DNA of 64,000 bases, taken from Vicinamibacterales bacterium (lineage in GTDB: Bacteria; Acidobacteriota; Vicinamibacteria; Vicinamibacterales; JAMQPK01). Location: the NCBI GenBank assembly GCA_963782595.1, contig CAWAKJ010000005.1, positions 729,581-793,580 of the forward strand. The letters run 5' to 3'. The notes beneath the pieces are model-generated. The model was not told the DNA's origin. It did not search any database and saw only the letters and a list, made by a program, of their open reading frames with translations. Position numbers and translations under genes: made by a program. Positions 1-64,000 of this stretch are shown in pieces (within the stretch, counting starts at the first letter, position 1; each line of letters opens with the position of its first letter).

Positions 1-1274
1 TCGACCAGTTCCTCAAGGCTGGAGCCGATCCGAACGATTCCGCCAATTTCGTGAACGCCGCAGAAACTCCGCTGATGCACGCCGCGCGTGCCGGCAGCGT
101 CGAGGCGGTGAACACGCTCATCCTCGCCGGTGCCCAGATCAACGCGCGCGAAACCTGGAACAGACAATCAGCGCTCATGTGGGCGGCGGCCGAAGGGCAC
201 GCGCCTGTCGTGCAGGCCCTCATCGAGGGCGGGGCCGACATTTACGCGCGTTCCAATGGGGGCACCACGCCCTTCCTGTTTGCCGTGCGCAAGGGACACA
301 TGGCGACAGTCAAAACGTTCCTGGCCGCTGGCGCCGATGTGAACGAGAAGAGAGTGGATTCCGCGACGCCGCTGCTCGTCGCGATTATCAACGGACACGA
401 GGATCTCGTGGATCTCTTGCTCGAGAAGGGCGCGAATCCGAACGTCGAGGGCGGGTCCACCGCGCTGTCGGTTCAGGGGATGAAGGCCCGGGCCCAGCGG
501 ATCCAGTTCAAGACGCCCTCCTATCGCGATCAGCTTCGCGACGTCGGCACCGAGGGTGGGAATGGCGCCAACAACAGCTGGGGCAAGCCGCTGCAGGCGG
601 CCGTGCACGTCGCCAACTGGCACATCAGCGACGAATTCATTTCGGTCAACATCGACCGGATGCGCATCATCAAAGCGCTCATCAAGCACGGCGCGGACGT
701 CAACGGGCGGAATACCGATATGGAGCCTCGATGGTCGGGCGCGCGGTATCGTCGGCGACAAGTCGGCTCAACCGCGTTCTTGTTTGCCGCGAAATCCGCC
801 GACGTCGAGGTGATGCGTCTGCTCCTCGAGCTTGGCGCCGATCCCAAGATGAACACGGGCGTGAACATCAACGCGGTCATGCTGGCTGCCGGCATTTCGT
901 GGGCCTCGAATCAGGATCGGGCCAGCGAAGAACAGGTGCTGGAAGCGGTGAAAATGCTGGTCGAAGAACTGGGCTTCGACGTCAATTTCGTCGCCGATAC
1001 CGGCGAGACGGCGCTGCACGCGGCCGCGTATCGCGGCGCCAACAGCGTTGTGCAGTATCTGTTCGACAAGGGCGCGAAGCTCGACGTGCCGGACAAGGCT
1101 GGACGAACGCCGCTGCAGGTCGCCGATGGTGTCGAATACGGAAATTCATTTGCGGCCAATCCACACACCGCGGTCTTGCTGCGTAAGTTGGGCGCCAAGG
1201 AAATACCGTGCCCGGGTCTGTGCCCGAATGTGATTCCCGACGAAGCGTTGCCGCCTGAGGAGGTTGTGCGATGA
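1..1274 (+). CDS. Ankyrin-repeat protein, 5'-truncated by window edge (paralog of 54688-56211)
   Basis: The frame of ORF 51-1274 stays open to base 3 (..DQFLKAGADPND..). It has repeated ~33-aa ANK units (TPLMHAARAGSVEAVNTLILAGAQIN; SALMWAAAEGHAPVVQALIEGGADI; TPFLFAVRKGHMATVKTFLAAGADVN). The stop overlaps the next start (ATGA at 1271-1274). Confidence 0.85.
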   Translation, partial: DQFLKAGADPNDSANFVNAAETPLMHAARAGSVEAVNTLILAGAQINARETWNRQSALMWAAAEGHAPVVQALIEGGADIYARSNGGTTPFLFAVRKGHMATVKTFLAAGADVNEKRVDSATPLLVAIINGHEDLVDLLLEKGANPNVEGGSTALSVQGMKARAQRIQFKTPSYRDQLRDVGTEGGNGANNSWGKPLQAAVHVANWHISDEFISVNIDRMRIIKALIKHGADVNGRNTDMEPRWSGARYRRRQVGSTAFLFAAKSADVEVMRLLLELGADPKMNTGVNINAVMLAAGISWASNQDRASEEQVLEAVKMLVEELGFDVNFVADTGETALHAAAYRGANSVVQYLFDKGAKLDVPDKAGRTPLQVADGVEYGNSFAANPHTAVLLRKLGAKEIPCPGLCPNVIPDEALPPEEVVR

Positions 1275-3736
1275 AGATCCTGTTGGCGGCCGCGACGTGT
1301 TTCACCGTGGCTGTGGCCCTTAACGCGCAAAACACCGCGCCCGCGGCGCCCGCCTCCGCGCAGGCTACGCAGAACGCTTCGGCGCGGCAGGCCCCTGCGG
1401 CGGCCCTCCCGGCCAATCAGGCCGTCGTCCAGAAGTACTGCGTGAGCTGCCACAACGAGAAGGTGAAATCGGGCGGGCTCGCGCTCACCTCGCTGGATAT
1501 GACGCGCGCGCCGAAGGACCTCGAGGCGTGGGAACACGTCATCCGCAAGGTTCGAACGGGAGCCATGCCGCCGGCCGGCCGGCCGCGACCCGACAAGGCG
1601 GCTGCCGAGAACCTCGTCACGTATCTGGAGACCGAGCTCGACAAGTTCGCAGCCGCCAATCCGAACCCGGGCCGCATCTCGCTGCAGCGCCTGAACCGCT
1701 CGGAGTATCGCAACGCGATCCGCGATCTGCTGGCGATCGAAATCGACGCCGCGTCGATGCTGCCGGCCGATGTCGCCGGCCACGGGTTCGACAACAATGC
1801 CGACGCGCTGACGCTGTCGCCCGCGTTGACGGAACGATATCTCGGCGCCGCGGCCAAAATCAGCCAGATGGCGCTCGCACGGCCGCGAGGGCTTCCACTG
1901 CCCGAGACGTTCTTCGTGCCGACCGATCGCAATCAGGGCACGCGCGTCAGCGACGACCTGCCCTTCGGATCTCGCGGCGGACTCGCGATCAAGTATTACT
2001 TCCCCTCCGACGGGGAGTACTTATTCGAGATGCGGCCCCAGGAAAGCGGGGCGGGCGGTGGATTCCAGGGTATTACGGCCGAGCCTCACCAGCTCGACAT
2101 CGCCATCGACGACGTCAAGGCCGGCACGGTGACGCTGGGTGGGCCGGCGATGGCCCGTGGGCGTGGCGGCGATCCTGATGCCGGTGGCGACTATGCTCGC
2201 GAGGATCGGAACAAGAAGATCCTCGAAATGCTGAAGTTCCGCGTGCCGGTCAAGGCGGGCTCGCACGTGGTTCAGGCGTACTTCGCCGCCAAGACCTCTG
2301 CCTATCTCGAAGACCTCTTCGACCAGTCGCTGCGTCGCGATCCCTATCGTGCGGGCGGCGGCGAGCCGAAGATTGCGAGTCTTACGATCACGGGGCCATT
2401 GCCGGAGACGGCGGTGCCAACCGACTCGGCCAGCCGCACGCGCGTCCTGACGTGTGCTCCCAACTCGGCGACCGATGAAGGCTGCGCGAAAAAGATCATC
2501 TCGACGCTCGCGCGTCGTGCGTATCGGCGTCCCGTGACCGACGCCGATCTTCAGGTGCCGCTCGCCTCGTATCGCGACGGCGTGAAGAAAGGCGGCTTCG
2601 AGGCGGGCGTCGAGCTGGCGCTTCGCAGCATCCTGGTGAGCCCGAACTTCCTGTTCAGGTTCGAAGCTCAGCCGCAGGCCCTGGCGCCCAACACGCCGTA
2701 TCGCATCAGCGATCTCGAGTTGGCGACGCGACTGTCGTTCTTCCTCTGGAGCAGCATCCCGGACGAGGCGCTCCTGGACGTGGCAGTGAAAAACAATCTG
2801 CGCAAGCCAGAGGTTCTGCAGCAGCAGGTGAAGCGGATGCTCGACGACCCGCGGTCGCAGGCGCTGGTGGAGAACTTCGCGGGTCAGTGGCTGCACCTTC
2901 GCAACGTGGCCGTGCATCAGCCGAGTCCGGAGTTGCTCTTCCACTTCGACGACAACCTGCGGAGGGCCTTCGAGCAAGAGACGCAGATGTTCTTCGACAG
3001 CATCCTCCGCGAAAACCGGAGCGTCGTCGACCTGCTGGACGCCAACTACACATTCCTGAACGAACGCCTCGCTCGGCACTACGGCATTCCCGGCGTGCTC
3101 GGCGAGCGGTTCAGACGCGTGTCGCTGCCGGCCGACAGTCCGCGCGGCGGGTTGTTGGGACAAGGCTCGATTCTGATGTCCACCTCGTATCCGAACCGGA
3201 CATCGCCTGTCATCCGCGGCAAATGGATTCTGGAGAATGTGTTCGGTGCACCGCCTCCACCGCCGCCGCCGAACGTGCCCGAGCTCAAGGACAGCAGAGA
3301 CCCGCGGAAGATTCTGCCGATGCGCGAACAGCTCGCGGCGCACCGCGCCAACCCTGCGTGCGCCGGCTGTCACGCACAGATGGATCAACTCGGGTTTGCC
3401 CTCGAAAACTTCGACGGCATTGGCGAGTGGCGAGACCTGTACGCCTCGGGCGCCAGGGTGGATGCATCGGCCCAGCTTCCCGACGGAACGAAGTTCAACG
3501 GTCCGGCGGACCTGCGGAAGGTGCTGCGCGCGCATTCCGACGAGTTCCTGACCACGGTGGCCGAGAAGCTGTTGACGTATGCACTCGGCAGAGGGCTCGA
3601 GGCGAGCGACGCGCCGGTCGTCCGCAAAATCAAGCGGGACGCGACACGCGAGAACCACACTTTTGCCGCGCTGGTTCAGGGAATCGTCACGAGTACACCG
3701 TTTACGATGAGGATGGCGATCGAGGACGCAAACTGA
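1271..3736 (+). CDS. DUF1592/DUF1585/DUF1587/DUF1588/DUF1595-type multidomain protein with N-terminal c-type haem motif
   Basis: Signal peptide MKILLAAATCFTVAVALNA and a single CxxCH (CVSCH). Conserved blocks LSFFLWSSIPD, NFAGQWLHLRN and HRANPACAGCHAQMDQLGFALENFDGIG are shared with the paralog at 50877-53312. Family name is from memory of planctomycete/acidobacterial families. Confidence 0.85.
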   Translation: MKILLAAATCFTVAVALNAQNTAPAAPASAQATQNASARQAPAAALPANQAVVQKYCVSCHNEKVKSGGLALTSLDMTRAPKDLEAWEHVIRKVRTGAMPPAGRPRPDKAAAENLVTYLETELDKFAAANPNPGRISLQRLNRSEYRNAIRDLLAIEIDAASMLPADVAGHGFDNNADALTLSPALTERYLGAAAKISQMALARPRGLPLPETFFVPTDRNQGTRVSDDLPFGSRGGLAIKYYFPSDGEYLFEMRPQESGAGGGFQGITAEPHQLDIAIDDVKAGTVTLGGPAMARGRGGDPDAGGDYAREDRNKKILEMLKFRVPVKAGSHVVQAYFAAKTSAYLEDLFDQSLRRDPYRAGGGEPKIASLTITGPLPETAVPTDSASRTRVLTCAPNSATDEGCAKKIISTLARRAYRRPVTDADLQVPLASYRDGVKKGGFEAGVELALRSILVSPNFLFRFEAQPQALAPNTPYRISDLELATRLSFFLWSSIPDEALLDVAVKNNLRKPEVLQQQVKRMLDDPRSQALVENFAGQWLHLRNVAVHQPSPELLFHFDDNLRRAFEQETQMFFDSILRENRSVVDLLDANYTFLNERLARHYGIPGVLGERFRRVSLPADSPRGGLLGQGSILMSTSYPNRTSPVIRGKWILENVFGAPPPPPPPNVPELKDSRDPRKILPMREQLAAHRANPACAGCHAQMDQLGFALENFDGIGEWRDLYASGARVDASAQLPDGTKFNGPADLRKVLRAHSDEFLTTVAEKLLTYALGRGLEASDAPVVRKIKRDATRENHTFAALVQGIVTSTPFTMRMAIEDAN

Positions 3737-3744
3737 CGACGAAT

Positions 3745-3796
3745 GCGTAGTGTCCGGCTTTAGCCGGACCAAAGTAGTGTCCGGCTGCAGCCGGAC
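3745..3796 (+). repeat. REP family 1, two tandem copies (GTAGTGTCCGGCTTTAGCCGGAC / GTAGTGTCCGGCTGCAGCCGGAC)
   Basis: A GTAG tetranucleotide is followed by a 7-bp-stem hairpin GTCCGGC-NNNN-GCCGGAC. The second copy ends 5 nt before SD AGGAGG (3802-3807) of the 3815 gene. Six further copies occur in the window. Confidence 0.8.
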
Positions 3797-3814
3797 GATT
3801 CAGGAGGCTGTCGA

Positions 3815-5143
3815 ATGGTGATCACAAAGTTAGCGTTGCCACGGCGGATGTTCATCCGCGGCATCGGCGCAGCCGTCGCGCTGCCGTTCCTCGATGCGAT
3901 GGTCCCGGCGATGAGAGCGCAGGCGAAAGCGGCGCCCAGATTCACCGCGATCTATTGCGGAAACGGCGCCAACATGGGCGAGTGGACGCCTGCCACAGAT
4001 GGCGTGGGCTTCCAGATGTCGTCGAGCTTGAAGCCGATCGAGGCCTATCGCGATCGCCTCATGGTCGTGACCGGCCTGGACAACTACCAGGCCACGGACC
4101 AGGGCGACGTTGGCGGGCAGCATCCTCGCGCCGCACCGGCCTTTATGAGCTGCGCGCACCCGAAGCAGACCGAAGGTGCCGACGTTGTGGCAGGCATCAC
4201 CATCGATCAGTTGATTGCCGAGAAGATCTGCCGCGACACCAAGCTGCCCTCACTCGAAGTCTCGGTCGACCGCAACGACGTCGTCGGTGCGTGCGATCAC
4301 GGCTATGCGTGCGCCTACATGAACTCGATGTCGTGGAGGACGCCGACGACCCCGCTGCCGTCGGAAACGAATCCACGGTTCGTATTCGAGCGGATGTTTG
4401 GCGTCGGCTCGACCGCCGAAGAGCGCCTGGCTCGAGTCCAGGAAGATCGGAGCATCCTCGACGGTCTGACGCAGGAAATCTCCAATCTTCGTCGAAGGCT
4501 TGGCGCAAGCGATCGGACCAAGCTGGGTCAGTATTTCGATGCGGTTCGCGACGTGGAGCAGCGCATCGTCCGGGCCGAGTCGACCAACAGCACCTTCGAG
4601 GTGCCCGATCAGCCGGTCGGCGTGCCCGAGACGTTCAAGGAATACATCGAGCTGATGTTCGACCTGCAGGTGCTCGCGTTCCAGGCCGACATCACTCGCG
4701 TCAGTTCGCTGATGATGGCGCGGGAAAACGTCAATCGCTCGTATCCCGAGATTGGGTTGCCGGAAGCGCATCACTCGATATCGCACCACGGCTTCAATCC
4801 GGAGAAGATGAAGAACTACGCCAAGCTGAACGCGTACCACGTCGAAACGCTCGGCTACTACCTGCAGAAGCTGGATGCCATCAAGGACGGCGACGGCTCT
4901 CTGCTGGATCACACGGCCGTGCTCTTTGGCAGCGGGATGAGCGAAGGCAATACGCACAACAATTACAACGTTCCTGTGATTGTCGTGGGCGGGAAATCGC
5001 AGCAAATCAAGGGCGATCGGCACCTCCGGTATCCAAAGGGGACGCCGCTCGCGAATCTCATGCTGGGCCTGTCGGACAGGTACGGCGTGAAGGTGGACAA
5101 GTTCGGCGACAGCACGGCGGCGATCGACCTGTTGACCGTGTGA
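3815..5143 (+). CDS. DUF1552 family protein (Tat-like signal)
   Basis: SD AGGAGG lies 7 nt upstream. The N-terminus LPRRMFIRGIGAAVALPFLDAM is Tat-like, and the HHSISHHG block is present. Paralog at 53309-54688; this family characteristically partners DUF1592 genes. Confidence 0.85.
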   Translation: MVITKLALPRRMFIRGIGAAVALPFLDAMVPAMRAQAKAAPRFTAIYCGNGANMGEWTPATDGVGFQMSSSLKPIEAYRDRLMVVTGLDNYQATDQGDVGGQHPRAAPAFMSCAHPKQTEGADVVAGITIDQLIAEKICRDTKLPSLEVSVDRNDVVGACDHGYACAYMNSMSWRTPTTPLPSETNPRFVFERMFGVGSTAEERLARVQEDRSILDGLTQEISNLRRRLGASDRTKLGQYFDAVRDVEQRIVRAESTNSTFEVPDQPVGVPETFKEYIELMFDLQVLAFQADITRVSSLMMARENVNRSYPEIGLPEAHHSISHHGFNPEKMKNYAKLNAYHVETLGYYLQKLDAIKDGDGSLLDHTAVLFGSGMSEGNTHNNYNVPVIVVGGKSQQIKGDRHLRYPKGTPLANLMLGLSDRYGVKVDKFGDSTAAIDLLTV

Positions 5144-5155
5144 AAACCAAACCCA

Positions 5156-5179
5156 GGGATTAGGGACTGGGGATTAGGG
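5156..5179 (+). repeat. GGGATTA/GGGACTG heptad repeat forming a four-tract G-quadruplex motif
   Basis: GGGattaGGGactGGGGattaGGG: four G3+ tracts with 3-4-nt loops, 13 nt after the DUF1552 stop. Same repeat family as 34145-34202. Confidence 0.7.
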
Positions 5180-5192
5180 ACTAGCACTACCT

Positions 5193-5232
5193 AGGACGTT
5201 GTGGCGGCTCAGGCGCCACAACGTCCTTTTTC
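5193..5232 (+). terminator. Rho-independent terminator
   Basis: AGGACGTTGTGGCG-gctcag-(G)CGCCACAACGTCCT forms a perfect 14-bp stem followed by TTTTTC. It sits downstream of the 3815-5143 gene. Confidence 0.8.
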
Positions 5233-5249
5233 TTGTACCCTTAGCCATC

Positions 5250-7595
5250 ATGAGTACCGGTCGCCTCATACCTGCCGTCGTTCTTGCGCTGTTGGCAGTT
5301 GCCGGCCCTCTATTGGCGCAGACATCGCCGCTCACGGGCCGTGTCGTCGATCCTCTCGGTGGCCGCGTTGCGAGTGCCGAGATTGTGCTGCTGACAGGTA
5401 CATCGCAGCGCGTGAACGCCACGCGATCGAGAGCGGATGGAGGGTTCGCGTTCGATGCCGTCGCTCCCGGCGAGTACATCCTGCAGGTCAGTGCTCCAGG
5501 CTTTGCCGAACGGACTCAACCGGTGAGAGTCGGCGGCGACACGGTTGTCGTGACGGTGACGCTCGACCTCGCGGGTGTTGTCGAGGATGTCACCGTACAG
5601 GGCGCCATGATGGGCACGGCCGCAACGGGAAAGACGAACCTGCCCGTGCGCGAGCTGCCGATGACGGTGCAGAGCGTCCCCAGCCATGTCCTCCGCGAGC
5701 AGGGTGCGAACGATCTCGTGGCCGCACTGCAGAACGTGCCGGGCGTGTATGCGTTCACAAACTATGGTGTGTACGAGGGCTATGCGTTCCGCGGGTTTCT
5801 GGATCTGTTTCCTTCCATGGCGAATCAGCTCGTCGACGGGGTGCGGCACGAAGGCAATCGCATCAATGCTCAACTGACCAACGTTGAGCGGGTCGAAGTA
5901 CTGAAGGGACCCTCGTCGGCGCTTTACGGTGGTGGGGCGATTGGCGCGACCGTCAATCTGATCCGGAAGAAACCATCGGCTCAGCCGGCTTACGATTTCT
6001 CGGTTGCAGCCGGGAGCTGGAATCTGATGCGCGGCACACTCGGTGCCACGGGACGGCTGGCGTCGGACACGATCCTCTATCGCGTGGACGTCGGTATCGA
6101 GAATGCGGATGGTTACCGGCACAACTCGCCGAGCCGAGTTCAGGTGTCGCCATCGGTAGCCTGGCGCATCGGGACCAACGATCAGATCAACGTGTACTAC
6201 ACGTTCAACCGCGATCGTTTCGCTGGCGATGCCGGTATCCCGCTTCTGAACACCGACTCGGGCTCGCCGCTGCCGGAAAGCGTCTTTCCAGACGTGCCGC
6301 GCGATCGAAACTACCGGACGCCGTTCGATTTCGCCGGGGCCTACGATCACAACCTGCAGATTAGTTACGCCCGCCAATTGAGCGGTTCGTGGGGATTCCG
6401 CAACACGTTTTCCTATCGCCCCGTGAACGACGACTACTTTCTCGCCGAATACCTCTTCGTGGAACCGCCGACCGCGGTGTACCGCGAATATCTGCAGTTC
6501 AAACACCACCGGCGCCCCATGACCAACCTTGCCGAAGCGACCGCGCGCATTGCCGGTCGCATCGAGCACAACATCGTCCTGGGCTGGGAAGGCCAGCATT
6601 ACAGGAGCCGTTCGAACACGATTCCAGACGGTGGCGTCGCCGAAGCTGAATACATTGATCTGTTCAACCCCATCGAGACGCAACAGGACATTTCAAAACC
6701 GCTCGCGCGTGTTGCGCACTTCACGCACAAGACGAACGCGTTCTACGCCCAGGATCATCTGACGCTCGGAGCGAAGGTCAAGGCCATGGTTGGTGGCCGC
6801 TTCGATGTGTTCCGGCGCACAAGCCACAACAACCCCGTCACGGACGGCAGGGAAACAGAAGGCCCCCTGCTGCGGCGCGAAGCCGATTCGCTGACCGGCC
6901 GGCTTGGTCTCGTGTATCAACCTGCAGCGACGCTCGACCTCTATGGCTCCTTTGCCAGTTCGTTTCGACCGCTGACGCAGGCACAGCCGGATGGCACCAC
7001 GCTCGAGCCCGAATCGGGCAAGCAGGTGGAGTTCGGGCAGCGGATTCACGTGTTTCGCGATCGAGTGCAGATCAATACGGCGCTCTTTCATATCGTGCGC
7101 CGGAATGTGGCGTTTTCACGCCCTGGCGGCTTCTTCGATCAGGCGAGCGACGTGCGGTCGCGCGGCTTTGAAGCTGATGTGACGACTGCGCCCGTGTCGA
7201 ACTGGCGCATCAACGGCGGGTATGCGTTCACGAACGCCGAGTTCGGCAACTACTTCGTCGACGCCGAGACGAACCTGAAGGGTAATGCGTCCATCATGGC
7301 GCCGCGTCACATGGTCAACGTGTGGACCGCCTATGACTGGCCGAACGGTTTTGGCCTGAACGTCGGTCTCCGGTCGCAGAGCCGGATGTTCATCGATCGC
7401 AACAACGACTTCACCATCAAAGGATACGGACTGCTCAACCTGGGTGCACGCTATCGCCGCGATCGAGTCGAATACGCGGTGAACATCAACAACGTTACAG
7501 ATACCCAATACTTCGCGTCGGTCCTGTACGACAGTCAGTTGTATCCCGGTGAGCCGATCAACGTGCTCGCCACCGTTCGGGTTCGCCTGAGATAG
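5250..7595 (+). CDS. TonB-dependent outer-membrane receptor (siderophore-receptor-like) with N-terminal CarboxypepD_reg-like domain
   Basis: Start placed at ATG 5250, because the ORF-track start 5199 lies inside the terminator hairpin. Signal peptide ends ..GPLLAQ. Beta-sandwich block GRVVDPLGGRVASAEIVL, plug block VEVLKGPSSALYGGGAIGATVNLI, then a long beta-barrel region. Confidence 0.85.
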   Translation: MSTGRLIPAVVLALLAVAGPLLAQTSPLTGRVVDPLGGRVASAEIVLLTGTSQRVNATRSRADGGFAFDAVAPGEYILQVSAPGFAERTQPVRVGGDTVVVTVTLDLAGVVEDVTVQGAMMGTAATGKTNLPVRELPMTVQSVPSHVLREQGANDLVAALQNVPGVYAFTNYGVYEGYAFRGFLDLFPSMANQLVDGVRHEGNRINAQLTNVERVEVLKGPSSALYGGGAIGATVNLIRKKPSAQPAYDFSVAAGSWNLMRGTLGATGRLASDTILYRVDVGIENADGYRHNSPSRVQVSPSVAWRIGTNDQINVYYTFNRDRFAGDAGIPLLNTDSGSPLPESVFPDVPRDRNYRTPFDFAGAYDHNLQISYARQLSGSWGFRNTFSYRPVNDDYFLAEYLFVEPPTAVYREYLQFKHHRRPMTNLAEATARIAGRIEHNIVLGWEGQHYRSRSNTIPDGGVAEAEYIDLFNPIETQQDISKPLARVAHFTHKTNAFYAQDHLTLGAKVKAMVGGRFDVFRRTSHNNPVTDGRETEGPLLRREADSLTGRLGLVYQPAATLDLYGSFASSFRPLTQAQPDGTTLEPESGKQVEFGQRIHVFRDRVQINTALFHIVRRNVAFSRPGGFFDQASDVRSRGFEADVTTAPVSNWRINGGYAFTNAEFGNYFVDAETNLKGNASIMAPRHMVNVWTAYDWPNGFGLNVGLRSQSRMFIDRNNDFTIKGYGLLNLGARYRRDRVEYAVNINNVTDTQYFASVLYDSQLYPGEPINVLATVRVRLR

Positions 7596-7601
7596 AGACC
7601 A

Positions 7602-9095
7602 TTGCAGACACGCTCGTGGCTGAAGCGGGCGTTGATTGTCAGTCATCGGTGGCTCGGTGTCGGGCTGTGCCTGTTCTTTCTCTTATGGTTCCTCTCCGGC
7701 ATCGGCATGATGTACTGGGAGTTTCCCAATGTCAGCGCCGCCGACCGCCTCGACCGTTCCTCTGCACTAAGTCCTGACTCTGTGCGCCTGACTCCGGCAG
7801 AGGCATTCGAGAAATCTGGTCTGTTGCAACCCGTAACAAACGTGCGTCTCGGTGTGTTCGAAGGTCGCCCAGTCTATCGATTCGGATCGGGCCGCCAGGA
7901 GAACCTCGTGTACGCAGACAGCGGGGAACGACGAGGCGAAGTCACGCGAGAGATGATGCAGCGCATCGCAACGGCCTGGAGGGGAGACGCTGATGCGCCG
8001 GTGGCCATCGAACCGATTGCCGATGTTGACCAATGGACCCTTCAGTTGCGCGGGTCCATGCCGCTGTGGAAATTCAGGTGGGCCGGCGGGGAGGAGGTGT
8101 ACGTGTCTCAGTCCTCTGGCGAGGTCGTGCAGTACACGACACCCGGCTCCCGCCTCGGAGCGTACCTCGGTCCGATTCCGCATTGGCTGTACTTCACGCC
8201 GTTGCGAAAACATGCGCGGCAATGGAGCATGCTGGTCATCTGGCTCTCTGCTCTTGGAACGGTGACTGCCATGCTCGGCGTCACTGTCGGCGTCTGGATG
8301 TATTCGCCCGGAAAGCGATATCGCGAGGCTGGCGTGCCGTCACGCATCCCGTATCGGGGTGCAAAGCGGTGGCACATGGTCTTCGGCCTGATTTTCGGGC
8401 TTGGCGCGGCCACATGGGCCTTCAGCGGCATGCTCTCGATGGATCCCTTTCCCTCGCAGCGCACCAGCGGGGCCGGGCTCGCGTACGCCGAGGGACTCTC
8501 GCGCGCGCTTCGAGGGAACGTGCGGCTCGCGAGCTTCGACGCAAGGTCGCCCCGAGAGGCCCTTTTGCAGTTGGCCGGGTCGAAGGTGCGAGAGCTCGAG
8601 TTGGTCGCCCTGGCCGGAAGGCCGTTCTACGTCGCGTCACTCGGAGCTGGCAACTCGCGCATTGTTCCGATCGACGGACCGCCGAGATCCGAATTCGAGC
8701 AACAGCATCTTGAGGAGGCGGTGAGAGTGGCGATCCGGTCGGCTGAACCTCCGGTTATCGACACACTCGATCAGTACGATCGGTACTACCTCGACAGACA
8801 CCGCGAATTGCCATTGCCCGTGCTTCGGGTGCGCCTGAATGATGGTGAGCACACGCGCTATTACATCGATCCCAAAACCGCTCGAGTGGTAGGAAGCTAC
8901 AACTCTCAAGACTGGATGGCGCGATGGGCTTACCACGGACTGCATTCGCTCAATTTCCCATGGCTGTACAACTACCGGCCGCTTTGGGACATTGTGGTCA
9001 TCGCATTCATGGTCGGTGGCGCGGCATTGAGCATGACCTCGCTGGTGCTGGCGTGGGGCGTCATCGGACGCCGGCTGAGCGGTCCGCAGGGATAG
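7602..9095 (+). CDS. PepSY-associated TM-helix protein (PiuB-like)
   Basis: TTG start 7 nt after the receptor stop. N-terminal RSWLKRALIVSHRWLGVGLCLFFLLWFLSG and C-terminal TM helices are typical of the PepSY_TM family that accompanies siderophore receptors. Confidence 0.75.
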   Translation: MQTRSWLKRALIVSHRWLGVGLCLFFLLWFLSGIGMMYWEFPNVSAADRLDRSSALSPDSVRLTPAEAFEKSGLLQPVTNVRLGVFEGRPVYRFGSGRQENLVYADSGERRGEVTREMMQRIATAWRGDADAPVAIEPIADVDQWTLQLRGSMPLWKFRWAGGEEVYVSQSSGEVVQYTTPGSRLGAYLGPIPHWLYFTPLRKHARQWSMLVIWLSALGTVTAMLGVTVGVWMYSPGKRYREAGVPSRIPYRGAKRWHMVFGLIFGLGAATWAFSGMLSMDPFPSQRTSGAGLAYAEGLSRALRGNVRLASFDARSPREALLQLAGSKVRELELVALAGRPFYVASLGAGNSRIVPIDGPPRSEFEQQHLEEAVRVAIRSAEPPVIDTLDQYDRYYLDRHRELPLPVLRVRLNDGEHTRYYIDPKTARVVGSYNSQDWMARWAYHGLHSLNFPWLYNYRPLWDIVVIAFMVGGAALSMTSLVLAWGVIGRRLSGPQG

Positions 9096-9165
9096 CGTCC
9101 TTTACGGCTTTTGGTGCTACGATTTCACTGCTCAGATTACCCTCAAGCAAGGGAGTCGCTTGTCT

Positions 9166-10953
9166 ATGCATGGCCGCGCTCTCCTTCTGATATTCATCCT
9201 GGGAAGTCTCTCGGTCGGCAGGGCACAAACGGTTTCACCCGAGACAACTGGACCTGGACCCTCGTCGTGGGTTGACGATCTCACTCCGATTGCGGCTGCC
9301 GACTGGACGCGCGATCGCGCCGCACATCTCGTCGAGCGCGCAGGTTTTGGGGAGAGCCCTGAGCAGATCGCGCGGCTTGCGGCGATGAGACCAAACGAGG
9401 TGGTCGAGTGGCTTGTGTCGTACGAAGCCGTCGACAATCGCGACCTCAGGCCGTTCGAGGAATCGGGCATCTGGGATCCAGGCATGGATCCGTTTCCGGC
9501 GAGCAGAGCCGAGACCGTGCGGATCGCGTACGAGCGCGGCGAAGCGCTGGGCATCAAAGTGCTGCCGCCTGGAACGCAGAGACGAATCCAGCCGATTGTC
9601 GACAAGTTCTTCTACTCGCTCATCGCCAATGGCATCGAAACGCAGCGCCTCGGACTCTGGTGGGCGAATCGCATGCTGACGACCAGACGTCCGCTCGAAG
9701 AGAAGCTCACCTTGTTCTGGCACGGTCACTTTGCGACTGGTGCGAACAAGGTTCGCGACTACCGGATGATGCTCCGGCAGAACGAGACGTTCCGTGTGCG
9801 CGCCTCGGGCACGCTTCGCGATCTGCTGGTCGCGATCCTGAAGGATCCGGCGATGCTCGTGTATCTGGACAACGGCGAGAATGTCAGGAAGCACCCGAAC
9901 GAGAACTTCGGCCGCGAGTTGCTCGAACTGTTTACGATGGGCGTCGGGAACTACACCGAGCGCGACGTGCGCGAGGCCGCGCGCGCGTTTACGGGCTGGT
10001 CGAACGACGTGCTCGTGTTCAAGTTCAACGCCGAGCTTCATGATGACGGTGAGAAGACGTTCCTCGGCCGGACGGGAGCGTTCAACGGCGAGGACATCAT
10101 CGATATCATCCTCGCGCAGCCTGTGACTGCTGAATTCGTCGCGGCGAAGCTCTACAGGTACTTCGTGCGCGAGGACGTGTCCGATGCCGTGAAGAAGGAG
10201 CTCGGGCGCTCATTCCGCGAGAGCGGATACCAGCTGAAGCCCCTGTTGAGACGGATCTTTCTTTCGAAGGACTTCTACAGTCCGCCGTCCGTGGCCACCC
10301 AGATCAAGAGCCCCGTGCATCTGGTGGTGTCGACCTACAAGAAGATGGGTCTCCGCGAAGTGCCGACCATCCCCGACTTCGGGCGGATGACGGTCAGTCT
10401 CGGCCAGTCGCTGTTCGAGCCGCCGAACGTCGCCGGCTGGGCCGCCGGACGCACGTGGATTACGCCGGCCACGCTCCTGCAGCGCGGAAATCTGTTCCGC
10501 GATGTGATGTTTGCGGACGTCAACGCCTTCAGACCGCCCGATCGCTCGATGTCGGCCACCGATGCGCGGGTCGGAGAACGCCTCGCCAAAGGCATGAACA
10601 TCACGGAAGCCACCAAGGAAGGCGATGCCGAGTCGAACATGATGGTCGACCGCGAAGAGGACTACAACACGCGCTACGGTGGGTACAAGGGAGCCGTTGA
10701 CGCGTTCGCCCGAACGAAATTGATTCCGCGCCGTCCGGCCGCGATCGACCTGACGTCGATGGTCACAGCGGCACGCGCCGACACGGTCGGCAAAGTGGTC
10801 GATCATTTCGAGCGGCGGTTCCTTCGCGTTTCGCTTGCAGACAAGGATCGCGCCGTGCTGGTCGCATTTCTTCGCGGCAAGTTAGCGTCAGACGATGTGC
10901 GGCCAGGCGCCACACTCGAGAGTGCGCTCAGAGAACTGCTGTATCTGGTTTGA
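9166..10953 (+). CDS. DUF1800 family protein
   Basis: Signal peptide MHGRALLLIFILGSLSVGRAQ (alternative TTG start at 9160). Blocks FWHGHFAT and LLELFTMGVGNYTERDVREAARAFTGW. Paired with the downstream DUF1501 gene, as is usual for this family. Confidence 0.8.
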   Translation: MHGRALLLIFILGSLSVGRAQTVSPETTGPGPSSWVDDLTPIAAADWTRDRAAHLVERAGFGESPEQIARLAAMRPNEVVEWLVSYEAVDNRDLRPFEESGIWDPGMDPFPASRAETVRIAYERGEALGIKVLPPGTQRRIQPIVDKFFYSLIANGIETQRLGLWWANRMLTTRRPLEEKLTLFWHGHFATGANKVRDYRMMLRQNETFRVRASGTLRDLLVAILKDPAMLVYLDNGENVRKHPNENFGRELLELFTMGVGNYTERDVREAARAFTGWSNDVLVFKFNAELHDDGEKTFLGRTGAFNGEDIIDIILAQPVTAEFVAAKLYRYFVREDVSDAVKKELGRSFRESGYQLKPLLRRIFLSKDFYSPPSVATQIKSPVHLVVSTYKKMGLREVPTIPDFGRMTVSLGQSLFEPPNVAGWAAGRTWITPATLLQRGNLFRDVMFADVNAFRPPDRSMSATDARVGERLAKGMNITEATKEGDAESNMMVDREEDYNTRYGGYKGAVDAFARTKLIPRRPAAIDLTSMVTAARADTVGKVVDHFERRFLRVSLADKDRAVLVAFLRGKLASDDVRPGATLESALRELLYLV

Positions 10954-10990
10954 GTACTCCGGAATATCAACTGGGATAGCGGGTCCTGCA

Positions 10991-11025
10991 GTAGGGCGGG
11001 TCTTGAACTACAAGACCCGCCCTAC
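10991..11025. repeat. REP family 2 palindrome GTAGGGCGGGTCTTGAACTACAAGACCCGCCCTAC
   Basis: A 15-bp perfect stem with GTAG at both ends. It is followed by a third half-arm, GACCCGCCTACGA (11032-11044). Other copies at 28805-28839 and 57355-57389. Confidence 0.8.
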
Positions 11026-11059
11026 GAGACTGACCCGCCTACGACGAACGAGGTGCAGG

Positions 11060-12310
11060 ATGGCCGGTGCATGTCCGTGTTCGCGACGCGATTTCCTCCT
11101 TCGGGGCCTCTACGGCATCGGCGTTGGTGCCTCGATGCCGTTCGTCCTCAACAGGACGTCAGCAGCGCTGGCCGCGCAAGCCCTCGAGGGGACAAGCGTC
11201 GAGAAACATCGCAATCGAATTCTGGTGGTCGTCGAGCTCTCGGGTGGCAATGATGGCTTGAACACCGTCATCCCGTTCGGCGACGCGGCATACTATCGCG
11301 CGAGGCCGAACCTGGCGATTGCGGAGAAGCAGGCCATTCAGATCGCCGGCGGATTCGGGTTCCATCCTTCGATGGTGGGTTTCGAGCGTCTTTTCAAAGA
11401 CGGCCTGATGGCGGTGGTGCACGGTTGTGGCTACGACCATCCCAGCCTGTCGCACTTCTCGTCGATGGGGTTCTGGCACACGGGCGTCCCGAACGGCGGC
11501 GAGGCGCTGGGGTGGCTGGGCCGGCTCGCCGATGCGGGCTACGACCCGGCAACCCAGAACACGATCGTCAATCTGGGGAGCTCGCAGTCGCTCGCCGTGC
11601 GAAGCCGGAGACATTCGCCGCTGGTGTTCGACGATCCGGCACGGTTCCGCCGCGATGGCACGGACGCCGAAAAGCAGGCCCTGGTGGCGCTAAGCAAGAG
11701 CCGCACCACGCACAATGCGACGCTCGAGTTTCTTGCGTCGACCGCCCAGAACGCGACCGAAAGCTCTGACTTCGTGCGTCAGGCCTCGGCGTCCTATCGC
11801 ACGCCTGTGGACTACGGCATTGGCGGGGGACTGGGCGGCAATCTTCAAAGGGTCGCAGCGCTCATCGCAGCGGGAATACGGACACGCCTTTACTATGTTA
11901 CCTATGCGGGCAACTCGTTCGACACGCATGTGCTGCAGGCCGATCTGCACAGCCGCCTGCTGATGTACACGGCAGACGGCATCCGAGGCTTCATGGAGGA
12001 CATGAAGCGAATCGGACGCGCAGACGATGTGGCAATCATGGTGTTCACCGAGTTCGGACGCCGCGTGGAAGAGAACGGCAGCCTTGGCACCGACCACGGC
12101 ACCGCCACGCCGATGTTCATCTTCGGCAAGGGAATCAAAGGCGGCATGTACGGGCAGCACCCGAGCCTCACCGATCTGGACGATGGGAACCTGAAGATGA
12201 CCACCGACTTCAGGCGCGTTTATGCAACCGTCATCAAGGAGTGGCTCGGCTACGACGACACGCAAGCCGTGCTCAAAGACAGATTCGAAACGCTGGGAGT
12301 GTTTGCTTGA
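11060..12310 (+). CDS. DUF1501 family protein (sulfatase-like fold, Tat signal)
   Basis: Start at ATG 11060; the ORF-track start 10895 reads through the REP element. Tat motif SRRDFLLRGLYGIGVGA. Blocks VVVELSGGNDGLNTVIP and GTDHGTATPMFIFG. Confidence 0.85.
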   Translation: MAGACPCSRRDFLLRGLYGIGVGASMPFVLNRTSAALAAQALEGTSVEKHRNRILVVVELSGGNDGLNTVIPFGDAAYYRARPNLAIAEKQAIQIAGGFGFHPSMVGFERLFKDGLMAVVHGCGYDHPSLSHFSSMGFWHTGVPNGGEALGWLGRLADAGYDPATQNTIVNLGSSQSLAVRSRRHSPLVFDDPARFRRDGTDAEKQALVALSKSRTTHNATLEFLASTAQNATESSDFVRQASASYRTPVDYGIGGGLGGNLQRVAALIAAGIRTRLYYVTYAGNSFDTHVLQADLHSRLLMYTADGIRGFMEDMKRIGRADDVAIMVFTEFGRRVEENGSLGTDHGTATPMFIFGKGIKGGMYGQHPSLTDLDDGNLKMTTDFRRVYATVIKEWLGYDDTQAVLKDRFETLGVFA

Positions 12311-12531
12311 TCCGTCGATTGACGCAGAGTCGCAGAGACGCCGAGGAAAAACTGCGACAGCAAACGCGACGACGCGACGAACGCGATGACACGACGTGAA
12401 GCGACATTGAATCTGAAAGGCATTAGCTGAGATTGGGAGGTCGAGAGCGCGATGGGTGGAGCCGTCTCCTGCATCGACGTCGATGGCTCCACGGATTGAG
12501 CTGATGCACTCCACGGAGCGGGAGCGTTCAG

Positions 12532-12561
12532 CCTCCTGAACTCCTGATCTTCTGTTGTATT
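12532..12561 (+). repeat. CCTCCTGA-class short tandem repeat with GTATT tail
   Basis: CCTCCTGAACTCCTGATCTTCTGTTGTATT is preceded by GGAGCGTTCAGC. The same module occurs at 59287-59344, and related copies at 56284-56307, 45108-45131 (complement sense) and 63794-63822. Confidence 0.6.
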
Positions 12562-12604
12562 AGGTTGTGAATGCGCTACGAGTGATGTTCTTGGAGATTA
12601 CTGC

Positions 12605-13099
12605 ATGAAAATCAGCTTGGTTCCCGTCATTGGAGTGCTTGCCGTCGTTCTCGTTGGTTTCCCGTCAGACAGTGCTGGGCAGATGGTTCGACGCATTCAG
12701 CCCGAGAAGGCCGCCATTGCCACGGCGGTCTGGCATGGCGATACGTTGTACGTCAGCGGTCAGGTGCCCGATCCGGTGAAACCGGCTGTCCAGGGAACGC
12801 CGGCGGTCTACGCAAGCGGTACGCGCACACAGTCGGAGAACGTCTTCAGAAAGATCGAAAGCATTCTGAAAGAGCAGGGCCTCGGCATGGGGGACGTCGT
12901 CATGATGCACGTCTACCTTGTTGGCGATCCCGCGACGGGCGGCAAGATGGACTTTGCGGGCATGATGGCCGCCTATACGCAGCACTTCGGTTCTGCGGCG
13001 CAGCCGAACAAGCCTGCCCGCAGCACGGTGCAGGTGGCGTCGCTCGTCGCGCCCGGTGCGCTCGTGGAAATCGAAGTGATTGCGGTCCGGCCGAAATAG
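12605..13099 (+). CDS. RidA/YjgF/UK114 family protein with signal peptide
   Basis: Blocks TLYVSGQVPDP and PARSTVQVASLVAPGALVEIEVIAV are typical of YjgF/RidA. The N-terminus MKISLVPVIGVLAVVLVGF is hydrophobic. Confidence 0.8.
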   Translation: MKISLVPVIGVLAVVLVGFPSDSAGQMVRRIQPEKAAIATAVWHGDTLYVSGQVPDPVKPAVQGTPAVYASGTRTQSENVFRKIESILKEQGLGMGDVVMMHVYLVGDPATGGKMDFAGMMAAYTQHFGSAAQPNKPARSTVQVASLVAPGALVEIEVIAVRPK

Positions 13100-13161
13100 C
13101 GCAGGCCGTTCTAACGCATAGCAGTTTCAGCGTCGATCCACTCGGACATAGTCCGCACGCC

Positions 13162-13255
13162 CGCCAACGCGGAAGGCGGATCTGTCTGCCACGCGGCCGG
13201 AACTGACGGTGCACGAACACGGCCGCTTGCAGACAGATCCGCCTCCCGCATGGCG
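13162..13255. repeat. Palindromic element W (hairpin); left arm is also an inverted repeat of 13951-13996
   Basis: CGCCAACGCGGAAGGCGGATCTGTCTGC ... GCAGACAGATCCGCCTCCCGCATGGCG. The left arm plus loop (13162-13207) is about 90% identical to the reverse complement of 13951-13996. Confidence 0.6.
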
Positions 13256-13351
13256 AGGCGCTGACTCTCCGATGGTATCCAGCTTCCCGCCATCGCCTAG
13301 GCGGTATCGGGTCTCGCAAGGGGTCCAAAAATCTGCGAGTGCGGGGCTTTC

Positions 13352-13645
13352 TTACCGCACTGCAGTCACTCTGCTCACTGGGACCTGCGGCATCCACGCA
13401 GGCGTCGCATCCTCCCACTGGTTGTCGGTGAGCTGCCGCAGTCCTGTCCCATCGGGCCGGATCATGAAGAGCTCGCCGTAGGGCTGGGGAATCGTTTCAG
13501 ACAGTGCGCGCTCGTCCTTGAATCCCATGAGGGCGCTGCTGAAGACAACCCATTGGCCGTCAGGCGACCAGATTGAGTGCGCATCGCCTGGCGAATCGGT
13601 CAGCTTACGCAGGCCGGTGCCATCCGGCCGTATGAGGTAGAGCAC
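13352..13645 (-). pseudogene. C-terminal remnant of a TolB-like / PD40 beta-propeller repeat protein
   Basis: Two PD40-type repeats (LIRPDGTGLRKLTDSPGDAHSIWSPDGQWVVF; MIRPDGTGLRQLTDNQWED). Upstream the frame runs directly into palindromic element X and loses all similarity. No signal peptide and no SD. Confidence 0.5.
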
Positions 13646-13649
13646 AACC

Positions 13650-13893
13650 GTGTAGCGTCCCAGGGGCGGTTGGGTTGGCCTTGCTGCATCGCGAAGCCGT
13701 GCGCAGGCGGCCGACCCGCCACGCCTGACCGCGCGAGAAGCCTCCGGGAATCAAGCGAGGTTGACCGAGCGAAGGCAGGGACCTCGCGTCGGGCGGTCAC
13801 CGTCGGGCCTCGGAGCGCGCGTCCGGCCCCGAAGCTTCGGATTCGCGATGCAGCAAGGCCAACCCAAGCGCCTTCGGGCTGGGACGCTTACTC
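13650..13893. repeat. Palindromic structured element X (core 13670-13867), homolog of Y at 35435-35606
   Basis: 26-bp perfect closing stem TTGGGTTGGCCTTGCTGCATCGCGAA / TTCGCGATGCAGCAAGGCCAACCCAA. It shares an internal 20-mer CCTGACCGCGCGAGAAGCCT and a GCGAGGT..ACCTCGC hairpin with copy Y. Confidence 0.7.
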
Positions 13894-13894
13894 G

Positions 13895-13919
13895 GTCCGG
13901 CTAAAGCCGGACACTACGT
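13895..13919 (-). repeat. REP family 1 copy
   Basis: Plus strand reads GTCCGGCTAAAGCCGGACACTACGT. The GTAG-first orientation is on the minus strand. Confidence 0.8.
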
Positions 13920-13950
13920 ACAACTGAAAAGCGCGCTAGCGCGAAGGCGG

Positions 13951-13996
13951 GTCAGTTCCGGCCGGCAGGCAGACAGATCCGCCTCCCGCGTTGGCG
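13951..13996. repeat. Element W arm (inverted copy of 13162-13207)
   Basis: GTCAGTTCCGGCCGGCAGGCAGACAGATCCGCCTCCCGCGTTGGCG is close to the reverse complement of 13162-13207. Confidence 0.6.
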
Positions 13997-14056
13997 CGCG
14001 TGACCTCCCTGAGGAATCATGCCGGCTGATCTGGGATTGGCCCATCGCGTGTTGCG

Positions 14057-15028
14057 CTATTTACCTTCCCCCGCGGCCTTCTCCTGCACACGTGCGCCAC
14101 TGAGGAGGTTCACCATCCCGTAGTTGCCCTCGTGGCAGGCGTACTCGTAAATCAGCTCATCGGTGCCGGCCATCGGAATCGCCGCCGTCCACTTGCTCGT
14201 GAAGGTTGCCGGGTCGTCGATCGTAAATTCGTACTTGACGGTGCCGTTGTCTATGCGCGTAAAGCGCTCGATGAGCCGAAGCTTTTCCGTTGACCCTCTG
14301 AAGCTCCATTTGTCGGTGAAGTTCGTGGTCTCGACGACGAGCGTGTCGCCTTCCCAGCGCCCGCGCGAATCGCCGAACCACTGGCGAACGTTCTGGCCGA
14401 TGTGTGGACGGCCGTCGAGAGGAATGATCCGGGCATCGTGAATCATCTCGTGGAGAATCACGACATGCGTCGGGGTCTGCAGAATCTGGTAGTTGTTGTT
14501 GTAAGGACCTGGCACCAGGGGCAGCCCGCGCGTGATGCAGCGCTCCCACAGGCTCCGATCCTCCCAGGAATCATAGCCGCGCGCGGCGCGCGCGGTCGCA
14601 CGCTTTTGTCCCTCCGGCGTCAACACCGGTACGCGTCCATCGGGCGGATCGACCACGAGCGACGTCTGCCTCGTTGAGACGACCTTCGTTCCCCGATCCC
14701 ACCAGAAGTCGTTGTAGGCTCGGGCGAGGTCGGTGTCGGTCCCGGCGCCATCGCGTCGATCCTGGTTGTTTGTCGTCAGGTTTGTTCTCTCGAGTTCCGC
14801 CGCTTCTTCCTCGGTGAGCACCTGTTTGCCGGCAAGGGCGCCGGGCCGTTCGAAAGGTGTAATCGTCGCAATCGACCAGACGCCCTGAAGATCCGGATCG
14901 CCCCACGGCATGCGGGGCAGGGTTCGGGTCTCCGTCCTGGACTGACCGGCGATCGTGATCGTTGCCAGCGAGGCTGCGGCGGCCGCTAACGCGAGCGCCC
15001 TAATTGGTCTTCTTGCGAAGATGGCCAT
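14057..15028 (-). CDS. Secreted protein, uncharacterised paralog family A (member 1)
   Basis: Signal peptide followed by WGDPDLQGVW. Blocks SLVVDPPDGRVP, NNNYQILQTPTHVVILHEMIHDARIIPLDGRPH, WFGDSRGRWEGDTLVV, IERFTRI and YEYACHEGNY are shared with 16386-17345 and 18663-19713. The start overlaps the upstream gene by 29 nt. Confidence 0.8.
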   Translation of the reverse strand: MAIFARRPIRALALAAAAASLATITIAGQSRTETRTLPRMPWGDPDLQGVWSIATITPFERPGALAGKQVLTEEEAAELERTNLTTNNQDRRDGAGTDTDLARAYNDFWWDRGTKVVSTRQTSLVVDPPDGRVPVLTPEGQKRATARAARGYDSWEDRSLWERCITRGLPLVPGPYNNNYQILQTPTHVVILHEMIHDARIIPLDGRPHIGQNVRQWFGDSRGRWEGDTLVVETTNFTDKWSFRGSTEKLRLIERFTRIDNGTVKYEFTIDDPATFTSKWTAAIPMAGTDELIYEYACHEGNYGMVNLLSGARVQEKAAGEGK

Positions 15029-15830
15029 ACATCAACTCTTCCACGAATTCGACGCATTTGTATTCGAGGAGCTGCGCGTTCTTCTCGACGCGGCGATAGA
15101 GCGGCATGCTCATCTTCCAGGGACGCGTGAACACCTTGGAATCTTCGATCGTGACGTCGTACTGAAGCACATCGCGACTGACGGGCGTAAAGCGCTCGAC
15201 GACGTGCAGCGCATCGCTGTGAAAATTGCCGGCACGATCGAACCACGTCTCGCCGTTGAAGGCGTTGACATCCACGACCAGTGTGTCGCCTTCCCAGCGC
15301 CCGCGCGACCAGCCCATCCAGGTGTCGGCGGGGCTCTCGTCTTTGCTGTTCATGTAGATCGTGCGGCTCGCGCTCGCGAATTCATACGCCATCAGGATGT
15401 GTGTGGGCGTCTGCACGACCTGAAACGGGTAGGGCATGTAGGTGGCTCGTGGCACACCCGGCATGTAGCATTTGATCTCGGGATCGAGCTTCACCCAGTT
15501 CGCGGCATTCTCTTTCTTTTTCGCCGCCGCCCATGGCTGGTAGGGAATGTCATCGCCCTCGACGACGCCGATGCCGGCAGGCACGCTGAAGGAGGCACCG
15601 AGCTCGAGAACCGGCCCCTGTCGAGCGGCGTGACCTTGAACGTCCCAGTTGGCGGTGTTGTTGGCCTGCCAAATCCCGTTGAGATCCGGCTTGCCGTCCT
15701 TGAACGGCGAACGCGGCGCTTTATACGTCGCGGGCGCCTGTCCTGCAGTCGGCATGACGGCGAGCGACAGAACCGTAAGCCCGGCGGCTGCGCCGACGGC
15801 AACGATGGTGAGTCTGAGCCGGGTTTGCAT
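15000..15830 (-). CDS. Secreted protein, divergent short member of paralog family A
   Basis: Start at ATG 15830 (MQTRLRLTIVAVGAAAGL..), preceded by GGAG and a REP-1 copy. It shares only the C-terminal-half blocks (QVVQTPTHILMAYE, WSRGRWEGDTLVV, VVERFT, LEYKCVE). Confidence 0.75.
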   Translation of the reverse strand: MQTRLRLTIVAVGAAAGLTVLSLAVMPTAGQAPATYKAPRSPFKDGKPDLNGIWQANNTANWDVQGHAARQGPVLELGASFSVPAGIGVVEGDDIPYQPWAAAKKKENAANWVKLDPEIKCYMPGVPRATYMPYPFQVVQTPTHILMAYEFASASRTIYMNSKDESPADTWMGWSRGRWEGDTLVVDVNAFNGETWFDRAGNFHSDALHVVERFTPVSRDVLQYDVTIEDSKVFTRPWKMSMPLYRRVEKNAQLLEYKCVEFVEELMYGHLRKKTN

Positions 15831-15846
15831 CTCGAAATCTCCAACG

Positions 15847-15871
15847 GTCCGGCTAAAGCCGGACACTACGT
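15847..15871 (-). repeat. REP family 1 copy in 5' leader of 15830 gene
   Basis: Minus sense reads ACGTAGTGTCCGGCTTTAGCCGGAC-cgttGGAGatttcgagATG. Confidence 0.8.
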
Positions 15872-15877
15872 ATTACC

Positions 15878-15925
15878 ACCTGCCATCTGCCATCTGCCAT
15901 CTGCCATCCGCCATCTGCCCTGACA
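15878..15925 (+). repeat. GCCATCT heptad tandem array ending CTGACA
   Basis: CACCTGCC ATCTGCC ATCTGCC ATCTGCC ATCCGCC ATCTGCC CTGACA. Related arrays at 17361-17433, 22179-22256, 57320-57353 and 57391-57425. Confidence 0.8.
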
Positions 15926-15932
15926 TGTTTCA

Positions 15933-16352
15933 CTATTTAGGCGGCGGCTGCGGATCGCCCGGGGCACCCGTGCCGGTCGAACCGATGAATAGCTTTCGTC
16001 CATCCGGAAACGTAATGTCTCTGCCGTTTCCCTTGAGCGTGCCGTCTTTGGCCTGATAGCCATCGACGATGATCACGGTTCCGAAGGGGAGGGAATTCTT
16101 GTTGACGCCCCTTCTGAATAGCGTATTCGGCGTGCCCCCTTCGATCATCCACTTTTCGACTGTGCCGTTGGCCGCCTTCACGTCGATGTGTATCCACGCG
16201 TGAGGATTGATCCACTCGACCTTCGTCACGGTGCCCTGGAGCTTGATCGGTTTCTTTGCGTCGAACTCTGCAGCAAAGGCGTGGTGCGCCCGCAGCGGAA
16301 CCGTGGCACACAGGAGGGCCAAGGCAGCAAGGGCAGACATCAGTATTCGCAT
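15933..16352 (-). CDS. Small secreted protein (DUF6152-like as recalled); predicted mature N-terminus His-His
   Basis: Signal peptide MRILMSALAALALLCATVPLRA, then HHAFAAEFDAKKPIKLQGTVTKVEWINPHAWIHIDVK. SD GGAGG lies 4 nt upstream and a REP-1 copy sits just 5' of the SD. Confidence 0.75.
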   Translation of the reverse strand: MRILMSALAALALLCATVPLRAHHAFAAEFDAKKPIKLQGTVTKVEWINPHAWIHIDVKAANGTVEKWMIEGGTPNTLFRRGVNKNSLPFGTVIIVDGYQAKDGTLKGNGRDITFPDGRKLFIGSTGTGAPGDPQPPPK

Positions 16353-16366
16353 GAATCCTCCGAAAG

Positions 16367-16390
16367 GTCCGGCTAAAGCCGGACTCTACT
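16367..16390 (-). repeat. REP family 1 copy filling the spacer between two genes
   Basis: Minus sense reads aaaGTAGAGTCCGGCTTTAGCCGGAC-ctttcGGAGGattcATG. The TAG stop of the 16386-17345 gene lies inside the GTAG tetranucleotide. Confidence 0.8.
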
Positions 16391-17345
16391 TTGTTTCTTC
16401 GGCTCGCGCACCACTCAGCAGATTCGTCATGCCGTAATTGCCTTCGTGGCACGCATACTCGAATATCGGGCCTTCCGTCCTCGTCATCGGAATGGCCGCC
16501 GTCCACGGTCTCGTAAAGGATCTCGGATCGTCAACCGTAAACTGGTAGTCGATCGTATCAGCGTCGATGCGCCTGAAACGCTCGACGAGCTTCATATTCG
16601 GGCTCGATCCCCGGAAATTGGTCTTGTCCGTGAAATTTGACGTCGTGACGACAAGCGTGCTCCCGTCCCAGCGGCCACGCGAATCGCCCATCCATTGGCG
16701 GATCGCTGGCGACGCATGGGGACGGCCGTCGAGCGGAATGATGCGCACATCGTGGATCATCTCGGTGAGGATCACCACGTAGCCCGGAGCCTGCAGAATC
16801 TGGTAGTTGTTGTTGTAGCCGCCGGGAATCATCGGCGGACCTGCGGTCGGCCACAGGATGCACCGCTCCGCGAGACTGCGATCCTCGGGGCCGTCGGCGG
16901 GACTGCGCCGCCGCGCCGCGGCGCGAGCGTCGGCTTGCTGCTGTGCGTCGGGCGTCAGCGACGGCACCCGTCCATCGGGCGGATCCACGACCAGCGACGT
17001 GCGCCTCGTACCGACAACCCTCGTTCCGCGTTCGTACCAGAACTGGTTGTACGCGCGCCCGAGATCGGCGTCGGTCCCGCCGGTGCGATTGTCTGCGTCG
17101 CGCGCGGTGAGTGTCTCCTTTTCAAATTCCACAGCTTCCTGTTCCGTCAGCACCGGCTTGTCGCTCAAGTTCGCCGGCCGTTCGAACGGCGTAATGGTGG
17201 CGTTGGTCCACAGGCCCTGCAAGTCCGGGTCGCCCCAGGGTGTGCGGGCCGTACGGGGACCTGCCGGCGACTGACCGAAGACCGTTGCGATGGTCAGCGC
17301 CGCACCGGCGACGGTCATCGTGAGGTGTCCAAACCGGTTACGCAT
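16386..17345 (-). CDS. Secreted protein, uncharacterised paralog family A (member 2)
   Basis: Start at ATG 17345 (MRNRFGHLTMTVAGAALTIATVFGQ). Blocks WGDPDLQGLW, SLVVDPPDGRVP, NNNYQILQAPGYVVILTEMIHDVRIIPLDGRPH, WMGDSRGRWDGSTLVV and FEYACHEGNY. Confidence 0.8.
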   Translation of the reverse strand: MRNRFGHLTMTVAGAALTIATVFGQSPAGPRTARTPWGDPDLQGLWTNATITPFERPANLSDKPVLTEQEAVEFEKETLTARDADNRTGGTDADLGRAYNQFWYERGTRVVGTRRTSLVVDPPDGRVPSLTPDAQQQADARAAARRRSPADGPEDRSLAERCILWPTAGPPMIPGGYNNNYQILQAPGYVVILTEMIHDVRIIPLDGRPHASPAIRQWMGDSRGRWDGSTLVVTTSNFTDKTNFRGSSPNMKLVERFRRIDADTIDYQFTVDDPRSFTRPWTAAIPMTRTEGPIFEYACHEGNYGMTNLLSGARAEETK

Positions 17346-17360
17346 TTGTGACTGTCTTCC

Positions 17361-17433
17361 GTCAGGGCAGATGTCAGATGGCAAATGGCAGACGGTACTC
17401 TATGCCATCATCCATCTGCCCTCTGCCATCAGA
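17361..17433. repeat. Inverted pair of GCCATCT-class heptad arrays (imperfect hairpin) in divergent intergenic region
   Basis: GTCAGGGCAGATGTCAGATGGCAAATGGCAGAC ... GCCATCATCCATCTGCCCTCTGCCATCAGAC. Confidence 0.65.
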
Positions 17434-17518
17434 CCTTACGAGCCGAAGATAGACCCTTCAAATCAGCGTGTCAATTGATTCGGCAGGGTTTAGACTTCGC
17501 CTGGGAAGGACCCATAAC

Positions 17519-18889
17519 ATGAAGCTGACGGGTATCGCGGCAATACCGTTCGCAGTGCTGATGAGCGTGGCGCTGGTTGCTCAGCAAAGCAGCCAGAACC
17601 CACCACCGGCCGAACAGGTCTTCAAGAACATTCAGGTGCTTAAGGGCATACCTGTGGACGATTTCATGGACACCATGGGCATCATGTCGGCGGCGCTGGG
17701 CTTTGACTGCGTGGAATGCCACGTAGGTGCCGGGACCGACACCGTAAAGTGGGAGGCCGACACAGACAAGAAGCGAAGCGCGCGGCGGATGACGCTGATG
17801 GTGGCCGCGATCAACCGCACCAACTTCGGCGGCCGGCAGGTCGTCACCTGCTGGACATGTCATCGAGGTCGCGACATTCCGGTGACGATGCCGGGGATCG
17901 ATACCGTGTACGGCGAGCCATTTCTGGAGCCCGATCTCATCGTCACGGAGTCGGCTCCGGGAGAGCCGTCTGCCGACGCGATTCTCGACAAATATCTGCA
18001 AGCGCTTGGTGGTGCGGAACGACTGGCCAAAGTCACCAGCTTCATTGCGACGGGCACGAGCGAGGGCTTCCGCGGCTTTGGCGGTGGGGGCCAGGTGCAG
18101 GTCTTTGCGAAAGCGCCGGATCAGCGTGCGACGATTATCAAGTTTGCCGCGAACATCGGACGGCAGGATGCCATACGTGTATTCGACGGCCGCAATGGAT
18201 GGGTGTCGGCGCCGCTGGCGGTCGTACCCGAGTACGTCCTAGGTGGCAGCGAATTAGATGGTGCCCGTTTCGACGCGCAGATGGCGTTTCCGGTTCAGAT
18301 AAGGAAAACGCTCAGCCAGCTTCGAGTCGGTCAGCCCGAGAACATCAATGGCCGCGACGTGCACGTGCTGCAGGGAAACGGATCTCGCGGGCTTGTTGTG
18401 ACGATGTACATCGACAAGGAATCGGGTCTGCTGGTGCGAATGGTCCGCTTCGGCAACTCGCCGATCGGCCGTGCTCCGACTCAGGTCGACTTTGAAGATT
18501 ATCGCGAGGTTACCGGAGCCGGTATCAAGATGCCTTTCCGCTGGACCTTCGGCTGGCTCAACGGCCGGGATACGTTCGAGCTGAAAGAGGTGCGGGTGAA
18601 CGTGCCGATCAATGCGGACGTGTTTGGACCCATGAGAAGTAAAAAAAAAGTAAAAAGAGAAAGTGAAGGGGAAAGTGGAAAGCAAAAAGTTCGTCGCTGC
18701 GATGGGTGCGCTGGTGATTGTGTTCGCGCCGATTTTCGTTGCAGGTCAGGCGAAAGACTGGCTTCCGCCGCTCACATCGGAGGGCAGGCCGGATCTGCAG
18801 GGCGTGTGGCTGAACCAGAGCGCAACGCCGCTGGAACGGCCGAAGGAATTCGCCGGGCGGCAGTTCTTGACGGACGAGGAAGTCGCTGA
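17519..18889 (+). CDS. Di-haem c-type cytochrome (reaction-centre cytochrome-c-subunit-like N-domain) with beta-rich C-domain; 3' end uncertain
   Basis: Start at ATG 17519 (MKLTGIAAIPFAVLMSVALVAQQ). Contains FKNIQVLKGIPVDDFMDTMGIMSAALGFDCVECH plus a second CxxCH (CWTCH). As sequenced, the frame runs through an A9 tract and overlaps the next gene by 227 nt. A +/-1 change in the A-run would stop it at about 18650-18670. Confidence 0.7.
   Translation: MKLTGIAAIPFAVLMSVALVAQQSSQNPPPAEQVFKNIQVLKGIPVDDFMDTMGIMSAALGFDCVECHVGAGTDTVKWEADTDKKRSARRMTLMVAAINRTNFGGRQVVTCWTCHRGRDIPVTMPGIDTVYGEPFLEPDLIVTESAPGEPSADAILDKYLQALGGAERLAKVTSFIATGTSEGFRGFGGGGQVQVFAKAPDQRATIIKFAANIGRQDAIRVFDGRNGWVSAPLAVVPEYVLGGSELDGARFDAQMAFPVQIRKTLSQLRVGQPENINGRDVHVLQGNGSRGLVVTMYIDKESGLLVRMVRFGNSPIGRAPTQVDFEDYREVTGAGIKMPFRWTFGWLNGRDTFELKEVRVNVPINADVFGPMRSKKKVKRESEGESGKQKVRRCDGCAGDCVRADFRCRSGERLASAAHIGGQAGSAGRVAEPERNAAGTAEGIRRAAVLDGRGSR
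18641..18690 (+). repeat. Purine-rich AGTAAAA-class heptad spacer including an A9 homopolymer
   Basis: AAAAAAAAAGTAAAAAGAGAAAGTGAAGGGGAAAGTGGAAAGCAAAAAG. Same class as 43573-43611. Strongly A/G-rich within a GC-rich genome. Confidence 0.6.
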
Positions 18890-19713
18890 GCTCAAGAAGC
18901 GCGCCGAACGGCTCTTCGACGTCAATACCAACAGTGACTTCCCCGGCGGAGACAATTTCTTTCACGCCCTGCTCGCCAACCCCGATCGATACGAGAGCCC
19001 GACCGCGACCGGCAGCGCCACTGTGATGATCGAAAGGACCATCGACAATCGCACGTCGCTCATCGTCGATCCGCCTGACGGGAAGAATTCCCCCGATGAC
19101 GCCGGATGGACAGGCGAGATTCGCAAGAACCCCGCCGCCGACTGCAGCCGGAGGGCGGCCTGCATCCGGACCGGAGGACCTCAGCAACGCGATGCGGTGC
19201 ATCACCTACGGCATGCCACGGATCGGCATGCAGAACATCAACTCTGCGGGCCCGTTGGGCTACTACCAGATTCTGCAAACCCCGGGCTACGTCGTCATCA
19301 CGCTCGAAGCCATCCATGAAACCCGTGTCATTCCACTGGACGGACGTCCACATCTCCCGAACGGCATGAGGCAGTGGAGCGGAGACTCACGAGGCCGATG
19401 GGAAGGCAATGTCCTCGTCGTGGACACGACCAACTTCTCACCGCGAAGTAACTTCATGGGATCGGCGGAGAATCTTCACATCGTCGAGCGGTTCACGCGC
19501 GTGGCCGCCGACACGCTTCAATACGAAGTGACTGTAGACGACTTGACGACGTGGACCAGGCCGTGGACGGTCATGATTCGCATGAAGCGGAGTCAGGACA
19601 AGCTCTATGAGTACGCCTGTCACGAAGGCAACTACGTCACCATGGAAGGCATCCTCGGTGCGGCTCGCGCCGATGAGCACGCTGCGGAAGAAGCGGCGCG
19701 TCAACCGAAATAG
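18663..19713 (+). pseudogene. Paralog family A member 3, reading frame broken by one extra G at ~19080
   Basis: Frame 0 gives ..SLIVDPPD. Frame +1 then continues GRIPPMTPDGQARF..YYQILQTPGYVVITLEAIHETRVIPLDGRPH..YEYACHEGNY, collinear with the intact paralogs. The shift falls within the GGG run at 19080-19082. Confidence 0.7.
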
Positions 19714-21000
19714 TTAGTACGCGAAGTCCGCAGTACTCGTTGCCCCTGCCGTCACGCGAATGTTCTGGGTAGTTACGCCATAACGCTCGTGCCACGCCTG
19801 AATCGTGTAAGTGCCTTCGGGCACGTTGTCGATGGTGTAGGTACCGGCAACGTTGCTGGTTGCGAAATACGGGTGGTCGACCACCCCGACGAAGGCCGTC
19901 ATCCACCTGTGCACGTCGCATGTGACGCGCAGCATCATCTCGGGTTTCTTGAGTGGCAGCTGCGAGACGATGCCGGCCTTGGGCTGGCTGACGTTGAAGG
20001 TGTTGTCGTGCGCCGAGACGCCGTGAACGTTGTGGAGAAGATTGTCGCTGTTTCGTACTTGAAGCGTCTGCCCGACACGCGCGCCGACGACTCGAGGAAC
20101 GTAAACGCACGCACGCTGGTCGATCGTCACAGGCTCGGTGGGAACCGGCGACGCAGGAAATGATCCCTGCAGGCTGACGAATACGTTGGCCAGACTGCCG
20201 TCGGCGGTTGCCGCGACGACTTCCTGCACGGGGCGTTTCCCGGCATTGAGCGTCGCGCACATCGGATCCATCCCCATCCTGATAACGGGATTGCCAGGCA
20301 GGGGGCCCTTCACGCGAACGTGACCCTTGATAGTGCCGCCCTTTGAGATGGGCGCGCTCGGGACCGCTGCCGCTGCGTTTGTGCTCGTGGATGCCGCTTC
20401 AATCTTCCACGCCGTCGCGTCCTTCGGTGGATACCAATAGTGCTGGTGGCAGGCTTCGCAGGCGTGCTCGATGTGCTCTCCGGCGTCGAAGAGGCCCTTG
20501 GGATTCTTGGCGTTGGCGGCGTTCAGTGCCGGTACGGCGGCGTCGTGCAGCCGATCGACCAGCGCAGTCCAGGTCGCGGGGTCGTCCGCGATCAGTTTTT
20601 GGATGGTTTCGGGCTCGAGCTCGATACGGGGGTTCTCCGACTTTTCGCCATGCTTGGCAACGAGACGGCCCGGGACTCGAAGCAGATTCGTCGCTTCGAC
20701 GAGCTGGACGGCGCCCTGTCGAACTGCCGTCCATTCTTCATCGGTTCGCGGTTCTCGCTCTTCGGTGCCTTCCGCGCTCACGATCGTCGCGACGGCGTTC
20801 CAGAGCACATCGGCCTGCGGATCGATGATCGAGACCATGATGTCTTTGACCGTCGCCGTGGGCCTGAACTGCGGTTGCGGCTGGCGATCGTCCCGGCTCG
20901 TGCAGCTGCCGGCCAGCAGGATGGGAACACTGAAGAGGAGCACACGGCAGAAACATCGGATGCGGCGCCGGGGCTTGGGAAAGTCTGCCTGGGAAAACAT
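19714..21000 (-). CDS. Lipoprotein: cytochrome c' (class II)-like haem domain + CarboxypepD_reg-like + cupredoxin-like domain
   Basis: Lipobox-like LLAGSC. A helical region ends in ACEACHQHYWYP (C-terminal CxxCH, as in class II cytochromes c). C-terminal part has HNVH ... CDVHRWM (putative type-1 Cu ligands) and GTYTIQAWHERYG. Confidence 0.7.
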   Translation of the reverse strand: MFSQADFPKPRRRIRCFCRVLLFSVPILLAGSCTSRDDRQPQPQFRPTATVKDIMVSIIDPQADVLWNAVATIVSAEGTEEREPRTDEEWTAVRQGAVQLVEATNLLRVPGRLVAKHGEKSENPRIELEPETIQKLIADDPATWTALVDRLHDAAVPALNAANAKNPKGLFDAGEHIEHACEACHQHYWYPPKDATAWKIEAASTSTNAAAAVPSAPISKGGTIKGHVRVKGPLPGNPVIRMGMDPMCATLNAGKRPVQEVVAATADGSLANVFVSLQGSFPASPVPTEPVTIDQRACVYVPRVVGARVGQTLQVRNSDNLLHNVHGVSAHDNTFNVSQPKAGIVSQLPLKKPEMMLRVTCDVHRWMTAFVGVVDHPYFATSNVAGTYTIDNVPEGTYTIQAWHERYGVTTQNIRVTAGATSTADFAY

Positions 21001-21057
21001 CGCGGCAGATCATACCCCCGCGCCGCCGGCGCGTCGATCGTTGTTCGGGTTTAACCC

Positions 21058-21130
21058 CGGCGGCCAGTTGAATTGACGCAGGCAGCATGGTTGGCATGAT
21101 TGCGGGGTCGCCAAATTCAACTGGCCACCG
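21058..21130. other. 17-bp-stem inverted repeat between two minus-strand genes
   Basis: CGGCGGCCAGTTGAATT ... AATTCAACTGGCCACCG (16/17 pairs, 39-nt loop). An alternative partner CGTCAATTC (21132-21140) overlaps the stop of the 21135 gene. Confidence 0.35.
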
Positions 21131-21134
21131 GACG

Positions 21135-21968
21135 TCAATTCGTCTTTTTCGTCCTCGGGTCGTCAGCCGGATTCAGATAGGTGATCGCGAACGGCCCCGT
21201 CCCGTGCACCTGAATCGTCGCCGCCGATTTGGCCATGAAAGAGTGACGCATCTCGGCTGGTAGTGACGCGAATCCTCCAACCGGCACGTCCTTCATTGCC
21301 TTTTCGTCGAACGTATCGCCCATGCCGAGTGCGACGGTTCCCGACAGGACTGTGATGTTTTCCATCACCGGATGCCAGTGAGGCGCGATGCGGTAGTTGG
21401 CCGGAAGCTGTGCGCGAAGCACGTACGGCTGCGCCTGGCTTGGATCTCCCGAGACGACCGCTACGCGCGCACCCGGCGGCAGTCCGGGAGGCGGGTCGCC
21501 CCACTTGAGCTCGCCGGGGGCGAGCATCGTGTGCGCGCCGGGGGGCGGTTTCGGCGTGGCGTCGGCGTTGAAGATGTCTTCGGCGACCTTCCAGGCGTCT
21601 CCTTGCTTCTTCCAGACGGTCACGTACTTGCCTTGTTCGGTCGTACCACCCATGCTCATTTGGTAGGTGCCGACGGTGTAGCCGATATTGCCGCCCGCGC
21701 CGACCTCGCCTCTGGTCGGAGTCCACGAGAGCGCAAACCCCGGTGCCTTGCTCATCTCGGTGTACGACTTGCGGATGGCCTCAGCGCCGGTGACGATCGG
21801 CATCCCGGGAGCGTAAATGGCAGCGCCGTCGCCAAAGAACGAGACGAACTTCTCGGGGTCCTTCGTCGTCTCAGACCAGTCACGGTCTGCCGCCATCAGA
21901 GCCGCGCGCTCCTGCTCGATATTGACGGAGGGAGCACACGCAGTGGCGGCTAGTACCGACGAGTCCAA
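21135..21968 (-). CDS. SnoaL/DUF4440-like (NTF2 fold) + cupin two-domain protein; true start probably 21993 with a 1-nt frame break
   Basis: N-half RDWSETTKDPEKFVSFFGDGAAIYAPG..YVTVWKKQGDAWKV (NTF2-like). C-half APHWHPVMENITVLSGTVALG (cupin). An SD-preceded ATG at 21993 encodes MSRFPWLIVGLV in another frame. Confidence 0.7.
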   Translation of the reverse strand: MDSSVLAATACAPSVNIEQERAALMAADRDWSETTKDPEKFVSFFGDGAAIYAPGMPIVTGAEAIRKSYTEMSKAPGFALSWTPTRGEVGAGGNIGYTVGTYQMSMGGTTEQGKYVTVWKKQGDAWKVAEDIFNADATPKPPPGAHTMLAPGELKWGDPPPGLPPGARVAVVSGDPSQAQPYVLRAQLPANYRIAPHWHPVMENITVLSGTVALGMGDTFDEKAMKDVPVGGFASLPAEMRHSFMAKSAATIQVHGTGPFAITYLNPADDPRTKKTN

Positions 21969-22082
21969 CGATCAGCCATGGGAACCGACTCATACAGGGC
22001 TCCTTTCCGTTAGGTGGGCGGGGGAGACGAGCCGCAGAACCTCGGATCATAGCGCGAGGGCCCTGGAACTGTGAGTACGAAA

Positions 22083-22147
22083 CAGAAAAGGGGTCGGGAG
22101 GATTTTTCGGGTGTGTTACGCGAAAAATCCTCCCGACCCCTTTTCTG
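22083..22147 (-). terminator. 27-bp perfect-stem hairpin downstream of the TonB-receptor gene (possible terminator / REP-like)
   Basis: CAGAAAAGGGGTCGGGAGGATTTTTCG-11 nt-CGAAAAATCCTCCCGACCCCTTTTCTG. On the minus strand it is followed by TTTCGT. The architecture GAAAA-N9-GGGAG-N2-ATTTT resembles the hairpin at 46072. Confidence 0.4.
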
Positions 22148-22178
22148 CCCCCTTTCTTGCGGTCGAAACGTGAGTGAT

Positions 22179-22256
22179 GTCAGGGCAAATGGCAAATGGC
22201 AAATGGCAGATGGCAGACAGCTCTCAGCCATCAGCCATCTGCCCTCTGCCATGACA
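22179..22256. repeat. Inverted pair of GCCATCT/GGCAAAT heptad arrays
   Basis: GTCAGGGCAAATGGCAAATGGCAAATGGCAGATGGCAGAC-agctctca-GCCATCAGCCATCTGCCCTCTGCCATGACA, 5 nt beyond the receptor stop. Confidence 0.75.
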
Positions 22257-22260
22257 ATCG

Positions 22261-25200
22261 TTAGAACGTTACCCGCGCTCCGATCTGGATGTCGCGCGGC
22301 TTCATCACCGTGCTCGAGTCGATGTTGTTCAGCTTCATGAACGTCGCGTTAGTCGGTGTCAATACCATGTTGCCGACGCCGAAGAGGGTGTAGTTGGTCG
22401 CGTTCAGCGCTTCGATGCGCAGCTGCACGCGGACACGGTTGCCGACCTGGAAGTTCTTCGTCACGCCAAGATCGAGCAGGTGGTGCTGCATGAAGCGCAC
22501 GTTCGGAAGCGTCGTCGGGAACTGCCGGGTGTTCGCCTGGCCGAGGGAGATTTCGGGTGCGTTGAATGTCACCGCCTGCCCCGCGGCGTTGCGGAACGGC
22601 TGACCGTTGTTGGTGTAGAAGCAACCGATGTCGATGATCGGTACATCTGCGCCGGCAAGCTGGGTACCGGAGCCGCCCCAATTGGACTTCAGATCGCGCG
22701 GATCGCCACAGGAGGGATCGAAGTAGGTGTTCTGGTTGAACACGAGCGGGGCGCCGCTCTGCCATTCGTACTTCGTGCTGAACTGCCAGCCGCCCAGAAT
22801 ACTGTCGAGAACCGGATTCCAGTTACTGCCGAACCGACGTTCGCGGCCGAAGGGCAGCTCAGCCACGCTGGCGAGCGTGATGCGATGCGGCCGATCGGTG
22901 GCGCCGGTGCGCTCCTCGAGCTCGTCCCATGGGTTGAGGGGCGCCACTTTCTCCCTGAGGTGAGACCACGTGTACGACGTCATCAACATCAAGCCGCCGG
23001 TGAATCGCTTGTCGAGGCGGAAGATCGCGCCGTGATACATGTTCGAGCCGCGCGCGGTTTCGATGCAGAACGTGTTGGTCGTGCCTGTGGCGCACGGGTT
23101 GCCCGATGAATCAAATTGCGGATACGCGTACAACAGACGGCGCCGTGCGATTGTTGCGCCGTTGGCACCAGGCGAGTCAGGCGTGAGCCCTTGGAATGGA
23201 TTCGAGACAACCTGGCTCAGGAATTCCTCCGCGGCGGTGTCGCGGATAAGGCTCCGGGTGCGGAACTGCTGCGGCACGTAATTCAGGGGTTCGAGAATCG
23301 CCTGATTCGTCCCCTTCTGTCCAATGTAGGAAATCTCGGCCAGCATTCCCCAGGCGAGCTGGCGCTCGACGCCGATACTGAAACGCCAGAACTCCGGGTT
23401 CACGCGATCGGCGTTCCAGATGTTGCCGGGCGCGTTACCGAGGTTGGTGAGGAGTCCTTGAGCCGATCCGACAGGCTGCACGAGCTGATTGCTGGGTACA
23501 GGGTTGCTCAAGTTGGCCTGGAACGTCAGCCCGTTGTCGGCGCTGACGGGGACCGGCGTGTTGCGCGAGTATCCAATCTGATTGATCGCGCTGATGAGCC
23601 CGGGGACACCCTGCAGCTGGAACGGCGCAACGAATTTGCCGCCGCCGCCTCGCAGTACCGTCCGGTCATCGATCTTGAACGTGACGCCGAGCCGCGGTTG
23701 GAAGTTGTTGAGGTCGGCGTTCCATGCCTGAGTCTGGTCGCCCGAGAGATATGTGTAGCCCCCCAGGACGCTGAACTGGCTCGACGACAGCGGAACGCCG
23801 GCGGGCGGGTTAAGCGCGAAGCGCGCCTGCGCCGCCGCCTGGATCGGATTCGGCGTGGTGAGATCGAACGGCCCGACATTGCGACTATCGGCTTCGGTCA
23901 TGCCGAGCTCGAGGTCGTAGCGGAGGCCGAGGTTCAGGGTCAGTCGATCGGACACGCGCCAGTCGTCGTGCGCAAAGAATCCGTGGCTGATCACCTCCGT
24001 GTCGTACTCGGGACGGAGCTCGATGAATGACGAATTGGTGGGCAATCCGAGCATAAATGCGGCGATGCCCTGGCCGTACGGTGCGCCGGCGGCAGCGCTG
24101 GTCGCCTTCGTGTACGAACTGTCGAACGCGTATGCGCCGCCCCGCGAGCCCAGATTGGTTTCCTTCTGCCGCAGGCTGCGCCAGTCGTACCCGAACTTCA
24201 TCGTGTGGCCGCCAGTCATTTTTGTGAGGGTCGCAGCGAACTGCACGTTGTAGAACGGCTGCGTGCGGCCGTTGTTGAAGCCGCTCTGCTGCGCGCCGAG
24301 CGTGGCCACGCGACCGGCGGTCGTCGGGGCTCCGGACTCGATGCTGTAACGCGGGAGCTGCTCGAAGCCGCCCATCAGCGACACCGTCGATGGCGAATAC
24401 CCGAGGCTGGCGGGATCGATTGTGTAGAGCGGGAAGAGGTCGTCGTTGAATCGCAGCCAGCTGGCCTTGAGGTCGAGCACCATGCTCGGCGACAACACGG
24501 CCGTGTGACCGCCCGCCCAGTTGAAGTTGAACCGGTCGGTGGAGCCGCGTGTGATTTCCACGCCGTTCACTTCGCCCGCGAAGTTGAAGCGCTCTTCGCG
24601 GCGGAAGTTACGAAGGAATCGGCCGTACGTTTTCTGAGACGACGTCCACTCGTGATCGATCCTCGTCATCGCGAAGTTGTACGCGTACGTCCACGGTTGT
24701 TCGATGAAAAAATTCTGAGACAGGTCGGCGGCTCCCGCGATGTTTGGCGCAGGGAAGTAGCCGAGCACGTTTCGCGCGATCGGGTTGATGCGACCCGCAG
24801 GGATGATATTGCCCGGGAAGGGATCGCGCACGACGACGTTGTTGACCAGGCGCGCCGTGGCCGGATCGTAGATCTGCACGCCGAGCGGAAGCAGTTCCGA
24901 GAAGTCCCCGCTGCGCATGCGCGCGGTCGGCACCGAGGTCGTCAGCGCTTCGACCGTATCGTCCTGGAGCTTCTCGTACGAGAACATGAAGAAGGTCTTG
25001 TTTCGCCAGATCGGACCCGAGACGGTGCCGCTGAAGCGGTTGTAATCGCGCGGCTGCTTGCTGGTACCAAGGCGATTGGACGCAAAGAGACTGGCCGATC
25101 GCGAGTCGTCCCGGTTGTAGAACGACAGCGCACCATGCAGAGCATTCGTGCCGGTCTTGAGCGCCAGATTCACGCCGCCGGCCCCTGTGTGCCCGATCTG

Positions 25201-25896
25201 GGCGTCATAGGCGGCGGTCTCGACCTTGAATTCCTCGATGGCATCGGCGGGAGGTTGAATGCCGACGCGTGCCTGCGAGACGATGTTGCTCGAGCCGTCG
25301 ATCGTGAACTCGCTGTTCAGCGTGCCGGTTACCGCCGCGCCGCGCAGGTTGTCGTTGTCCATGGGGCGCTGCAGCGCGTACGAACGCTCGAATGTGGCGC
25401 CGGCCACCAGGCGCGTCAGGCCGTAGGCAGTGCCGTCGCCGAGCGGAATCTCGCTGATGAGCTTGCTGGTGATGACCTGCCCGAGCGATGCGGTGCTGGT
25501 CTCGAGCTGCGGAGCTTCCCCAACGACCTGCACCTGCTCGGTGACTCCCGCCGGCTGCAGTGTGATGTCGAGCTGCAGGCGTTCGCCGACGCGCACCTGC
25601 ACGGCAGTATGGTCCCGTGTCTGAAAACCGCTGAGCTCTGCCGTCACGCGGTAAGTGCCAGGCAGCAGGAACAACGCCGCATACTGACCTGTTTCGTTTG
25701 TCACGAGCGCCGTGGTGCTGTTCGTGCCGTTGTTGACCACGGTCACGGTGACGCCAGGCAACGCGCCTCCTGATGAGTCGACGATGAGACCCGCGATCGA
25801 TCCGCGCGAGTCCTGTGCCATCGCCGTCGAGCAGAAGAGAACCACTGCACAGATGACGCCTACAATTTCCAGCCGACGTCGGATTGTTCCTCTCAT
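22261..25896 (-). CDS. TonB-dependent receptor, large acidobacterial type with CarboxypepD_reg domain
   Basis: Start ATG 25896 has GAGG 7 nt upstream (alternatives 25914 and 25911). Signal peptide ..STAMAQ. Contains GSIAGLIVDSSGGALPGVTVTVVNNGTN, a plug region, and a C-terminal ..IGARVTF aromatic terminus. Confidence 0.85.
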   Translation of the reverse strand: MRGTIRRRLEIVGVICAVVLFCSTAMAQDSRGSIAGLIVDSSGGALPGVTVTVVNNGTNSTTALVTNETGQYAALFLLPGTYRVTAELSGFQTRDHTAVQVRVGERLQLDITLQPAGVTEQVQVVGEAPQLETSTASLGQVITSKLISEIPLGDGTAYGLTRLVAGATFERSYALQRPMDNDNLRGAAVTGTLNSEFTIDGSSNIVSQARVGIQPPADAIEEFKVETAAYDAQIGHTGAGGVNLALKTGTNALHGALSFYNRDDSRSASLFASNRLGTSKQPRDYNRFSGTVSGPIWRNKTFFMFSYEKLQDDTVEALTTSVPTARMRSGDFSELLPLGVQIYDPATARLVNNVVVRDPFPGNIIPAGRINPIARNVLGYFPAPNIAGAADLSQNFFIEQPWTYAYNFAMTRIDHEWTSSQKTYGRFLRNFRREERFNFAGEVNGVEITRGSTDRFNFNWAGGHTAVLSPSMVLDLKASWLRFNDDLFPLYTIDPASLGYSPSTVSLMGGFEQLPRYSIESGAPTTAGRVATLGAQQSGFNNGRTQPFYNVQFAATLTKMTGGHTMKFGYDWRSLRQKETNLGSRGGAYAFDSSYTKATSAAAGAPYGQGIAAFMLGLPTNSSFIELRPEYDTEVISHGFFAHDDWRVSDRLTLNLGLRYDLELGMTEADSRNVGPFDLTTPNPIQAAAQARFALNPPAGVPLSSSQFSVLGGYTYLSGDQTQAWNADLNNFQPRLGVTFKIDDRTVLRGGGGKFVAPFQLQGVPGLISAINQIGYSRNTPVPVSADNGLTFQANLSNPVPSNQLVQPVGSAQGLLTNLGNAPGNIWNADRVNPEFWRFSIGVERQLAWGMLAEISYIGQKGTNQAILEPLNYVPQQFRTRSLIRDTAAEEFLSQVVSNPFQGLTPDSPGANGATIARRRLLYAYPQFDSSGNPCATGTTNTFCIETARGSNMYHGAIFRLDKRFTGGLMLMTSYTWSHLREKVAPLNPWDELEERTGATDRPHRITLASVAELPFGRERRFGSNWNPVLDSILGGWQFSTKYEWQSGAPLVFNQNTYFDPSCGDPRDLKSNWGGSGTQLAGADVPIIDIGCFYTNNGQPFRNAAGQAVTFNAPEISLGQANTRQFPTTLPNVRFMQHHLLDLGVTKNFQVGNRVRVQLRIEALNATNYTLFGVGNMVLTPTNATFMKLNNIDSSTVMKPRDIQIGARVTF

Positions 25897-25946
25897 GTTG
25901 GTACCTCGCATCATGTCCTCAGAACACTGTTGGAAGCCATACGTTG

Positions 25947-27533
25947 CTATCGCGGTGGATCAATCGCGCGAATCAGAACGCTCATATTGCGGATGAATGC
26001 ATCGATCGAGATGCCGTTCAGCGACTTTTCCGGGTAGGGCGATGTGTCGGAATCGTCACCGACGTGCGTTGTCCGATAGTTGCTGGGTGCGGCAGCCTTG
26101 GGTCCGTCTCCCTTGTAGGGATGGCTGGCGTACCCGAGAGGTGCGAGCCAGTAGCCCTCTTTGTTGAGCGACGCGATCGCGGCCGTCGGGGTGCCGCTGG
26201 ATACCGGCGCAAGAGCGAAATATTTCGGGAGCGGCAGGAGACCGTGGCCAGAGACGAGAGGCGACCCTTTGGTCGCCTGCTCGGGCGTCATCGCCCGGGC
26301 CTCGGCGTCGAGCTTTCTGAGAGCGGGAATATTGACGTTCCTGAACGAGCTGTAGTGGCCGAGCGTGTCTTTCGGATCGCTGTCCCAATAGTAGCGGCCG
26401 TTGACGACGTTCGATCCGTCGCGATGGATGTAGAGCGGTTTGTTCGTGCCGATTTCGATGAAGGTCGCATGGGTGCGGCCTGAAGGCGCTACACCGGGCG
26501 GCAGCTTGATCGACTCGAGCCAGTCGATGGCTTCCGGAATCCGGGCAAGGAACTTCGTGTCGCCGGTCAGCCGGTAGAACTGGACGAGCAGTTCGAGGTT
26601 GCGCGCGGTGGTGTGTGTGGCCAGCGATCGCGGCTCGTACGTCCGCGCCTGCACCGGCTTGAGATCCGTCGTGTATTGCAGTGACCAGCCCGGTTGCGGC
26701 GGTCCCTGTTGTGTGACGATGAACGCGTTCATGCCCCGTGTGATGGCATCGAGGAGTCGCGTCTCGCCGAGCGTCTGATAACACATCGTCAGGAAATCGA
26801 TGTTCTCGCCGGCCACATCGTCGTTGAATGTCGGATACGAGGTGTAGTCGGGCAGGCCGCGCGTCGAGTGCTCCGCAACCCGGGGATAGCGCTGCGGCCA
26901 TGCGCCGATCGGATATTGGCTGTCGAGCACGAACTGGATCGCCTTGTCCAGTGCTGGCTTGTATTTCGGGTCGCGTTTCTCGAGGTACAAGCGAAGGAGA
27001 AACTTCGCCGATTCGGCTGTTCCGGCGTCGTCGAACGTGGCGTTGCCCCAGTAGTGCTGAAACTCTTCGAGACGCCACCCGTTCTTTCCGACGGTGTCAT
27101 ACCACTCCCGCAGCGATCGTTCGCCGGCGAAATCGGCCACGTAATTCCATCCGCCGGACGGATGCTGGGCCCAGATGAGCGCTCCGGCGACCTGTTCCGC
27201 CGCCTGATAGTAGAAGCTGTCGCCTGTTGCGTGATACGCGTCGAGATAGAGGTGTCCCATCGTCGCCGTGCCGGGCGGCTGAATCCAGATCATCGTCTCG
27301 CGCGCTTCCATCTCTCCCCAGCGGCGCGAGAGATCGGGCAGATAGTTCCACACGTATCCGCCCTTGTAAGCGATCTTGTCGGTCATGAACGCCGTCGCGC
27401 GTTTCATGGCCCCGAGCACGTCGTCGCGCGTCGCGTCGCGGGGTGCCTGTGCGACGGCGCCGCCGGCCGCGAGGACACAGAACGCCGCCAGGACCGCGCC
27501 GCACAGGATCGATCGAGCATGTCTGTGGATCAT
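25947..27533 (-). CDS. Secreted alpha/alpha-toroid protein, pectate-lyase PL10 (Pec_lyase)-like
   Basis: Signal peptide. Blocks SGGWNY, DSQYPIGAWPQRYP and YPTFNDDVAGENIDFL resemble the recalled PelA/Pel-15E family signature (..GGWPQ.YP.., ..ITFNDDAM..). Confidence 0.55.
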   Translation of the reverse strand: MIHRHARSILCGAVLAAFCVLAAGGAVAQAPRDATRDDVLGAMKRATAFMTDKIAYKGGYVWNYLPDLSRRWGEMEARETMIWIQPPGTATMGHLYLDAYHATGDSFYYQAAEQVAGALIWAQHPSGGWNYVADFAGERSLREWYDTVGKNGWRLEEFQHYWGNATFDDAGTAESAKFLLRLYLEKRDPKYKPALDKAIQFVLDSQYPIGAWPQRYPRVAEHSTRGLPDYTSYPTFNDDVAGENIDFLTMCYQTLGETRLLDAITRGMNAFIVTQQGPPQPGWSLQYTTDLKPVQARTYEPRSLATHTTARNLELLVQFYRLTGDTKFLARIPEAIDWLESIKLPPGVAPSGRTHATFIEIGTNKPLYIHRDGSNVVNGRYYWDSDPKDTLGHYSSFRNVNIPALRKLDAEARAMTPEQATKGSPLVSGHGLLPLPKYFALAPVSSGTPTAAIASLNKEGYWLAPLGYASHPYKGDGPKAAAPSNYRTTHVGDDSDTSPYPEKSLNGISIDAFIRNMSVLIRAIDPPR

Positions 27534-27541
27534 GGTTTCCT

Positions 27542-28756
27542 CTACGCGACGCCACGCACGGCGTACGACGGTGCAACGACCAGAGCCGCCGCGCCGCGCA
27601 GACGCGGATACTCTGTTGCCGTCACCGGGCGTACTTCGGTAGCGGCCGCCGCCGCCGTCAATGCGCGTTCAGCAAGGGCCGCCCGTATCGTCGGCTCAAT
27701 CAGATCCCACGCCCGCGTGATTTCTCCGCTTACATACACGCATGCAGGATCGAAGGTATTGACTACCGAGGCGAGTCCAATGCCCAGGTAGCGGGCTGTC
27801 GACTCAATGGCGGCCGCCGCTTTCGTGTCGCGGCCGCGTGCACGCGTAATCAAATCGTCGATGGTGAACTGGGGGCCGTTGCTCGACACCGGAGCGTCGT
27901 GGTTCAGCGGCTGGCCGAAGTAGCGCGCTAGCGTCGCGCGGTTGGAAATGTAGGCTTCCCAGCAGCCATGCGCCCCGCAGGAGCACAGCGGGCCGTCGAG
28001 CGAAAGCGGCACGTGGCCGAACTCGCCGGCGACGTTGTTGCGACCGCGCAGCAACTCGCCGTGAATCATGACGCCGACGCCCACGCCTTCCGAGACCGAC
28101 ACGAACACGACGTCGCGCAGCGCGCTCTGGGGCTCGCGCACCGCCCAGGACTGCGCCAGCGCACACGCCCGACCGGAGTTCTCGATTTGCACGGGAAGCC
28201 CTGTCGCGGCGGCGAGAGGTTCGCACAAGTCGACATCTTTCCAGCCGAGCGTCGGCGCATGCAGCACGCGCATGGTCGAGTGTTCGACCATGCCGGGCAC
28301 GACAACGCCGAGGCCCACACACCCATCCACTTCGCGATTTTCGATGAGCAGGCGCTTGATCTGCTCGGCCATTGCGGGCGCCAGCTCGCGCGGATCGCGC
28401 AACGTGGGCATGCGGATGACGCCGGTCGTCGGATTGCCCCGCAGGTCGGCCAGCATCATGAACGTTTCGCTCGCGCGGATGTCGGCAGCCGCAACAGCAC
28501 GGCGTCGCGAGTCGATGTACAGGAACGTGGGCTTCCGGCCGCGCACGGCCTGGCCGGTGGCCCCTTCGAAAATCACGCTGTCGCCAATCAGGTCGTTGAC
28601 GATGCGCGAGATGGCGCCGCGGCGCACGCTCATCATCCGGGCGAGGTCGGCGCGAGAAATCGGCTGGTGCGCGCGAACGAGGTTCAGCACGATGCTGCGG
28701 TTGATCTCGCGGGACGTGCCGCGGGTGGCGACGCGGAAGTGGGACGAGGTCTTCAT
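27542..28756 (-). CDS. ROK family transcriptional regulator (NagC/XylR type)
   Basis: N-terminal wHTH REINRSIVLNLVRAHQPISRADLARMMSVRRGAISRIVNDLI. A sugar-kinase-like body with GHVPL..CSCGAHGCWEAY (the ROK Cys/His motif). Confidence 0.85.
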   Translation of the reverse strand: MKTSSHFRVATRGTSREINRSIVLNLVRAHQPISRADLARMMSVRRGAISRIVNDLIGDSVIFEGATGQAVRGRKPTFLYIDSRRRAVAAADIRASETFMMLADLRGNPTTGVIRMPTLRDPRELAPAMAEQIKRLLIENREVDGCVGLGVVVPGMVEHSTMRVLHAPTLGWKDVDLCEPLAAATGLPVQIENSGRACALAQSWAVREPQSALRDVVFVSVSEGVGVGVMIHGELLRGRNNVAGEFGHVPLSLDGPLCSCGAHGCWEAYISNRATLARYFGQPLNHDAPVSSNGPQFTIDDLITRARGRDTKAAAAIESTARYLGIGLASVVNTFDPACVYVSGEITRAWDLIEPTIRAALAERALTAAAAATEVRPVTATEYPRLRGAAALVVAPSYAVRGVA

Positions 28757-28804
28757 TGAACCATTAAGAGACTAAATACGCATGTCGCCTGCGGTTCGCA
28801 TAAC

Positions 28805-28839
28805 GTAGGGCGGGTCTTGAACTAGAAGACCCACGCTAC
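28805..28839. repeat. REP family 2 copy (slightly degenerate)
   Basis: GTAGGGCGGGTCTTGAACTAGAAGACCCACGCTAC followed by a third half-arm GGACTCGCCCTACGA (28847-28861). It lies in the divergent spacer between the ROK regulator and the kinase. Confidence 0.7.
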
Positions 28840-28993
28840 TGCCTAGGGACTCGCCCTACGAAGCCTGCTTGTTCGATTGATTGTTTCAGAATGAGACTAT
28901 ATACGCTCTATAACGGTTGGAGTCAAGTGAACTCTCCGAAACACCAGTCGTTTATGCTTAGGGCGGCCGACGGCCGACCTGCCTTTCACTTCA

Positions 28994-31900
28994 ATGGACT
29001 CCACGCGATGGGCGCGCATCAAGGAAGTGTTTCATCAGGCACTCGAGCGGGATGCGCCCGAGCGCGATGCGTTTCTCCATCAGGCGTGCGCCGGCGACGC
29101 TGACCCTGCCGGGTTGCGAGCGGATGTCGATCGCCTCCTCGCCGCTCACGCGCAGGCCGGCGGCTTTATCGAGACACCACCGTTGGAATCATTGAACGCC
29201 CATAAGCGTTGTATCGGCCGGTATGAAGTCGTGCGGTTGCTGGGGGCTGGTGGCATGGGCGAGGTGTATCTTGCCCGGGACACCGAGCTCGGCCGCGATG
29301 TTGCGCTCAAGGTTCCGACTGACAGCGATCGCGATGCTCACGCCAGGCTGCGTCGAGAGGCCCAACACGCGTCGCAGCTGAACCATCCCCACATCTGCAC
29401 GATTTACGAAACCGGCATGCACGAGGGTCAACCCTTCATCGCGATGGAGTATGTCGAGGGCCAGCGCCTGTTCGAAGTCATCCCGGCGGCAGGACTGCCG
29501 CTGCACCTCGTCGTGCGTTGCGGCACCCAGATCGCCGATGCGCTTGCGCATGCGCACGCCAACGGCGTGACCCACCGCGATCTGAAGAGCGGCAATATCG
29601 TCGTCACGCCGGACGGACGCGCAAAGGTGCTCGACTTCGGCGTTGCGCGGCGATTGCCCGCACACCGCCTCAAAGACCTGTCCGAATCGAGCTCGTCGAT
29701 TACGGCCGAAGGTCTCATCGTGGGAACGCTGTCGTGCATGTCGCCCGAAGTGCTGCGCGGCGAGCCGTCCGACGAACGCAGCGACATCTGGTCGCTTGGC
29801 GTCCTGTTGTACGAGATGGCCTCAGGGGCGCGGCCATTTTCAGGTGCGACCGGATTTGAGCTCACGGGCGCCATCCTGCACGGGACGCCCGCGCCGTTGC
29901 CGCTGCGTATCCCCGAATCGCTTAGCGCCATCGTCATGCGCTGCCTCGAAAAAGATCCGAGGCTGCGGTATCAGAGTGCGGGCGATGTGCGTGCATCGCT
30001 CGACAAGGTGGAACACGCCGGGGGAGGCCGCGGTGCGGCGTCTACGAAAACGCGTGTCGCGGCTGGTGCGGCGCTCGTCGGGCTCGTGGGCGTGCTGACC
30101 GCGGCGGGCCTGTGGTGGCGGCCACCGCCGGCGGCATCCACCGACACCGCAAATGCTCCTGTGGCAGTGGGGCCATCGGGCCACCCTGCCATCGCGGTGA
30201 TGTCCTTCGACGTCTCAGGCGCGACGCCCACCGACACGGCATGGCTCTCCCGCGGCGTACCCAGCATGCTGCTGACAGGTCTGGCTCAGACGCGTGGCCT
30301 CGATTTGGTGAGCTCGAGACGGTTGGCAGACGCGGCCAGGCAGATTGGCGCCCCCGGGCTCGACTCGCTCGATCGCAGCCGTGCAGCCGACGTCGCGCGC
30401 CGCGCGGGCGCCGGCGCACTCGTGTTGGGAACGATTTTCCGATCGGGCGCCGAGATTCGCATCGACGCGCAAATGGAGGACCTCGCGACCGGCAGGGTGC
30501 TCGTTGCCGAAAGCGTGCGCGGCGCCGACGTGTTCACGCTGGTGGATCAGCTCGCGTCCCGAATCCGTGACGGCGTTGGATTGCAGAACGCCGCGGGCGT
30601 GCGCGGCGTTGCCGACGTGTCGTCGCCATCGCTCGAGGCCTATCGTCTGTTTGCCCAGGGCACCGAGGCGTTTCAGAACCTGCACAGTGCGGAGGCGACG
30701 CGGTTGCTTGAAGACGCCGTTCGCGTCGATCCGGAATTCTCGAGCGCCCATCTCTATCTCGGATTCGTCAACTACTTCAGCGGCAACGACGTTGCACGAC
30801 AGCGGCACTTCGCCAAGGCGTCGGAACAAGCGGAGCGGCTGAGCGAACGCCAGCGGCTTCTGCTGCGGGCTGAAATGGCACGCGATGCGGGCAATGGCGC
30901 CGGAGCCGATCGCCTGCTCGACCAGCTGTTCGCTGAGTTTCCGGACTGGTACGACGGCTATGCGACCGCGCTCGAGCTGTATGCGTTGATTCCGGGGCTG
31001 GTCCACAATCCGGACAAGCGATTGACCATACTCCGTCGCGTCGTCGAGGCGCAGCCCGGTGCCGCGCTGCCGCGTAATGCGTACGGTTATGCGCTGCTCG
31101 AAGCCAGCCGCTTCAAACAGGCACTCGACCAGTTTGAGACATACGCGCAGTTAAGTCCTCACCAGCCGAATCCTTACGACAGCCTTGGCGAGGTGCATCT
31201 CGCGATGGGGCTGCCGGAGAAGGCCATCGAGTACTACTCGCGCTCGCTCGCGATCGAATCCGGTTTCTATCAGTCACATACGGGCCGGGCGGCGGGACTG
31301 GCGATGCTCGGACAGTTCGATGCCGCGATCGCCGAAGAAACGCCCGACCTTGGGTTCAAAGCGTTTCTCCTGATGCGGATTGGCCGCTACAGGGAGACAT
31401 CGGACGTGATCGAGACGAGCATCAAGCGGTCCGTCGAGAAGGGCAGCATCGTCGGCCAATCGACCGGCGCCTTCATGTCGTCGCTGCGGGCGCTCGACCA
31501 GCGCGAATATGTCCGGGCGTTACGCGACATCGACGAGGTGCGCCGCATTCTGGCGCCGTGGCCACGAGAGCGGCAGCGCGTGTATCTGGTGCTCGCCGAT
31601 CTGATGTCAGGTCTGGCTTACGTGCGCGCGGGACAACTGGACCAAGCCCGCGAGCGTCTCGATTCTCAGACGCTTCTCTACCGGGCGGCCAACCCATTCG
31701 AAAAGGGCTGGCATGCCGCGCTCGTGGGTGAGATTGCGCTCGCTGAAAAACGTCTGGCGGATGCGGCAACGGCGTTCTCGTCCGGTGAGCCGGCGACACG
31801 CGTGTGGACATCCTTGTATCTCGATTATCCCTGGGCGCTGATGAACGACATCTCGGCGCGCGATGGCATGGCTCGTGTCGCCAAGGCACGCGGCGATATC

Positions 31901-32137
31901 GCCGGAGCGACCCGGATCTATCGGAGTTTGCTTGTCGCGGGTCCCGGGCAGAAGTGGCCAGCGCTCTTCGATCCGCGGTTCGTGCTCGAGATCGCGCGGC
32001 TGCTCGAGCAGGCGGGTGACGGGAAAGCCGCCCTCGTGGAATATCAGCGCTTTCTGGAGCTCTGGAACAACGCCGACAGCCATCTGCCTGAGCTCGCCGA
32101 AGCCCGGCGCGCGGTCGCGCGACTGCGAGCCCGCTAG
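28994..32137 (+). CDS. Ser/Thr protein kinase with TM helix, periplasmic domain and C-terminal TPR repeats
   Basis: Kinase blocks [35 protein letters not shown] and [11 protein letters not shown] helix [24 protein letters not shown]-like C-terminal half. Paralog of 46812-49898. Confidence 0.9.
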
Positions 32138-32138
32138 C

Positions 32139-32165
32139 GAGAAACCGCTCCCGGAGCGATTTCTC
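32139..32165 (+). other. Short hairpin after kinase stop
   Basis: GAGAAACCGCTC-ccg-GAGCGATTTCTC (11 pairs and 1 mismatch), with no T-run. It shares AAACCGCTCC(C/G)GGAGC with the 46072 hairpin. Confidence 0.3.
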
Positions 32166-32184
32166 GATAGAATCGCGGCTAGCC

Positions 32185-34152
32185 ATGTCATCCAATCCAT
32201 TCGACTCGAACGATTCATCCCTTTTCGATATCTCGACCCGCGCGCGCGGACCTGCGGGAGTGCTGCCCTTGACGCCCGAGATGCTGCGCGAGCGGCCGTC
32301 CGGCGATCTCTTCGGGTGGACACAGAACGCGGGCATGGGTTGGAATCCGGCGGCACTCGGCGGCAACGAGTTTCTGATGCTCTCGACCCATGGCGGTATC
32401 CGAGCCGCGGACGGAACGCCAATTGCGCTCGGCTATCACACGGGCCATTGGGAAGTTGGCTTGCTCCTCGAGGCGGCGGCGGGCGTCTTCAAGAGCGCGG
32501 GTGCGATTCCGTTTGCGGCTGCCTGCACCGATCCGTGCGACGGGCGCTCGCAGGGCACGACCGCCATGTTCGACAGTCTGCCGTTTCGCAACGATGCCGC
32601 CACGGTGTTTCGACGGCTCATCCGATCGCTTCCCACAAGGCGCGGTGTGCTCGGCGTCGCCACCTGCGACAAAGGGCTGCCGGCAATGATGATGGCGCTT
32701 GCGGCCACTCACAACCTGCCTGCGGTGCTCGTGCCAGGCGGCGTGACGCTGTTGCCGGAGCAGGGGGAAGATGCCGGCAAGATTCAAACGCTTGGCGTTC
32801 GCTTCGTGCATGGCAGCATCACGCTCGAGGAAGCGGCAGATCTCGGATGCCGGGCGTGTGCCTCACCCGGGGGCGGCTGTCAGTTTCTCGGCACTGCCGC
32901 GACCTCGCAGGTTGTCGGAGAAGCCCTTGGCATGTCGCTTGGTCACTCGGCTCTCGCACCGTCGGGCCAGCCAATCTGGATCGACATGGCGCGCCGCTCG
33001 GCCACAGCGCTGATGGCGCTCGAAGCGGAACGCACGACGATGTCCGACATCGTCACGGACGCCGCCATTCGTAATGCCATGGTCGTCTTTGCCGCGTTCG
33101 GAGGGTCGACCAATCTGATTCTGCATCTGCCGGCGATTGCCCACGCCGCAGGACTACGCCGGCCTGTCGCCGCTGACTGGGCGGAAGTGAATCGGCAGGT
33201 GCCACGCATTGTCGATGCGTTACCGAACGGCCCACGCAATCATCCGACGGTGCAGGTGTTTATGGCAGGTGGTGTGCCGGAAGTGATGCTGCACCTGCGG
33301 CGAGCCGGGTTGCTCGATACGAAGGTGATGACCGTTGCCGGCACGTCGCTCGACAGTCAGCTCGACGCATGGGAGTCGTCCGAGCGACGGTCGAGGCTGC
33401 GCGCTCGACTCGAGGGTGAAGGCGTCGATCCCGACGATGTGATTGTGTCGCCGGAGGACGCGCGTGGCCGAGGCTTGACGTCCACCGTGTGTTTTCCACA
33501 CGGGAACATCGCACCGGATGGCGCCGTCATCAAGAGCACCGCCATCGATTCGTCTGTCGTCGATGCCGACGGGGTGTATCGCATGACCGGCCCGGCAAAA
33601 GTATTTTTGTCGGAGCCCGCGGCCATGGATGCGATTAAGGCGAAGCGCATCAAGTCCGGAGATGTGCTCGTCCTCATCTGCCGGGGTCCGATGGGGGCCG
33701 GCATGGAAGAGACGTACCAGATAACGAGCGCGCTTCGCCATCTGCCATTCGGCAAACACGTGGCGGTCATCACAGACGCGCGCTTCAGTGGTGTCTCGAC
33801 CGGCGCGTGTATCGGCCATATCTCGCCCGAGGCGCTCGCAGGCGGACCGATCGGGAAGCTGAAAGACGGCGACGTCCTCGAGATCGTGGTCAACCGCAGC
33901 ACGCTTGAAGGCACGCTGAATCTGGTCGGCGAAAACTTCGTCGAGCTGAGCGCAGCGGAAGGCTCGCGCTTGCTCGAGGCGCGTGAATCCCGATCCGATC
34001 TCGTCGCTGATGCGGCGCTGCCGGACGACACACGCATCTGGGCCGCACTACAGGATGTGAGCGGCGGAACGTGGGGCGGCGCTGTGTACGATGCCGACTC
34101 GATCCTTCGCACGCTCGCGGCGGGGAAGGAGGCGCTGCGGGACAGGGACTAG
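32185..34152 (+). CDS. IlvD/Edd-family dehydratase, YjhG/YagF (D-xylonate dehydratase)-like
   Basis: 655 aa. Blocks [50 protein letters not shown] and [17 protein letters not shown]. Confidence 0.85.
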
Positions 34153-34202
34153 CGACTAGGGATTGGGGACTAGGGATTGGGGATTAGGGACTAGGGATTA
34201 GG
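34145..34202 (+). repeat. Telomere-like GGGATTA/GGGACTA/GGGATTG heptad array (seven G3+ tracts)
   Basis: GGGactagcgactaGGGattGGGGactaGGGattGGGGattaGGGactaGGGattaGG. It spans the TAG stop (34150-34152) of the dehydratase and the stop of the minus-strand small ORF. Confidence 0.8.
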
Positions 34203-34396
34203 CCGCGGCGTAGGCGCGTGAGGCGGTCGATTTTCGTCGCAAGCCCTCGCACCTCGGTGAGCACGATCTTCTGCACCTTTTCGACGATATCGGAGTGTTT
34301 GCGCGTCCGCTCGGCCTCGCTGAGGATGAGCTGCTGCAATTCGGCGATCCGCGCATCGATCTTGGCGAGTTGTTCCTTCACTTCATGGTCTTCCAT
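34184..34396 (-). CDS. Hypothetical small coiled-coil protein (~70 aa)
   Basis: MEDHEVKEQLAKIDARIAELQQLILSEAERTRKHSDIVEKVQKIV.. Third-codon positions show strong G/C bias consistent with coding. No clear SD. The last codons lie in the heptad repeat. Confidence 0.4.
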   Translation of the reverse strand: MEDHEVKEQLAKIDARIAELQQLILSEAERTRKHSDIVEKVQKIVLTEVRGLATKIDRLTRLRRGLIPSP

Positions 34397-34539
34397 GGAA
34401 TGTGGAAACAGCACGCGACATGCCACCTCGGCCCAGCAAAAATCAGCCGAATGCAACCGCTTCCGTACCGGCCGCGCATTTTCTGCTCTTCGGACGGGTG
34501 GTCCCGGTGGCGCTTTCTGCTATGCGAAGGGCGTTGGGC

Positions 34540-34618
34540 GATGGTCGAGAGTCCATGGTCGATGGTCTGTCATGGTCAAGGGTCGACCGTTGATCATGGC
34601 CCACCGACCATGTCTGAC
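34540..34618 (+). repeat. GGTCGAT-class heptad-like repeat
   Basis: GATGGTCGAGAGTCCATGGTCGATGGTCTGTCATGGTCAAGGGTCGACCGTTGATCATGG.. It shares the exact 16-mer GGTCGATGGTCTGTCA (34557-34572) with 40215-40230. Confidence 0.6.
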
Positions 34619-34679
34619 GGCTTACTATGTTCTACGCAGCGACGGACGTGACGGCCACGCTGCATGAGGAGGCATGACA

Positions 34680-35165
34680 ATGAGGCGATCGAAACATGTT
34701 CGCACCGCTATCGGCGTGTTCGCCTGGCTGGTGCTCGTCTTGAATGTGTCGGTGTCGTGGCTGGCGTCTGCCCAACAGGGTGGAGCCGCACCCGGGCGCG
34801 GTGCGGCGCCGGATGCCGCTCCGGCCGAAGCGCCGAACTTTACGGGTAAGACCGCGACGCGTGACGCGTCGAACATCTCCGGAAGCCGACGGCTCTTCGA
34901 AGCCGGAGCCCGCTCGAACTGGCACTCGCATCCGAACGGACAGCTCATCCTCGCCGAATCGGGGCCCGGCTTGCACCAGATACAAGGCAAGCCGATCGTG
35001 AGGCTCGCGCCTGGCGACAGCGCGTATGTCGGACCAGGTGTGGTGCACTGGCATGGCGCGGCGCCGGAGGCGGCCCTCACGCAGGTGAGCATCGGATTCG
35101 GCGGCGGTCCGACCAAATGGGGCGAGCCGGTGCCGGACGTGGTTTATCGAGGAGCTAGCCGGTAG
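34680..35165 (+). CDS. Secreted cupin-domain protein
   Basis: SD GAGGAGG (34666-34672) lies 7 nt before ATG 34680 (ORF-track start 34674 is 1 nt from the SD). Signal peptide ..SWLASAQQ. Cupin blocks NWHSHPNGQLILAESG and VVHWHGA. Confidence 0.75.
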   Translation: MRRSKHVRTAIGVFAWLVLVLNVSVSWLASAQQGGAAPGRGAAPDAAPAEAPNFTGKTATRDASNISGSRRLFEAGARSNWHSHPNGQLILAESGPGLHQIQGKPIVRLAPGDSAYVGPGVVHWHGAAPEAALTQVSIGFGGGPTKWGEPVPDVVYRGASR

Positions 35166-35199
35166 CAATAGCCAGACGCACCGCGCGGACGTATGGCCG

Positions 35200-35274
35200 G
35201 ACAGGGCGGGCATTCTGCTCGCGGCAACGTGTTTTCGAGTATCTATTGCCGCTACGCAGAACGCCCGCCCTGTT
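35200..35274. other. 19-bp-stem inverted repeat downstream of cupin gene
   Basis: GACAGGGCGGGCATTCTGC-37 nt-GCAGAACGCCCGCCCTGTT (one A-C mismatch, one terminal G-T). Confidence 0.35.
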
Positions 35275-35383
35275 CAGCCATCTCTGCCGCGCGCTCTTGT
35301 CTCGCCTTGGTTTCAAACGTGGCAGATATTCCGGCAGACCACGTTCGGCAAGGCTGCGGTTTGAAGATCTCCTCAAGGCGAGG

Positions 35384-35656
35384 CCTGCTCATACCAATGT
35401 TCTGCGGAGCGGGCAAATGCGTATCTGTCTCAGGTTGAGGTTGCTGCAGCGCGAAGCCGTGCGGAGGTGCCGACACACGAAACCTGACCGCGCGAGAAGC
35501 CTGTGGGCACCGAGCGAGGTTACGAACCTCGCGTCAAACGGCCCGCAGTGGGCCTCGCAGCGCGGTCCGGCGCCAAAGCCCCGGATTCGCGCTGCAGCAA
35601 CCTCAAGCTGAGACAGATCCAACGTTGCTCGCCGGCAGAACGTCGGCGTGAGCAGG
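35384..35656. repeat. Nested palindromes: hairpin Z (arms 35384-35416 / 35625-35656) carrying element Y (core 35435-35606) in its loop
   Basis: The Z arms CCTGCTCATACCAATGTTCTGCGGAGCGGGCAA / TTGCTCGCCGGCAGAACGTCGGCGTGAGCAGG match the stand-alone Z at 40970-41052. Y has a 21-bp perfect stem TTGAGGTTGCTGCAGCGCGAA / TTCGCGCTGCAGCAACCTCAA and is homologous to X. Confidence 0.7.
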
Positions 35657-35665
35657 CCTCGCATG

Positions 35666-35690
35666 ATCCGGCTGAAGCCGGACACTACGT
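35666..35690 (-). repeat. REP family 1 copy (variant loop)
   Basis: Plus strand reads ATCCGGCTGAAGCCGGACACTACGT, 5 nt beyond the stop of the 35696 gene. Confidence 0.75.
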
Positions 35691-35695
35691 CTTAG

Positions 35696-36271
35696 TTAAA
35701 TCGGAAGCCGACGAGTACCTGTGAACGTCTGCTTCTTGATGTCCACCAGGTTGCTGAAGGTGTTGTTGATGCGCCGCAACCCTTTGTCGTAGCGACCTTC
35801 GATAATGATGCGAGCGACTTCGATGCCTCCTCCGAATACCAGGGTCACGTCAACGCTTTCGAATCCGTTGTCCAGCGTGACACCTTCGATGTCATCGCCA
35901 ATCTTGAGGTCGAGTGCGGGGCCGGCGATGCCGTAGATGGAGGGGCCGCTCGACGAACTGCTGCCGATGTTCAGGCGCAGCAGGATGGGCACCTGCAGAT
36001 AATCTATTCTGATTTTCGGCCCTCCCGATTCCGGTTCGCTTGTTTTTCGAATCCAGTTGAGCTCCGACTGCAGGCCCATGACGCCGTCGCGATTGCCGCC
36101 GAAGAAGAGGCCGGCGAATACGCCAGTGCGGTTTTTGTAGTCGAGCGCGTCGCTGCTGAACTCGGTGAATGTTGTCCCGAACTTGACGCCTTGTGCCGCC
36201 GCAGTTGACGCCGAGCCGGCGATGACGAGTGCTGCGACACCCGCAGTTCGAGCGTATCGACGGACGTTCAT
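35696..36271 (-). CDS. Outer-membrane beta-barrel (porin-family, OMP_b-brl-like) protein
   Basis: Start at ATG 36271 with SD GAGGAG 8 nt upstream. Signal peptide ..STAAAQ. Alternating-hydrophobic beta strands (GVFAGLFFGG, IDYLQVPILLRLNIG, VTLVFGGGIEV). Confidence 0.7.
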   Translation of the reverse strand: MNVRRYARTAGVAALVIAGSASTAAAQGVKFGTTFTEFSSDALDYKNRTGVFAGLFFGGNRDGVMGLQSELNWIRKTSEPESGGPKIRIDYLQVPILLRLNIGSSSSSGPSIYGIAGPALDLKIGDDIEGVTLDNGFESVDVTLVFGGGIEVARIIIEGRYDKGLRRINNTFSNLVDIKKQTFTGTRRLPI

Positions 36272-36304
36272 GGGAGGGACTCCTCTGGGGCCAGGGAGCC
36301 GGGG

Positions 36305-36328
36305 GAAGAAAGCCGGGACGAACCGGCT
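36305..36328 (-). terminator. Weak candidate intrinsic terminator after radical-SAM gene
   Basis: Minus sense reads AGCCGG-ttcgtc-CCGGCT followed by TTCTTCCC. Only a 6-bp GC stem. Confidence 0.3.
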
Positions 36329-36360
36329 GTTCCCATAGTACCGCAATCAGTCCGACGAAT

Positions 36361-37872
36361 CTACGCCGGCACCTGAAGGTCGGGCATTGGTTTGGCGGTG
36401 AACAGCCTTCGGCACGGCTTCGCAAGCCATCGGGCCATGCGTTCGGACTTGGCATGACGCGCGCTATCGGTGGCGATGCCGGTGTTGGCATACATCTGGC
36501 GATAGAGCTTCGAGCACAACACGAAGCCGATGCGGTTCTTCAACGACTTCACCGCACGCGATCGCCGCCAGATGTGCGGCAGGCTGTAGAACTGGTCCCA
36601 CACACCTTGCGTACGTTCGCGAATCTCGTCGGGTGTCAGCACCGGATGCGGCGTGTAGACCTTGGGACGGCGCGCCTGAGGGATCAGCCAATGCCTGGTG
36701 ATCGGAATCCCATCCACCGCCTCGGCATCCTTTTTCTTCGTCTGCCCGAGTTCCCACTTCGCAAAATCAACCGTGCCGGGAAACGGCGTCAGCATCACGA
36801 ACTGCGCGAATGTGACGTCTGCTTCGAGAGCAAGCGTGACGGTGGCGTTGAACGTCTCGGCGCGATCGCTGGGCAGTCCGAAGATGAACGACCCGAGGAC
36901 ATGAATGCCGTGGTGTTTGAACTGCTGCAGTCGCGCGACGAGCGCCTGCCCGTGGAGGTTGAAGCCCTTGTAGACGTCCTTTAGACCTTCCTCGGTCACC
37001 GATTCGACGCCCACGAGCGCACCCTTGATGCGCGCTTTGCACATCGCATCGAGGAATTCGGGATCTTCGGCCGCCTCCATCGTGATCTGCGTGAAGAAGT
37101 TCATGTCGCTCGGCAACTTCGCGAGCCGCGTCATCAGCTCGAAGCGCTCGGCGCGCAACGCTTTCAGCTCGTTCAGGCGCTGAGGATCGGCACGCCGAGA
37201 GGCCTGTTCGAGATCCTCAAGGGTGACTGGATAGAAGTTGTCGTCGGCGAGCGCGATGAAGCGGAATCCGAGGCGCCGCAACTGAACGATCTCTTCCAGC
37301 ACGGCGTCAACGCCGCGCTGACGCGGTTCCTGCCCGTCGGTTTTCCACACCGAGCAGAACGAGCAGTGTTTCGGACAGCCGCGCACGGTCTGCACCGACG
37401 CCCACATATAGCGATCGGGTGGAAGGAGATCCCAGCGTGCCTTCAGAAAACGATCGGCGTCTATCTTTCCGCCTTCATACACTTTGGTGCTGCTGCCGTT
37501 GAGGCAGCCGTCGATCGCGTCGCCCCAGGCAATGTCGCCGTCTCCTTTGACGACCGCGTGGGCCCCGCCGAGATCGATGGCCTCTTCAGGGTAGAGCGTG
37601 GCGTGAATCCCGCCATACACGACCCATGCGCCCCGCGCGCGGGCAAGCTGGCCGACCTCGTATCCCCGGAGAGCGTTGCCCGTGTGAATGCCGATTCCGA
37701 CCACATCACCAGGAGCGATGGTGGCGGGATCGAGCCGCTCGAGCGTCTCGTCCGTGATGATGGGGTCGCCGTAGCGTGAAGGGGTGGCTGCTGCTAAAAC
37801 ATAGAGCCAACGGGGGGTTATGACCGCAAGGCCAAAAGACACATGGCTCGGATTGACGAGGTGGATGCGCAT
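36361..37872 (-). CDS. B12-binding-domain radical SAM protein
   Basis: Start at ATG 37872 (TTG alternative at 37881). The N-terminal Rossmann-like B12 region is followed by CPKHCSFCS (CxxxCxxC). AT-rich upstream sequence CTTAATTAATTAGTTGATAAAC. Confidence 0.85.
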   Translation of the reverse strand: MRIHLVNPSHVSFGLAVITPRWLYVLAAATPSRYGDPIITDETLERLDPATIAPGDVVGIGIHTGNALRGYEVGQLARARGAWVVYGGIHATLYPEEAIDLGGAHAVVKGDGDIAWGDAIDGCLNGSSTKVYEGGKIDADRFLKARWDLLPPDRYMWASVQTVRGCPKHCSFCSVWKTDGQEPRQRGVDAVLEEIVQLRRLGFRFIALADDNFYPVTLEDLEQASRRADPQRLNELKALRAERFELMTRLAKLPSDMNFFTQITMEAAEDPEFLDAMCKARIKGALVGVESVTEEGLKDVYKGFNLHGQALVARLQQFKHHGIHVLGSFIFGLPSDRAETFNATVTLALEADVTFAQFVMLTPFPGTVDFAKWELGQTKKKDAEAVDGIPITRHWLIPQARRPKVYTPHPVLTPDEIRERTQGVWDQFYSLPHIWRRSRAVKSLKNRIGFVLCSKLYRQMYANTGIATDSARHAKSERMARWLAKPCRRLFTAKPMPDLQVPA

Positions 37873-37942
37873 GTTTATCAACTAATTAATTAAGTATACG
37901 ACGGATTGTACGGTATTTAGCAAGTATTTCGGAGGCGGGCGC

Positions 37943-40207
37943 CTAAAACTCCAGCTGGAGCCCGGCGGATGGAATGATCGGGAACATCGAGTCGAACAGT
38001 CCAAAGACCTGACGCGTGTTGCCGTTGATGCCAGGTGATGCGGCGCGCACGTTGTCGCGGTTGTAGATGTTCAGACCTTCGGCGAAGAGCGTGAGCCGTG
38101 TGTTCCGCCACGTGAACGTGCGGTTGGCCCGGACATCGAGTCGGGTATAGACGGGCACGCGAACACCGTTGCGAATGGTGCTGAGGAAGTAGCCCTGATT
38201 CTCACGCGACTCGTAGTACCCAGGTGCAGGGAAGTTGCTGCCGGCGCGAAAGCGCGTGCTGAAGCTCATGCGATCGCTCAAGCGGTACACTCCGTAGGCG
38301 TTCAGCGTGTGGCGCTGGTCGTGATCGCCAGAGAAGTGCTCGCCGGTGAGCGTATTCCGATACTCCGTAAACGCCAGGTTGTAGGCGACCCAGCCGGACA
38401 GGCCGTTCGGCGTGCGCCGCTGGACGACCAGCTCGACCCCGCGAGAGTGGCCCTCGAGGGAGTTCTCGTACCGCGATGTGAACGACGGCAGAACCAGGCG
38501 TCCGTCAACGACACGGAACTCGGCGTTGGGAAGCCACGGGTAATCGTGGTCCTCGCGATTGTAGGCCGAGAGCTGCCACGTTGCCGTTCGGCTGAGTGGC
38601 CCTTCGACGCCTGCATCGAAGTGATACGAGCGGAATTGCTTCACGTCCGCACCACGGAGACCCTTCACCTCGACAGGCTCTGGCTCCTGTCGGTAAATGC
38701 CGCCCGCGACGCGCCCGAACACGGACGCGAAGAGGGGCCAGCGTGTTTCCATCCATGGAGACGCCGACGTGTGGCCGGTGAGCGTGGAATGATCGATTCG
38801 CACACCCGGCACCAGCGATGCGCGACCTTTTGAGATCCGCGCGAGCACGTATGAAGATGCGGCCGTCGTCGAGGCACTGAAGTCTTCGCGCACGACGAAC
38901 TGCGGACGCCCAATTTCGAAATCCTGTTCGAACTGCGATGCCCGCGATCGCCGAAGCTCGCCTCCGCCATCCAGCGTGAGGCGCGAGGAATGCTGATAGG
39001 TCCAATCGGCGCGGTACATGAGGTCGGTGCGACGTCCCCGGTCGAGTTGAACATTGTCGCGGCTCTCGTTGCGGAAGCGGTTGGCGGCGGCGGCGACTTT
39101 CTGCGTCACCACGAAACGCGGCGACATGAACACGCGCCACGTGACGACTGCGACGCCCACATCGTTGACCCCTTGCTGAACGTCATTGGTGTCGATGCGG
39201 CTCGCGTCCTGCTCCAGACGCGATCGGCCGGCCGTAATCGCAACCTGGATCTGATGCCTGGCGCCCACGTCGCGCACCAGCTTGGCCTGCATGTCGTGGA
39301 ACCCGAAACCAAAGGTGTTTTCAGGATCGATGCGCCGGATGACCGCTCCGAGATAGCTCTTTCTTGCCGAGAGGAGCCACGAGCCGCGTTTCGACGATCC
39401 AAGCGGACCGTCCAGCACCAGGGACGAGTCGGTCATGCTCGTACGGACGAGGGTTCTCACCCGATCGCGCGAGCCTTCGCGCACGAGGAAGTTGAGCTCG
39501 GCACCCGTATGGTTGCCGTAGCGCTGCGGGTACGATCCGGCCGCGAGCGTGATTTCCTCGAGCACATCTCCATTGACCATGGCGATCGAGCCCGTGTCCT
39601 GCTCGGCTTGCACGGTGTGCACGAGCAGCGGGGTCGAGATGCCTTCAAAGGTGAAGTTCATGTTGCGAACTGGAAGGCCGCGCACGGTGAACTCGCTCCG
39701 AAGGTCGTCGCCTGTCGCGACGCCCGGCAGGACGTGAATGGCTCGCATCGGATCATTCGTAATGACGCCACGCAGTTGCTGAAGTTCGTTGCTGCGGAGC
39801 ACTTGCTCGCCGCCTTCGGTGCGATTGTCGGTGCCGGCGGAGCTCACGTTGATCGTCTCCGCGTAGGTACCGGTGCCGGCGGCGATCGGAATCGTGATGT
39901 CCAGCACGTCACCGGCGGGAACCTCGATGCTGCGCCGGACGAGAACGAAATCAACGGCCGACACTGAGAGCTCACGACGGCCTGACGGGACATTGTCGAG
40001 CTGAAAGCGGCCGTCGCTGCCTGTGATCGTGCTCAACTTGCTGTCAGGAATACGGACGGCGACTTTTTCGAGCGGTGTACCGTCGCGCGCATCGACCACA
40101 ACGCCGCGCAGCGTTCCGGTTGCCGGCGTTTGTCCCGTTGCCGGGATGGACAGCGCCAACGCGAGTAAGAGCGCCGCCGCCACGGTGGTCGATGGGCGAT
40201 AGGCCAT
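37943..40207 (-). CDS. TonB-dependent receptor with CarboxypepD_reg domain
   Basis: Start at ATG 40207 (MAYRPSTTVAAALLLALALSIPATGQ); the longer ORF start translates a repeat. Contains GTLRGVVVDARDGTPLEKVAVRI, a plug, and C-terminal ..SAGLQLEF. Confidence 0.85.
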   Translation of the reverse strand: MAYRPSTTVAAALLLALALSIPATGQTPATGTLRGVVVDARDGTPLEKVAVRIPDSKLSTITGSDGRFQLDNVPSGRRELSVSAVDFVLVRRSIEVPAGDVLDITIPIAAGTGTYAETINVSSAGTDNRTEGGEQVLRSNELQQLRGVITNDPMRAIHVLPGVATGDDLRSEFTVRGLPVRNMNFTFEGISTPLLVHTVQAEQDTGSIAMVNGDVLEEITLAAGSYPQRYGNHTGAELNFLVREGSRDRVRTLVRTSMTDSSLVLDGPLGSSKRGSWLLSARKSYLGAVIRRIDPENTFGFGFHDMQAKLVRDVGARHQIQVAITAGRSRLEQDASRIDTNDVQQGVNDVGVAVVTWRVFMSPRFVVTQKVAAAANRFRNESRDNVQLDRGRRTDLMYRADWTYQHSSRLTLDGGGELRRSRASQFEQDFEIGRPQFVVREDFSASTTAASSYVLARISKGRASLVPGVRIDHSTLTGHTSASPWMETRWPLFASVFGRVAGGIYRQEPEPVEVKGLRGADVKQFRSYHFDAGVEGPLSRTATWQLSAYNREDHDYPWLPNAEFRVVDGRLVLPSFTSRYENSLEGHSRGVELVVQRRTPNGLSGWVAYNLAFTEYRNTLTGEHFSGDHDQRHTLNAYGVYRLSDRMSFSTRFRAGSNFPAPGYYESRENQGYFLSTIRNGVRVPVYTRLDVRANRTFTWRNTRLTLFAEGLNIYNRDNVRAASPGINGNTRQVFGLFDSMFPIIPSAGLQLEF

Positions 40208-40253
40208 GGTCAGTGGTCGATGGTCTGTCAGTGGGCGATTGTCAGTTGTCGTC
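40204..40253 (+). repeat. GGTCGAT-class repeat in leader of receptor gene
   Basis: CCATGGTCAGTGGTCGATGGTCTGTCAGTGGGCGATTGTCAGTTGTCGTC. Shares a 16-mer with 34557-34572. Confidence 0.6.
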
Positions 40254-40356
40254 CGGCGCAAGTGCAGGGTATGTGCCAGTCGGAATGTGAAGAATGTCCG
40301 CCATATTCCTGCACGTGACGGCCGGGATGACCAAACAATTGGACGGACAGATCAGC

Positions 40357-40791
40357 TCAGTGGGTGCGGTACTCGATCATGAGTGCGGGCTGCTCGCCTT
40401 GTGGGAGGTGGGTGACGAACAAGCCCAGGCCGCGAAGCTGATCGAGCAGCACATCCTGATGGATGGGTTTGGTCAGAAACAGCAACGCGCGCAAAGACGA
40501 GGCGCGCATGTGGTGCATCTCGTCGGTGGACACGCTCATCATGATCACCGGCACGCTGCCGAGGGGCGACACCTGCTCGCGGAGCCAGTTCAGGAAATCG
40601 ATTCCCGTTTCGTTGCCAGCCAGGTAGATGTCGGAGATGACAAGCGCCGGCAGATCGCGCTTGAGAAAGAGCTTTGCCGAGTCAGCGTTCGTCACGGTGA
40701 CGACGTCGTTCACCAGGTTGAGCTGCGCGAGCGTCTCGCGCACCAGCGTGGCGTCGTTCGAGTCGTCTTCGATGAGCAGAATCGGCCGCAT
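40357..40791 (-). CDS. Stand-alone response-regulator receiver domain (CheY-like)
   Basis: Start at ATG 40791: MRPILLIEDDSNDATLV..PALVISDIYLAGNETGIDFL..FLTKP (acidic pocket, phospho-acceptor Asp, conserved Lys). No output domain. Confidence 0.8.
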   Translation of the reverse strand: MRPILLIEDDSNDATLVRETLAQLNLVNDVVTVTNADSAKLFLKRDLPALVISDIYLAGNETGIDFLNWLREQVSPLGSVPVIMMSVSTDEMHHMRASSLRALLFLTKPIHQDVLLDQLRGLGLFVTHLPQGEQPALMIEYRTH

Positions 40792-40969
40792 GCCCGCGCA
40801 TTCTATCGCAAGAATGAAAGGTCTCGTTTGCGGGAATTGATCCTGATCTCGCTGGTGCACACTTCTTCTTGCTTGAATGGGCTCTTTCTGAACGCGCCTG
40901 AACCAGTCCTTGGGAACAGGAGGTTAGGAGACCAGGAGGAACGGTTTCAAAAACTCGCGTCGGACGACG

Positions 40970-41052
40970 CCTGCTTACGCCGATGTTCTGCGGAGCGGGC
41001 AATAGATACTCAGAAACACGTTGCCCGCGAGCAGAACGTCGGCGTGAGCAGG
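40970..41052. repeat. Stand-alone hairpin Z
   Basis: CCTGCTTACGCCGATGTTCTGCGGAGCGGGCAA-18 nt-TTGCCCGCGAGCAGAACGTCGGCGTGAGCAGG. Same arms as at 35384/35625 but with an empty loop. Confidence 0.7.
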
Positions 41053-41078
41053 CCGCTCGCTCAGCTTTGAAACCGATT

Positions 41079-42656
41079 CTACCGCGGCAGGCTGTCCTTC
41101 GCTTTCTTCGCGGCGCCTTCCAGCGCTTCGGCCAGCGACGCGTCGAACGACGGCCCTTCAGACACGCCCGACGCACCGGTCGTCATCGCGTCCATCATGA
41201 ACATCGCCGCACCGGCCGTACGGTCGAGGCCGCGACCGGTTCCCATCATCCCTGCGCCCTGCATCTGCATCAAGGCCGGATTGGTCAAGAAGCCTCCCAT
41301 GCCGCCCATGTTCATCATCGACATCGAGTTCATCGCGGCCAGCGGGCTCGCATAGCGGAGATACAGCATCGCCGCAACGCGGGCCAGACGAAGACCGGTC
41401 TTGAAACCGATGCCGCCATCGTTCCCTTCGGTCGTTGTCGTAAGGCGCGGTTTTCCTCCGCCGATGGGCAGGAGCTGCACGTTGAGTTTCGCCTCGGTCA
41501 CGTCCTTGTCGGTGGATTCGCCAGCGGTCTTTTTGACCAGCCGGCCGAGCCGGCCGGGTTTCGAGGCCTTCAGCTCGGTGATCTGCGCGATCAACAGGTA
41601 GTCGCAGCCGAGCTCTTTGGCGTGGGCATTCAACGCTGATGGATCCGCAGTGGCGAGCGGCACGGCTTCCATTTTCTGTTCCGTCAGCTCGTTGATGAGC
41701 TGCGTGCGCAGCGCGCGGGTGTCCACCTGCTGTGTCGTCTTGTTCACAAGCTCGGGCACCGCCACGCGAACCATGCCGGCCTTTTTGGGCGGAGCAGATG
41801 CGGCAGTCGGTGCAGCCGCCAGCTTGACTTCGTTGGCATCGCTGACGGCTTTGGCGAGAACGCGTCCGTTGGTGGCCTCGGTCATGCCCGAGGGAATCTC
41901 GAAGAGCGACTCGTCGAGTCTTGTCACCTCGAACTCCGTCACTTCCATCTTCATGATGGAGGGCTTGCCGTCGGCGCCGGGCGTCGAGGTCGAGTAGCTC
42001 AGCGGGAAGCCGACCAGGTTTGTATCGCCGGTCTGATTCACCTTGATCTCGTCGCGGCAGGCGGCAGCACTCGACTGCGGCGGTGGCGGCTGCGCGGCGA
42101 TCGCTTTCGGCGAGTCGATATACCAGGCGTCGGTTTCGATGCGCTGTTTCGACTGATCGCACGCGCCCGCCTGCGGCTGGCGGTCGAGTACGGTCATCAC
42201 GCGCCGCGCTTCAAATCCGAACATCGTCTTGCGCTCGCCAACGTCGGCTATCGAGCTCTCGACGACCACGACACCTGAACCCGCGGCAGCAGGATTGCTC
42301 TCGGCCGCGGCAGCCAGCGGGATGATGAGATACGTGTTCGCCGCTCGACTGATCTGCACCGAACGCTTCAGATCGTGCTGGCGCAGCAGGATCATGTCTC
42401 CCAGCTCGTAGCGTTCGCGGTTACCGCGGATGTATGTGGTGCTCTCGGTCAGCTCCTCGCCGGTCGTGTACTTCGACGTGAATCGAATGTCCGACGGTGG
42501 AGGAGGCGGTTCCGGTTTCGCGGCCGCCGGTTTTGTTGCCGGCGCGGCCGGCGCCGGCTTTCGCGTGGGAGGCGCAGGTTTGCGTCCGGCCTGCCCAAAC
42601 GCGAGCGTCGAGGAGAACAGAACGGCAACGACAACAACGGTCGCATTTCGACGCAT
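41079..42656 (-). CDS. Secreted protein of unknown function with Pro/Ala/Lys-rich linker and Met/Gly-rich C-terminal tail
   Basis: Start at ATG 42656 (MRRNATVVVVAVLFSSTLAFGQ); the 143 upstream codons of the ORF are Arg-rich noise. The tail reads AAMNSMSMMNMGGMGGFLTNPALMQMQGAGMMGTG..AAMFMMDAM. Confidence 0.65.
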   Translation of the reverse strand: MRRNATVVVVAVLFSSTLAFGQAGRKPAPPTRKPAPAAPATKPAAAKPEPPPPPSDIRFTSKYTTGEELTESTTYIRGNRERYELGDMILLRQHDLKRSVQISRAANTYLIIPLAAAAESNPAAAGSGVVVVESSIADVGERKTMFGFEARRVMTVLDRQPQAGACDQSKQRIETDAWYIDSPKAIAAQPPPPQSSAAACRDEIKVNQTGDTNLVGFPLSYSTSTPGADGKPSIMKMEVTEFEVTRLDESLFEIPSGMTEATNGRVLAKAVSDANEVKLAAAPTAASAPPKKAGMVRVAVPELVNKTTQQVDTRALRTQLINELTEQKMEAVPLATADPSALNAHAKELGCDYLLIAQITELKASKPGRLGRLVKKTAGESTDKDVTEAKLNVQLLPIGGGKPRLTTTTEGNDGGIGFKTGLRLARVAAMLYLRYASPLAAMNSMSMMNMGGMGGFLTNPALMQMQGAGMMGTGRGLDRTAGAAMFMMDAMTTGASGVSEGPSFDASLAEALEGAAKKAKDSLPR

Positions 42657-42790
42657 TTTGCACCTCGGAGAGAAGGTGGCGGGTGGAGGCATTGATTCTA
42701 CCTGTACTGGCCCTACTTCTCTTACGCGCAAAAGACGCTCGATAGGGACCATTTGGACGGGACAGGCCACCAGGTCGTTAAAATGAGCCC

Positions 42791-43611
<821 letters not shown>

Positions 43612-43617
43612 AGCTCC

Positions 43618-45093
43618 ATGCGTCGTTCTCCATTGCAGATGACTCCCGAACAGTTTCGTGCTGTGGGCCATCGTCTTGTTGATCAGATTGCCGACCGTCT
43701 CGCAAGGGTTTCGGAAGGGCCAGTAAAGCGCGACGAGTCGGCCGAGGTTGTTCGCCGGGCGGTGAAGGCCGAGCGCGGACTGCCGTTGGAGGGACGCGAC
43801 CCGCAGGCGCTCGTCAGCGAAGCGGTCGACCTGCTGTTCGAGCATTCGAATCTCAACGGGCATCCCCGGTTCTTCGGCTACATCACGTCGAGCCCGGCGC
43901 CGATTGGCATGTTCGGCGATTTGCTCGCCGCGGCCGTCAACGCCAATATCGGCGGGTGGGCGCTGGCGCCGGCGGCCAGTGAAATCGAACTGCAGACCGT
44001 CAGGTGGATTGCAGAGTTCATCGGGTATCCCGTTGGGGCCGGCGGCCTGCTCGTGAGCGGTGGCAACATGGCCAACTTCGTGTGCTTTCTCGCCGCGAGG
44101 ACCGCCAAGGCCGGCTGGGATGTTCGCAAAGCGGGTCTTGGCGGTGGCGCGAGCGGCGGAGCACCCACGCTCATCGTGTATGCCTCGGCCGAGACGCATA
44201 CGTGGATTCAGAAGGCCGCCGATCTCTTCGGTTTGGGCACCGACGCCATTCGATGGATTCCGGTCGATGCGCATCAGCGGATGCAGACCAAGGAGCTCCG
44301 ACGCCAGATTGAGGACGATCGTGCGAGGGGCCACTTTCCGTTTCTCGTCGTGGGCACAGGAGGATCGGTCAGCACCGGAGCCATCGATCCCTTGCCCGAG
44401 ATCGCTGCGATCTGTCGCGAGTGTGATTTGTGGTTTCACGTTGACGGTGCGTATGGCGGGCTGGCCGCGCCAGTTCGAGACGCGCCCGATGATCTTCGAG
44501 GTCTCGCCGAGGCCGACTCGGTTGCCGTCGATCCGCACAAGTGGCTCTACGCACCGCTCGAGGCGGGCTGCGCGCTGGTGCGGCAGCCTGACCATCTTCG
44601 CAATGCCTTTTCGTATCATCCCCCGTATTACAAGTTCAAAGACGACGTGGTGAACTTCGTCGACTATGGATTGCAGAATTCACGCGGTTTTCGCGCGCTG
44701 AAGGTATGGCTGGCGCTGCAACACATCGGCCGCGCCGGTTACGAGGCGTCGATTGCGGAAGACATGCGGCTATCGCGCCGGCTCGCCGATGCCTTGCGGG
44801 CGCATGGCGACTTCGAGGTGCTGACGCAGAACCTGAGCATCACGACGTTCCGCTACGTGCCGCGCGAACTGCGCGGGCAAGCCGGCGACGCCGCGGTCCT
44901 GGAGCAGCTGAACCGTTTGAATCAGGATTTGCTCTCTCGTGTGGAGAAGAGCGGCGAGGCGTTCCTCTCGAACGCGGTCGTGGACGGCAAATTCGTGTTG
45001 CGCGCCTGCATCGTCAACTTCAACACGTCCGAGGAAGATGTTGATGCCCTGCCCGCGATCGTCGCCCGGCAGGTTGCACGGTCTGGCGCTTGA
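43618..45093 (+). CDS. PLP-dependent group II (aromatic-L-amino-acid/glutamate-type) decarboxylase
   Basis: Blocks SGGNMANF, HVDGAYGG, and DPHKWLYAP (PLP-lysine). Confidence 0.85.
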   Translation: MRRSPLQMTPEQFRAVGHRLVDQIADRLARVSEGPVKRDESAEVVRRAVKAERGLPLEGRDPQALVSEAVDLLFEHSNLNGHPRFFGYITSSPAPIGMFGDLLAAAVNANIGGWALAPAASEIELQTVRWIAEFIGYPVGAGGLLVSGGNMANFVCFLAARTAKAGWDVRKAGLGGGASGGAPTLIVYASAETHTWIQKAADLFGLGTDAIRWIPVDAHQRMQTKELRRQIEDDRARGHFPFLVVGTGGSVSTGAIDPLPEIAAICRECDLWFHVDGAYGGLAAPVRDAPDDLRGLAEADSVAVDPHKWLYAPLEAGCALVRQPDHLRNAFSYHPPYYKFKDDVVNFVDYGLQNSRGFRALKVWLALQHIGRAGYEASIAEDMRLSRRLADALRAHGDFEVLTQNLSITTFRYVPRELRGQAGDAAVLEQLNRLNQDLLSRVEKSGEAFLSNAVVDGKFVLRACIVNFNTSEEDVDALPAIVARQVARSGA

Positions 45094-45107
45094 CAGACGA
45101 TACGAAA

Positions 45108-45373
45108 ACAGGAGCTCAGGAGCTCAGGAGGAGCTCAACGCGGAGGCAAGGAGCTCAGCCTCGACTTCGCGCCGTTGGCGCGCGCGAAGAAGAAGACAAG
45201 CCGAATATCAAGAGCAAAGGTTCGTGCAGCTCTTGTATTCGGCTTGTCTTCTTCTCCGCGCGTGGGCCGCGTTCGCGGCCCACGAAGTCGATGCTCTCTC
45301 ACGAGGGCTTGGACATCGTCGCGTCGTCGTGTCGTCGTGTTGTTGTATTTCTCTTGATCTCTTGATCTCCTGT
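45108..45373 (+). other. Large imperfect palindrome filling the convergent spacer (possible structured 3' UTR / bidirectional terminator)
   Basis: Outer stem is 45108-45131 with 45350-45373 (18 Watson-Crick, 4 G-U, 2 mismatches). CGACTTCG pairs with CGAAGTCG. The central ~28-bp hairpin is 45186-45215 / 45229-45256. Confidence 0.5.
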
Positions 45374-45403
45374 AAACAATTCCCGAACTATGTGAAACCT
45401 TAT

Positions 45404-46012
45404 CTAGGGGTTGCTCCGCATGGCCGCCGCGGCGCGGATGATCGCGATCTCATCAGCTCTGAACGCCCAATCCGTGTCGGCGTTCTCGCGCAATTCGACG
45501 TGTGACCAGCCCGCGCGCATCAGCCCGTGATCGGCGTGGCGATTGGTGTCGAGCAGAAGGTGGCCGATCTCGTGAGCAATGGCGCGGCCGAGCAGCAGAG
45601 GGAAGTCCAGATGCGCGTCGCGCGACACCGCACGGACGAGGTCGGCGAACACGGTCGCCAGAAACGGGACGCCTTCGGTGATATTCACGAGCGCGAATCC
45701 CATGGAGACGTACCGCTTTCCCGGCAGGGGATTCGCCGCTTGCAGACGGAGGATCACCTCGCTGGCCTTCAGCGCCTGTCGGCAGCGTGGCGCTGCCTCG
45801 GGCACTTCCTGGTCGCGATTCCAGCAGTCGATCCACGATAGCTCGATGCCGGCGCGGGCGAAGACCGCATCGACGAAGGGGCGGGCGGCGGTCAGGTCGT
45901 CGCCTGAGACGCCGTAGCTGTTGTAGGTTCGAACGGTAACCGTCTGCGCCATCGACGCTGCGGGTGCCGTGCAAAGAATCGCAACCAGTGCGCCAATAGC
46001 TTTCCAGCCCAT
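45404..46012 (-). CDS. Secreted putative zinc metalloprotease (HExxH)
   Basis: SD AGGAGG lies 6 nt upstream. Signal peptide ..AASMAQ. Contains AIAHEIGHLLL plus downstream His/Asp. Family not assigned. Confidence 0.55.
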   Translation of the reverse strand: MGWKAIGALVAILCTAPAASMAQTVTVRTYNSYGVSGDDLTAARPFVDAVFARAGIELSWIDCWNRDQEVPEAAPRCRQALKASEVILRLQAANPLPGKRYVSMGFALVNITEGVPFLATVFADLVRAVSRDAHLDFPLLLGRAIAHEIGHLLLDTNRHADHGLMRAGWSHVELRENADTDWAFRADEIAIIRAAAAMRSNP

Positions 46013-46071
46013 GTTCCGCCTCCTGTTTCCTCACGCGGGAACAGGTGGCGGATTCACTCAGCGGGAACAGG

Positions 46072-46143
46072 GGAAAACCGCTCCGGGAGCCATTTTCCCG
46101 GGTGGATCTCAGAAAATGGCTCCCGGAGCGGTTTTCCGTTTTT
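46072..46143 (+). promoter_or_regulatory. 26-bp perfect hairpin + T-run in the leader region of the ECF sigma gene
   Basis: GGAAAACCGCTCCGGGAGCCATTTTC-14 nt-GAAAATGGCTCCCGGAGCGGTTTTCC followed by GTTTTTCG. It lies between divergent starts 46012 and 46186. Confidence 0.4.
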
Positions 46144-46185
46144 CGAGTGAGTGAAAACCCGGACGGATTACGCGTTAAATTAAGG

Positions 46186-46785
46186 ATGGGCGTATTCTTT
46201 CGGGAAAGAGTGGACTCATCGAGGTCGGAAGTCACACGGTTGCTCAAGGAGTGGGGCAACGGGCGCCACGACGCGCTCGACAGCCTGCTGCCTCAGATTT
46301 ACGCCGAACTGCGCAAACTGGCCTCCAGCTATCTGCGCCGCGAGCGCCCCGATCACACCCTGCAGCCGACCGCGCTCGTCCACGAAGCCTTCATCAAGCT
46401 CGTGGATCAGCGCGCGGTCCGCTGGCAGAACCGCGCCCATTTTTTCGGGATTGCGGCCCAGGCGATGCGCCGGATTCTTGTCGATCACGCGAGGGCGCAC
46501 GCGGCCGACAAACGTGGCGCCGGCGAGCGCGCTGTCTCGTTCGACGAAGCGGTGGTCCTCGTCGGCGCGCCCGATATCGATTTGCTCGCGCTCGACGAGG
46601 TGTTGACCCGGCTGGCTGCCCTCGATCCTCAGCAAAGCCGGGTTGTCGAGTTGCGCTTCTTCGGTGGACTGACCATGGAGGAGACGGCAGAGGTGATGAA
46701 CATTTCACCGGCGACGGTCGGCCGGGAATGGACGTTGGCGAAAGCGTGGTTGTACGCCGAACTGCGGCCGTCAGGGTCCGGCTAA
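46186..46785 (+). CDS. ECF sigma factor, TIGR02999 / ECF43-like (kinase-associated)
   Basis: Start at ATG 46186. Region 2: LLPQIYAELRKLASSYLRRERPDHTLQPTALVHEAF. Region 4 HTH: LTMEETAEVMNISPATVGREWTLAKAWL. Followed by a Ser/Thr kinase, as is typical for this group. Confidence 0.9.
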   Translation: MGVFFRERVDSSRSEVTRLLKEWGNGRHDALDSLLPQIYAELRKLASSYLRRERPDHTLQPTALVHEAFIKLVDQRAVRWQNRAHFFGIAAQAMRRILVDHARAHAADKRGAGERAVSFDEAVVLVGAPDIDLLALDEVLTRLAALDPQQSRVVELRFFGGLTMEETAEVMNISPATVGREWTLAKAWLYAELRPSGSG

Positions 46786-46800
46786 AGCCGGACACTACGT
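46776..46800 (-). repeat. REP family 1 copy overlapping the sigma-factor stop
   Basis: GTCCGGCTAAAGCCGGACACTACGT. The TAA stop (46783-46785) is the hairpin loop. Confidence 0.8.
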
Positions 46801-46811
46801 CCGACTACGAT

Positions 46812-49800
46812 ATGGACTACTGGCCACGCGTCAAAGAGCTCTTCCACGGCGCGCTCGAGCGCGAGCCGGCGGAGCGCGCGGCCTTTCTGAGCGCGTCGTG
46901 CGGTGACGAACCGGCCGTTCGAGCGGAGGTGGAACGCCTGCTTGCCGCGCACGCGGAGAGCGGAGCGTTCATCGAGCAGTCGCCGGTCGCGATGGCGGGC
47001 CGGATCATCGGACATTACAGAATCGAGCGGTCGGCTGGGGCCGGTGGCATGGGCGAGGTGTACGTCGCTCACGACCTCGAGCTTGGCAGGACCGTCGCCG
47101 TCAAGATTGCCCTCGGCACCGATGCCCAGGCGCAGGCGCGACTCAAGCGTGAAGCGCAGCACGCCTCGCAGTTGAACCATCCGAATATCTGCACCATCCA
47201 CGAGATCGGCTCGTTCGGCGATCAGCCGTTCATTGCGATGGAGTTCGTTGACGGCGACCGTCTGCACGATCGCATTCCGTCAACCGGTCTGCCGATCGAC
47301 CAGGTCATCCGATTCGGGACGCAGATCGCGGGCGCGCTGACACATGCGCACGAGGCTGGCGTCGTCCATCGGGATCTGAAAAGCGCCAACGTCATGGTCA
47401 CCTCGGATGGGCGCATCAAGGTGCTCGACTTCGGGCTTGCGCGGCGTCATTCGGCAGAGCATGTCAAGGATCTGTCGCTGTCGCGCGAATCGTTGAGCGG
47501 TGATGAGCCGGTTGCCGGCACACTCTCGTGCATGGCGCCCGAACTGCTGCGCGGCGGTCCGGCAGATGCGCGCAGCGACATCTGGGCGTTCGGCGTGCTC
47601 CTGTACGAAATGGCATCGGGAAAGCGCCCGTTTGCCGGCACGACCGGTTTCGAGTTGAGCGGTGCGATTCTTCACCAACCGCCGGCGCCGCTGCCAGCAC
47701 ATCTGCCGTCTTCTTTGAAAGATGTCGTCCTGTGTTGTCTGAACAAGGATCCGCGCAAGCGGTACCAGCAGTCAGAGCAGGCTCGTGCGGCTCTTGAGTC
47801 GATCGTGTTGCACGACAAGCCGTCGTGGCCCTGGCGGGCCGTTGGGGCTGCTGCCGTCGTGCTCTTGGTTGCGGCGCTCACGACGTTTGCACTCACGCGG
47901 CGCGGAGGCGATTCTGCACCGGCGCCGGCTGTGTCAGCCGCTGAAAGTCCTCGCGCGATCGCCGTGATGAATTTCGAGAATGTCGCCGGCACTCAGGACA
48001 CTGCCTGGTTGTCGAAAGGTGTGCCGCGGATGCTCGTCACCGGCCTGGCCCAGACCAGCGGCCTTCATATCGTGAGCGCGCAGCATCTGGAGGAGGCGGC
48101 GAGGAAACTGGGTGGCCCGACGATCGACGTGCTCAGTAGCGCGGAGTTTGCCGACGTGGCACGCCGGTCCGGCGCCGCCGCGGTCGTCAGCGGCACCATC
48201 ATGAAAGCGGGAGAGGAAGTGCGCGTCGACGTTCAGCTTCACGATTTGTCGACCGGTCGTGTGCTGGTCGCCGAGACCGGCCGCGGTACCGATGTGTTTG
48301 CGATCGCCGATCATCTGACGAGTCGCATCCGAATGGCCGCCGGATTTTCCGACGCCACGGGCATCCGGCGCGTCGCCGACGTCTCGTCTGCGTCGCTCGA
48401 AGCGTACCGGTTGTATTCGGAAGGCGTCGACGCGTGCCTCAATGTGCGATGGGCCGACGCGCACAAGCTGCTCGAGGCGGCGGTCGCCACTGATCCAGGT
48501 TTCGCCGATGCGTATTTGCAACTGGCTGTCGTCGCCATCTCTCGCGGATCGCAGGTCTCGCGACGAGAGTATCTGCGGAAAGCGGCACAGTATGCCGACC
48601 GCCTGAGCACTCAACAGCGTCGGTTCCTGGACCTGCAGTTGGCGCGCGGGACCGGCGAACCGGCCAAGGTCGCTCGCATGCTCGAAGCGTTCCTGACGGA
48701 TTATCCAATGGTGGAAGAGGCCTATAGCGTGGCAAACAGCCTCTACAATCCGATGCTCGGCGGCGTCTTCGATCCCGAAAAGATGGTGTCGATTGCCGAG
48801 AGAGGCGTGAAGGCGCTTCCCACGTCTGGTCCGACCCGCAATACCTATGGCTATGCGCTGATAGGTGCCGGGCGGTATGAAGACGCGCTACGCGAGTTCG
48901 AAACGTACGCGCGTCTCGCTCCGCGCGAGCCGAATCCTCACGACAGCATGGGCGAGGCATACCTGTTCCTGGGAATGCCCGGCAAGGCTGTCGAGAGTTA
49001 TGCGCGCGCACGCGCCATCGACCCGACATTCGACACGGCACGAAACGGGCACGCGCTCGGGTTGGCGATGGCCGGCCGGTTCGATGAAGCGATTGCGGTC
49101 GACCCAGGGCTACCGGCTGAAAAGCCGATCCTGCTCTCTCGCGTCGGACGCTACCGGGAAGCGGCGCAGGCGATGGCCGCGGCCGGACCGCGCTCAGCTG
49201 ACCTTGGGCTCGACTCGTTCGGGGAAGGGACGCTGCATCTGCTGGCGGCGATTCTGTCGCTGGAGCGCCACGACGCTGCGCGAGGCGCGCTCGAAGCTGC
49301 GTCTGCGGAACGCGTCTTTGCGGCCTCGGATCATCCACGAAAATCGACCTACATGGTGCTGACGCATCTCGTCGCCGGAGTGGCCGCCATCCAAAAAGGG
49401 AACATCGCTGATGCGCGTTCACGATTGGAACGGCAGAAGCAGTTCTACCGGCCCAGCTTCGATCTCGACGTCTGGCTGCACAAAGCCCTGGAGGGAGAGA
49501 TTGCGCTGGCAGCCGGCGATTCGCGACTCGCTGCGGCTGCGTTCTCACAGGGAGAACTCAGGCAAAAACGCTTTCACTTCGACCTCGTCGGTGGCACGCT
49601 CATCGCCAACCACGTGACGTCGCGCGACGGTCTCGCACGAGTCGCCCGAGCACGCGGCGATCTGGCGGGCGCCATTGCTGCATATCGACGCCTGCTGAGC
49701 ACTGGCCCCGATGCGAAGTGGATGAGTGTGCTCGAGCCGAGATACGTCCTGGAGCTTGCGCGGCTGCTGGAGCAAACAGGCGACAAGCGAAATGCCCTGG

Positions 49801-49898
49801 GGGAGTACGAACGGTTCCTGAGCCTGTGGAAGCGCGCCGATCCGGAGCTGCCGGAGTTAGATGAAGCGCGCCGCGCGGTCGCTCGGCTTCGTTCGTAG
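46812..49898 (+). CDS. Ser/Thr protein kinase with TM helix, periplasmic domain and TPR repeats
   Basis: Start at ATG 46812 (MDYWPRVKELFHGALEREPAERAAFL), the same opening as the paralog at 28994. Contains HRDLKSANVMV and DFGLAR. The upstream part of ORF 46251 overlaps the sigma gene out of frame. Confidence 0.9.
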   Translation: MDYWPRVKELFHGALEREPAERAAFLSASCGDEPAVRAEVERLLAAHAESGAFIEQSPVAMAGRIIGHYRIERSAGAGGMGEVYVAHDLELGRTVAVKIALGTDAQAQARLKREAQHASQLNHPNICTIHEIGSFGDQPFIAMEFVDGDRLHDRIPSTGLPIDQVIRFGTQIAGALTHAHEAGVVHRDLKSANVMVTSDGRIKVLDFGLARRHSAEHVKDLSLSRESLSGDEPVAGTLSCMAPELLRGGPADARSDIWAFGVLLYEMASGKRPFAGTTGFELSGAILHQPPAPLPAHLPSSLKDVVLCCLNKDPRKRYQQSEQARAALESIVLHDKPSWPWRAVGAAAVVLLVAALTTFALTRRGGDSAPAPAVSAAESPRAIAVMNFENVAGTQDTAWLSKGVPRMLVTGLAQTSGLHIVSAQHLEEAARKLGGPTIDVLSSAEFADVARRSGAAAVVSGTIMKAGEEVRVDVQLHDLSTGRVLVAETGRGTDVFAIADHLTSRIRMAAGFSDATGIRRVADVSSASLEAYRLYSEGVDACLNVRWADAHKLLEAAVATDPGFADAYLQLAVVAISRGSQVSRREYLRKAAQYADRLSTQQRRFLDLQLARGTGEPAKVARMLEAFLTDYPMVEEAYSVANSLYNPMLGGVFDPEKMVSIAERGVKALPTSGPTRNTYGYALIGAGRYEDALREFETYARLAPREPNPHDSMGEAYLFLGMPGKAVESYARARAIDPTFDTARNGHALGLAMAGRFDEAIAVDPGLPAEKPILLSRVGRYREAAQAMAAAGPRSADLGLDSFGEGTLHLLAAILSLERHDAARGALEAASAERVFAASDHPRKSTYMVLTHLVAGVAAIQKGNIADARSRLERQKQFYRPSFDLDVWLHKALEGEIALAAGDSRLAAAAFSQGELRQKRFHFDLVGGTLIANHVTSRDGLARVARARGDLAGAIAAYRRLLSTGPDAKWMSVLEPRYVLELARLLEQTGDKRNALGEYERFLSLWKRADPELPELDEARRAVARLRS

Positions 49899-50044
49899 GC
49901 GATGGCTCGATCCTCGTCGGCGGTGAGCGTACGAGAAGCGGATGACACCGTGCGTTTACCGAACGGTCCTCGAACCATGACAGACCAGCGATGGTGCCCG
50001 AAGACATCGACCTTCGACTACCCGAGGCGTATGATCAGATCAGG

Positions 50045-50842
50045 ATGATACGGCTCCTGATACTTGCCGTCGCCTTCGCGTTGATGCTGCCAGAGACGAC
50101 GTCTGCGCAGAGGACTCCGCGATCGAGGATTAGTCCGCGGACCGGACCGGTGGAAGACGCCTGGCCACGCGATCCACCACCCCGATTTACGATTCCGCCA
50201 CGCGGAACCGTCGGGTTACCGGAAATCGGCCTCCCGCTCCCTCCGATCGGATTGCAGGGGCCACTCGATCAACGCCGGCATGACGACTGGCAAAGGCGCA
50301 GAGTGATGAGGTGGCCGGGGGTCGTCTATTTGCCTCCGCCCTACTACGCCTCGCCGAATTTCGACATGCGGTTCTACTACCCGCAGTATTACGACTCACA
50401 GTATTTCGATCCGCAATATTACGAGACTCCTGTCGAACCGGCTCCGGTTGAGGCAACGGTCGTGGCGCCCGCGGCAACCGGGCGGCTCATCCTCGATCCG
50501 CAACCTGAAGGCGCACAGGTGTTCGTGGACGGCTACTACGCGGGCATTCCCGAGGATTTCAGCAGTGTGAGTGGCGGCGGCGTGCTGCAGGCTGGACAGC
50601 ACCGCATCGATATCAGTGCGCCCGGTTTTGAAGCCGTCAGTCTCGACGTGAACATTGCTCCCAGTCAGACGCTGACCTATGAAGGCACGTTGATGCCGCT
50701 TCCGAAACGGCAGGACGAGCAGCCAGGCAAGCCCACCATCTTCTACCTGATACCCGGTTGCTATATGGGGAATATCCATCCAAGGGATGTGAAGTTGCCC
50801 GCGACGTGTGATTTAAGAGCCGTGGTCGAGTTTAAGTATTAA
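50045..50842 (+). CDS. PEGA-domain protein with signal peptide
   Basis: Start at ATG 50045 (MIRLLILAVAFALMLPETTSAQ). Tyr/Pro-rich middle region. C-terminal PEGAQVFVDGYYAG..HRIDISAPGFEAV. Confidence 0.7.
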   Translation: MIRLLILAVAFALMLPETTSAQRTPRSRISPRTGPVEDAWPRDPPPRFTIPPRGTVGLPEIGLPLPPIGLQGPLDQRRHDDWQRRRVMRWPGVVYLPPPYYASPNFDMRFYYPQYYDSQYFDPQYYETPVEPAPVEATVVAPAATGRLILDPQPEGAQVFVDGYYAGIPEDFSSVSGGGVLQAGQHRIDISAPGFEAVSLDVNIAPSQTLTYEGTLMPLPKRQDEQPGKPTIFYLIPGCYMGNIHPRDVKLPATCDLRAVVEFKY

Positions 50843-50876
50843 AATCTCTAGCATTATTCGAACAGCGCTGTTCCCC

Positions 50877-53312
50877 TTGCTCGTTGGCGCAGCGGCCGCC
50901 TTCCTCCCGGTATCCGTCTATCCCCAACCATCGACAAACCCGCCTGGTGACGCGGCCTCGCACCGAGCCGTGGTCACACGCTATTGCGTCGCCTGTCACA
51001 ACGAGCGAGTGAAGACCGGCGGGTTATCGCTCGAAAAAATCGACATCGCAAACATCGGGGGCGATCCAGATCTCTGGGAGAAAGTCGTCCAGAAGCTGCA
51101 CGGCAATCTGATGCCGCCGCCTGGCCGTCCGCGACCTGACGAAGCAGCGTTCAAGGGACTGATTACGTATCTCGAGACCTCGCTCGATCGCGCCGCGGAT
51201 GCGAGTCCAAATCCGGGACGCACCGAGGCGCTCCATCGGCTGAATCGTGCGGAATATCGCAATGCGGTTCGCGATCTGCTGGCGCTCGACATCGACGTCG
51301 GATCGATGCTGCCGGCCGATGATGTGAGCTACGGGTTCGACAACATCGCGGGCGTGCAGCGGATGTCGCCAACCCTGATGGAGCGATATCTGGCGGCGGC
51401 TCAGAAGATCAGCTCGGTTGCCGTCGGGGCGTCGTCGCGCGCGGCCACCACCGAGACGTTTCTCGTTTCGCCGGACCTGCGACAGGACGACCGGCTGGAG
51501 GGCTTGCCGTTCGGCACGCGCGGTGGGACGTTGATTCGTCACCACTTTCCGCGGGATGGCATCTACAGCGTTCGGGTCCAGTTGACCAGATACCTCGGCG
51601 CCAGCTTCGACGAGATTCCTGCGTTCGACGAGCCGCAGCGGCTCGAGCTGAGCCTCGACGGCGTCCCGGTGCATGTTTTCGAGCTGAATCCGGCGACGCT
51701 GAAGGAAGGTGGTGGCTATTCAGGCCCAAACCGCCGCGCGCTCGATGCCGATTGGCAGATTCGGTTCCCGGCCAGGTCTGGCCCGCAGAACGTCGCGCTC
51801 ACGTTCCTCAACCGGACCCCGGCGCTGCTGGAGAATCTGCTCGAGCCGTTCGAGAAGCCGGCGCCAGGCGGGCCAAACGGCTACTACACGACTCAGAAAG
51901 GCGCCTATCTTCGCAGCATCGCGATCAGCGGGCCGTACGAAGCACGCGGGGTGGGCGAGACACCGAGCCGCCAGCGGATATTCGTGTGCCGTCCCAGAAG
52001 CGTCGATGCGCAACAGCAAAGTGGCTGCGCGAAGAAGATTCTGCTGACGCTGGCGCGCCGCGCGTTCAGGCGGCCGGTGGGTGAGGCCGACATCGCGACG
52101 GCGTTCTCGCTCTACGAAGAAGGACGCGCCGCGCGCGATTTCGAGCTCGGCATCGAGCGGGCCGTGGAGGGACTGCTCGTCAGCCCCGAGTTCCTCTATC
52201 GCGTTGAGCGCGAGCCAGGATTTGCCGGGTCTACAAAACAAGACCCGGCCTACGTCACTTCCAAAGGGCAAGACCCGGCCTACTATCGGATCAGCGATCT
52301 CGAGCTGGCCTCGCGGCTGTCGTTTTTCCTGTGGAGCAGCATCCCCGACGCTGCGTTGCTCGACGCTGCCGCTTCTGGAAAGCTGCGTAACCCGGCCGTG
52401 CTCGACGACCAGGTGCGACGCATGCTCGCCGACCCTCGTGCCGAGGCGCTCGTCACGAATTTCGTGGGGCAGTGGCTGTTCCTGAGAAATCTTCCGACCC
52501 TGCTGCCCGATCCCAAACGCGATCTCGACTTCGATGAAGCCCTGCGGCAGGGCTTCAGGCGCGAAACCGAGCTCTTTGCCGCCAGCATTCTGAAGGAAGA
52601 CCGCAACCTGCTGGAGCTGCTGACCGCGAACTACACGTTCGTCAACGAGCGGCTGGCGAAGCATTACGGCATTCCGCATATCCGCGGCACGCACTTTCGC
52701 CGCGTCGAGCGTACCGATGATCGCCGCCGCGGGATTTTGGGTCATGGCAGTGTGCTGGCGGTGACGTCGTACCCGCATCGCACGTCGCCGGTGCTCCGCG
52801 GCAAGTGGATTCTGGAGAATCTGCTCGGCACGCCTTTGTCGCCGCCACCCCCGGACACGCCGGCGCTCGTGGAAAAGCCGAACCCGGCCGACGAGAGCCT
52901 GTCGATGCGCGCGCGCATCGCGCAGCATCGTGCGAATCCAGCCTGCGCGAGCTGCCATGCCATGATGGATCCGCTCGGGTTGTCGCTCGAAAATTTCGAC
53001 ATGGTGGGTCGCTGGCGCGAGGTAGACGAAGGGCTTTTGGCGATCGACGCGTCAGGTGCGCTGCCCGACGGCACAAAGTTCGAGGGACCGGCAGGACTGC
53101 GCGCCGTCCTGCTGAAGAATCCCGACAGGTTCGTCAGTACCTTCACCGAGAAGATGCTGACCTATGCGCTCGGCCGTGGCCTGGAGTCGTACGACATGCC
53201 CGCAGTACGGAAAATCACGCGCGAGGCGGCGAAGCAGAACTACCGTGCTTCGTCTCTCATCGCGGGCATCGTCATGAGTCGTCCATTTCAGATGCGGAGG
53301 CGGCAGTCATGA
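50877..53312 (+). CDS. DUF1592-type multidomain haem protein (paralog of 1271-3736)
   Basis: CVACH motif. Blocks LSFFLWSSIPD, NFVGQWLFLRN and HRANPACASCHAMMDPLGLSLENFDMVG. A TTG start at 50877 leaves a weak signal peptide. The frame is open upstream with in-frame ATT/ATC codons (..IIRTALFPLLVG..). Confidence 0.85.
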   Translation: MLVGAAAAFLPVSVYPQPSTNPPGDAASHRAVVTRYCVACHNERVKTGGLSLEKIDIANIGGDPDLWEKVVQKLHGNLMPPPGRPRPDEAAFKGLITYLETSLDRAADASPNPGRTEALHRLNRAEYRNAVRDLLALDIDVGSMLPADDVSYGFDNIAGVQRMSPTLMERYLAAAQKISSVAVGASSRAATTETFLVSPDLRQDDRLEGLPFGTRGGTLIRHHFPRDGIYSVRVQLTRYLGASFDEIPAFDEPQRLELSLDGVPVHVFELNPATLKEGGGYSGPNRRALDADWQIRFPARSGPQNVALTFLNRTPALLENLLEPFEKPAPGGPNGYYTTQKGAYLRSIAISGPYEARGVGETPSRQRIFVCRPRSVDAQQQSGCAKKILLTLARRAFRRPVGEADIATAFSLYEEGRAARDFELGIERAVEGLLVSPEFLYRVEREPGFAGSTKQDPAYVTSKGQDPAYYRISDLELASRLSFFLWSSIPDAALLDAAASGKLRNPAVLDDQVRRMLADPRAEALVTNFVGQWLFLRNLPTLLPDPKRDLDFDEALRQGFRRETELFAASILKEDRNLLELLTANYTFVNERLAKHYGIPHIRGTHFRRVERTDDRRRGILGHGSVLAVTSYPHRTSPVLRGKWILENLLGTPLSPPPPDTPALVEKPNPADESLSMRARIAQHRANPACASCHAMMDPLGLSLENFDMVGRWREVDEGLLAIDASGALPDGTKFEGPAGLRAVLLKNPDRFVSTFTEKMLTYALGRGLESYDMPAVRKITREAAKQNYRASSLIAGIVMSRPFQMRRRQS

Positions 53313-54688
53313 TCATCACCAAGAGGGCACTACCACGCCGGACGTTCCTTCGAGGGGCCGGCGCCGCGTTTGCGCTGCCGCTCATCGACGCGATGGTGCC
53401 GGCGTTTTCGGCGACGCTCAGAAGCGCCGCGAATCCAGTTTGCCGGATTGGCTTCATCTACGTCCCGAACGGCGTTGCGATGAACGACAGCCTGAACTAC
53501 TGGACGCCGAAGGGCTCGGGCACCGGCTTCGAGTTTTCGCCGATTCTCGCGCCGCTCTCTCCATACCGCGACCGGCTGACCGTCGTCAGCGGGCTGGCGC
53601 AGAAGCAAGGAGAGTCTTTCGGAGACGGCAACGGCGAGCACACGCGCGCGTGCGCGACGTGGCTCGCCGGCGTGCACCCGAAAAAGACCGAAGGTGCCGA
53701 CATCAGATTGACGACCACGGCCGATCAGATCGCCGCGACGCAGCTCGGCAGAGAGACCGTGCTGCCGTCGATGGAGATGATCTCGTCCGACATCGATCTC
53801 GTGCTCGGCGGCCAGTGCGAGGCGGGGTACAGCTGCGCCTACATGAACACCGTGTCGTGGCAGTCGCCCACGACGCCCTTGCCCGTCGAGAACAACCCGA
53901 GCGTGGTGTTCGATCGGTTGTTCGGCGAGGGTGGCACACCCCAGGAGCGTCTCGATCGGATGAAGCGGAAGCGCAGCCTGCTCGACCGCGTCAACGCGGA
54001 CCTCTCGAGGCTTCAGCGCTCGCTCGGCGCGGGCGATCGCCAGAGGATCTCGGAGTACTTCGATGCGGTGCGCGAAGTCGAGCGGCGGATCCAGATGGCG
54101 GAAGAGCAGAACAGCAGTGCCGCACTGCCGGTGCCCGATCGGCCCATCGGCGTTCCCGCCGACTACGGCGAGCATTTGAAGCTGCTGTACGACTTGCAGT
54201 GGCTGGCTTACCAGGGAGATCTGACGCGGGTCTTCTCGCTCATGTACGGCCGCGAGCTCAACAGCCGCAGCTATCCGGAGATCGGCATCTCGGAACCGCA
54301 CCATGGGTTGTCGCATCACGGCGATCGGCCTGAACAGATCGAGAAGTTCTCGCGCTTGAATACCTATCAGGTCGATCTGTTCGGCTACTTCCTTGGCAAA
54401 CTCCGAGCGACGCCCGATGGCGATGGCAATCTGCTCGACCACACGATCCTTCTCTACGGCGGCGCGATGAGCAATCCGAACGTGCATCTGCACGTCAATC
54501 TGCCGCTGGTCGTCGCGGGTGGAGGAGCCGGACGGCTGAAGGGCGGGCGTCATCTCGCGTTCAATCCGGCCGACAACGTGCCGATGACGAACTTGCTGGT
54601 GAGCCTGCTCGACAAGGCCGGCGTCAAGGTCGACAAGCTTGGCGACAGCACCGGATCGATCGATCTGGATGGACTGGCGGGGATCTAG
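53309..54688 (+). CDS. DUF1552 family protein (paralog of 3815-5143)
   Basis: ATG 53309 overlaps the upstream stop (ATGA). Contains MIITKRALPRRTFLRGAGAAFALPLIDAM and the HHGLSHHG block. Confidence 0.85.
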   Translation: MIITKRALPRRTFLRGAGAAFALPLIDAMVPAFSATLRSAANPVCRIGFIYVPNGVAMNDSLNYWTPKGSGTGFEFSPILAPLSPYRDRLTVVSGLAQKQGESFGDGNGEHTRACATWLAGVHPKKTEGADIRLTTTADQIAATQLGRETVLPSMEMISSDIDLVLGGQCEAGYSCAYMNTVSWQSPTTPLPVENNPSVVFDRLFGEGGTPQERLDRMKRKRSLLDRVNADLSRLQRSLGAGDRQRISEYFDAVREVERRIQMAEEQNSSAALPVPDRPIGVPADYGEHLKLLYDLQWLAYQGDLTRVFSLMYGRELNSRSYPEIGISEPHHGLSHHGDRPEQIEKFSRLNTYQVDLFGYFLGKLRATPDGDGNLLDHTILLYGGAMSNPNVHLHVNLPLVVAGGGAGRLKGGRHLAFNPADNVPMTNLLVSLLDKAGVKVDKLGDSTGSIDLDGLAGI

Positions 54689-56211
54689 TGATGGCCGGGA
54701 GCCCGAAGCCGGTAGCCAGTAGCCGGAAGACTGCAGTCTGGAGCCTTGCGGCGGCCGCCTTGATCGCAGCGGCCGTCAGCCTGGACGCCGCTGCGCCTCC
54801 GGTCGTCGAAGCGGTGAAGGACGGAAAGATCGAGGTCATTCGAACACTGCTCTCGAAGCGTGCCGATCCGAATGCCGCAGAAGCCGACGGCACGACGGCG
54901 CTGCACTGGGCCGCTCACTTCGACAATCTGGCCGCGGCCGATCTTTTGATCAAATCCGGCGCGAACGCGACGGCCGTCAATCGGTATGGCGTGACTCCGT
55001 TGTGGCTCGCCTGCATCAATGGCAGTGCGCCGATGATCGAGCGGCTGTTGATCGCGGGAGCGGATCCGAACACCACCATGGCCGAAGGTGACACCGCGTT
55101 GATGACGGCCGCGCGGACCGGCAATGTCGCGGCGGTGCGCGCGCTGCTGACGCGCGGCGCGCGCGTCAATGCGGCGGAACACTGGAAAGGACAGACCGCG
55201 CTCATGTGGGCCGCAGCTGGGAACAACGCGGCGGCCATCGAGGCGCTCGTCGAAGCGGGAGCGGATGTCGGCGCGCGCACGAAGTATCGCACCGTCCCGC
55301 TCTACCAGACGGGCGGATTCGGGCGACGGGCCGAGCGCAATTCCGACGTCACCAGGCAGTCGGGATTCATGGCGCTGCACTTCGCGGTCCGCGCTGGTGC
55401 GGTCGATGCGATCAAGGCGCTGTTGAAAGCGGGCGCACGTCTGAGCGATCCGACCTCGGATGGGACGGGCGTGCTCGTGCTCGCCATCGCGAGCACGCAC
55501 TTCGAGCTCGCGGATTGGCTGCTCGGGCAGGGTGCCGATCCGAACGCGGCCGGCCAGGGCTGGACGCCCCTTCATCAAATCGCGTACACGCGGCGGCCCA
55601 ACACCGGCGTCAACAATCCGGGGCTTGTGCCGAGAGACCCGCTCGACAGCCTGACGCTTGCGCGGCGATTGATCGCGCGTGGTGCCGATCCGAACAAGGT
55701 CGCGACGAAGAATCCCGATGTGACGAGCGTCGGACGCAAGCGTTTGACCGAAGTCGACGCGACGGCGTTCTGGGTGGCGGCGCAAACGCTCGACCTGCCA
55801 TACATGCGTCTGCTCGCGGAGCACGGCGCAGACGTGCTCCGCGCCAATGCGACTGGCGACACGCCGCTGCTTGCGGCATCCGGCCTCGTCATCGAGAAGC
55901 CGGGGGAAAGCCCCGGATCACCTGAAGAGGTGGCGCAGGCGGTCAAGTTCTGCCTGGACAGGGGTGCCGATGCGACGACGGTCGACCAGGACGGCAACAC
56001 GGCCCTTCACGGTGTCGCCGTGTGGGGCTCGACCGACGCGGTGGAAATGCTGGTCACCGCCGGCGCGCGCCTCGACGTGAAAAACAAAAAAGGCCAGACG
56101 CCCTGGCGCATCGCCGAGGGCGCGGTCTTCGAAGACGCGGTGCTCGCGCAGCCCCAGACGGCGGCGTTGCTACGCAAGATGATGGAAGCGCGCGGCCTCA
56201 ACGTCGAATAA
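54688..56211 (+). CDS. Ankyrin-repeat protein with signal peptide (paralog of 1-1274)
   Basis: GTG 54688 (or ATG 54691) overlaps the upstream TAG. Hydrophobic N-terminus AVWSLAAAALIAAAV. ANK units TALHWAAHFDNLAAADLLIKSGANA.. Blocks shared with ankyrin 1 include HWKGQTALMWAAAG. Confidence 0.85.
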   Translation: MMAGSPKPVASSRKTAVWSLAAAALIAAAVSLDAAAPPVVEAVKDGKIEVIRTLLSKRADPNAAEADGTTALHWAAHFDNLAAADLLIKSGANATAVNRYGVTPLWLACINGSAPMIERLLIAGADPNTTMAEGDTALMTAARTGNVAAVRALLTRGARVNAAEHWKGQTALMWAAAGNNAAAIEALVEAGADVGARTKYRTVPLYQTGGFGRRAERNSDVTRQSGFMALHFAVRAGAVDAIKALLKAGARLSDPTSDGTGVLVLAIASTHFELADWLLGQGADPNAAGQGWTPLHQIAYTRRPNTGVNNPGLVPRDPLDSLTLARRLIARGADPNKVATKNPDVTSVGRKRLTEVDATAFWVAAQTLDLPYMRLLAEHGADVLRANATGDTPLLAASGLVIEKPGESPGSPEEVAQAVKFCLDRGADATTVDQDGNTALHGVAVWGSTDAVEMLVTAGARLDVKNKKGQTPWRIAEGAVFEDAVLAQPQTAALLRKMMEARGLNVE

Positions 56212-56253
56212 ATCAAGAAGCTCACCAACAATCAATACCAACAACCAAATACA

Positions 56254-56300
56254 AACAGGAGGTCAGGAGGTGCTCGGTGGTTCCCTCCTGAACTCCTGTT
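56254..56300. terminator. Hairpin built from inverted CCTCCTGA-class repeats between convergent genes
   Basis: AACAGGAGGTCAGGAGG-13 nt-CCTCCTGAACTCCTGTT (16/17 pairs). GTATTT-type tails follow on both strands. Confidence 0.5.
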
Positions 56301-56305
56301 CGTAT

Positions 56306-57235
56306 TTACTTGATGAAGGTGCCAGCTCGCAGCTCCGCGTACGCCTGCTGCAGCTCCCAGTTCGTATTCATGACGATCGGTCCGCGCCACGCGACAGGTT
56401 CCTCGAGCGGCTTGCCCGAGACGAGCAGGAAGCGGATGCCTTCGTCGCCGGCCTGGACGACGATCTCGTCGCCGCGATCGAACAACACGAGCGACCGATT
56501 GTTGACGAGATCAAACTGACCGGCTTCTATTGATCCGGGGGCCCCTGCCCCCCGGCTCGCCTCGCCAACAAATTCTGTCGCAACCGCCTGCGCATCTGAC
56601 GCATCCCGGAACCTGCCCGACCCTGCGAATACATACGCAAACGCGTTGTTCGCGCGATCGACCGCGAGCCGCTTCGTTCGGCCCGGCGGGATGGAGACGT
56701 CGAGATAGCGCGGGTCTGCGGCCACACCCTCGACGGGCCCTGTCTTTCCCCAGAAATTTCCGATGATGACCCGCACGCGTGTACCGTCATCGTCGGTCTC
56801 TTCGGGAATATCGCTCGACGAAATATCCTGATACCGCGGCCGCGTCATTTTCAGCGATGAGGGCAGGTTCGACCAGAGCTGGAAACCGTGCATGCGGCCC
56901 TGTGCGTCGCCCTTCGGCATCTCCTGGTGAAGGATGCCGCTGCCGGCCGTCATCCACTGCACGTCCCCCGCGCCCATCCGGCCGCGGTTGCCGAGGCTGT
57001 CGCCATGTTCGACGGTGCCGGCGAGCACATAGGTGATGGTCTCGATGCCGCGATGCGGATGCCAGGGGAACCCTGCGAGATATGCTTCCGGGTTGTCGTT
57101 GCGGAAGTCGTCGAGGAGCAGAAATGGATCGAAGTCGCTCGTGTTGCCGAAGCCGAAGGCGCGCCGCAGCGACACACCGGCGCCTTCCATGGTTGCGACC
57201 GACTGACGGACGTCTTTGACGGGGCGAAGCGACAT
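56306..57235 (-). CDS. Pirin family protein
   Basis: Start at ATG 57235 with SD AGGAGG 4 nt upstream. Contains GFPWHPHRGIETITYVLAGTVEHGDS and a second cupin half. Confidence 0.9.
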   Translation of the reverse strand: MSLRPVKDVRQSVATMEGAGVSLRRAFGFGNTSDFDPFLLLDDFRNDNPEAYLAGFPWHPHRGIETITYVLAGTVEHGDSLGNRGRMGAGDVQWMTAGSGILHQEMPKGDAQGRMHGFQLWSNLPSSLKMTRPRYQDISSSDIPEETDDDGTRVRVIIGNFWGKTGPVEGVAADPRYLDVSIPPGRTKRLAVDRANNAFAYVFAGSGRFRDASDAQAVATEFVGEASRGAGAPGSIEAGQFDLVNNRSLVLFDRGDEIVVQAGDEGIRFLLVSGKPLEEPVAWRGPIVMNTNWELQQAYAELRAGTFIK

Positions 57236-57251
57236 GGGGCCTCCTGTGCGG

Positions 57252-57276
57252 GTCCGGCTAAAGCCGGACACTACGT
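57252..57276 (-). repeat. REP family 1 copy in pirin leader
   Basis: Minus sense reads ACGTAGTGTCCGGCTTTAGCCGGAC-ccgcacAGGAGGccccATG. Confidence 0.8.
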
Positions 57277-57319
57277 ACTCACATCACGCCTTATGACGCG
57301 GCGGACTGCTGTGGCGGTT

Positions 57320-57425
57320 CACTGCCATCTGCCCTCTGCCATCTGCCCTGACACGTAGGGCGGGTCTTGAACTCCAAGACCCGCCCTACATCACTGCCCT
57401 CTGCCATCCGCCATCTGCCCTGACA
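57320..57425. repeat. REP family 2 palindrome (57355-57389) sandwiched between two direct GCCATCT-heptad arrays
   Basis: Left array is CACTGCCATCTGCCCTCTGCCATCTGCCCTGACA. The centre is GTAGGGCGGGTCTTGAACTCCAAGACCCGCCCTAC. Right array is CACTGCCCTCTGCCATCCGCCATCTGCCCTGACA. Confidence 0.8.
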
Positions 57426-57520
57426 GGCGCAGCTCTCAGCGTCGCCGCTCGTCGTGGAGCTCCTGCCGCAACACAGGCAGTTCGCGTTTGTATCCGTCGG
57501 CGTCGCCGTAGTCTACGAAA

Positions 57521-58024
57521 TCACGGTACCTCAAGTGCGGCCCACGGACACGGTGCGCGTGCCTGATCGGACACCAGTACCTGCTCCGTTCGCGCGGCGA
57601 TCTCGCGCGCATAGCCGAACAGTCCGTTCGCGTAGCCGCAATAGTCGCAGTTGACCTTCTCGATGCCGTTCAAATAGGCCAGCTTCCGGCGATCGAGCGC
57701 GATGTAGTCGCGGCGGCGCACGGGCGCGATCCCGTAAATGGGAAAGCAGATGCGCTGGTAGAGCGACAGCCACGCGTCGAGCAGCAGCAGCGGAACCGCC
57801 AGCGAGTAGATGACCGGGGCCGAGAGCACACTCGGCAGATAGCTCTCGCGGAGAAAACGGCGAATGGACGTTTTCATGCGCCGGTGCTGCCGGTGCACTT
57901 CGGCTTCGAACCGGACTCTTCCGGATTCGATCCGGTAGTGCCATCGTTCCTGCGCAGCGGACATTTCGCGCTCGAGGTCTGCTTCGAGCTCTCGGATGCG
58001 ATCTAATACCTCGAGCATGGACAT
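57521..58024 (-). CDS. Conserved hypothetical membrane protein with CxxC motif; C-terminus displaced by a 1-nt frame break (~57580)
   Basis: SD AAGGAGG lies 5 nt before ATG 58024. Coiled-coil N-terminus, a TM segment VIYSLAVPLLLLDAWLSLY, then YLNGIEKVNCDYCGYANG..ARTEQ. The conserved-looking continuation YWCPIRHAHRV..FVDYGDADGYKREL is in the +1 frame down to 57436. Confidence 0.6.
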   Translation of the reverse strand: MSMLEVLDRIRELEADLEREMSAAQERWHYRIESGRVRFEAEVHRQHRRMKTSIRRFLRESYLPSVLSAPVIYSLAVPLLLLDAWLSLYQRICFPIYGIAPVRRRDYIALDRRKLAYLNGIEKVNCDYCGYANGLFGYAREIAARTEQVLVSDQARAPCPWAALEVP

Positions 58025-58034
58025 GGATACCTCC

Positions 58035-58388
58035 TTACCGCTTTCTGCGACCGGTCGACTTCGGTTCGCGCGTGGCTGCGACATCGATTGCGCGGCGCGC
58101 CCACTCCACGAGCTCCTGCGAACTTTCCAGGATCGCCACCGGCACCTGGTAGTACCGAAACGTCATCGGCCGGTCCGCGTACGGTTTGAAGGCATTCATA
58201 CCCGCCCGCACGTATGCCGCGCGGGTGACGTCGTTCACTTTCAAATACAGAACATCCTGGTAGATGATGCCGAAAAACACCGACCCGCAGTACAAGCCTG
58301 TTCCGCCGAACATCGATCGCGCGCGTACATCTTCGATGCCGCTGAGCCCGTCGAGGACGAAGGCGACGAAGGGGGGTGGCTCACGCAC
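58035..58388 (-). CDS. TfoX N-terminal domain protein
   Basis: VRARSMFGGTGLYCGSVFFGIIYQDVLYLKVND is typical of TfoX_N. It overlaps the upstream gene by 8 nt. Confidence 0.8.
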   Translation of the reverse strand: MREPPPFVAFVLDGLSGIEDVRARSMFGGTGLYCGSVFFGIIYQDVLYLKVNDVTRAAYVRAGMNAFKPYADRPMTFRYYQVPVAILESSQELVEWARRAIDVAATREPKSTGRRKR

Positions 58389-59064
58389 GACTGATCCATT
58401 CCGCGACGGTGTCGTAGATCTCCGTATTCACTTCGGCCTGCCGGGCCTTCGCGTCGCGTCCGCCAATCTTGAACGAATGATCGCTCCCCTGCACCGTGTG
58501 CAGCGTCGGCGGGGGAGAGAGGCCGGCGAGAACGGGTTTCAGCTCTACGGGTGTGCCGAACGTGTCGCGGCTGCCTTGCACGAACAGCATCGGACGCCGC
58601 ACGCCTGGAAGATGCGCATCACGCAGTTGATCCGGCCGCCCGGGCGGGTGCAGGGGATAGCCGAGCAGCACGATGCCGCCGATCGTGGTCGCAGGATCGT
58701 CGGCTGCCACATGCGTGGCCGCGCGGCCGCCCATCGATTTACCGCCGATGAAGAGCCGTTCACGCGCGCTCTCGATTTCCGCGCGAGCAAGATCGATCGC
58801 CGCTCGATAGCACTGAACGAGCTGAGGCATGCGATCGGGCACCTTGCGCCGCTGCTCCATGTAGAGAAAGTCGAACGTCAGCACATCGAGCCCGCGCTCG
58901 CTCAGCGCGCGCGCGACGCCGACCATGAAAGGATGCCTCTGCGGAGCACCGGCGCCGTGCGCCAGGATCAGCGTCACGGGCCGGGCAGGTGGTGTACGGG
59001 CGGAATAGATCAGCGCGGTGGTTCGTCCGTTCTCCAGATCAACGGACGCAGCTCGCGGCTCCAC
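58381..59064 (-). CDS. Alpha/beta hydrolase (KANL3/Tex30-like, dienelactone-hydrolase-like)
   Basis: LILAHGAGAP, GGKSMGG (GxSxG elbow), and LFVQGSRDTFG. Confidence 0.8.
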   Translation of the reverse strand: MEPRAASVDLENGRTTALIYSARTPPARPVTLILAHGAGAPQRHPFMVGVARALSERGLDVLTFDFLYMEQRRKVPDRMPQLVQCYRAAIDLARAEIESARERLFIGGKSMGGRAATHVAADDPATTIGGIVLLGYPLHPPGRPDQLRDAHLPGVRRPMLFVQGSRDTFGTPVELKPVLAGLSPPPTLHTVQGSDHSFKIGGRDAKARQAEVNTEIYDTVAEWISRA

Positions 59065-59201
59065 GCAGCGATTCTATCCCGTGCGCGCCGGTGCGCTCAC
59101 GGAAACGGAATACGCCACACGAGATCAGGAGTTCAGGAGGGACTCTGACGTAACGATGACCTGCGGTAACGGTCGGGATGACAAAGTCGTCTGATGCCTG
59201 A

Positions 59202-59282
59202 ATCGACATGTTAGTTGAGGATATGGTGATCGTCGAATTGAAGTCAGTGGAATCAATTCATCCCGTCCACCTCGCAGACGTT
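59202..59282 (+). pseudogene. Relic of a GxxExxY-family (PD-(D/E)XK-like) gene
   Basis: Translation IDMLVEDMVIVELKSVESIHPVHLADV matches the recalled core LDLLVEDKVIVELKAVEKLLPIHEAQ. A stop lies immediately upstream and similarity is lost downstream. The patch has locally lower GC. Confidence 0.4.
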
Positions 59283-59312
59283 AGGCAGGAGCGTTCAGCG
59301 CAATATTTACAA

Positions 59313-59344
59313 CCTCCTGACCTCCTGACCTCCTGTTCGTATTT
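59313..59344 (+). repeat. CCTCCTGA octamer tandem (3 units) with GTATTT tail
   Basis: CCTCCTGACCTCCTGACCTCCTGTTCGTATTT. A complementary-sense partner GATCAGGAGTTCAGGAGGG lies at 59124-59143. Confidence 0.7.
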
Positions 59345-59421
59345 GCGTTAAGTGCGCCGGGCTGGATCTCCATTTGCAGGGCGACTCAGGTGTTCAGTCA
59401 CGCAATCAGGAGGTTTCTCCG

Positions 59422-60576
59422 ATGCCATCCTTGAATTTCGAACGCAAGACCGCAACGTCGTTGGCAGGATTTCTCGCGGGTGCAGGCGTCGGCGCGGCCT
59501 TCATGTACTTGATCGATCCAAACAGCGGCGCCCGGCGTCGTGGATTGCTTCGCGACAAGGCGGCTCATGTCGCGCAGACAACTGCGGGCGGGATCGGCAT
59601 CGTCCGCCGCGACCTCGCGCAGCGCGCCCAGGGTACATGGGCGAGCGCTCGAGCGCGCCTCAACCCCGGTGAGGCGCCCGATCATGTTCTGGTGGAACGT
59701 GTGCGGGCCAGGCTCGGCCGTCACGTGTCGCACCCGCACGCCATCAAGGTGGCCGCCGATAGTGGCTGCGTGACGTTGCGCGGGGAGATTCTGAAACGCG
59801 AGCTGAAGCCGCTCTTGCGGGCTGTCGCGCGCATCCCCGGTGTCAGCGACATTGACAACCTGCTCGAGCCGTACGAAACCGGCGAAAACATTCCGTCGCT
59901 GCAGGGAGGCCGGCCGCGCCGCGGCGAGCACTACGATGTGCTTCAGACGAACTGGTCGCCTGCGACACGCACGCTACTCGGCAGCATCGGCAGCGCGCTC
60001 GCCGCCTATGGTGCGTCACGGCACGACAGGGCGGGCAAGCTCGCCTGTCTCACGGGGGCGGGTCTCATCCTGCGGGCGGCCACGAACCTCGAAACCAGGC
60101 GACTGCTGGGCGTAAGCGCGGGCCGGCGCACAATCGACATCGAGCAGACGATCCGCATCGCGGCGCCGGTCTCGAGGGTGTTCGATTTCTGGACCCACCT
60201 GGCAACTTTTCCGCATTTCATGAGGAACGTGCTCGAACTGAGGCCTGCAAACAGCGAAGGGCAGTACCACTGGCGTATTGCCGGATCGGGACGCGTGCCT
60301 GTGGAGTTCGATACCGTTATCACGCGGTTCGAGCCCAACCGCGTGTTCGCCTGGAAAACCCTCGAGGGTTCAGCCGTTGCGCACACGGGTGTCATCTATT
60401 TCGAGCCCGACGACGCCGGCGGTACACGCGTCCACATCCAGTTCTCCTGCAATCCGCCTGGAGGCGCCATCGGTCGCGCGCTTACCTCACTGCTCGGCAA
60501 CAATCCGGAAGCGACGATGAATGAGGATCTGGCGCGTATGAAGACCGCTATCGAAAGGCCCGAGGCGCTGATGTAG
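59422..60576 (+). CDS. Membrane-anchored BON-domain + SRPBCC (cyclase/dehydrase, START-like) protein
   Basis: SD CAGGAGG lies 8 nt before ATG 59422. TM segment LAGFLAGAGVGAAFMYLI. BON-like block IKVAADSGCVTLRGEI..IPGVSDIDNLL. SRPBCC-like block IRIAAPVSRVFDFWTHLATFPHFM. Confidence 0.7.
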   Translation: MPSLNFERKTATSLAGFLAGAGVGAAFMYLIDPNSGARRRGLLRDKAAHVAQTTAGGIGIVRRDLAQRAQGTWASARARLNPGEAPDHVLVERVRARLGRHVSHPHAIKVAADSGCVTLRGEILKRELKPLLRAVARIPGVSDIDNLLEPYETGENIPSLQGGRPRRGEHYDVLQTNWSPATRTLLGSIGSALAAYGASRHDRAGKLACLTGAGLILRAATNLETRRLLGVSAGRRTIDIEQTIRIAAPVSRVFDFWTHLATFPHFMRNVLELRPANSEGQYHWRIAGSGRVPVEFDTVITRFEPNRVFAWKTLEGSAVAHTGVIYFEPDDAGGTRVHIQFSCNPPGGAIGRALTSLLGNNPEATMNEDLARMKTAIERPEALM

Positions 60577-60578
60577 CG

Positions 60579-61001
60579 TCAGCTGCTGTGATCGCGCCCG
60601 GTGAGGCGATCGAGGAAGTTCACGATCGTCGAGAACCCTTCGGGTTTGAAGAAGACGAACCCGCGCTGCTTGGCGATCGCCACTTTTTCGGCCTCGGTCA
60701 GAAGGCTGCCCGTCACGATGAGCACCGGAATGTCCTGGAATTCAGGTATGCGGCGCAGGTCCGTCAGCACGTCAAGGCCGGTCCGGCCGTCCGGGAGGCG
60801 CATATCGAGCATCGCCGCGATGACGGGCGTCGTGCGCAACAACTCGATGGCGCCGTCCACGGTCTCAGCCTCGACACACCCGTACCCGGAACCCTTGAGA
60901 AACCGGCGCGCGGCGTGCCGGACAAACGGTTCGTCATCGAGAACGAGAACAGTTGGGGACTCAGAGCCTGGATTCGAATCTGATTGCACGGCGTCGCACA
61001 C
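60579..61001 (-). CDS. Stand-alone response-regulator receiver domain
   Basis: VLVLDDEPFVRH..AAMLDMRLPDGRTGLDVL..PVLIVTG..FFKP. GTG start; convergent with the previous gene, separated by a 2-nt gap. Confidence 0.75.
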   Translation of the reverse strand: MCDAVQSDSNPGSESPTVLVLDDEPFVRHAARRFLKGSGYGCVEAETVDGAIELLRTTPVIAAMLDMRLPDGRTGLDVLTDLRRIPEFQDIPVLIVTGSLLTEAEKVAIAKQRGFVFFKPEGFSTIVNFLDRLTGRDHSS

Positions 61002-61213
61002 CTAAAGGTAACACCGGACCGTCAGACGAATTCGTAACGCGACGACGCAAATTGCCGCCCTGACGACTGGATGGGCTGATAGTAGCAGATACCGCTATCC
61101 TGGGGCAGGCGATAAGTGTCAGCGTCGCAGACAGTTATGTCCAATGACCAATTGGACGCGTTTCGGCCTCACCCTTGCTGAACCCCCGTCACGGCTACCC
61201 CCTAGGAGGTCAG

Positions 61214-61318
61214 ATGTTGATGTGGGTTCTCATTGTGTGTATGGGCGTTGTGGGCGGCGTCTGGGTGAAGACCCGGAGGCAGCGCAAGGCCAAGACGGCG
61301 ACCTATGTCGGGAACTAG
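61214..61318 (+). CDS. Candidate 34-aa single-TM small protein
   Basis: AGGAGG (61205-61210) lies 3-4 nt before the ATG. Product MLMWVLIVCMGVVGGVWVKTRRQRKAKTATYVGN has a hydrophobic helix and a basic tail. It is below the ORF-track size cut-off. Confidence 0.35.
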   Translation: MLMWVLIVCMGVVGGVWVKTRRQRKAKTATYVGN

Positions 61319-61539
61319 ATCGAAACGCCCCGTAGGCCGGGCGCGCTGGGGCGGAGCCCGGCGCACTCGGCCCACCCGGGGCGTGCCCGCCTGGGCATTG
61401 CTCTCCGCGGCACTCTCGCCCGAGCATCGCGTGCATCCAGGACGGCCGGATGTTGATGCCGCCGTTCAACTTGCTGTCCAGATTGCGCTCTCCAACCAGC
61501 GCAAGTTCCGGTACAATCTCTAACGCTCGGAGTCCCGTG

Positions 61540-62601
61540 ATGCGCCAAATTGCTGCCGCCACGGCAGCCTTGTTGCTGCTTGCCAGCGCACCAGTGCGCG
61601 GGCAGGACTTTGTCTACGAGGTCTTCGGCGCCTACCTTGAATCTCTTCGCGACCAGGCCGGCATACCCGGCCTTGCTGCCGCCATCGTCGACGCCAATGG
61701 CATCGTCTGGGAGCGTGCGTACGGTCGGCAGGATATCGGCCGCTCAATCGCGACCAGGACCGACACGACGTTTCACGCCGACGGACTGACCCAGACGATG
61801 ACGGCGGTGATGGCACTCCGCTGTTCCGAGGAACGTCGCATCGATCTCGACGTACGAATCGGGTCGATTCGTGACGACGCGCCCGAACCGGACGCCACGA
61901 TTCGGCAGTTGCTCACTCACACGTCCGGAGCGCCAGAAAGTCTCACATTTGCTTACCGGCCCGAACGGTTGGCGCCGCTGTGGCCGATACTTCGCTCGTG
62001 CACCTTGGACTCCTATCGCGAGACCTTCGCGAACCTGCTCAGGCAGCTCGGGATGTTCGAATCGGTGCCGGGTCCGAACATCATTTCGGTCGTGCGAGGG
62101 GACGAGGGCGTGCCGGACCCCGTCGATGTCGAGCGCTACATCGCGTTGCTGCAGCGTCGGGCCACGCCGTACGTCGTCGACGATCGGGGCCGTGCCACGC
62201 AATCTGCCTATCCGGAGGCCGCCGCAACGCTTACGACCTCGACCGGCCTGGTCACCACCGTGCACGACCTCGCGAAGTTCGATCTCGCGCTGCGGCAGGG
62301 CATTCTGGTGACGCAGTCCACGCTCGACGCCGCATGGAGCGCGCCTGCCAATTCAACGGGCGTGGCGTTGCCGCACGGCATGGGCTGGTTTGTGCAGAAC
62401 TACAACGGCGAGAAGGTGGTGTGGCAGTTTGGCCTTGCCGACAACGCTTCGTCTTCGCTGATGATCACGCTACCCGCCCGCGGGCTCACGTTGATTCTGA
62501 TGGCGAACAGCGACGGCCTGGTGCGGTTGTATTCGCCGACCAACGGCGACGTGTCACTATCGCCGTTTGCGAGGTTGTTTCTGAACTTGTTTGTCCGGTA
62601 A
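61540..62601 (+). CDS. Beta-lactamase/transpeptidase-fold protein lacking the SxxK catalytic motif
   Basis: Start at ATG 61540 (MRQIAAATAALLLLASAPVRGQ). The family pattern F-x-(I/A)-(A/G)-S-x-(T/S)-K-x-(F/M)-T-A reads FHADGLTQTMTA here, with Ser replaced by Gly and Lys by Gln. Confidence 0.75.
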   Translation: MRQIAAATAALLLLASAPVRGQDFVYEVFGAYLESLRDQAGIPGLAAAIVDANGIVWERAYGRQDIGRSIATRTDTTFHADGLTQTMTAVMALRCSEERRIDLDVRIGSIRDDAPEPDATIRQLLTHTSGAPESLTFAYRPERLAPLWPILRSCTLDSYRETFANLLRQLGMFESVPGPNIISVVRGDEGVPDPVDVERYIALLQRRATPYVVDDRGRATQSAYPEAAATLTTSTGLVTTVHDLAKFDLALRQGILVTQSTLDAAWSAPANSTGVALPHGMGWFVQNYNGEKVVWQFGLADNASSSLMITLPARGLTLILMANSDGLVRLYSPTNGDVSLSPFARLFLNLFVR

Positions 62602-63195
62602 ATGCGGGCGGGGTGGATTCTCATCTGTCTGTTGCTGCTCGTGCCGGCGACGGCACGAGGGGAATGGCAGGTGCGGCCATTCATCGGGCTCACGTTCGGC
62701 AGCGCGACGACTTTCGTGGATCCCGAGAACGCCATAGACAACGAGAACGCGGTCATCGGCGTGTCGGGCGGGTGGCTAGGCGAGATTTTCGGTTTCGAGG
62801 GAGATCTGGGTCGTGCCAGTGGCTTTTTTCAGACCGAGGAAGCACCCGAGCCGCTGGTCGTTGAAAGCGCCGTGACGACACTGACGGGCAATGTCATTGT
62901 GGCCGTCCCGCGGCGGATGGCCGGGTACGGATTGCGTCCGTATATTGCAGGCGGTGCAGGGCTGATGCACGTGGATCTCTTTGGAAGGAGCGGCGCCGTC
63001 CGCACGAACCGCACGGTGCCGGTCCTCAGCCTCGGCGGAGGGGTGACGGGATTCATCAGCAACCGCGTCGGCCTGAACTGGGATGTGCGGCGGTTGAGCA
63101 CGTTTCGGGGCGAGGGCGAGACCCTCGGCAACAGTCTGGGTGAAGAGCAGCTTTCACTTTGGCGCGCGACGATGGCGGTTGCGTTGAGGTACTAA
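62602..63195 (+). CDS. Outer-membrane beta-barrel protein
   Basis: The ATG abuts the upstream TAA. Signal peptide ..PATARG. Amphipathic strands (VRPFIGLTFG, VIGVSGGWLG, RPYIAGGAGLMHV). C-terminal ..MAVALRY. Confidence 0.6.
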   Translation: MRAGWILICLLLLVPATARGEWQVRPFIGLTFGSATTFVDPENAIDNENAVIGVSGGWLGEIFGFEGDLGRASGFFQTEEAPEPLVVESAVTTLTGNVIVAVPRRMAGYGLRPYIAGGAGLMHVDLFGRSGAVRTNRTVPVLSLGGGVTGFISNRVGLNWDVRRLSTFRGEGETLGNSLGEEQLSLWRATMAVALRY

Positions 63196-63774
63196 GTGAT
63201 ACAGAGAATCTGGAAATTAAAATCTGGAATCTGGAATCTGGAAGCCAGGCGCTCGGTGCTGACCTTCGTACTGGTGACGCTGATGTTTGGAGCGGTCGCG
63301 TACGCGGATGGCACGCTGCGAATCGTGCCGCTCGTGCGCGATGACCAGGTCATCGTGTCGGTGGATTTGAACAATGGCTACTCCGACGAAGTCCGGCAGG
63401 TCATCAGCGGCGGTGTCAGGACCACGTTCACCTACAACGTCGATTTGAAGATGATCGTGCCCGCGTGGGTCGATCGGACGATTACGTCGGTCGTCGTCAC
63501 GACCATCGATCACTACGATACGATCACGCGCAATCACAATCTCTCGCGCACCGTGGACGGCCGCGTCGTCGATGCGCTCCGCACCACCGATGAAGCGGTG
63601 GCGAAGAAGTGGCTGACGTCGCTGGATCCCCTGGTGCTCTGCCGCACGTCGAAGCTCGATCCGCACCGCGAGTACTACGTGCGCATCAGCGCGCACGTCC
63701 GCCCGCCTGGCGCCACGCTGCTCGGCTGGGCCAACGGCGTGACGAATCTTGCGAAGTTTACGTTTGTGCCCTGA
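63196..63774 (+). CDS. DUF4390-like secreted protein
   Basis: Blocks SGGVRTTFTYNVDLKMIVPAWVDRTI, YDTITRNHNLSRTVDGRV and REYYVRISAHV fit the recalled DUF4390 pattern. The only start that gives a charged n-region (GTG 63196) places the heptad repeats in codons 4-16. Confidence 0.5.
   Translation: MIQRIWKLKSGIWNLEARRSVLTFVLVTLMFGAVAYADGTLRIVPLVRDDQVIVSVDLNNGYSDEVRQVISGGVRTTFTYNVDLKMIVPAWVDRTITSVVVTTIDHYDTITRNHNLSRTVDGRVVDALRTTDEAVAKKWLTSLDPLVLCRTSKLDPHREYYVRISAHVRPPGATLLGWANGVTNLAKFTFVP
63207..63241 (+). repeat. AATCTGG heptad repeat (1 + degenerate unit + 3 perfect tandem units)
   Basis: AATCTGG AAATTAA AATCTGG AATCTGG AATCTGG. Confidence 0.85.
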
Positions 63775-63793
63775 TGCTGATTCAAAAAATGCT

Positions 63794-63824
63794 AACAGGA
63801 GACTAACTCCTGATCTCCTGTTTT
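63794..63824. terminator. Bidirectional intrinsic terminator between convergent genes
   Basis: AACAGGAGA-11 nt-TCTCCTGTT followed by TTTT on the plus strand. It is preceded by AAAAAA (63785-63790), which gives a T-run on the minus strand. Confidence 0.6.
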
Positions 63825-63838
63825 GCATTTCCTGCATT

Positions 63839-64000
63839 TCATCGCACGTCGAGCAGTTCGACCTCGAACAGCAGCGTCGCATTCGGCGGGATGATGCCGT
63901 CGCCTTGTCCGTCAACGCCGTATGCGAGATCGGGTGGGATGATCAATCGCCTCCGGCCGCCGACCTTCATGCCCTCGATCCCCTGATCCCATCCGGGGAT
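63839..64000 (-). CDS. FKBP-type peptidyl-prolyl cis-trans isomerase, C-terminal part (5' end beyond window)
   Basis: Reverse translation gives ..[53 protein letters not shown]. The stop is at 63839-63841. Confidence 0.85.

Follow-up and report, generated by a model that had tools for sequence, protein, structure and literature searches.

Several kinds of hairpin-forming repeat have been described. In REPINs, REP doublets form hairpins that are mobilised by RAYT tyrosine transposases, and compensatory changes within these hairpins are known (Bertels & Rainey 2011, PMC3116915). Bacterial MITEs that are imperfect palindromes over their whole length include ERIC/IRU, Correia/NEMIS, RUP and Nezha (PMC3733652). 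In organelle genomes, for example that of Volvox carteri, palindromic selfish repeats are nested in one another (PMC2670323).

Here we describe two palindromic elements, X and Y, in a 64,000-nt stretch of the genome of a Vicinamibacterales bacterium (contig CAWAKJ010000005.1, positions 729,581 to 793,580; hereafter the window). They are members of a family of intergenic hairpin repeats, not described before, that has dozens of copies per genome among soil bacteria of the Vicinamibacterales. The family is not described in the literature that we searched on Vicinamibacter and Acidobacteria repeats. The original prediction, made from the sequence of the window, had proposed either a structured ncRNA family or a MITE with co-evolving arms. 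The co-varying family is real, and both alternatives fail in the form in which they were put. We favour a dispersed hairpin repeat that is selected for single-stranded folding, as DNA or as RNA.

The two copies and their family

Direct reading of the sequence bears out most of what had been reported for X and Y. The closing stems are perfect over 26 bp in X and 21 bp in Y, the inner hairpin GCGAGGT...ACCTCGC is seen in both copies, and a copy of REP-1 lies to the right of each (Table 1). The shared 20-mer, described earlier as unpaired, is in fact paired: in both MFE and consensus structures its partner is the conserved 3'-arm block. On the 3' arm, GACCGCGC finds its complement in GCGCG(N)GTC, and GA.GCC in GGC.TC. 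Two exact matches to the 20-mer were found, against 0.02 expected. Outside the closing stems that had been quoted, pairing continues in both copies, and an inverted-repeat scan identified an additional inverted repeat around Y (35378-35405 with 35635-35662). The same scan ranks X and Y as the two longest inverted repeats of the window, with arms of 35 nt at 94% complementarity in X and of 51 nt at 84% in Y.

Table 1. Positions in the window of copies X and Y, their parts and the adjoining repeats
Feature	Position	Strand	Evidence or remark
Copy X, family core hairpin, type A	13670..13867	+	nhmmer, covariance model, fold
X closing stem, 5' arm (inverted repeat I2)	13670..13695	+	26 bp perfect complement
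X closing stem, 3' arm	13842..13867	+	direct reading, inverted-repeat scan
X conserved 5'-arm block CCTGACCGCGCGAGAAGCCT	13724..13743	+	exact in X and Y; pairs with 13805-13828
X apex hairpin GCGAGGT...ACCTCGC, long-loop variant	13755..13787	+	
X conserved 3'-arm block GGGCCTCGGAGCGCGCGTCCGGCC	13805..13828	+	near-invariant columns; partner of the 20-mer
X outer pairing, 5' side, GTAGCGTCCCAG..., GTAG-tagged	13652..13669	+	MFE; partner 13868-13891
X outer pairing, 3' side, ...CTGGGACGCTTAC	13868..13891	+	MFE, flank duplex
REP-1 beside X, GTAG head read on the minus strand ACGTAGTGTCCGGCTTTAGCCGGACC	13894..13919	-	repeat families D3/D17
X degenerate left outer module of the type-A composite, TAGAGC--ACAACCGTG (consensus TAGAGCGCTTTTCAGAATCGTG)	13637..13651	+	about 20 left flanks compared
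X right outer module ACTGAAAAGCGCGCTA, inverted partner of the left module	13923..13938	+	right flanks compared
Copy Y, family core hairpin, short-apex variant	35435..35606	+	nhmmer, covariance model, fold
Y closing stem, 5' arm (part of inverted repeat I1)	35435..35455	+	21 bp perfect
Y closing stem, 3' arm	35586..35606	+	direct reading, inverted-repeat scan
Y conserved 5'-arm block	35483..35502	+	exact match to the 20-mer
Y apex hairpin GCGAGGTT-ACG-AACCTCGC	35514..35532	+	U-A in place of the C-G of GCGAGGUC/GACCUCGC
Y conserved 3'-arm block GGGCCTCGCAGCGCGGTCCGGCG	35550..35572	+	
Y outer stem, 5' side ATCTGTCTCAGG	35423..35434	+	partner 35607-35618
Y outer stem, 3' side GCTGAGACAGAT	35607..35618	+	partner 35423-35434
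HP-2 left arm, hairpin repeat hosting Y in its apex	35378..35416	+	TTCTGCGGAGCGGGCAA match; inverted repeat I7
HP-2 right arm, host of Y	35624..35662	+	alignment, inverted-repeat scan
REP-1 beside Y, directly after the stop of the OMP gene (35696-36346, minus strand)	35665..35690	-	

Both copies are predicted to be highly structured. On either strand X and Y fold with z scores of -8.6 to -11.5, and none of 200 dinucleotide shuffles folded as well; X reaches -163 kcal/mol (z -8.9) and Y has a z score of -11.5. The nhmmer scores are 205 bits for X and 175 bits for Y, and a covariance model separates the strands clearly (X, 198 bits on the plus strand versus 51 on the minus; Y, 184 versus 59). 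A coding role was considered and rejected: open reading frames run across X and Y, yet indels between copies do not preserve the frame.

The element had been reported as present twice; X and Y are not a private pair, and both are members of a large family. A scan of one-genome-per-species collections with an exact interior 18-mer returned at least 109 loci, mainly in MAGs of Vicinamibacterales or other Acidobacteriota, within which an nhmmer profile built from X and Y identified 66 complete copies and a further 18 or so that are partial. A single MAG, CAVVBP01, accounts for at least 22 loci. A second scan, of soil and rhizosphere metagenomes, used the other conserved block as query and so removed the 18-mer bias. 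The family was found in 96 of the 120 loci retrieved, and among 37 full copies the 18-mer had no mismatch in 15, one in 13 and two in 6 (34 of 37 with zero to two). Overall, the family comprises at least 140 copies in Vicinamibacterales and other Acidobacteriota genomes and in soil metagenomes. The unit is about 190-220 nt long, non-coding, multi-copy and dispersed. A scan of viral contigs for the family gave no matches.

As had been anticipated, the element is not a known Rfam family. Rfam 15 gave no match at the gathering score in the window, and at E<=10 the region 13500-14050 yielded only unrelated chance matches of 15-23 bits.

Covariation in the closing stem and the strand that folds

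All copies fold as a single long irregular hairpin with a common layout, in which the inner core is near-invariant and the closing stem, 30-40 bp long, is variable in sequence yet paired in about 90% of cells. The co-variation of the arms, noticed first between X and Y, persists with many more copies. Among 54 genome copies, 33 pairs show double changes, and in the 35-pair closing helix compensatory double changes occur at 28 pairs. In the same 54 copies, 93.5% of cells form standard pairs, versus 35-44% when the partner is slid by one to three columns, and none of 500 column shuffles reached the observed value on any of five measures. The result was replicated on 77 distinct, independently ascertained copies, where almost every closing-stem column contains all four Watson-Crick types and about 90% of cells are paired.

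The interior spans about 120 nt and consists of an invariant helix (GACCGCGC/GCGCGGTC), a GA/GCA internal loop, a helix GGCCG/CGGCC and the apex stem. The inner helices change little, with rare exact compensations in GGCCG/CGGCC, GACCGCGC/GCGCG(N)GTC and GA.GCC/GGC.TC. At the apex an ACG triloop caps a stem of 8 bp; X has a long-loop variant. The apex stem co-varies (GCGAGGUC/GACCUCGC, GCCAGCUC/GAGCUGGC and GCGAGGUU/AACCUCGC), and family-wide its compensations run between GCGAGG/CCTCGC, GCCAGC/GCTGGC and GCGAGC/GCTCGC.

The metagenome set revealed a second lineage, type B, that has the same interior as type A and unrelated closing stems, often 20-30 bp perfect (for example GGAGCTCACTTGTGTCGAG...). 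A covariance model built from the first set only recovers type-B copies end to end, at 90-130 bits. Over the whole family, conservation is lowest in the terminal 25-30 nt. We attempted to place the element ends from MFE folds of extended flanks; these folds were unusable, given that the GC-rich flanks over-pair.

The asymmetric interior defines a plus strand, and the closing stem is not neutral with respect to it. Read on that strand, the genome set contains 62 G·U cells against 15 A·C cells (22 versus 13 columns) and the independent set 105 against 26 (27 versus 11 columns), counts that are not phylogenetically independent. Symmetric mutation would give equal numbers, so the G·U excess points to selection on the folded plus strand. 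G·T is the best-tolerated mismatch in DNA hairpins, and the selected strand could therefore be DNA or RNA.

The free co-variation of the stem around invariant loops is the classic pattern of a functional RNA. Rare exact compensations within otherwise invariant inner helices, and the 4:1 ratio of G·U to A·C that both sets show on one strand, likewise favour a structured RNA. Such an RNA might work in cis in the 3' UTR, as an RNase III or stability/termination module, or in trans as an ncRNA with many copies, an assignment that we consider possible and somewhat doubtful. Its interior loops would be the functional site and its closing stem a scaffold, with copies kept by per-locus selection; this division of roles is about as tentative as the assignment itself. 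The lack of any credible Rfam match, even at E<=10, argues against a structured RNA, and the tolerance of G·T in DNA hairpins means that the strand asymmetry is not RNA-specific. The genomic setting of the copies bears further on the question.

Genomic setting, mobility and nesting

X is flanked by a PD40-repeat fragment and a 323-aa gene of unknown function, both on the minus strand, and Y lies between a convergent cupin gene and a gene for an outer-membrane beta-barrel protein (OMP). Genes around the copies were called with a simple method based on GC3. By this call, convergent genes flank 31 of 47 copies in genomes, and 3' ends outnumber 5' ends by 125 to 44 among the neighbouring genes of both sets. 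Location at gene 3' ends matches the way in which REP, ERIC and MITE RNAs act (PMC3733652), and in this respect supports a structured RNA. The orientation of the copies argues the other way. In tandem gene contexts the element is co-oriented with the genes in 13 cases and opposed in 9. Among type-A copies, the closest gene is on the right-hand side and opposed in 47 of 55, so that its read-through would yield the minus strand, the strand with A·C mismatches. Scans of X and Y for sigma-70-like promoters and intrinsic terminators of consensus type were negative, which also counts against a structured RNA.

No mobilising gene was identified near the copies. Recurrent neighbours in the loci around copies are only large paralogous families, with no transposase among them, and the 8-kb loci contain no candidate for the single-copy RAYT gene that REPINs have, and flank, in the same genome. 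A RAYT was considered for the gene between the REP-1 copies at 15848 and 16368; that gene encodes a DUF6152 protein. Neither a long element with the same ends nor a recurrent transposase ORF was found in 229 loci.

Some copies are part of a larger unit. The REP-1 noted beside X and Y is a feature of the type-A lineage as a whole. Of 71 genome-set copies, 40 have a REP-1 to their right, in a single orientation and no more than 110 nt away, versus one copy with REP-1 on the left, and REP-1 adjoins only 2 of 62 metagenome copies, which are mostly from other lineages. It is a typical GTAG-tagged REP (GTAG plus GTCCGGC-NNNN-GCCGGAC) and also occurs alone. Many type-A copies have in addition an outer inverted repeat of 16-17 bp, TAGAGCGCTTTTCAGAA...TTTGAAAAGCGCTCTA, that is found beside the core only; the right flanks of many copies end in ...ATTTGAAAAGCGCTCTA. 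Both halves are present at X in degenerate form. The ends of the core, TTGGGTTGG...CCAACCCAA, also recur within the type-A lineage. In this lineage the element would travel as a composite of about 330 nt, made up of the core, a GTAG-type REP on a fixed side and the outer inverted repeat.

Comparison of related loci revealed polymorphism at single sites. There is one clean pair of filled and empty sites (L090 and L012), from genomes with flanks about 90% identical. The two differ by about 320 nt, the whole composite, and the empty site is not palindromic. Look-ups of the exact proteins encoded beside X and Y returned no record, and hence no empty sites at strain level. At another locus (L104) only an internal-deletion or stem remnant is left of the copy present in L052, and at a further site the composite sits in opposite orientations in two loci (L085 and L191). 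Close inverted pairs are all head-to-head (7-8 in the arrangement -,+ and none in +,-), with no homology among their spacers. Such polymorphism and inversion, together with the nesting described below, are the behaviour of a repeat and weigh against a structured RNA. Conservation in place is mixed. In two orthologous pairs the core is far more diverged than the flanks (87-90% versus 97% identity), and in five of eight orthologous pairs it is as conserved as the largely coding flanks or more so. The latter is a point in favour of a structured RNA, and it agrees equally well with selection in place, for a function of the host or of an RNA, and with selfish spread.

We regard a stand-alone RNA gene as unlikely. 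The copies are many and polymorphic in their sites, they favour intergenic positions at gene 3' ends and show no preferred orientation there, and promoter and terminator signals of consensus type were missing at X and Y.

A conventional MITE would be an internally deleted IS, with a DDE transposase binding its terminal inverted repeats and arm co-evolution reflecting different master copies. Size, non-coding character, multi-copy dispersal and intergenic location all fit, as do the recurrent type-A ends and the outer 16-17 bp inverted repeat of the type-A composite. The family as a whole does not follow this plan: its terminal 25-30 nt are the part that varies most, the stems of types A and B are unrelated, and the search of 229 loci gave no parent element. 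Direct target-site duplications were absent at X, at Y and at the other copies inspected, where the flanks are complementary or unrelated. In addition, descent alone does not predict about 90% pairing with four pair types per column, or a strand-biased G·U excess. The family is not a canonical MITE because it has variable termini, no target duplications at the copies inspected and no parent IS in the 229 loci, and the conventional-MITE reading, to which we would give very little credence, is largely refuted.

The surroundings of Y raise the possibility that apical loops of hairpins already in the genome (those of REPs, other repeats or terminators) are the only places where the core inserts, in which case the outer stem would be host sequence. 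Y sits exactly in the apex of the hairpin repeat HP-2: its flanks align arm for arm with an intact HP-2 copy at 40967-41055, and the 17-mer TTCTGCGGAGCGGGCAA is exact at 35400 and 40986. A third copy of HP-2 (35194-35280) has the same HP-2 interior with an unrelated, REP-2-like outer stem, so that among copies of HP-2, too, the outer stems are unrelated. Around X there is a GTAG-headed palindrome, and the flank duplex of X, at -26.9 kcal/mol, is equalled by 3% of controls; for Y the figure is 0.5%. Flank pairing passes the 5% control tail in 13 of 73 copies (18% versus 5% expected). Nesting of palindromic repeats has its precedent in the organelle genomes cited above, and IS elements reportedly target REPs (PMC1525189).

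These observations do not extend to the family. Mean pairing of the flanks beyond the model ends is no better than in mismatched controls (-17.0 versus -16.0 kcal/mol), closing stems are inherited within subfamilies and hence belong to the element, and the single empty site is not a palindrome. We rejected nesting in host palindromes as a general rule, as it holds for Y and a minority of copies only, and exclusive insertion into apical loops seems to us improbable. Insertion that produces an inverted target duplication was also rejected, being unsupported by the filled and empty pair and by the comparison of Y with HP-2.

A hairpin repeat with a conserved centre

Taking these lines of evidence together, the best explanation is that X and Y are copies of a hairpin repeat, non-coding and non-autonomous, which has spread through genomes of the Vicinamibacterales and is similar to a REPIN or foldback MITE with the opposite layout. 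We would put the chance that this is correct at about even. In such a repeat, the plus strand, single-stranded and folded, would be the active form. A trans-encoded factor would recognise the conserved asymmetric interior, while the closing stem would supply the fold, for which only pairing would be required. Lineages with stems that lose pairing would stop propagating or be selected against, and their loss would explain the co-evolution of the arms. Copies would accumulate where harm is small, downstream of genes. We infer that the element is mobile by way of a single-stranded intermediate and that its interior is recognised by a protein, for which an HUH/Y1-type enzyme such as RAYT would be the obvious candidate.

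Several observations count against this hairpin-repeat explanation or parts of it. No conserved termini or target duplications mark an insertion, the clean pair of filled and empty sites stands alone, no transposase recurs beside copies, and the core conservation in five of eight orthologous pairs fits a host or RNA function equally well. The orientation of copies relative to local GC skew is unbiased (38 versus 37), which argues against a replication-coupled ssDNA transposon, with the reservation that 8-kb windows make this a weak test. A conserved interior of about 120 nt is also large for a transposase site, and so counts against mobilisation of a hairpin repeat.

Perhaps the interior is an active single-stranded module: the substrate of a hairpin-dependent mobilisation system not recognised so far, or an RNA that is catalytic or binds protein. 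With a 'sequence-free' closing stem around it, it would have propagated through the class Vicinamibacteria. We consider this a long shot. If true, the family would represent a new kind of selfish structured element in bacteria, either an ssDNA hairpin transposon independent of REP and RAYT or an RNA-mediated element resembling a SINE.

The family matters beyond the question of its mechanism. Vicinamibacteria occur commonly in the metagenomes sampled, which are from soil and rhizosphere, and a family found across the class is missing from annotation and repeat libraries. With its neighbours REP-1, HP-1 and HP-2 it can be expected to break assemblies and create spurious ORFs (such as 13577-13927 and 35246-35611), and the same set of repeats can be used as lineage markers. 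A fixed interior with a freely co-varying stem of 30-40 bp is the reverse of what MITEs and REPINs have, and this reversed layout offers a clean natural test of what keeps arms complementary, be it propagation, host function or repair.

Integron attC sites are imperfect palindromes of 57-141 nt with conserved R and L boxes at the base and a variable centre. The family differs in its length of about 200 nt, in its variable base and conserved centre, and in the absence of RYYYAAC...GTTRRRY at its ends. Rfam ncRNA families differ from it in that it has no Rfam match and occurs in dozens of copies per genome. Retron msr/msd RNA resembles the family in having a variable closing stem (a1/a2) around a structured, conserved interior and in its strong covariation. 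A reverse-transcriptase gene lies directly downstream in retrons, whereas neither an RT nor any other fixed partner gene is found beside copies of the family.

The nested repeats of organelle genomes resemble Y in HP-2, in that hairpin repeats inside hairpin repeats build larger palindromes. Organelle repeats are 11-77 nt long, AT-rich and simple, and nesting in our family concerns a minority of copies. GTAG-tagged REPs (Di Nocera et al. 2013, PMC3733652) share with the family a location between convergent or unidirectional genes, downstream of coding regions. They are 20-40 bp long with a terminal GTAG, whereas the core of the family measures about 200 nt and has an interior that is both complex and asymmetric.

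Like the family, bacterial MITEs are 70-300 bp long, non-coding and gene-adjacent, and form robust stem-loops able to act as RNA. They have conserved terminal inverted repeats of 15-30 bp that match an IS, and usually target duplications, neither of which is seen in the family. The family also has no sequence similarity to the MITEs listed at the outset, and its taxon is Acidobacteriota.

REPINs provide the closest parallel in overall character: like the family they are non-coding, multi-copy and intergenic, with a single long hairpin predicted in ssDNA or mRNA, and they too show compensatory changes, vertical persistence in a bacterial lineage and head-to-head dimers. The family is two to three times longer, and its arms are without a REP motif. 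Where REP-1 does stand beside the core it is a separate module, on one side and in one lineage, unlike the arms of a REPIN. The layouts are opposite. In REPINs the terminal REP 16-mers are conserved and the central spacer is variable, whereas in this family the centre is conserved and the ends vary.

Surroundings of the main-family copies

We identified two small ORFs close to X and Y, the two copies in the window of the ~200-nt hairpin repeat that forms the main family (coordinates of all features are tabulated below). The PD40 ORF begins within the left outer module of X (13637-13651) and looks like the remnant of a gene truncated at its 5' end. Within the small ORF left of Y, 73 nt match, with 88% DNA identity, positions 3609-3681 of L052, a locus fetched from another genome; this region is the sequence directly left of the main-family copies at L052 and L104. 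One possibility is that this ORF represents a small, conserved gene encountered repeatedly in the vicinity of main-family copies; another is that the match is a coincidence. A main-family copy at L101 also adjoins a PD40-repeat gene.

Inverted main-family copies no more than 1.3 kb apart (loci L052, L021, L050, L089, L004, L068, L117 and L123) are all arranged head-to-head (-,+) and none is (+,-). The spacers between them are unrelated to one another. Clear copies also occur at L011, L055 and L054, loci whose bins carry the labels Solirubrobacterales, Alphaproteobacteria and Gemmatimonadaceae; these could be mis-binned Acidobacteriota contigs, or could reflect horizontal transfer.

Features in the window
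Feature	Positions	Strand
97-aa ORF, single PD40 repeat	13352-13645	-
Small ORF ~1 kb left of Y	34184-34456	-
HP-1 copies flanking X on both sides	13158-13260; ~13940-14000	
HP-2 copy	40967-41055	
HP-2 copy	35194-35280	
HP-2 copy split by Y	35378-35416 with 35624-35662	
REP-1, ACGTAGTGTCCGGCTTTAGCCGGACC	3747; 3774; 13894; 15848; 16368; 35665; 46777; 57253	
REP-2, GTAGGGCGGGTCTTGAACTACAAGACCCGCCCTAC	10991; 28805; 57355	
Other long hairpins, near-perfect	22083-22147; 45181-45262; 46065-46144; 21057-21131	
Heptamer tandem runs	15880-15928; 17402-17436; 22225-22259; 57322-57428; 5156-5184; 34124-34208	
Paralogous gene blocks	14057-15028 vs 16386-17384	
Paralogous gene blocks	1680-5131 vs 51229-54667	

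REPs, tandem runs and paralogous blocks

REP-1 and REP-2 are two GTAG-tagged REP families, and stop codons directly precede most copies. Adjoining REPs and hairpins are intergenic heptamer runs of two types, CTGCCAT and GGGATTA/GGGACTA. Similar short tandem runs flank many main-family copies in other genomes. REP-1 copies also separate the closer pair of paralogous blocks, which encode secreted proteins of unknown function with no match in Pfam. DNA identity across the two pairs is 70-84%.

Other hairpin repeats

Long palindromes are unusually abundant in the window. Four hairpins with arms of 18-33 bp (91-97% complementarity) have no sequence kinship to the main family. HP-1, with the stem GGCGGATCTGTCTGC/GCAGACAGATCCGCC, is a third hairpin family. 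Its copy right of X is inverted and truncated, related sequence lies left of the main-family copies at L064 and L027, and the outer stem of Y, ATCTGTCT...AGACAGATCC, resembles the HP-1 stem.

HP-2 is the second hairpin repeat family. Its copies in the window share a conserved interior of ~55 nt, TTCTGC..GCGGGCAATAGATACTC.GAAAACACGTTGCC.GCGAGCAGAA, enclosed by outer stems that are complementary within each copy and unrelated between copies. HP-2 thus has the same layout as the main family, a fixed core with a free stem.
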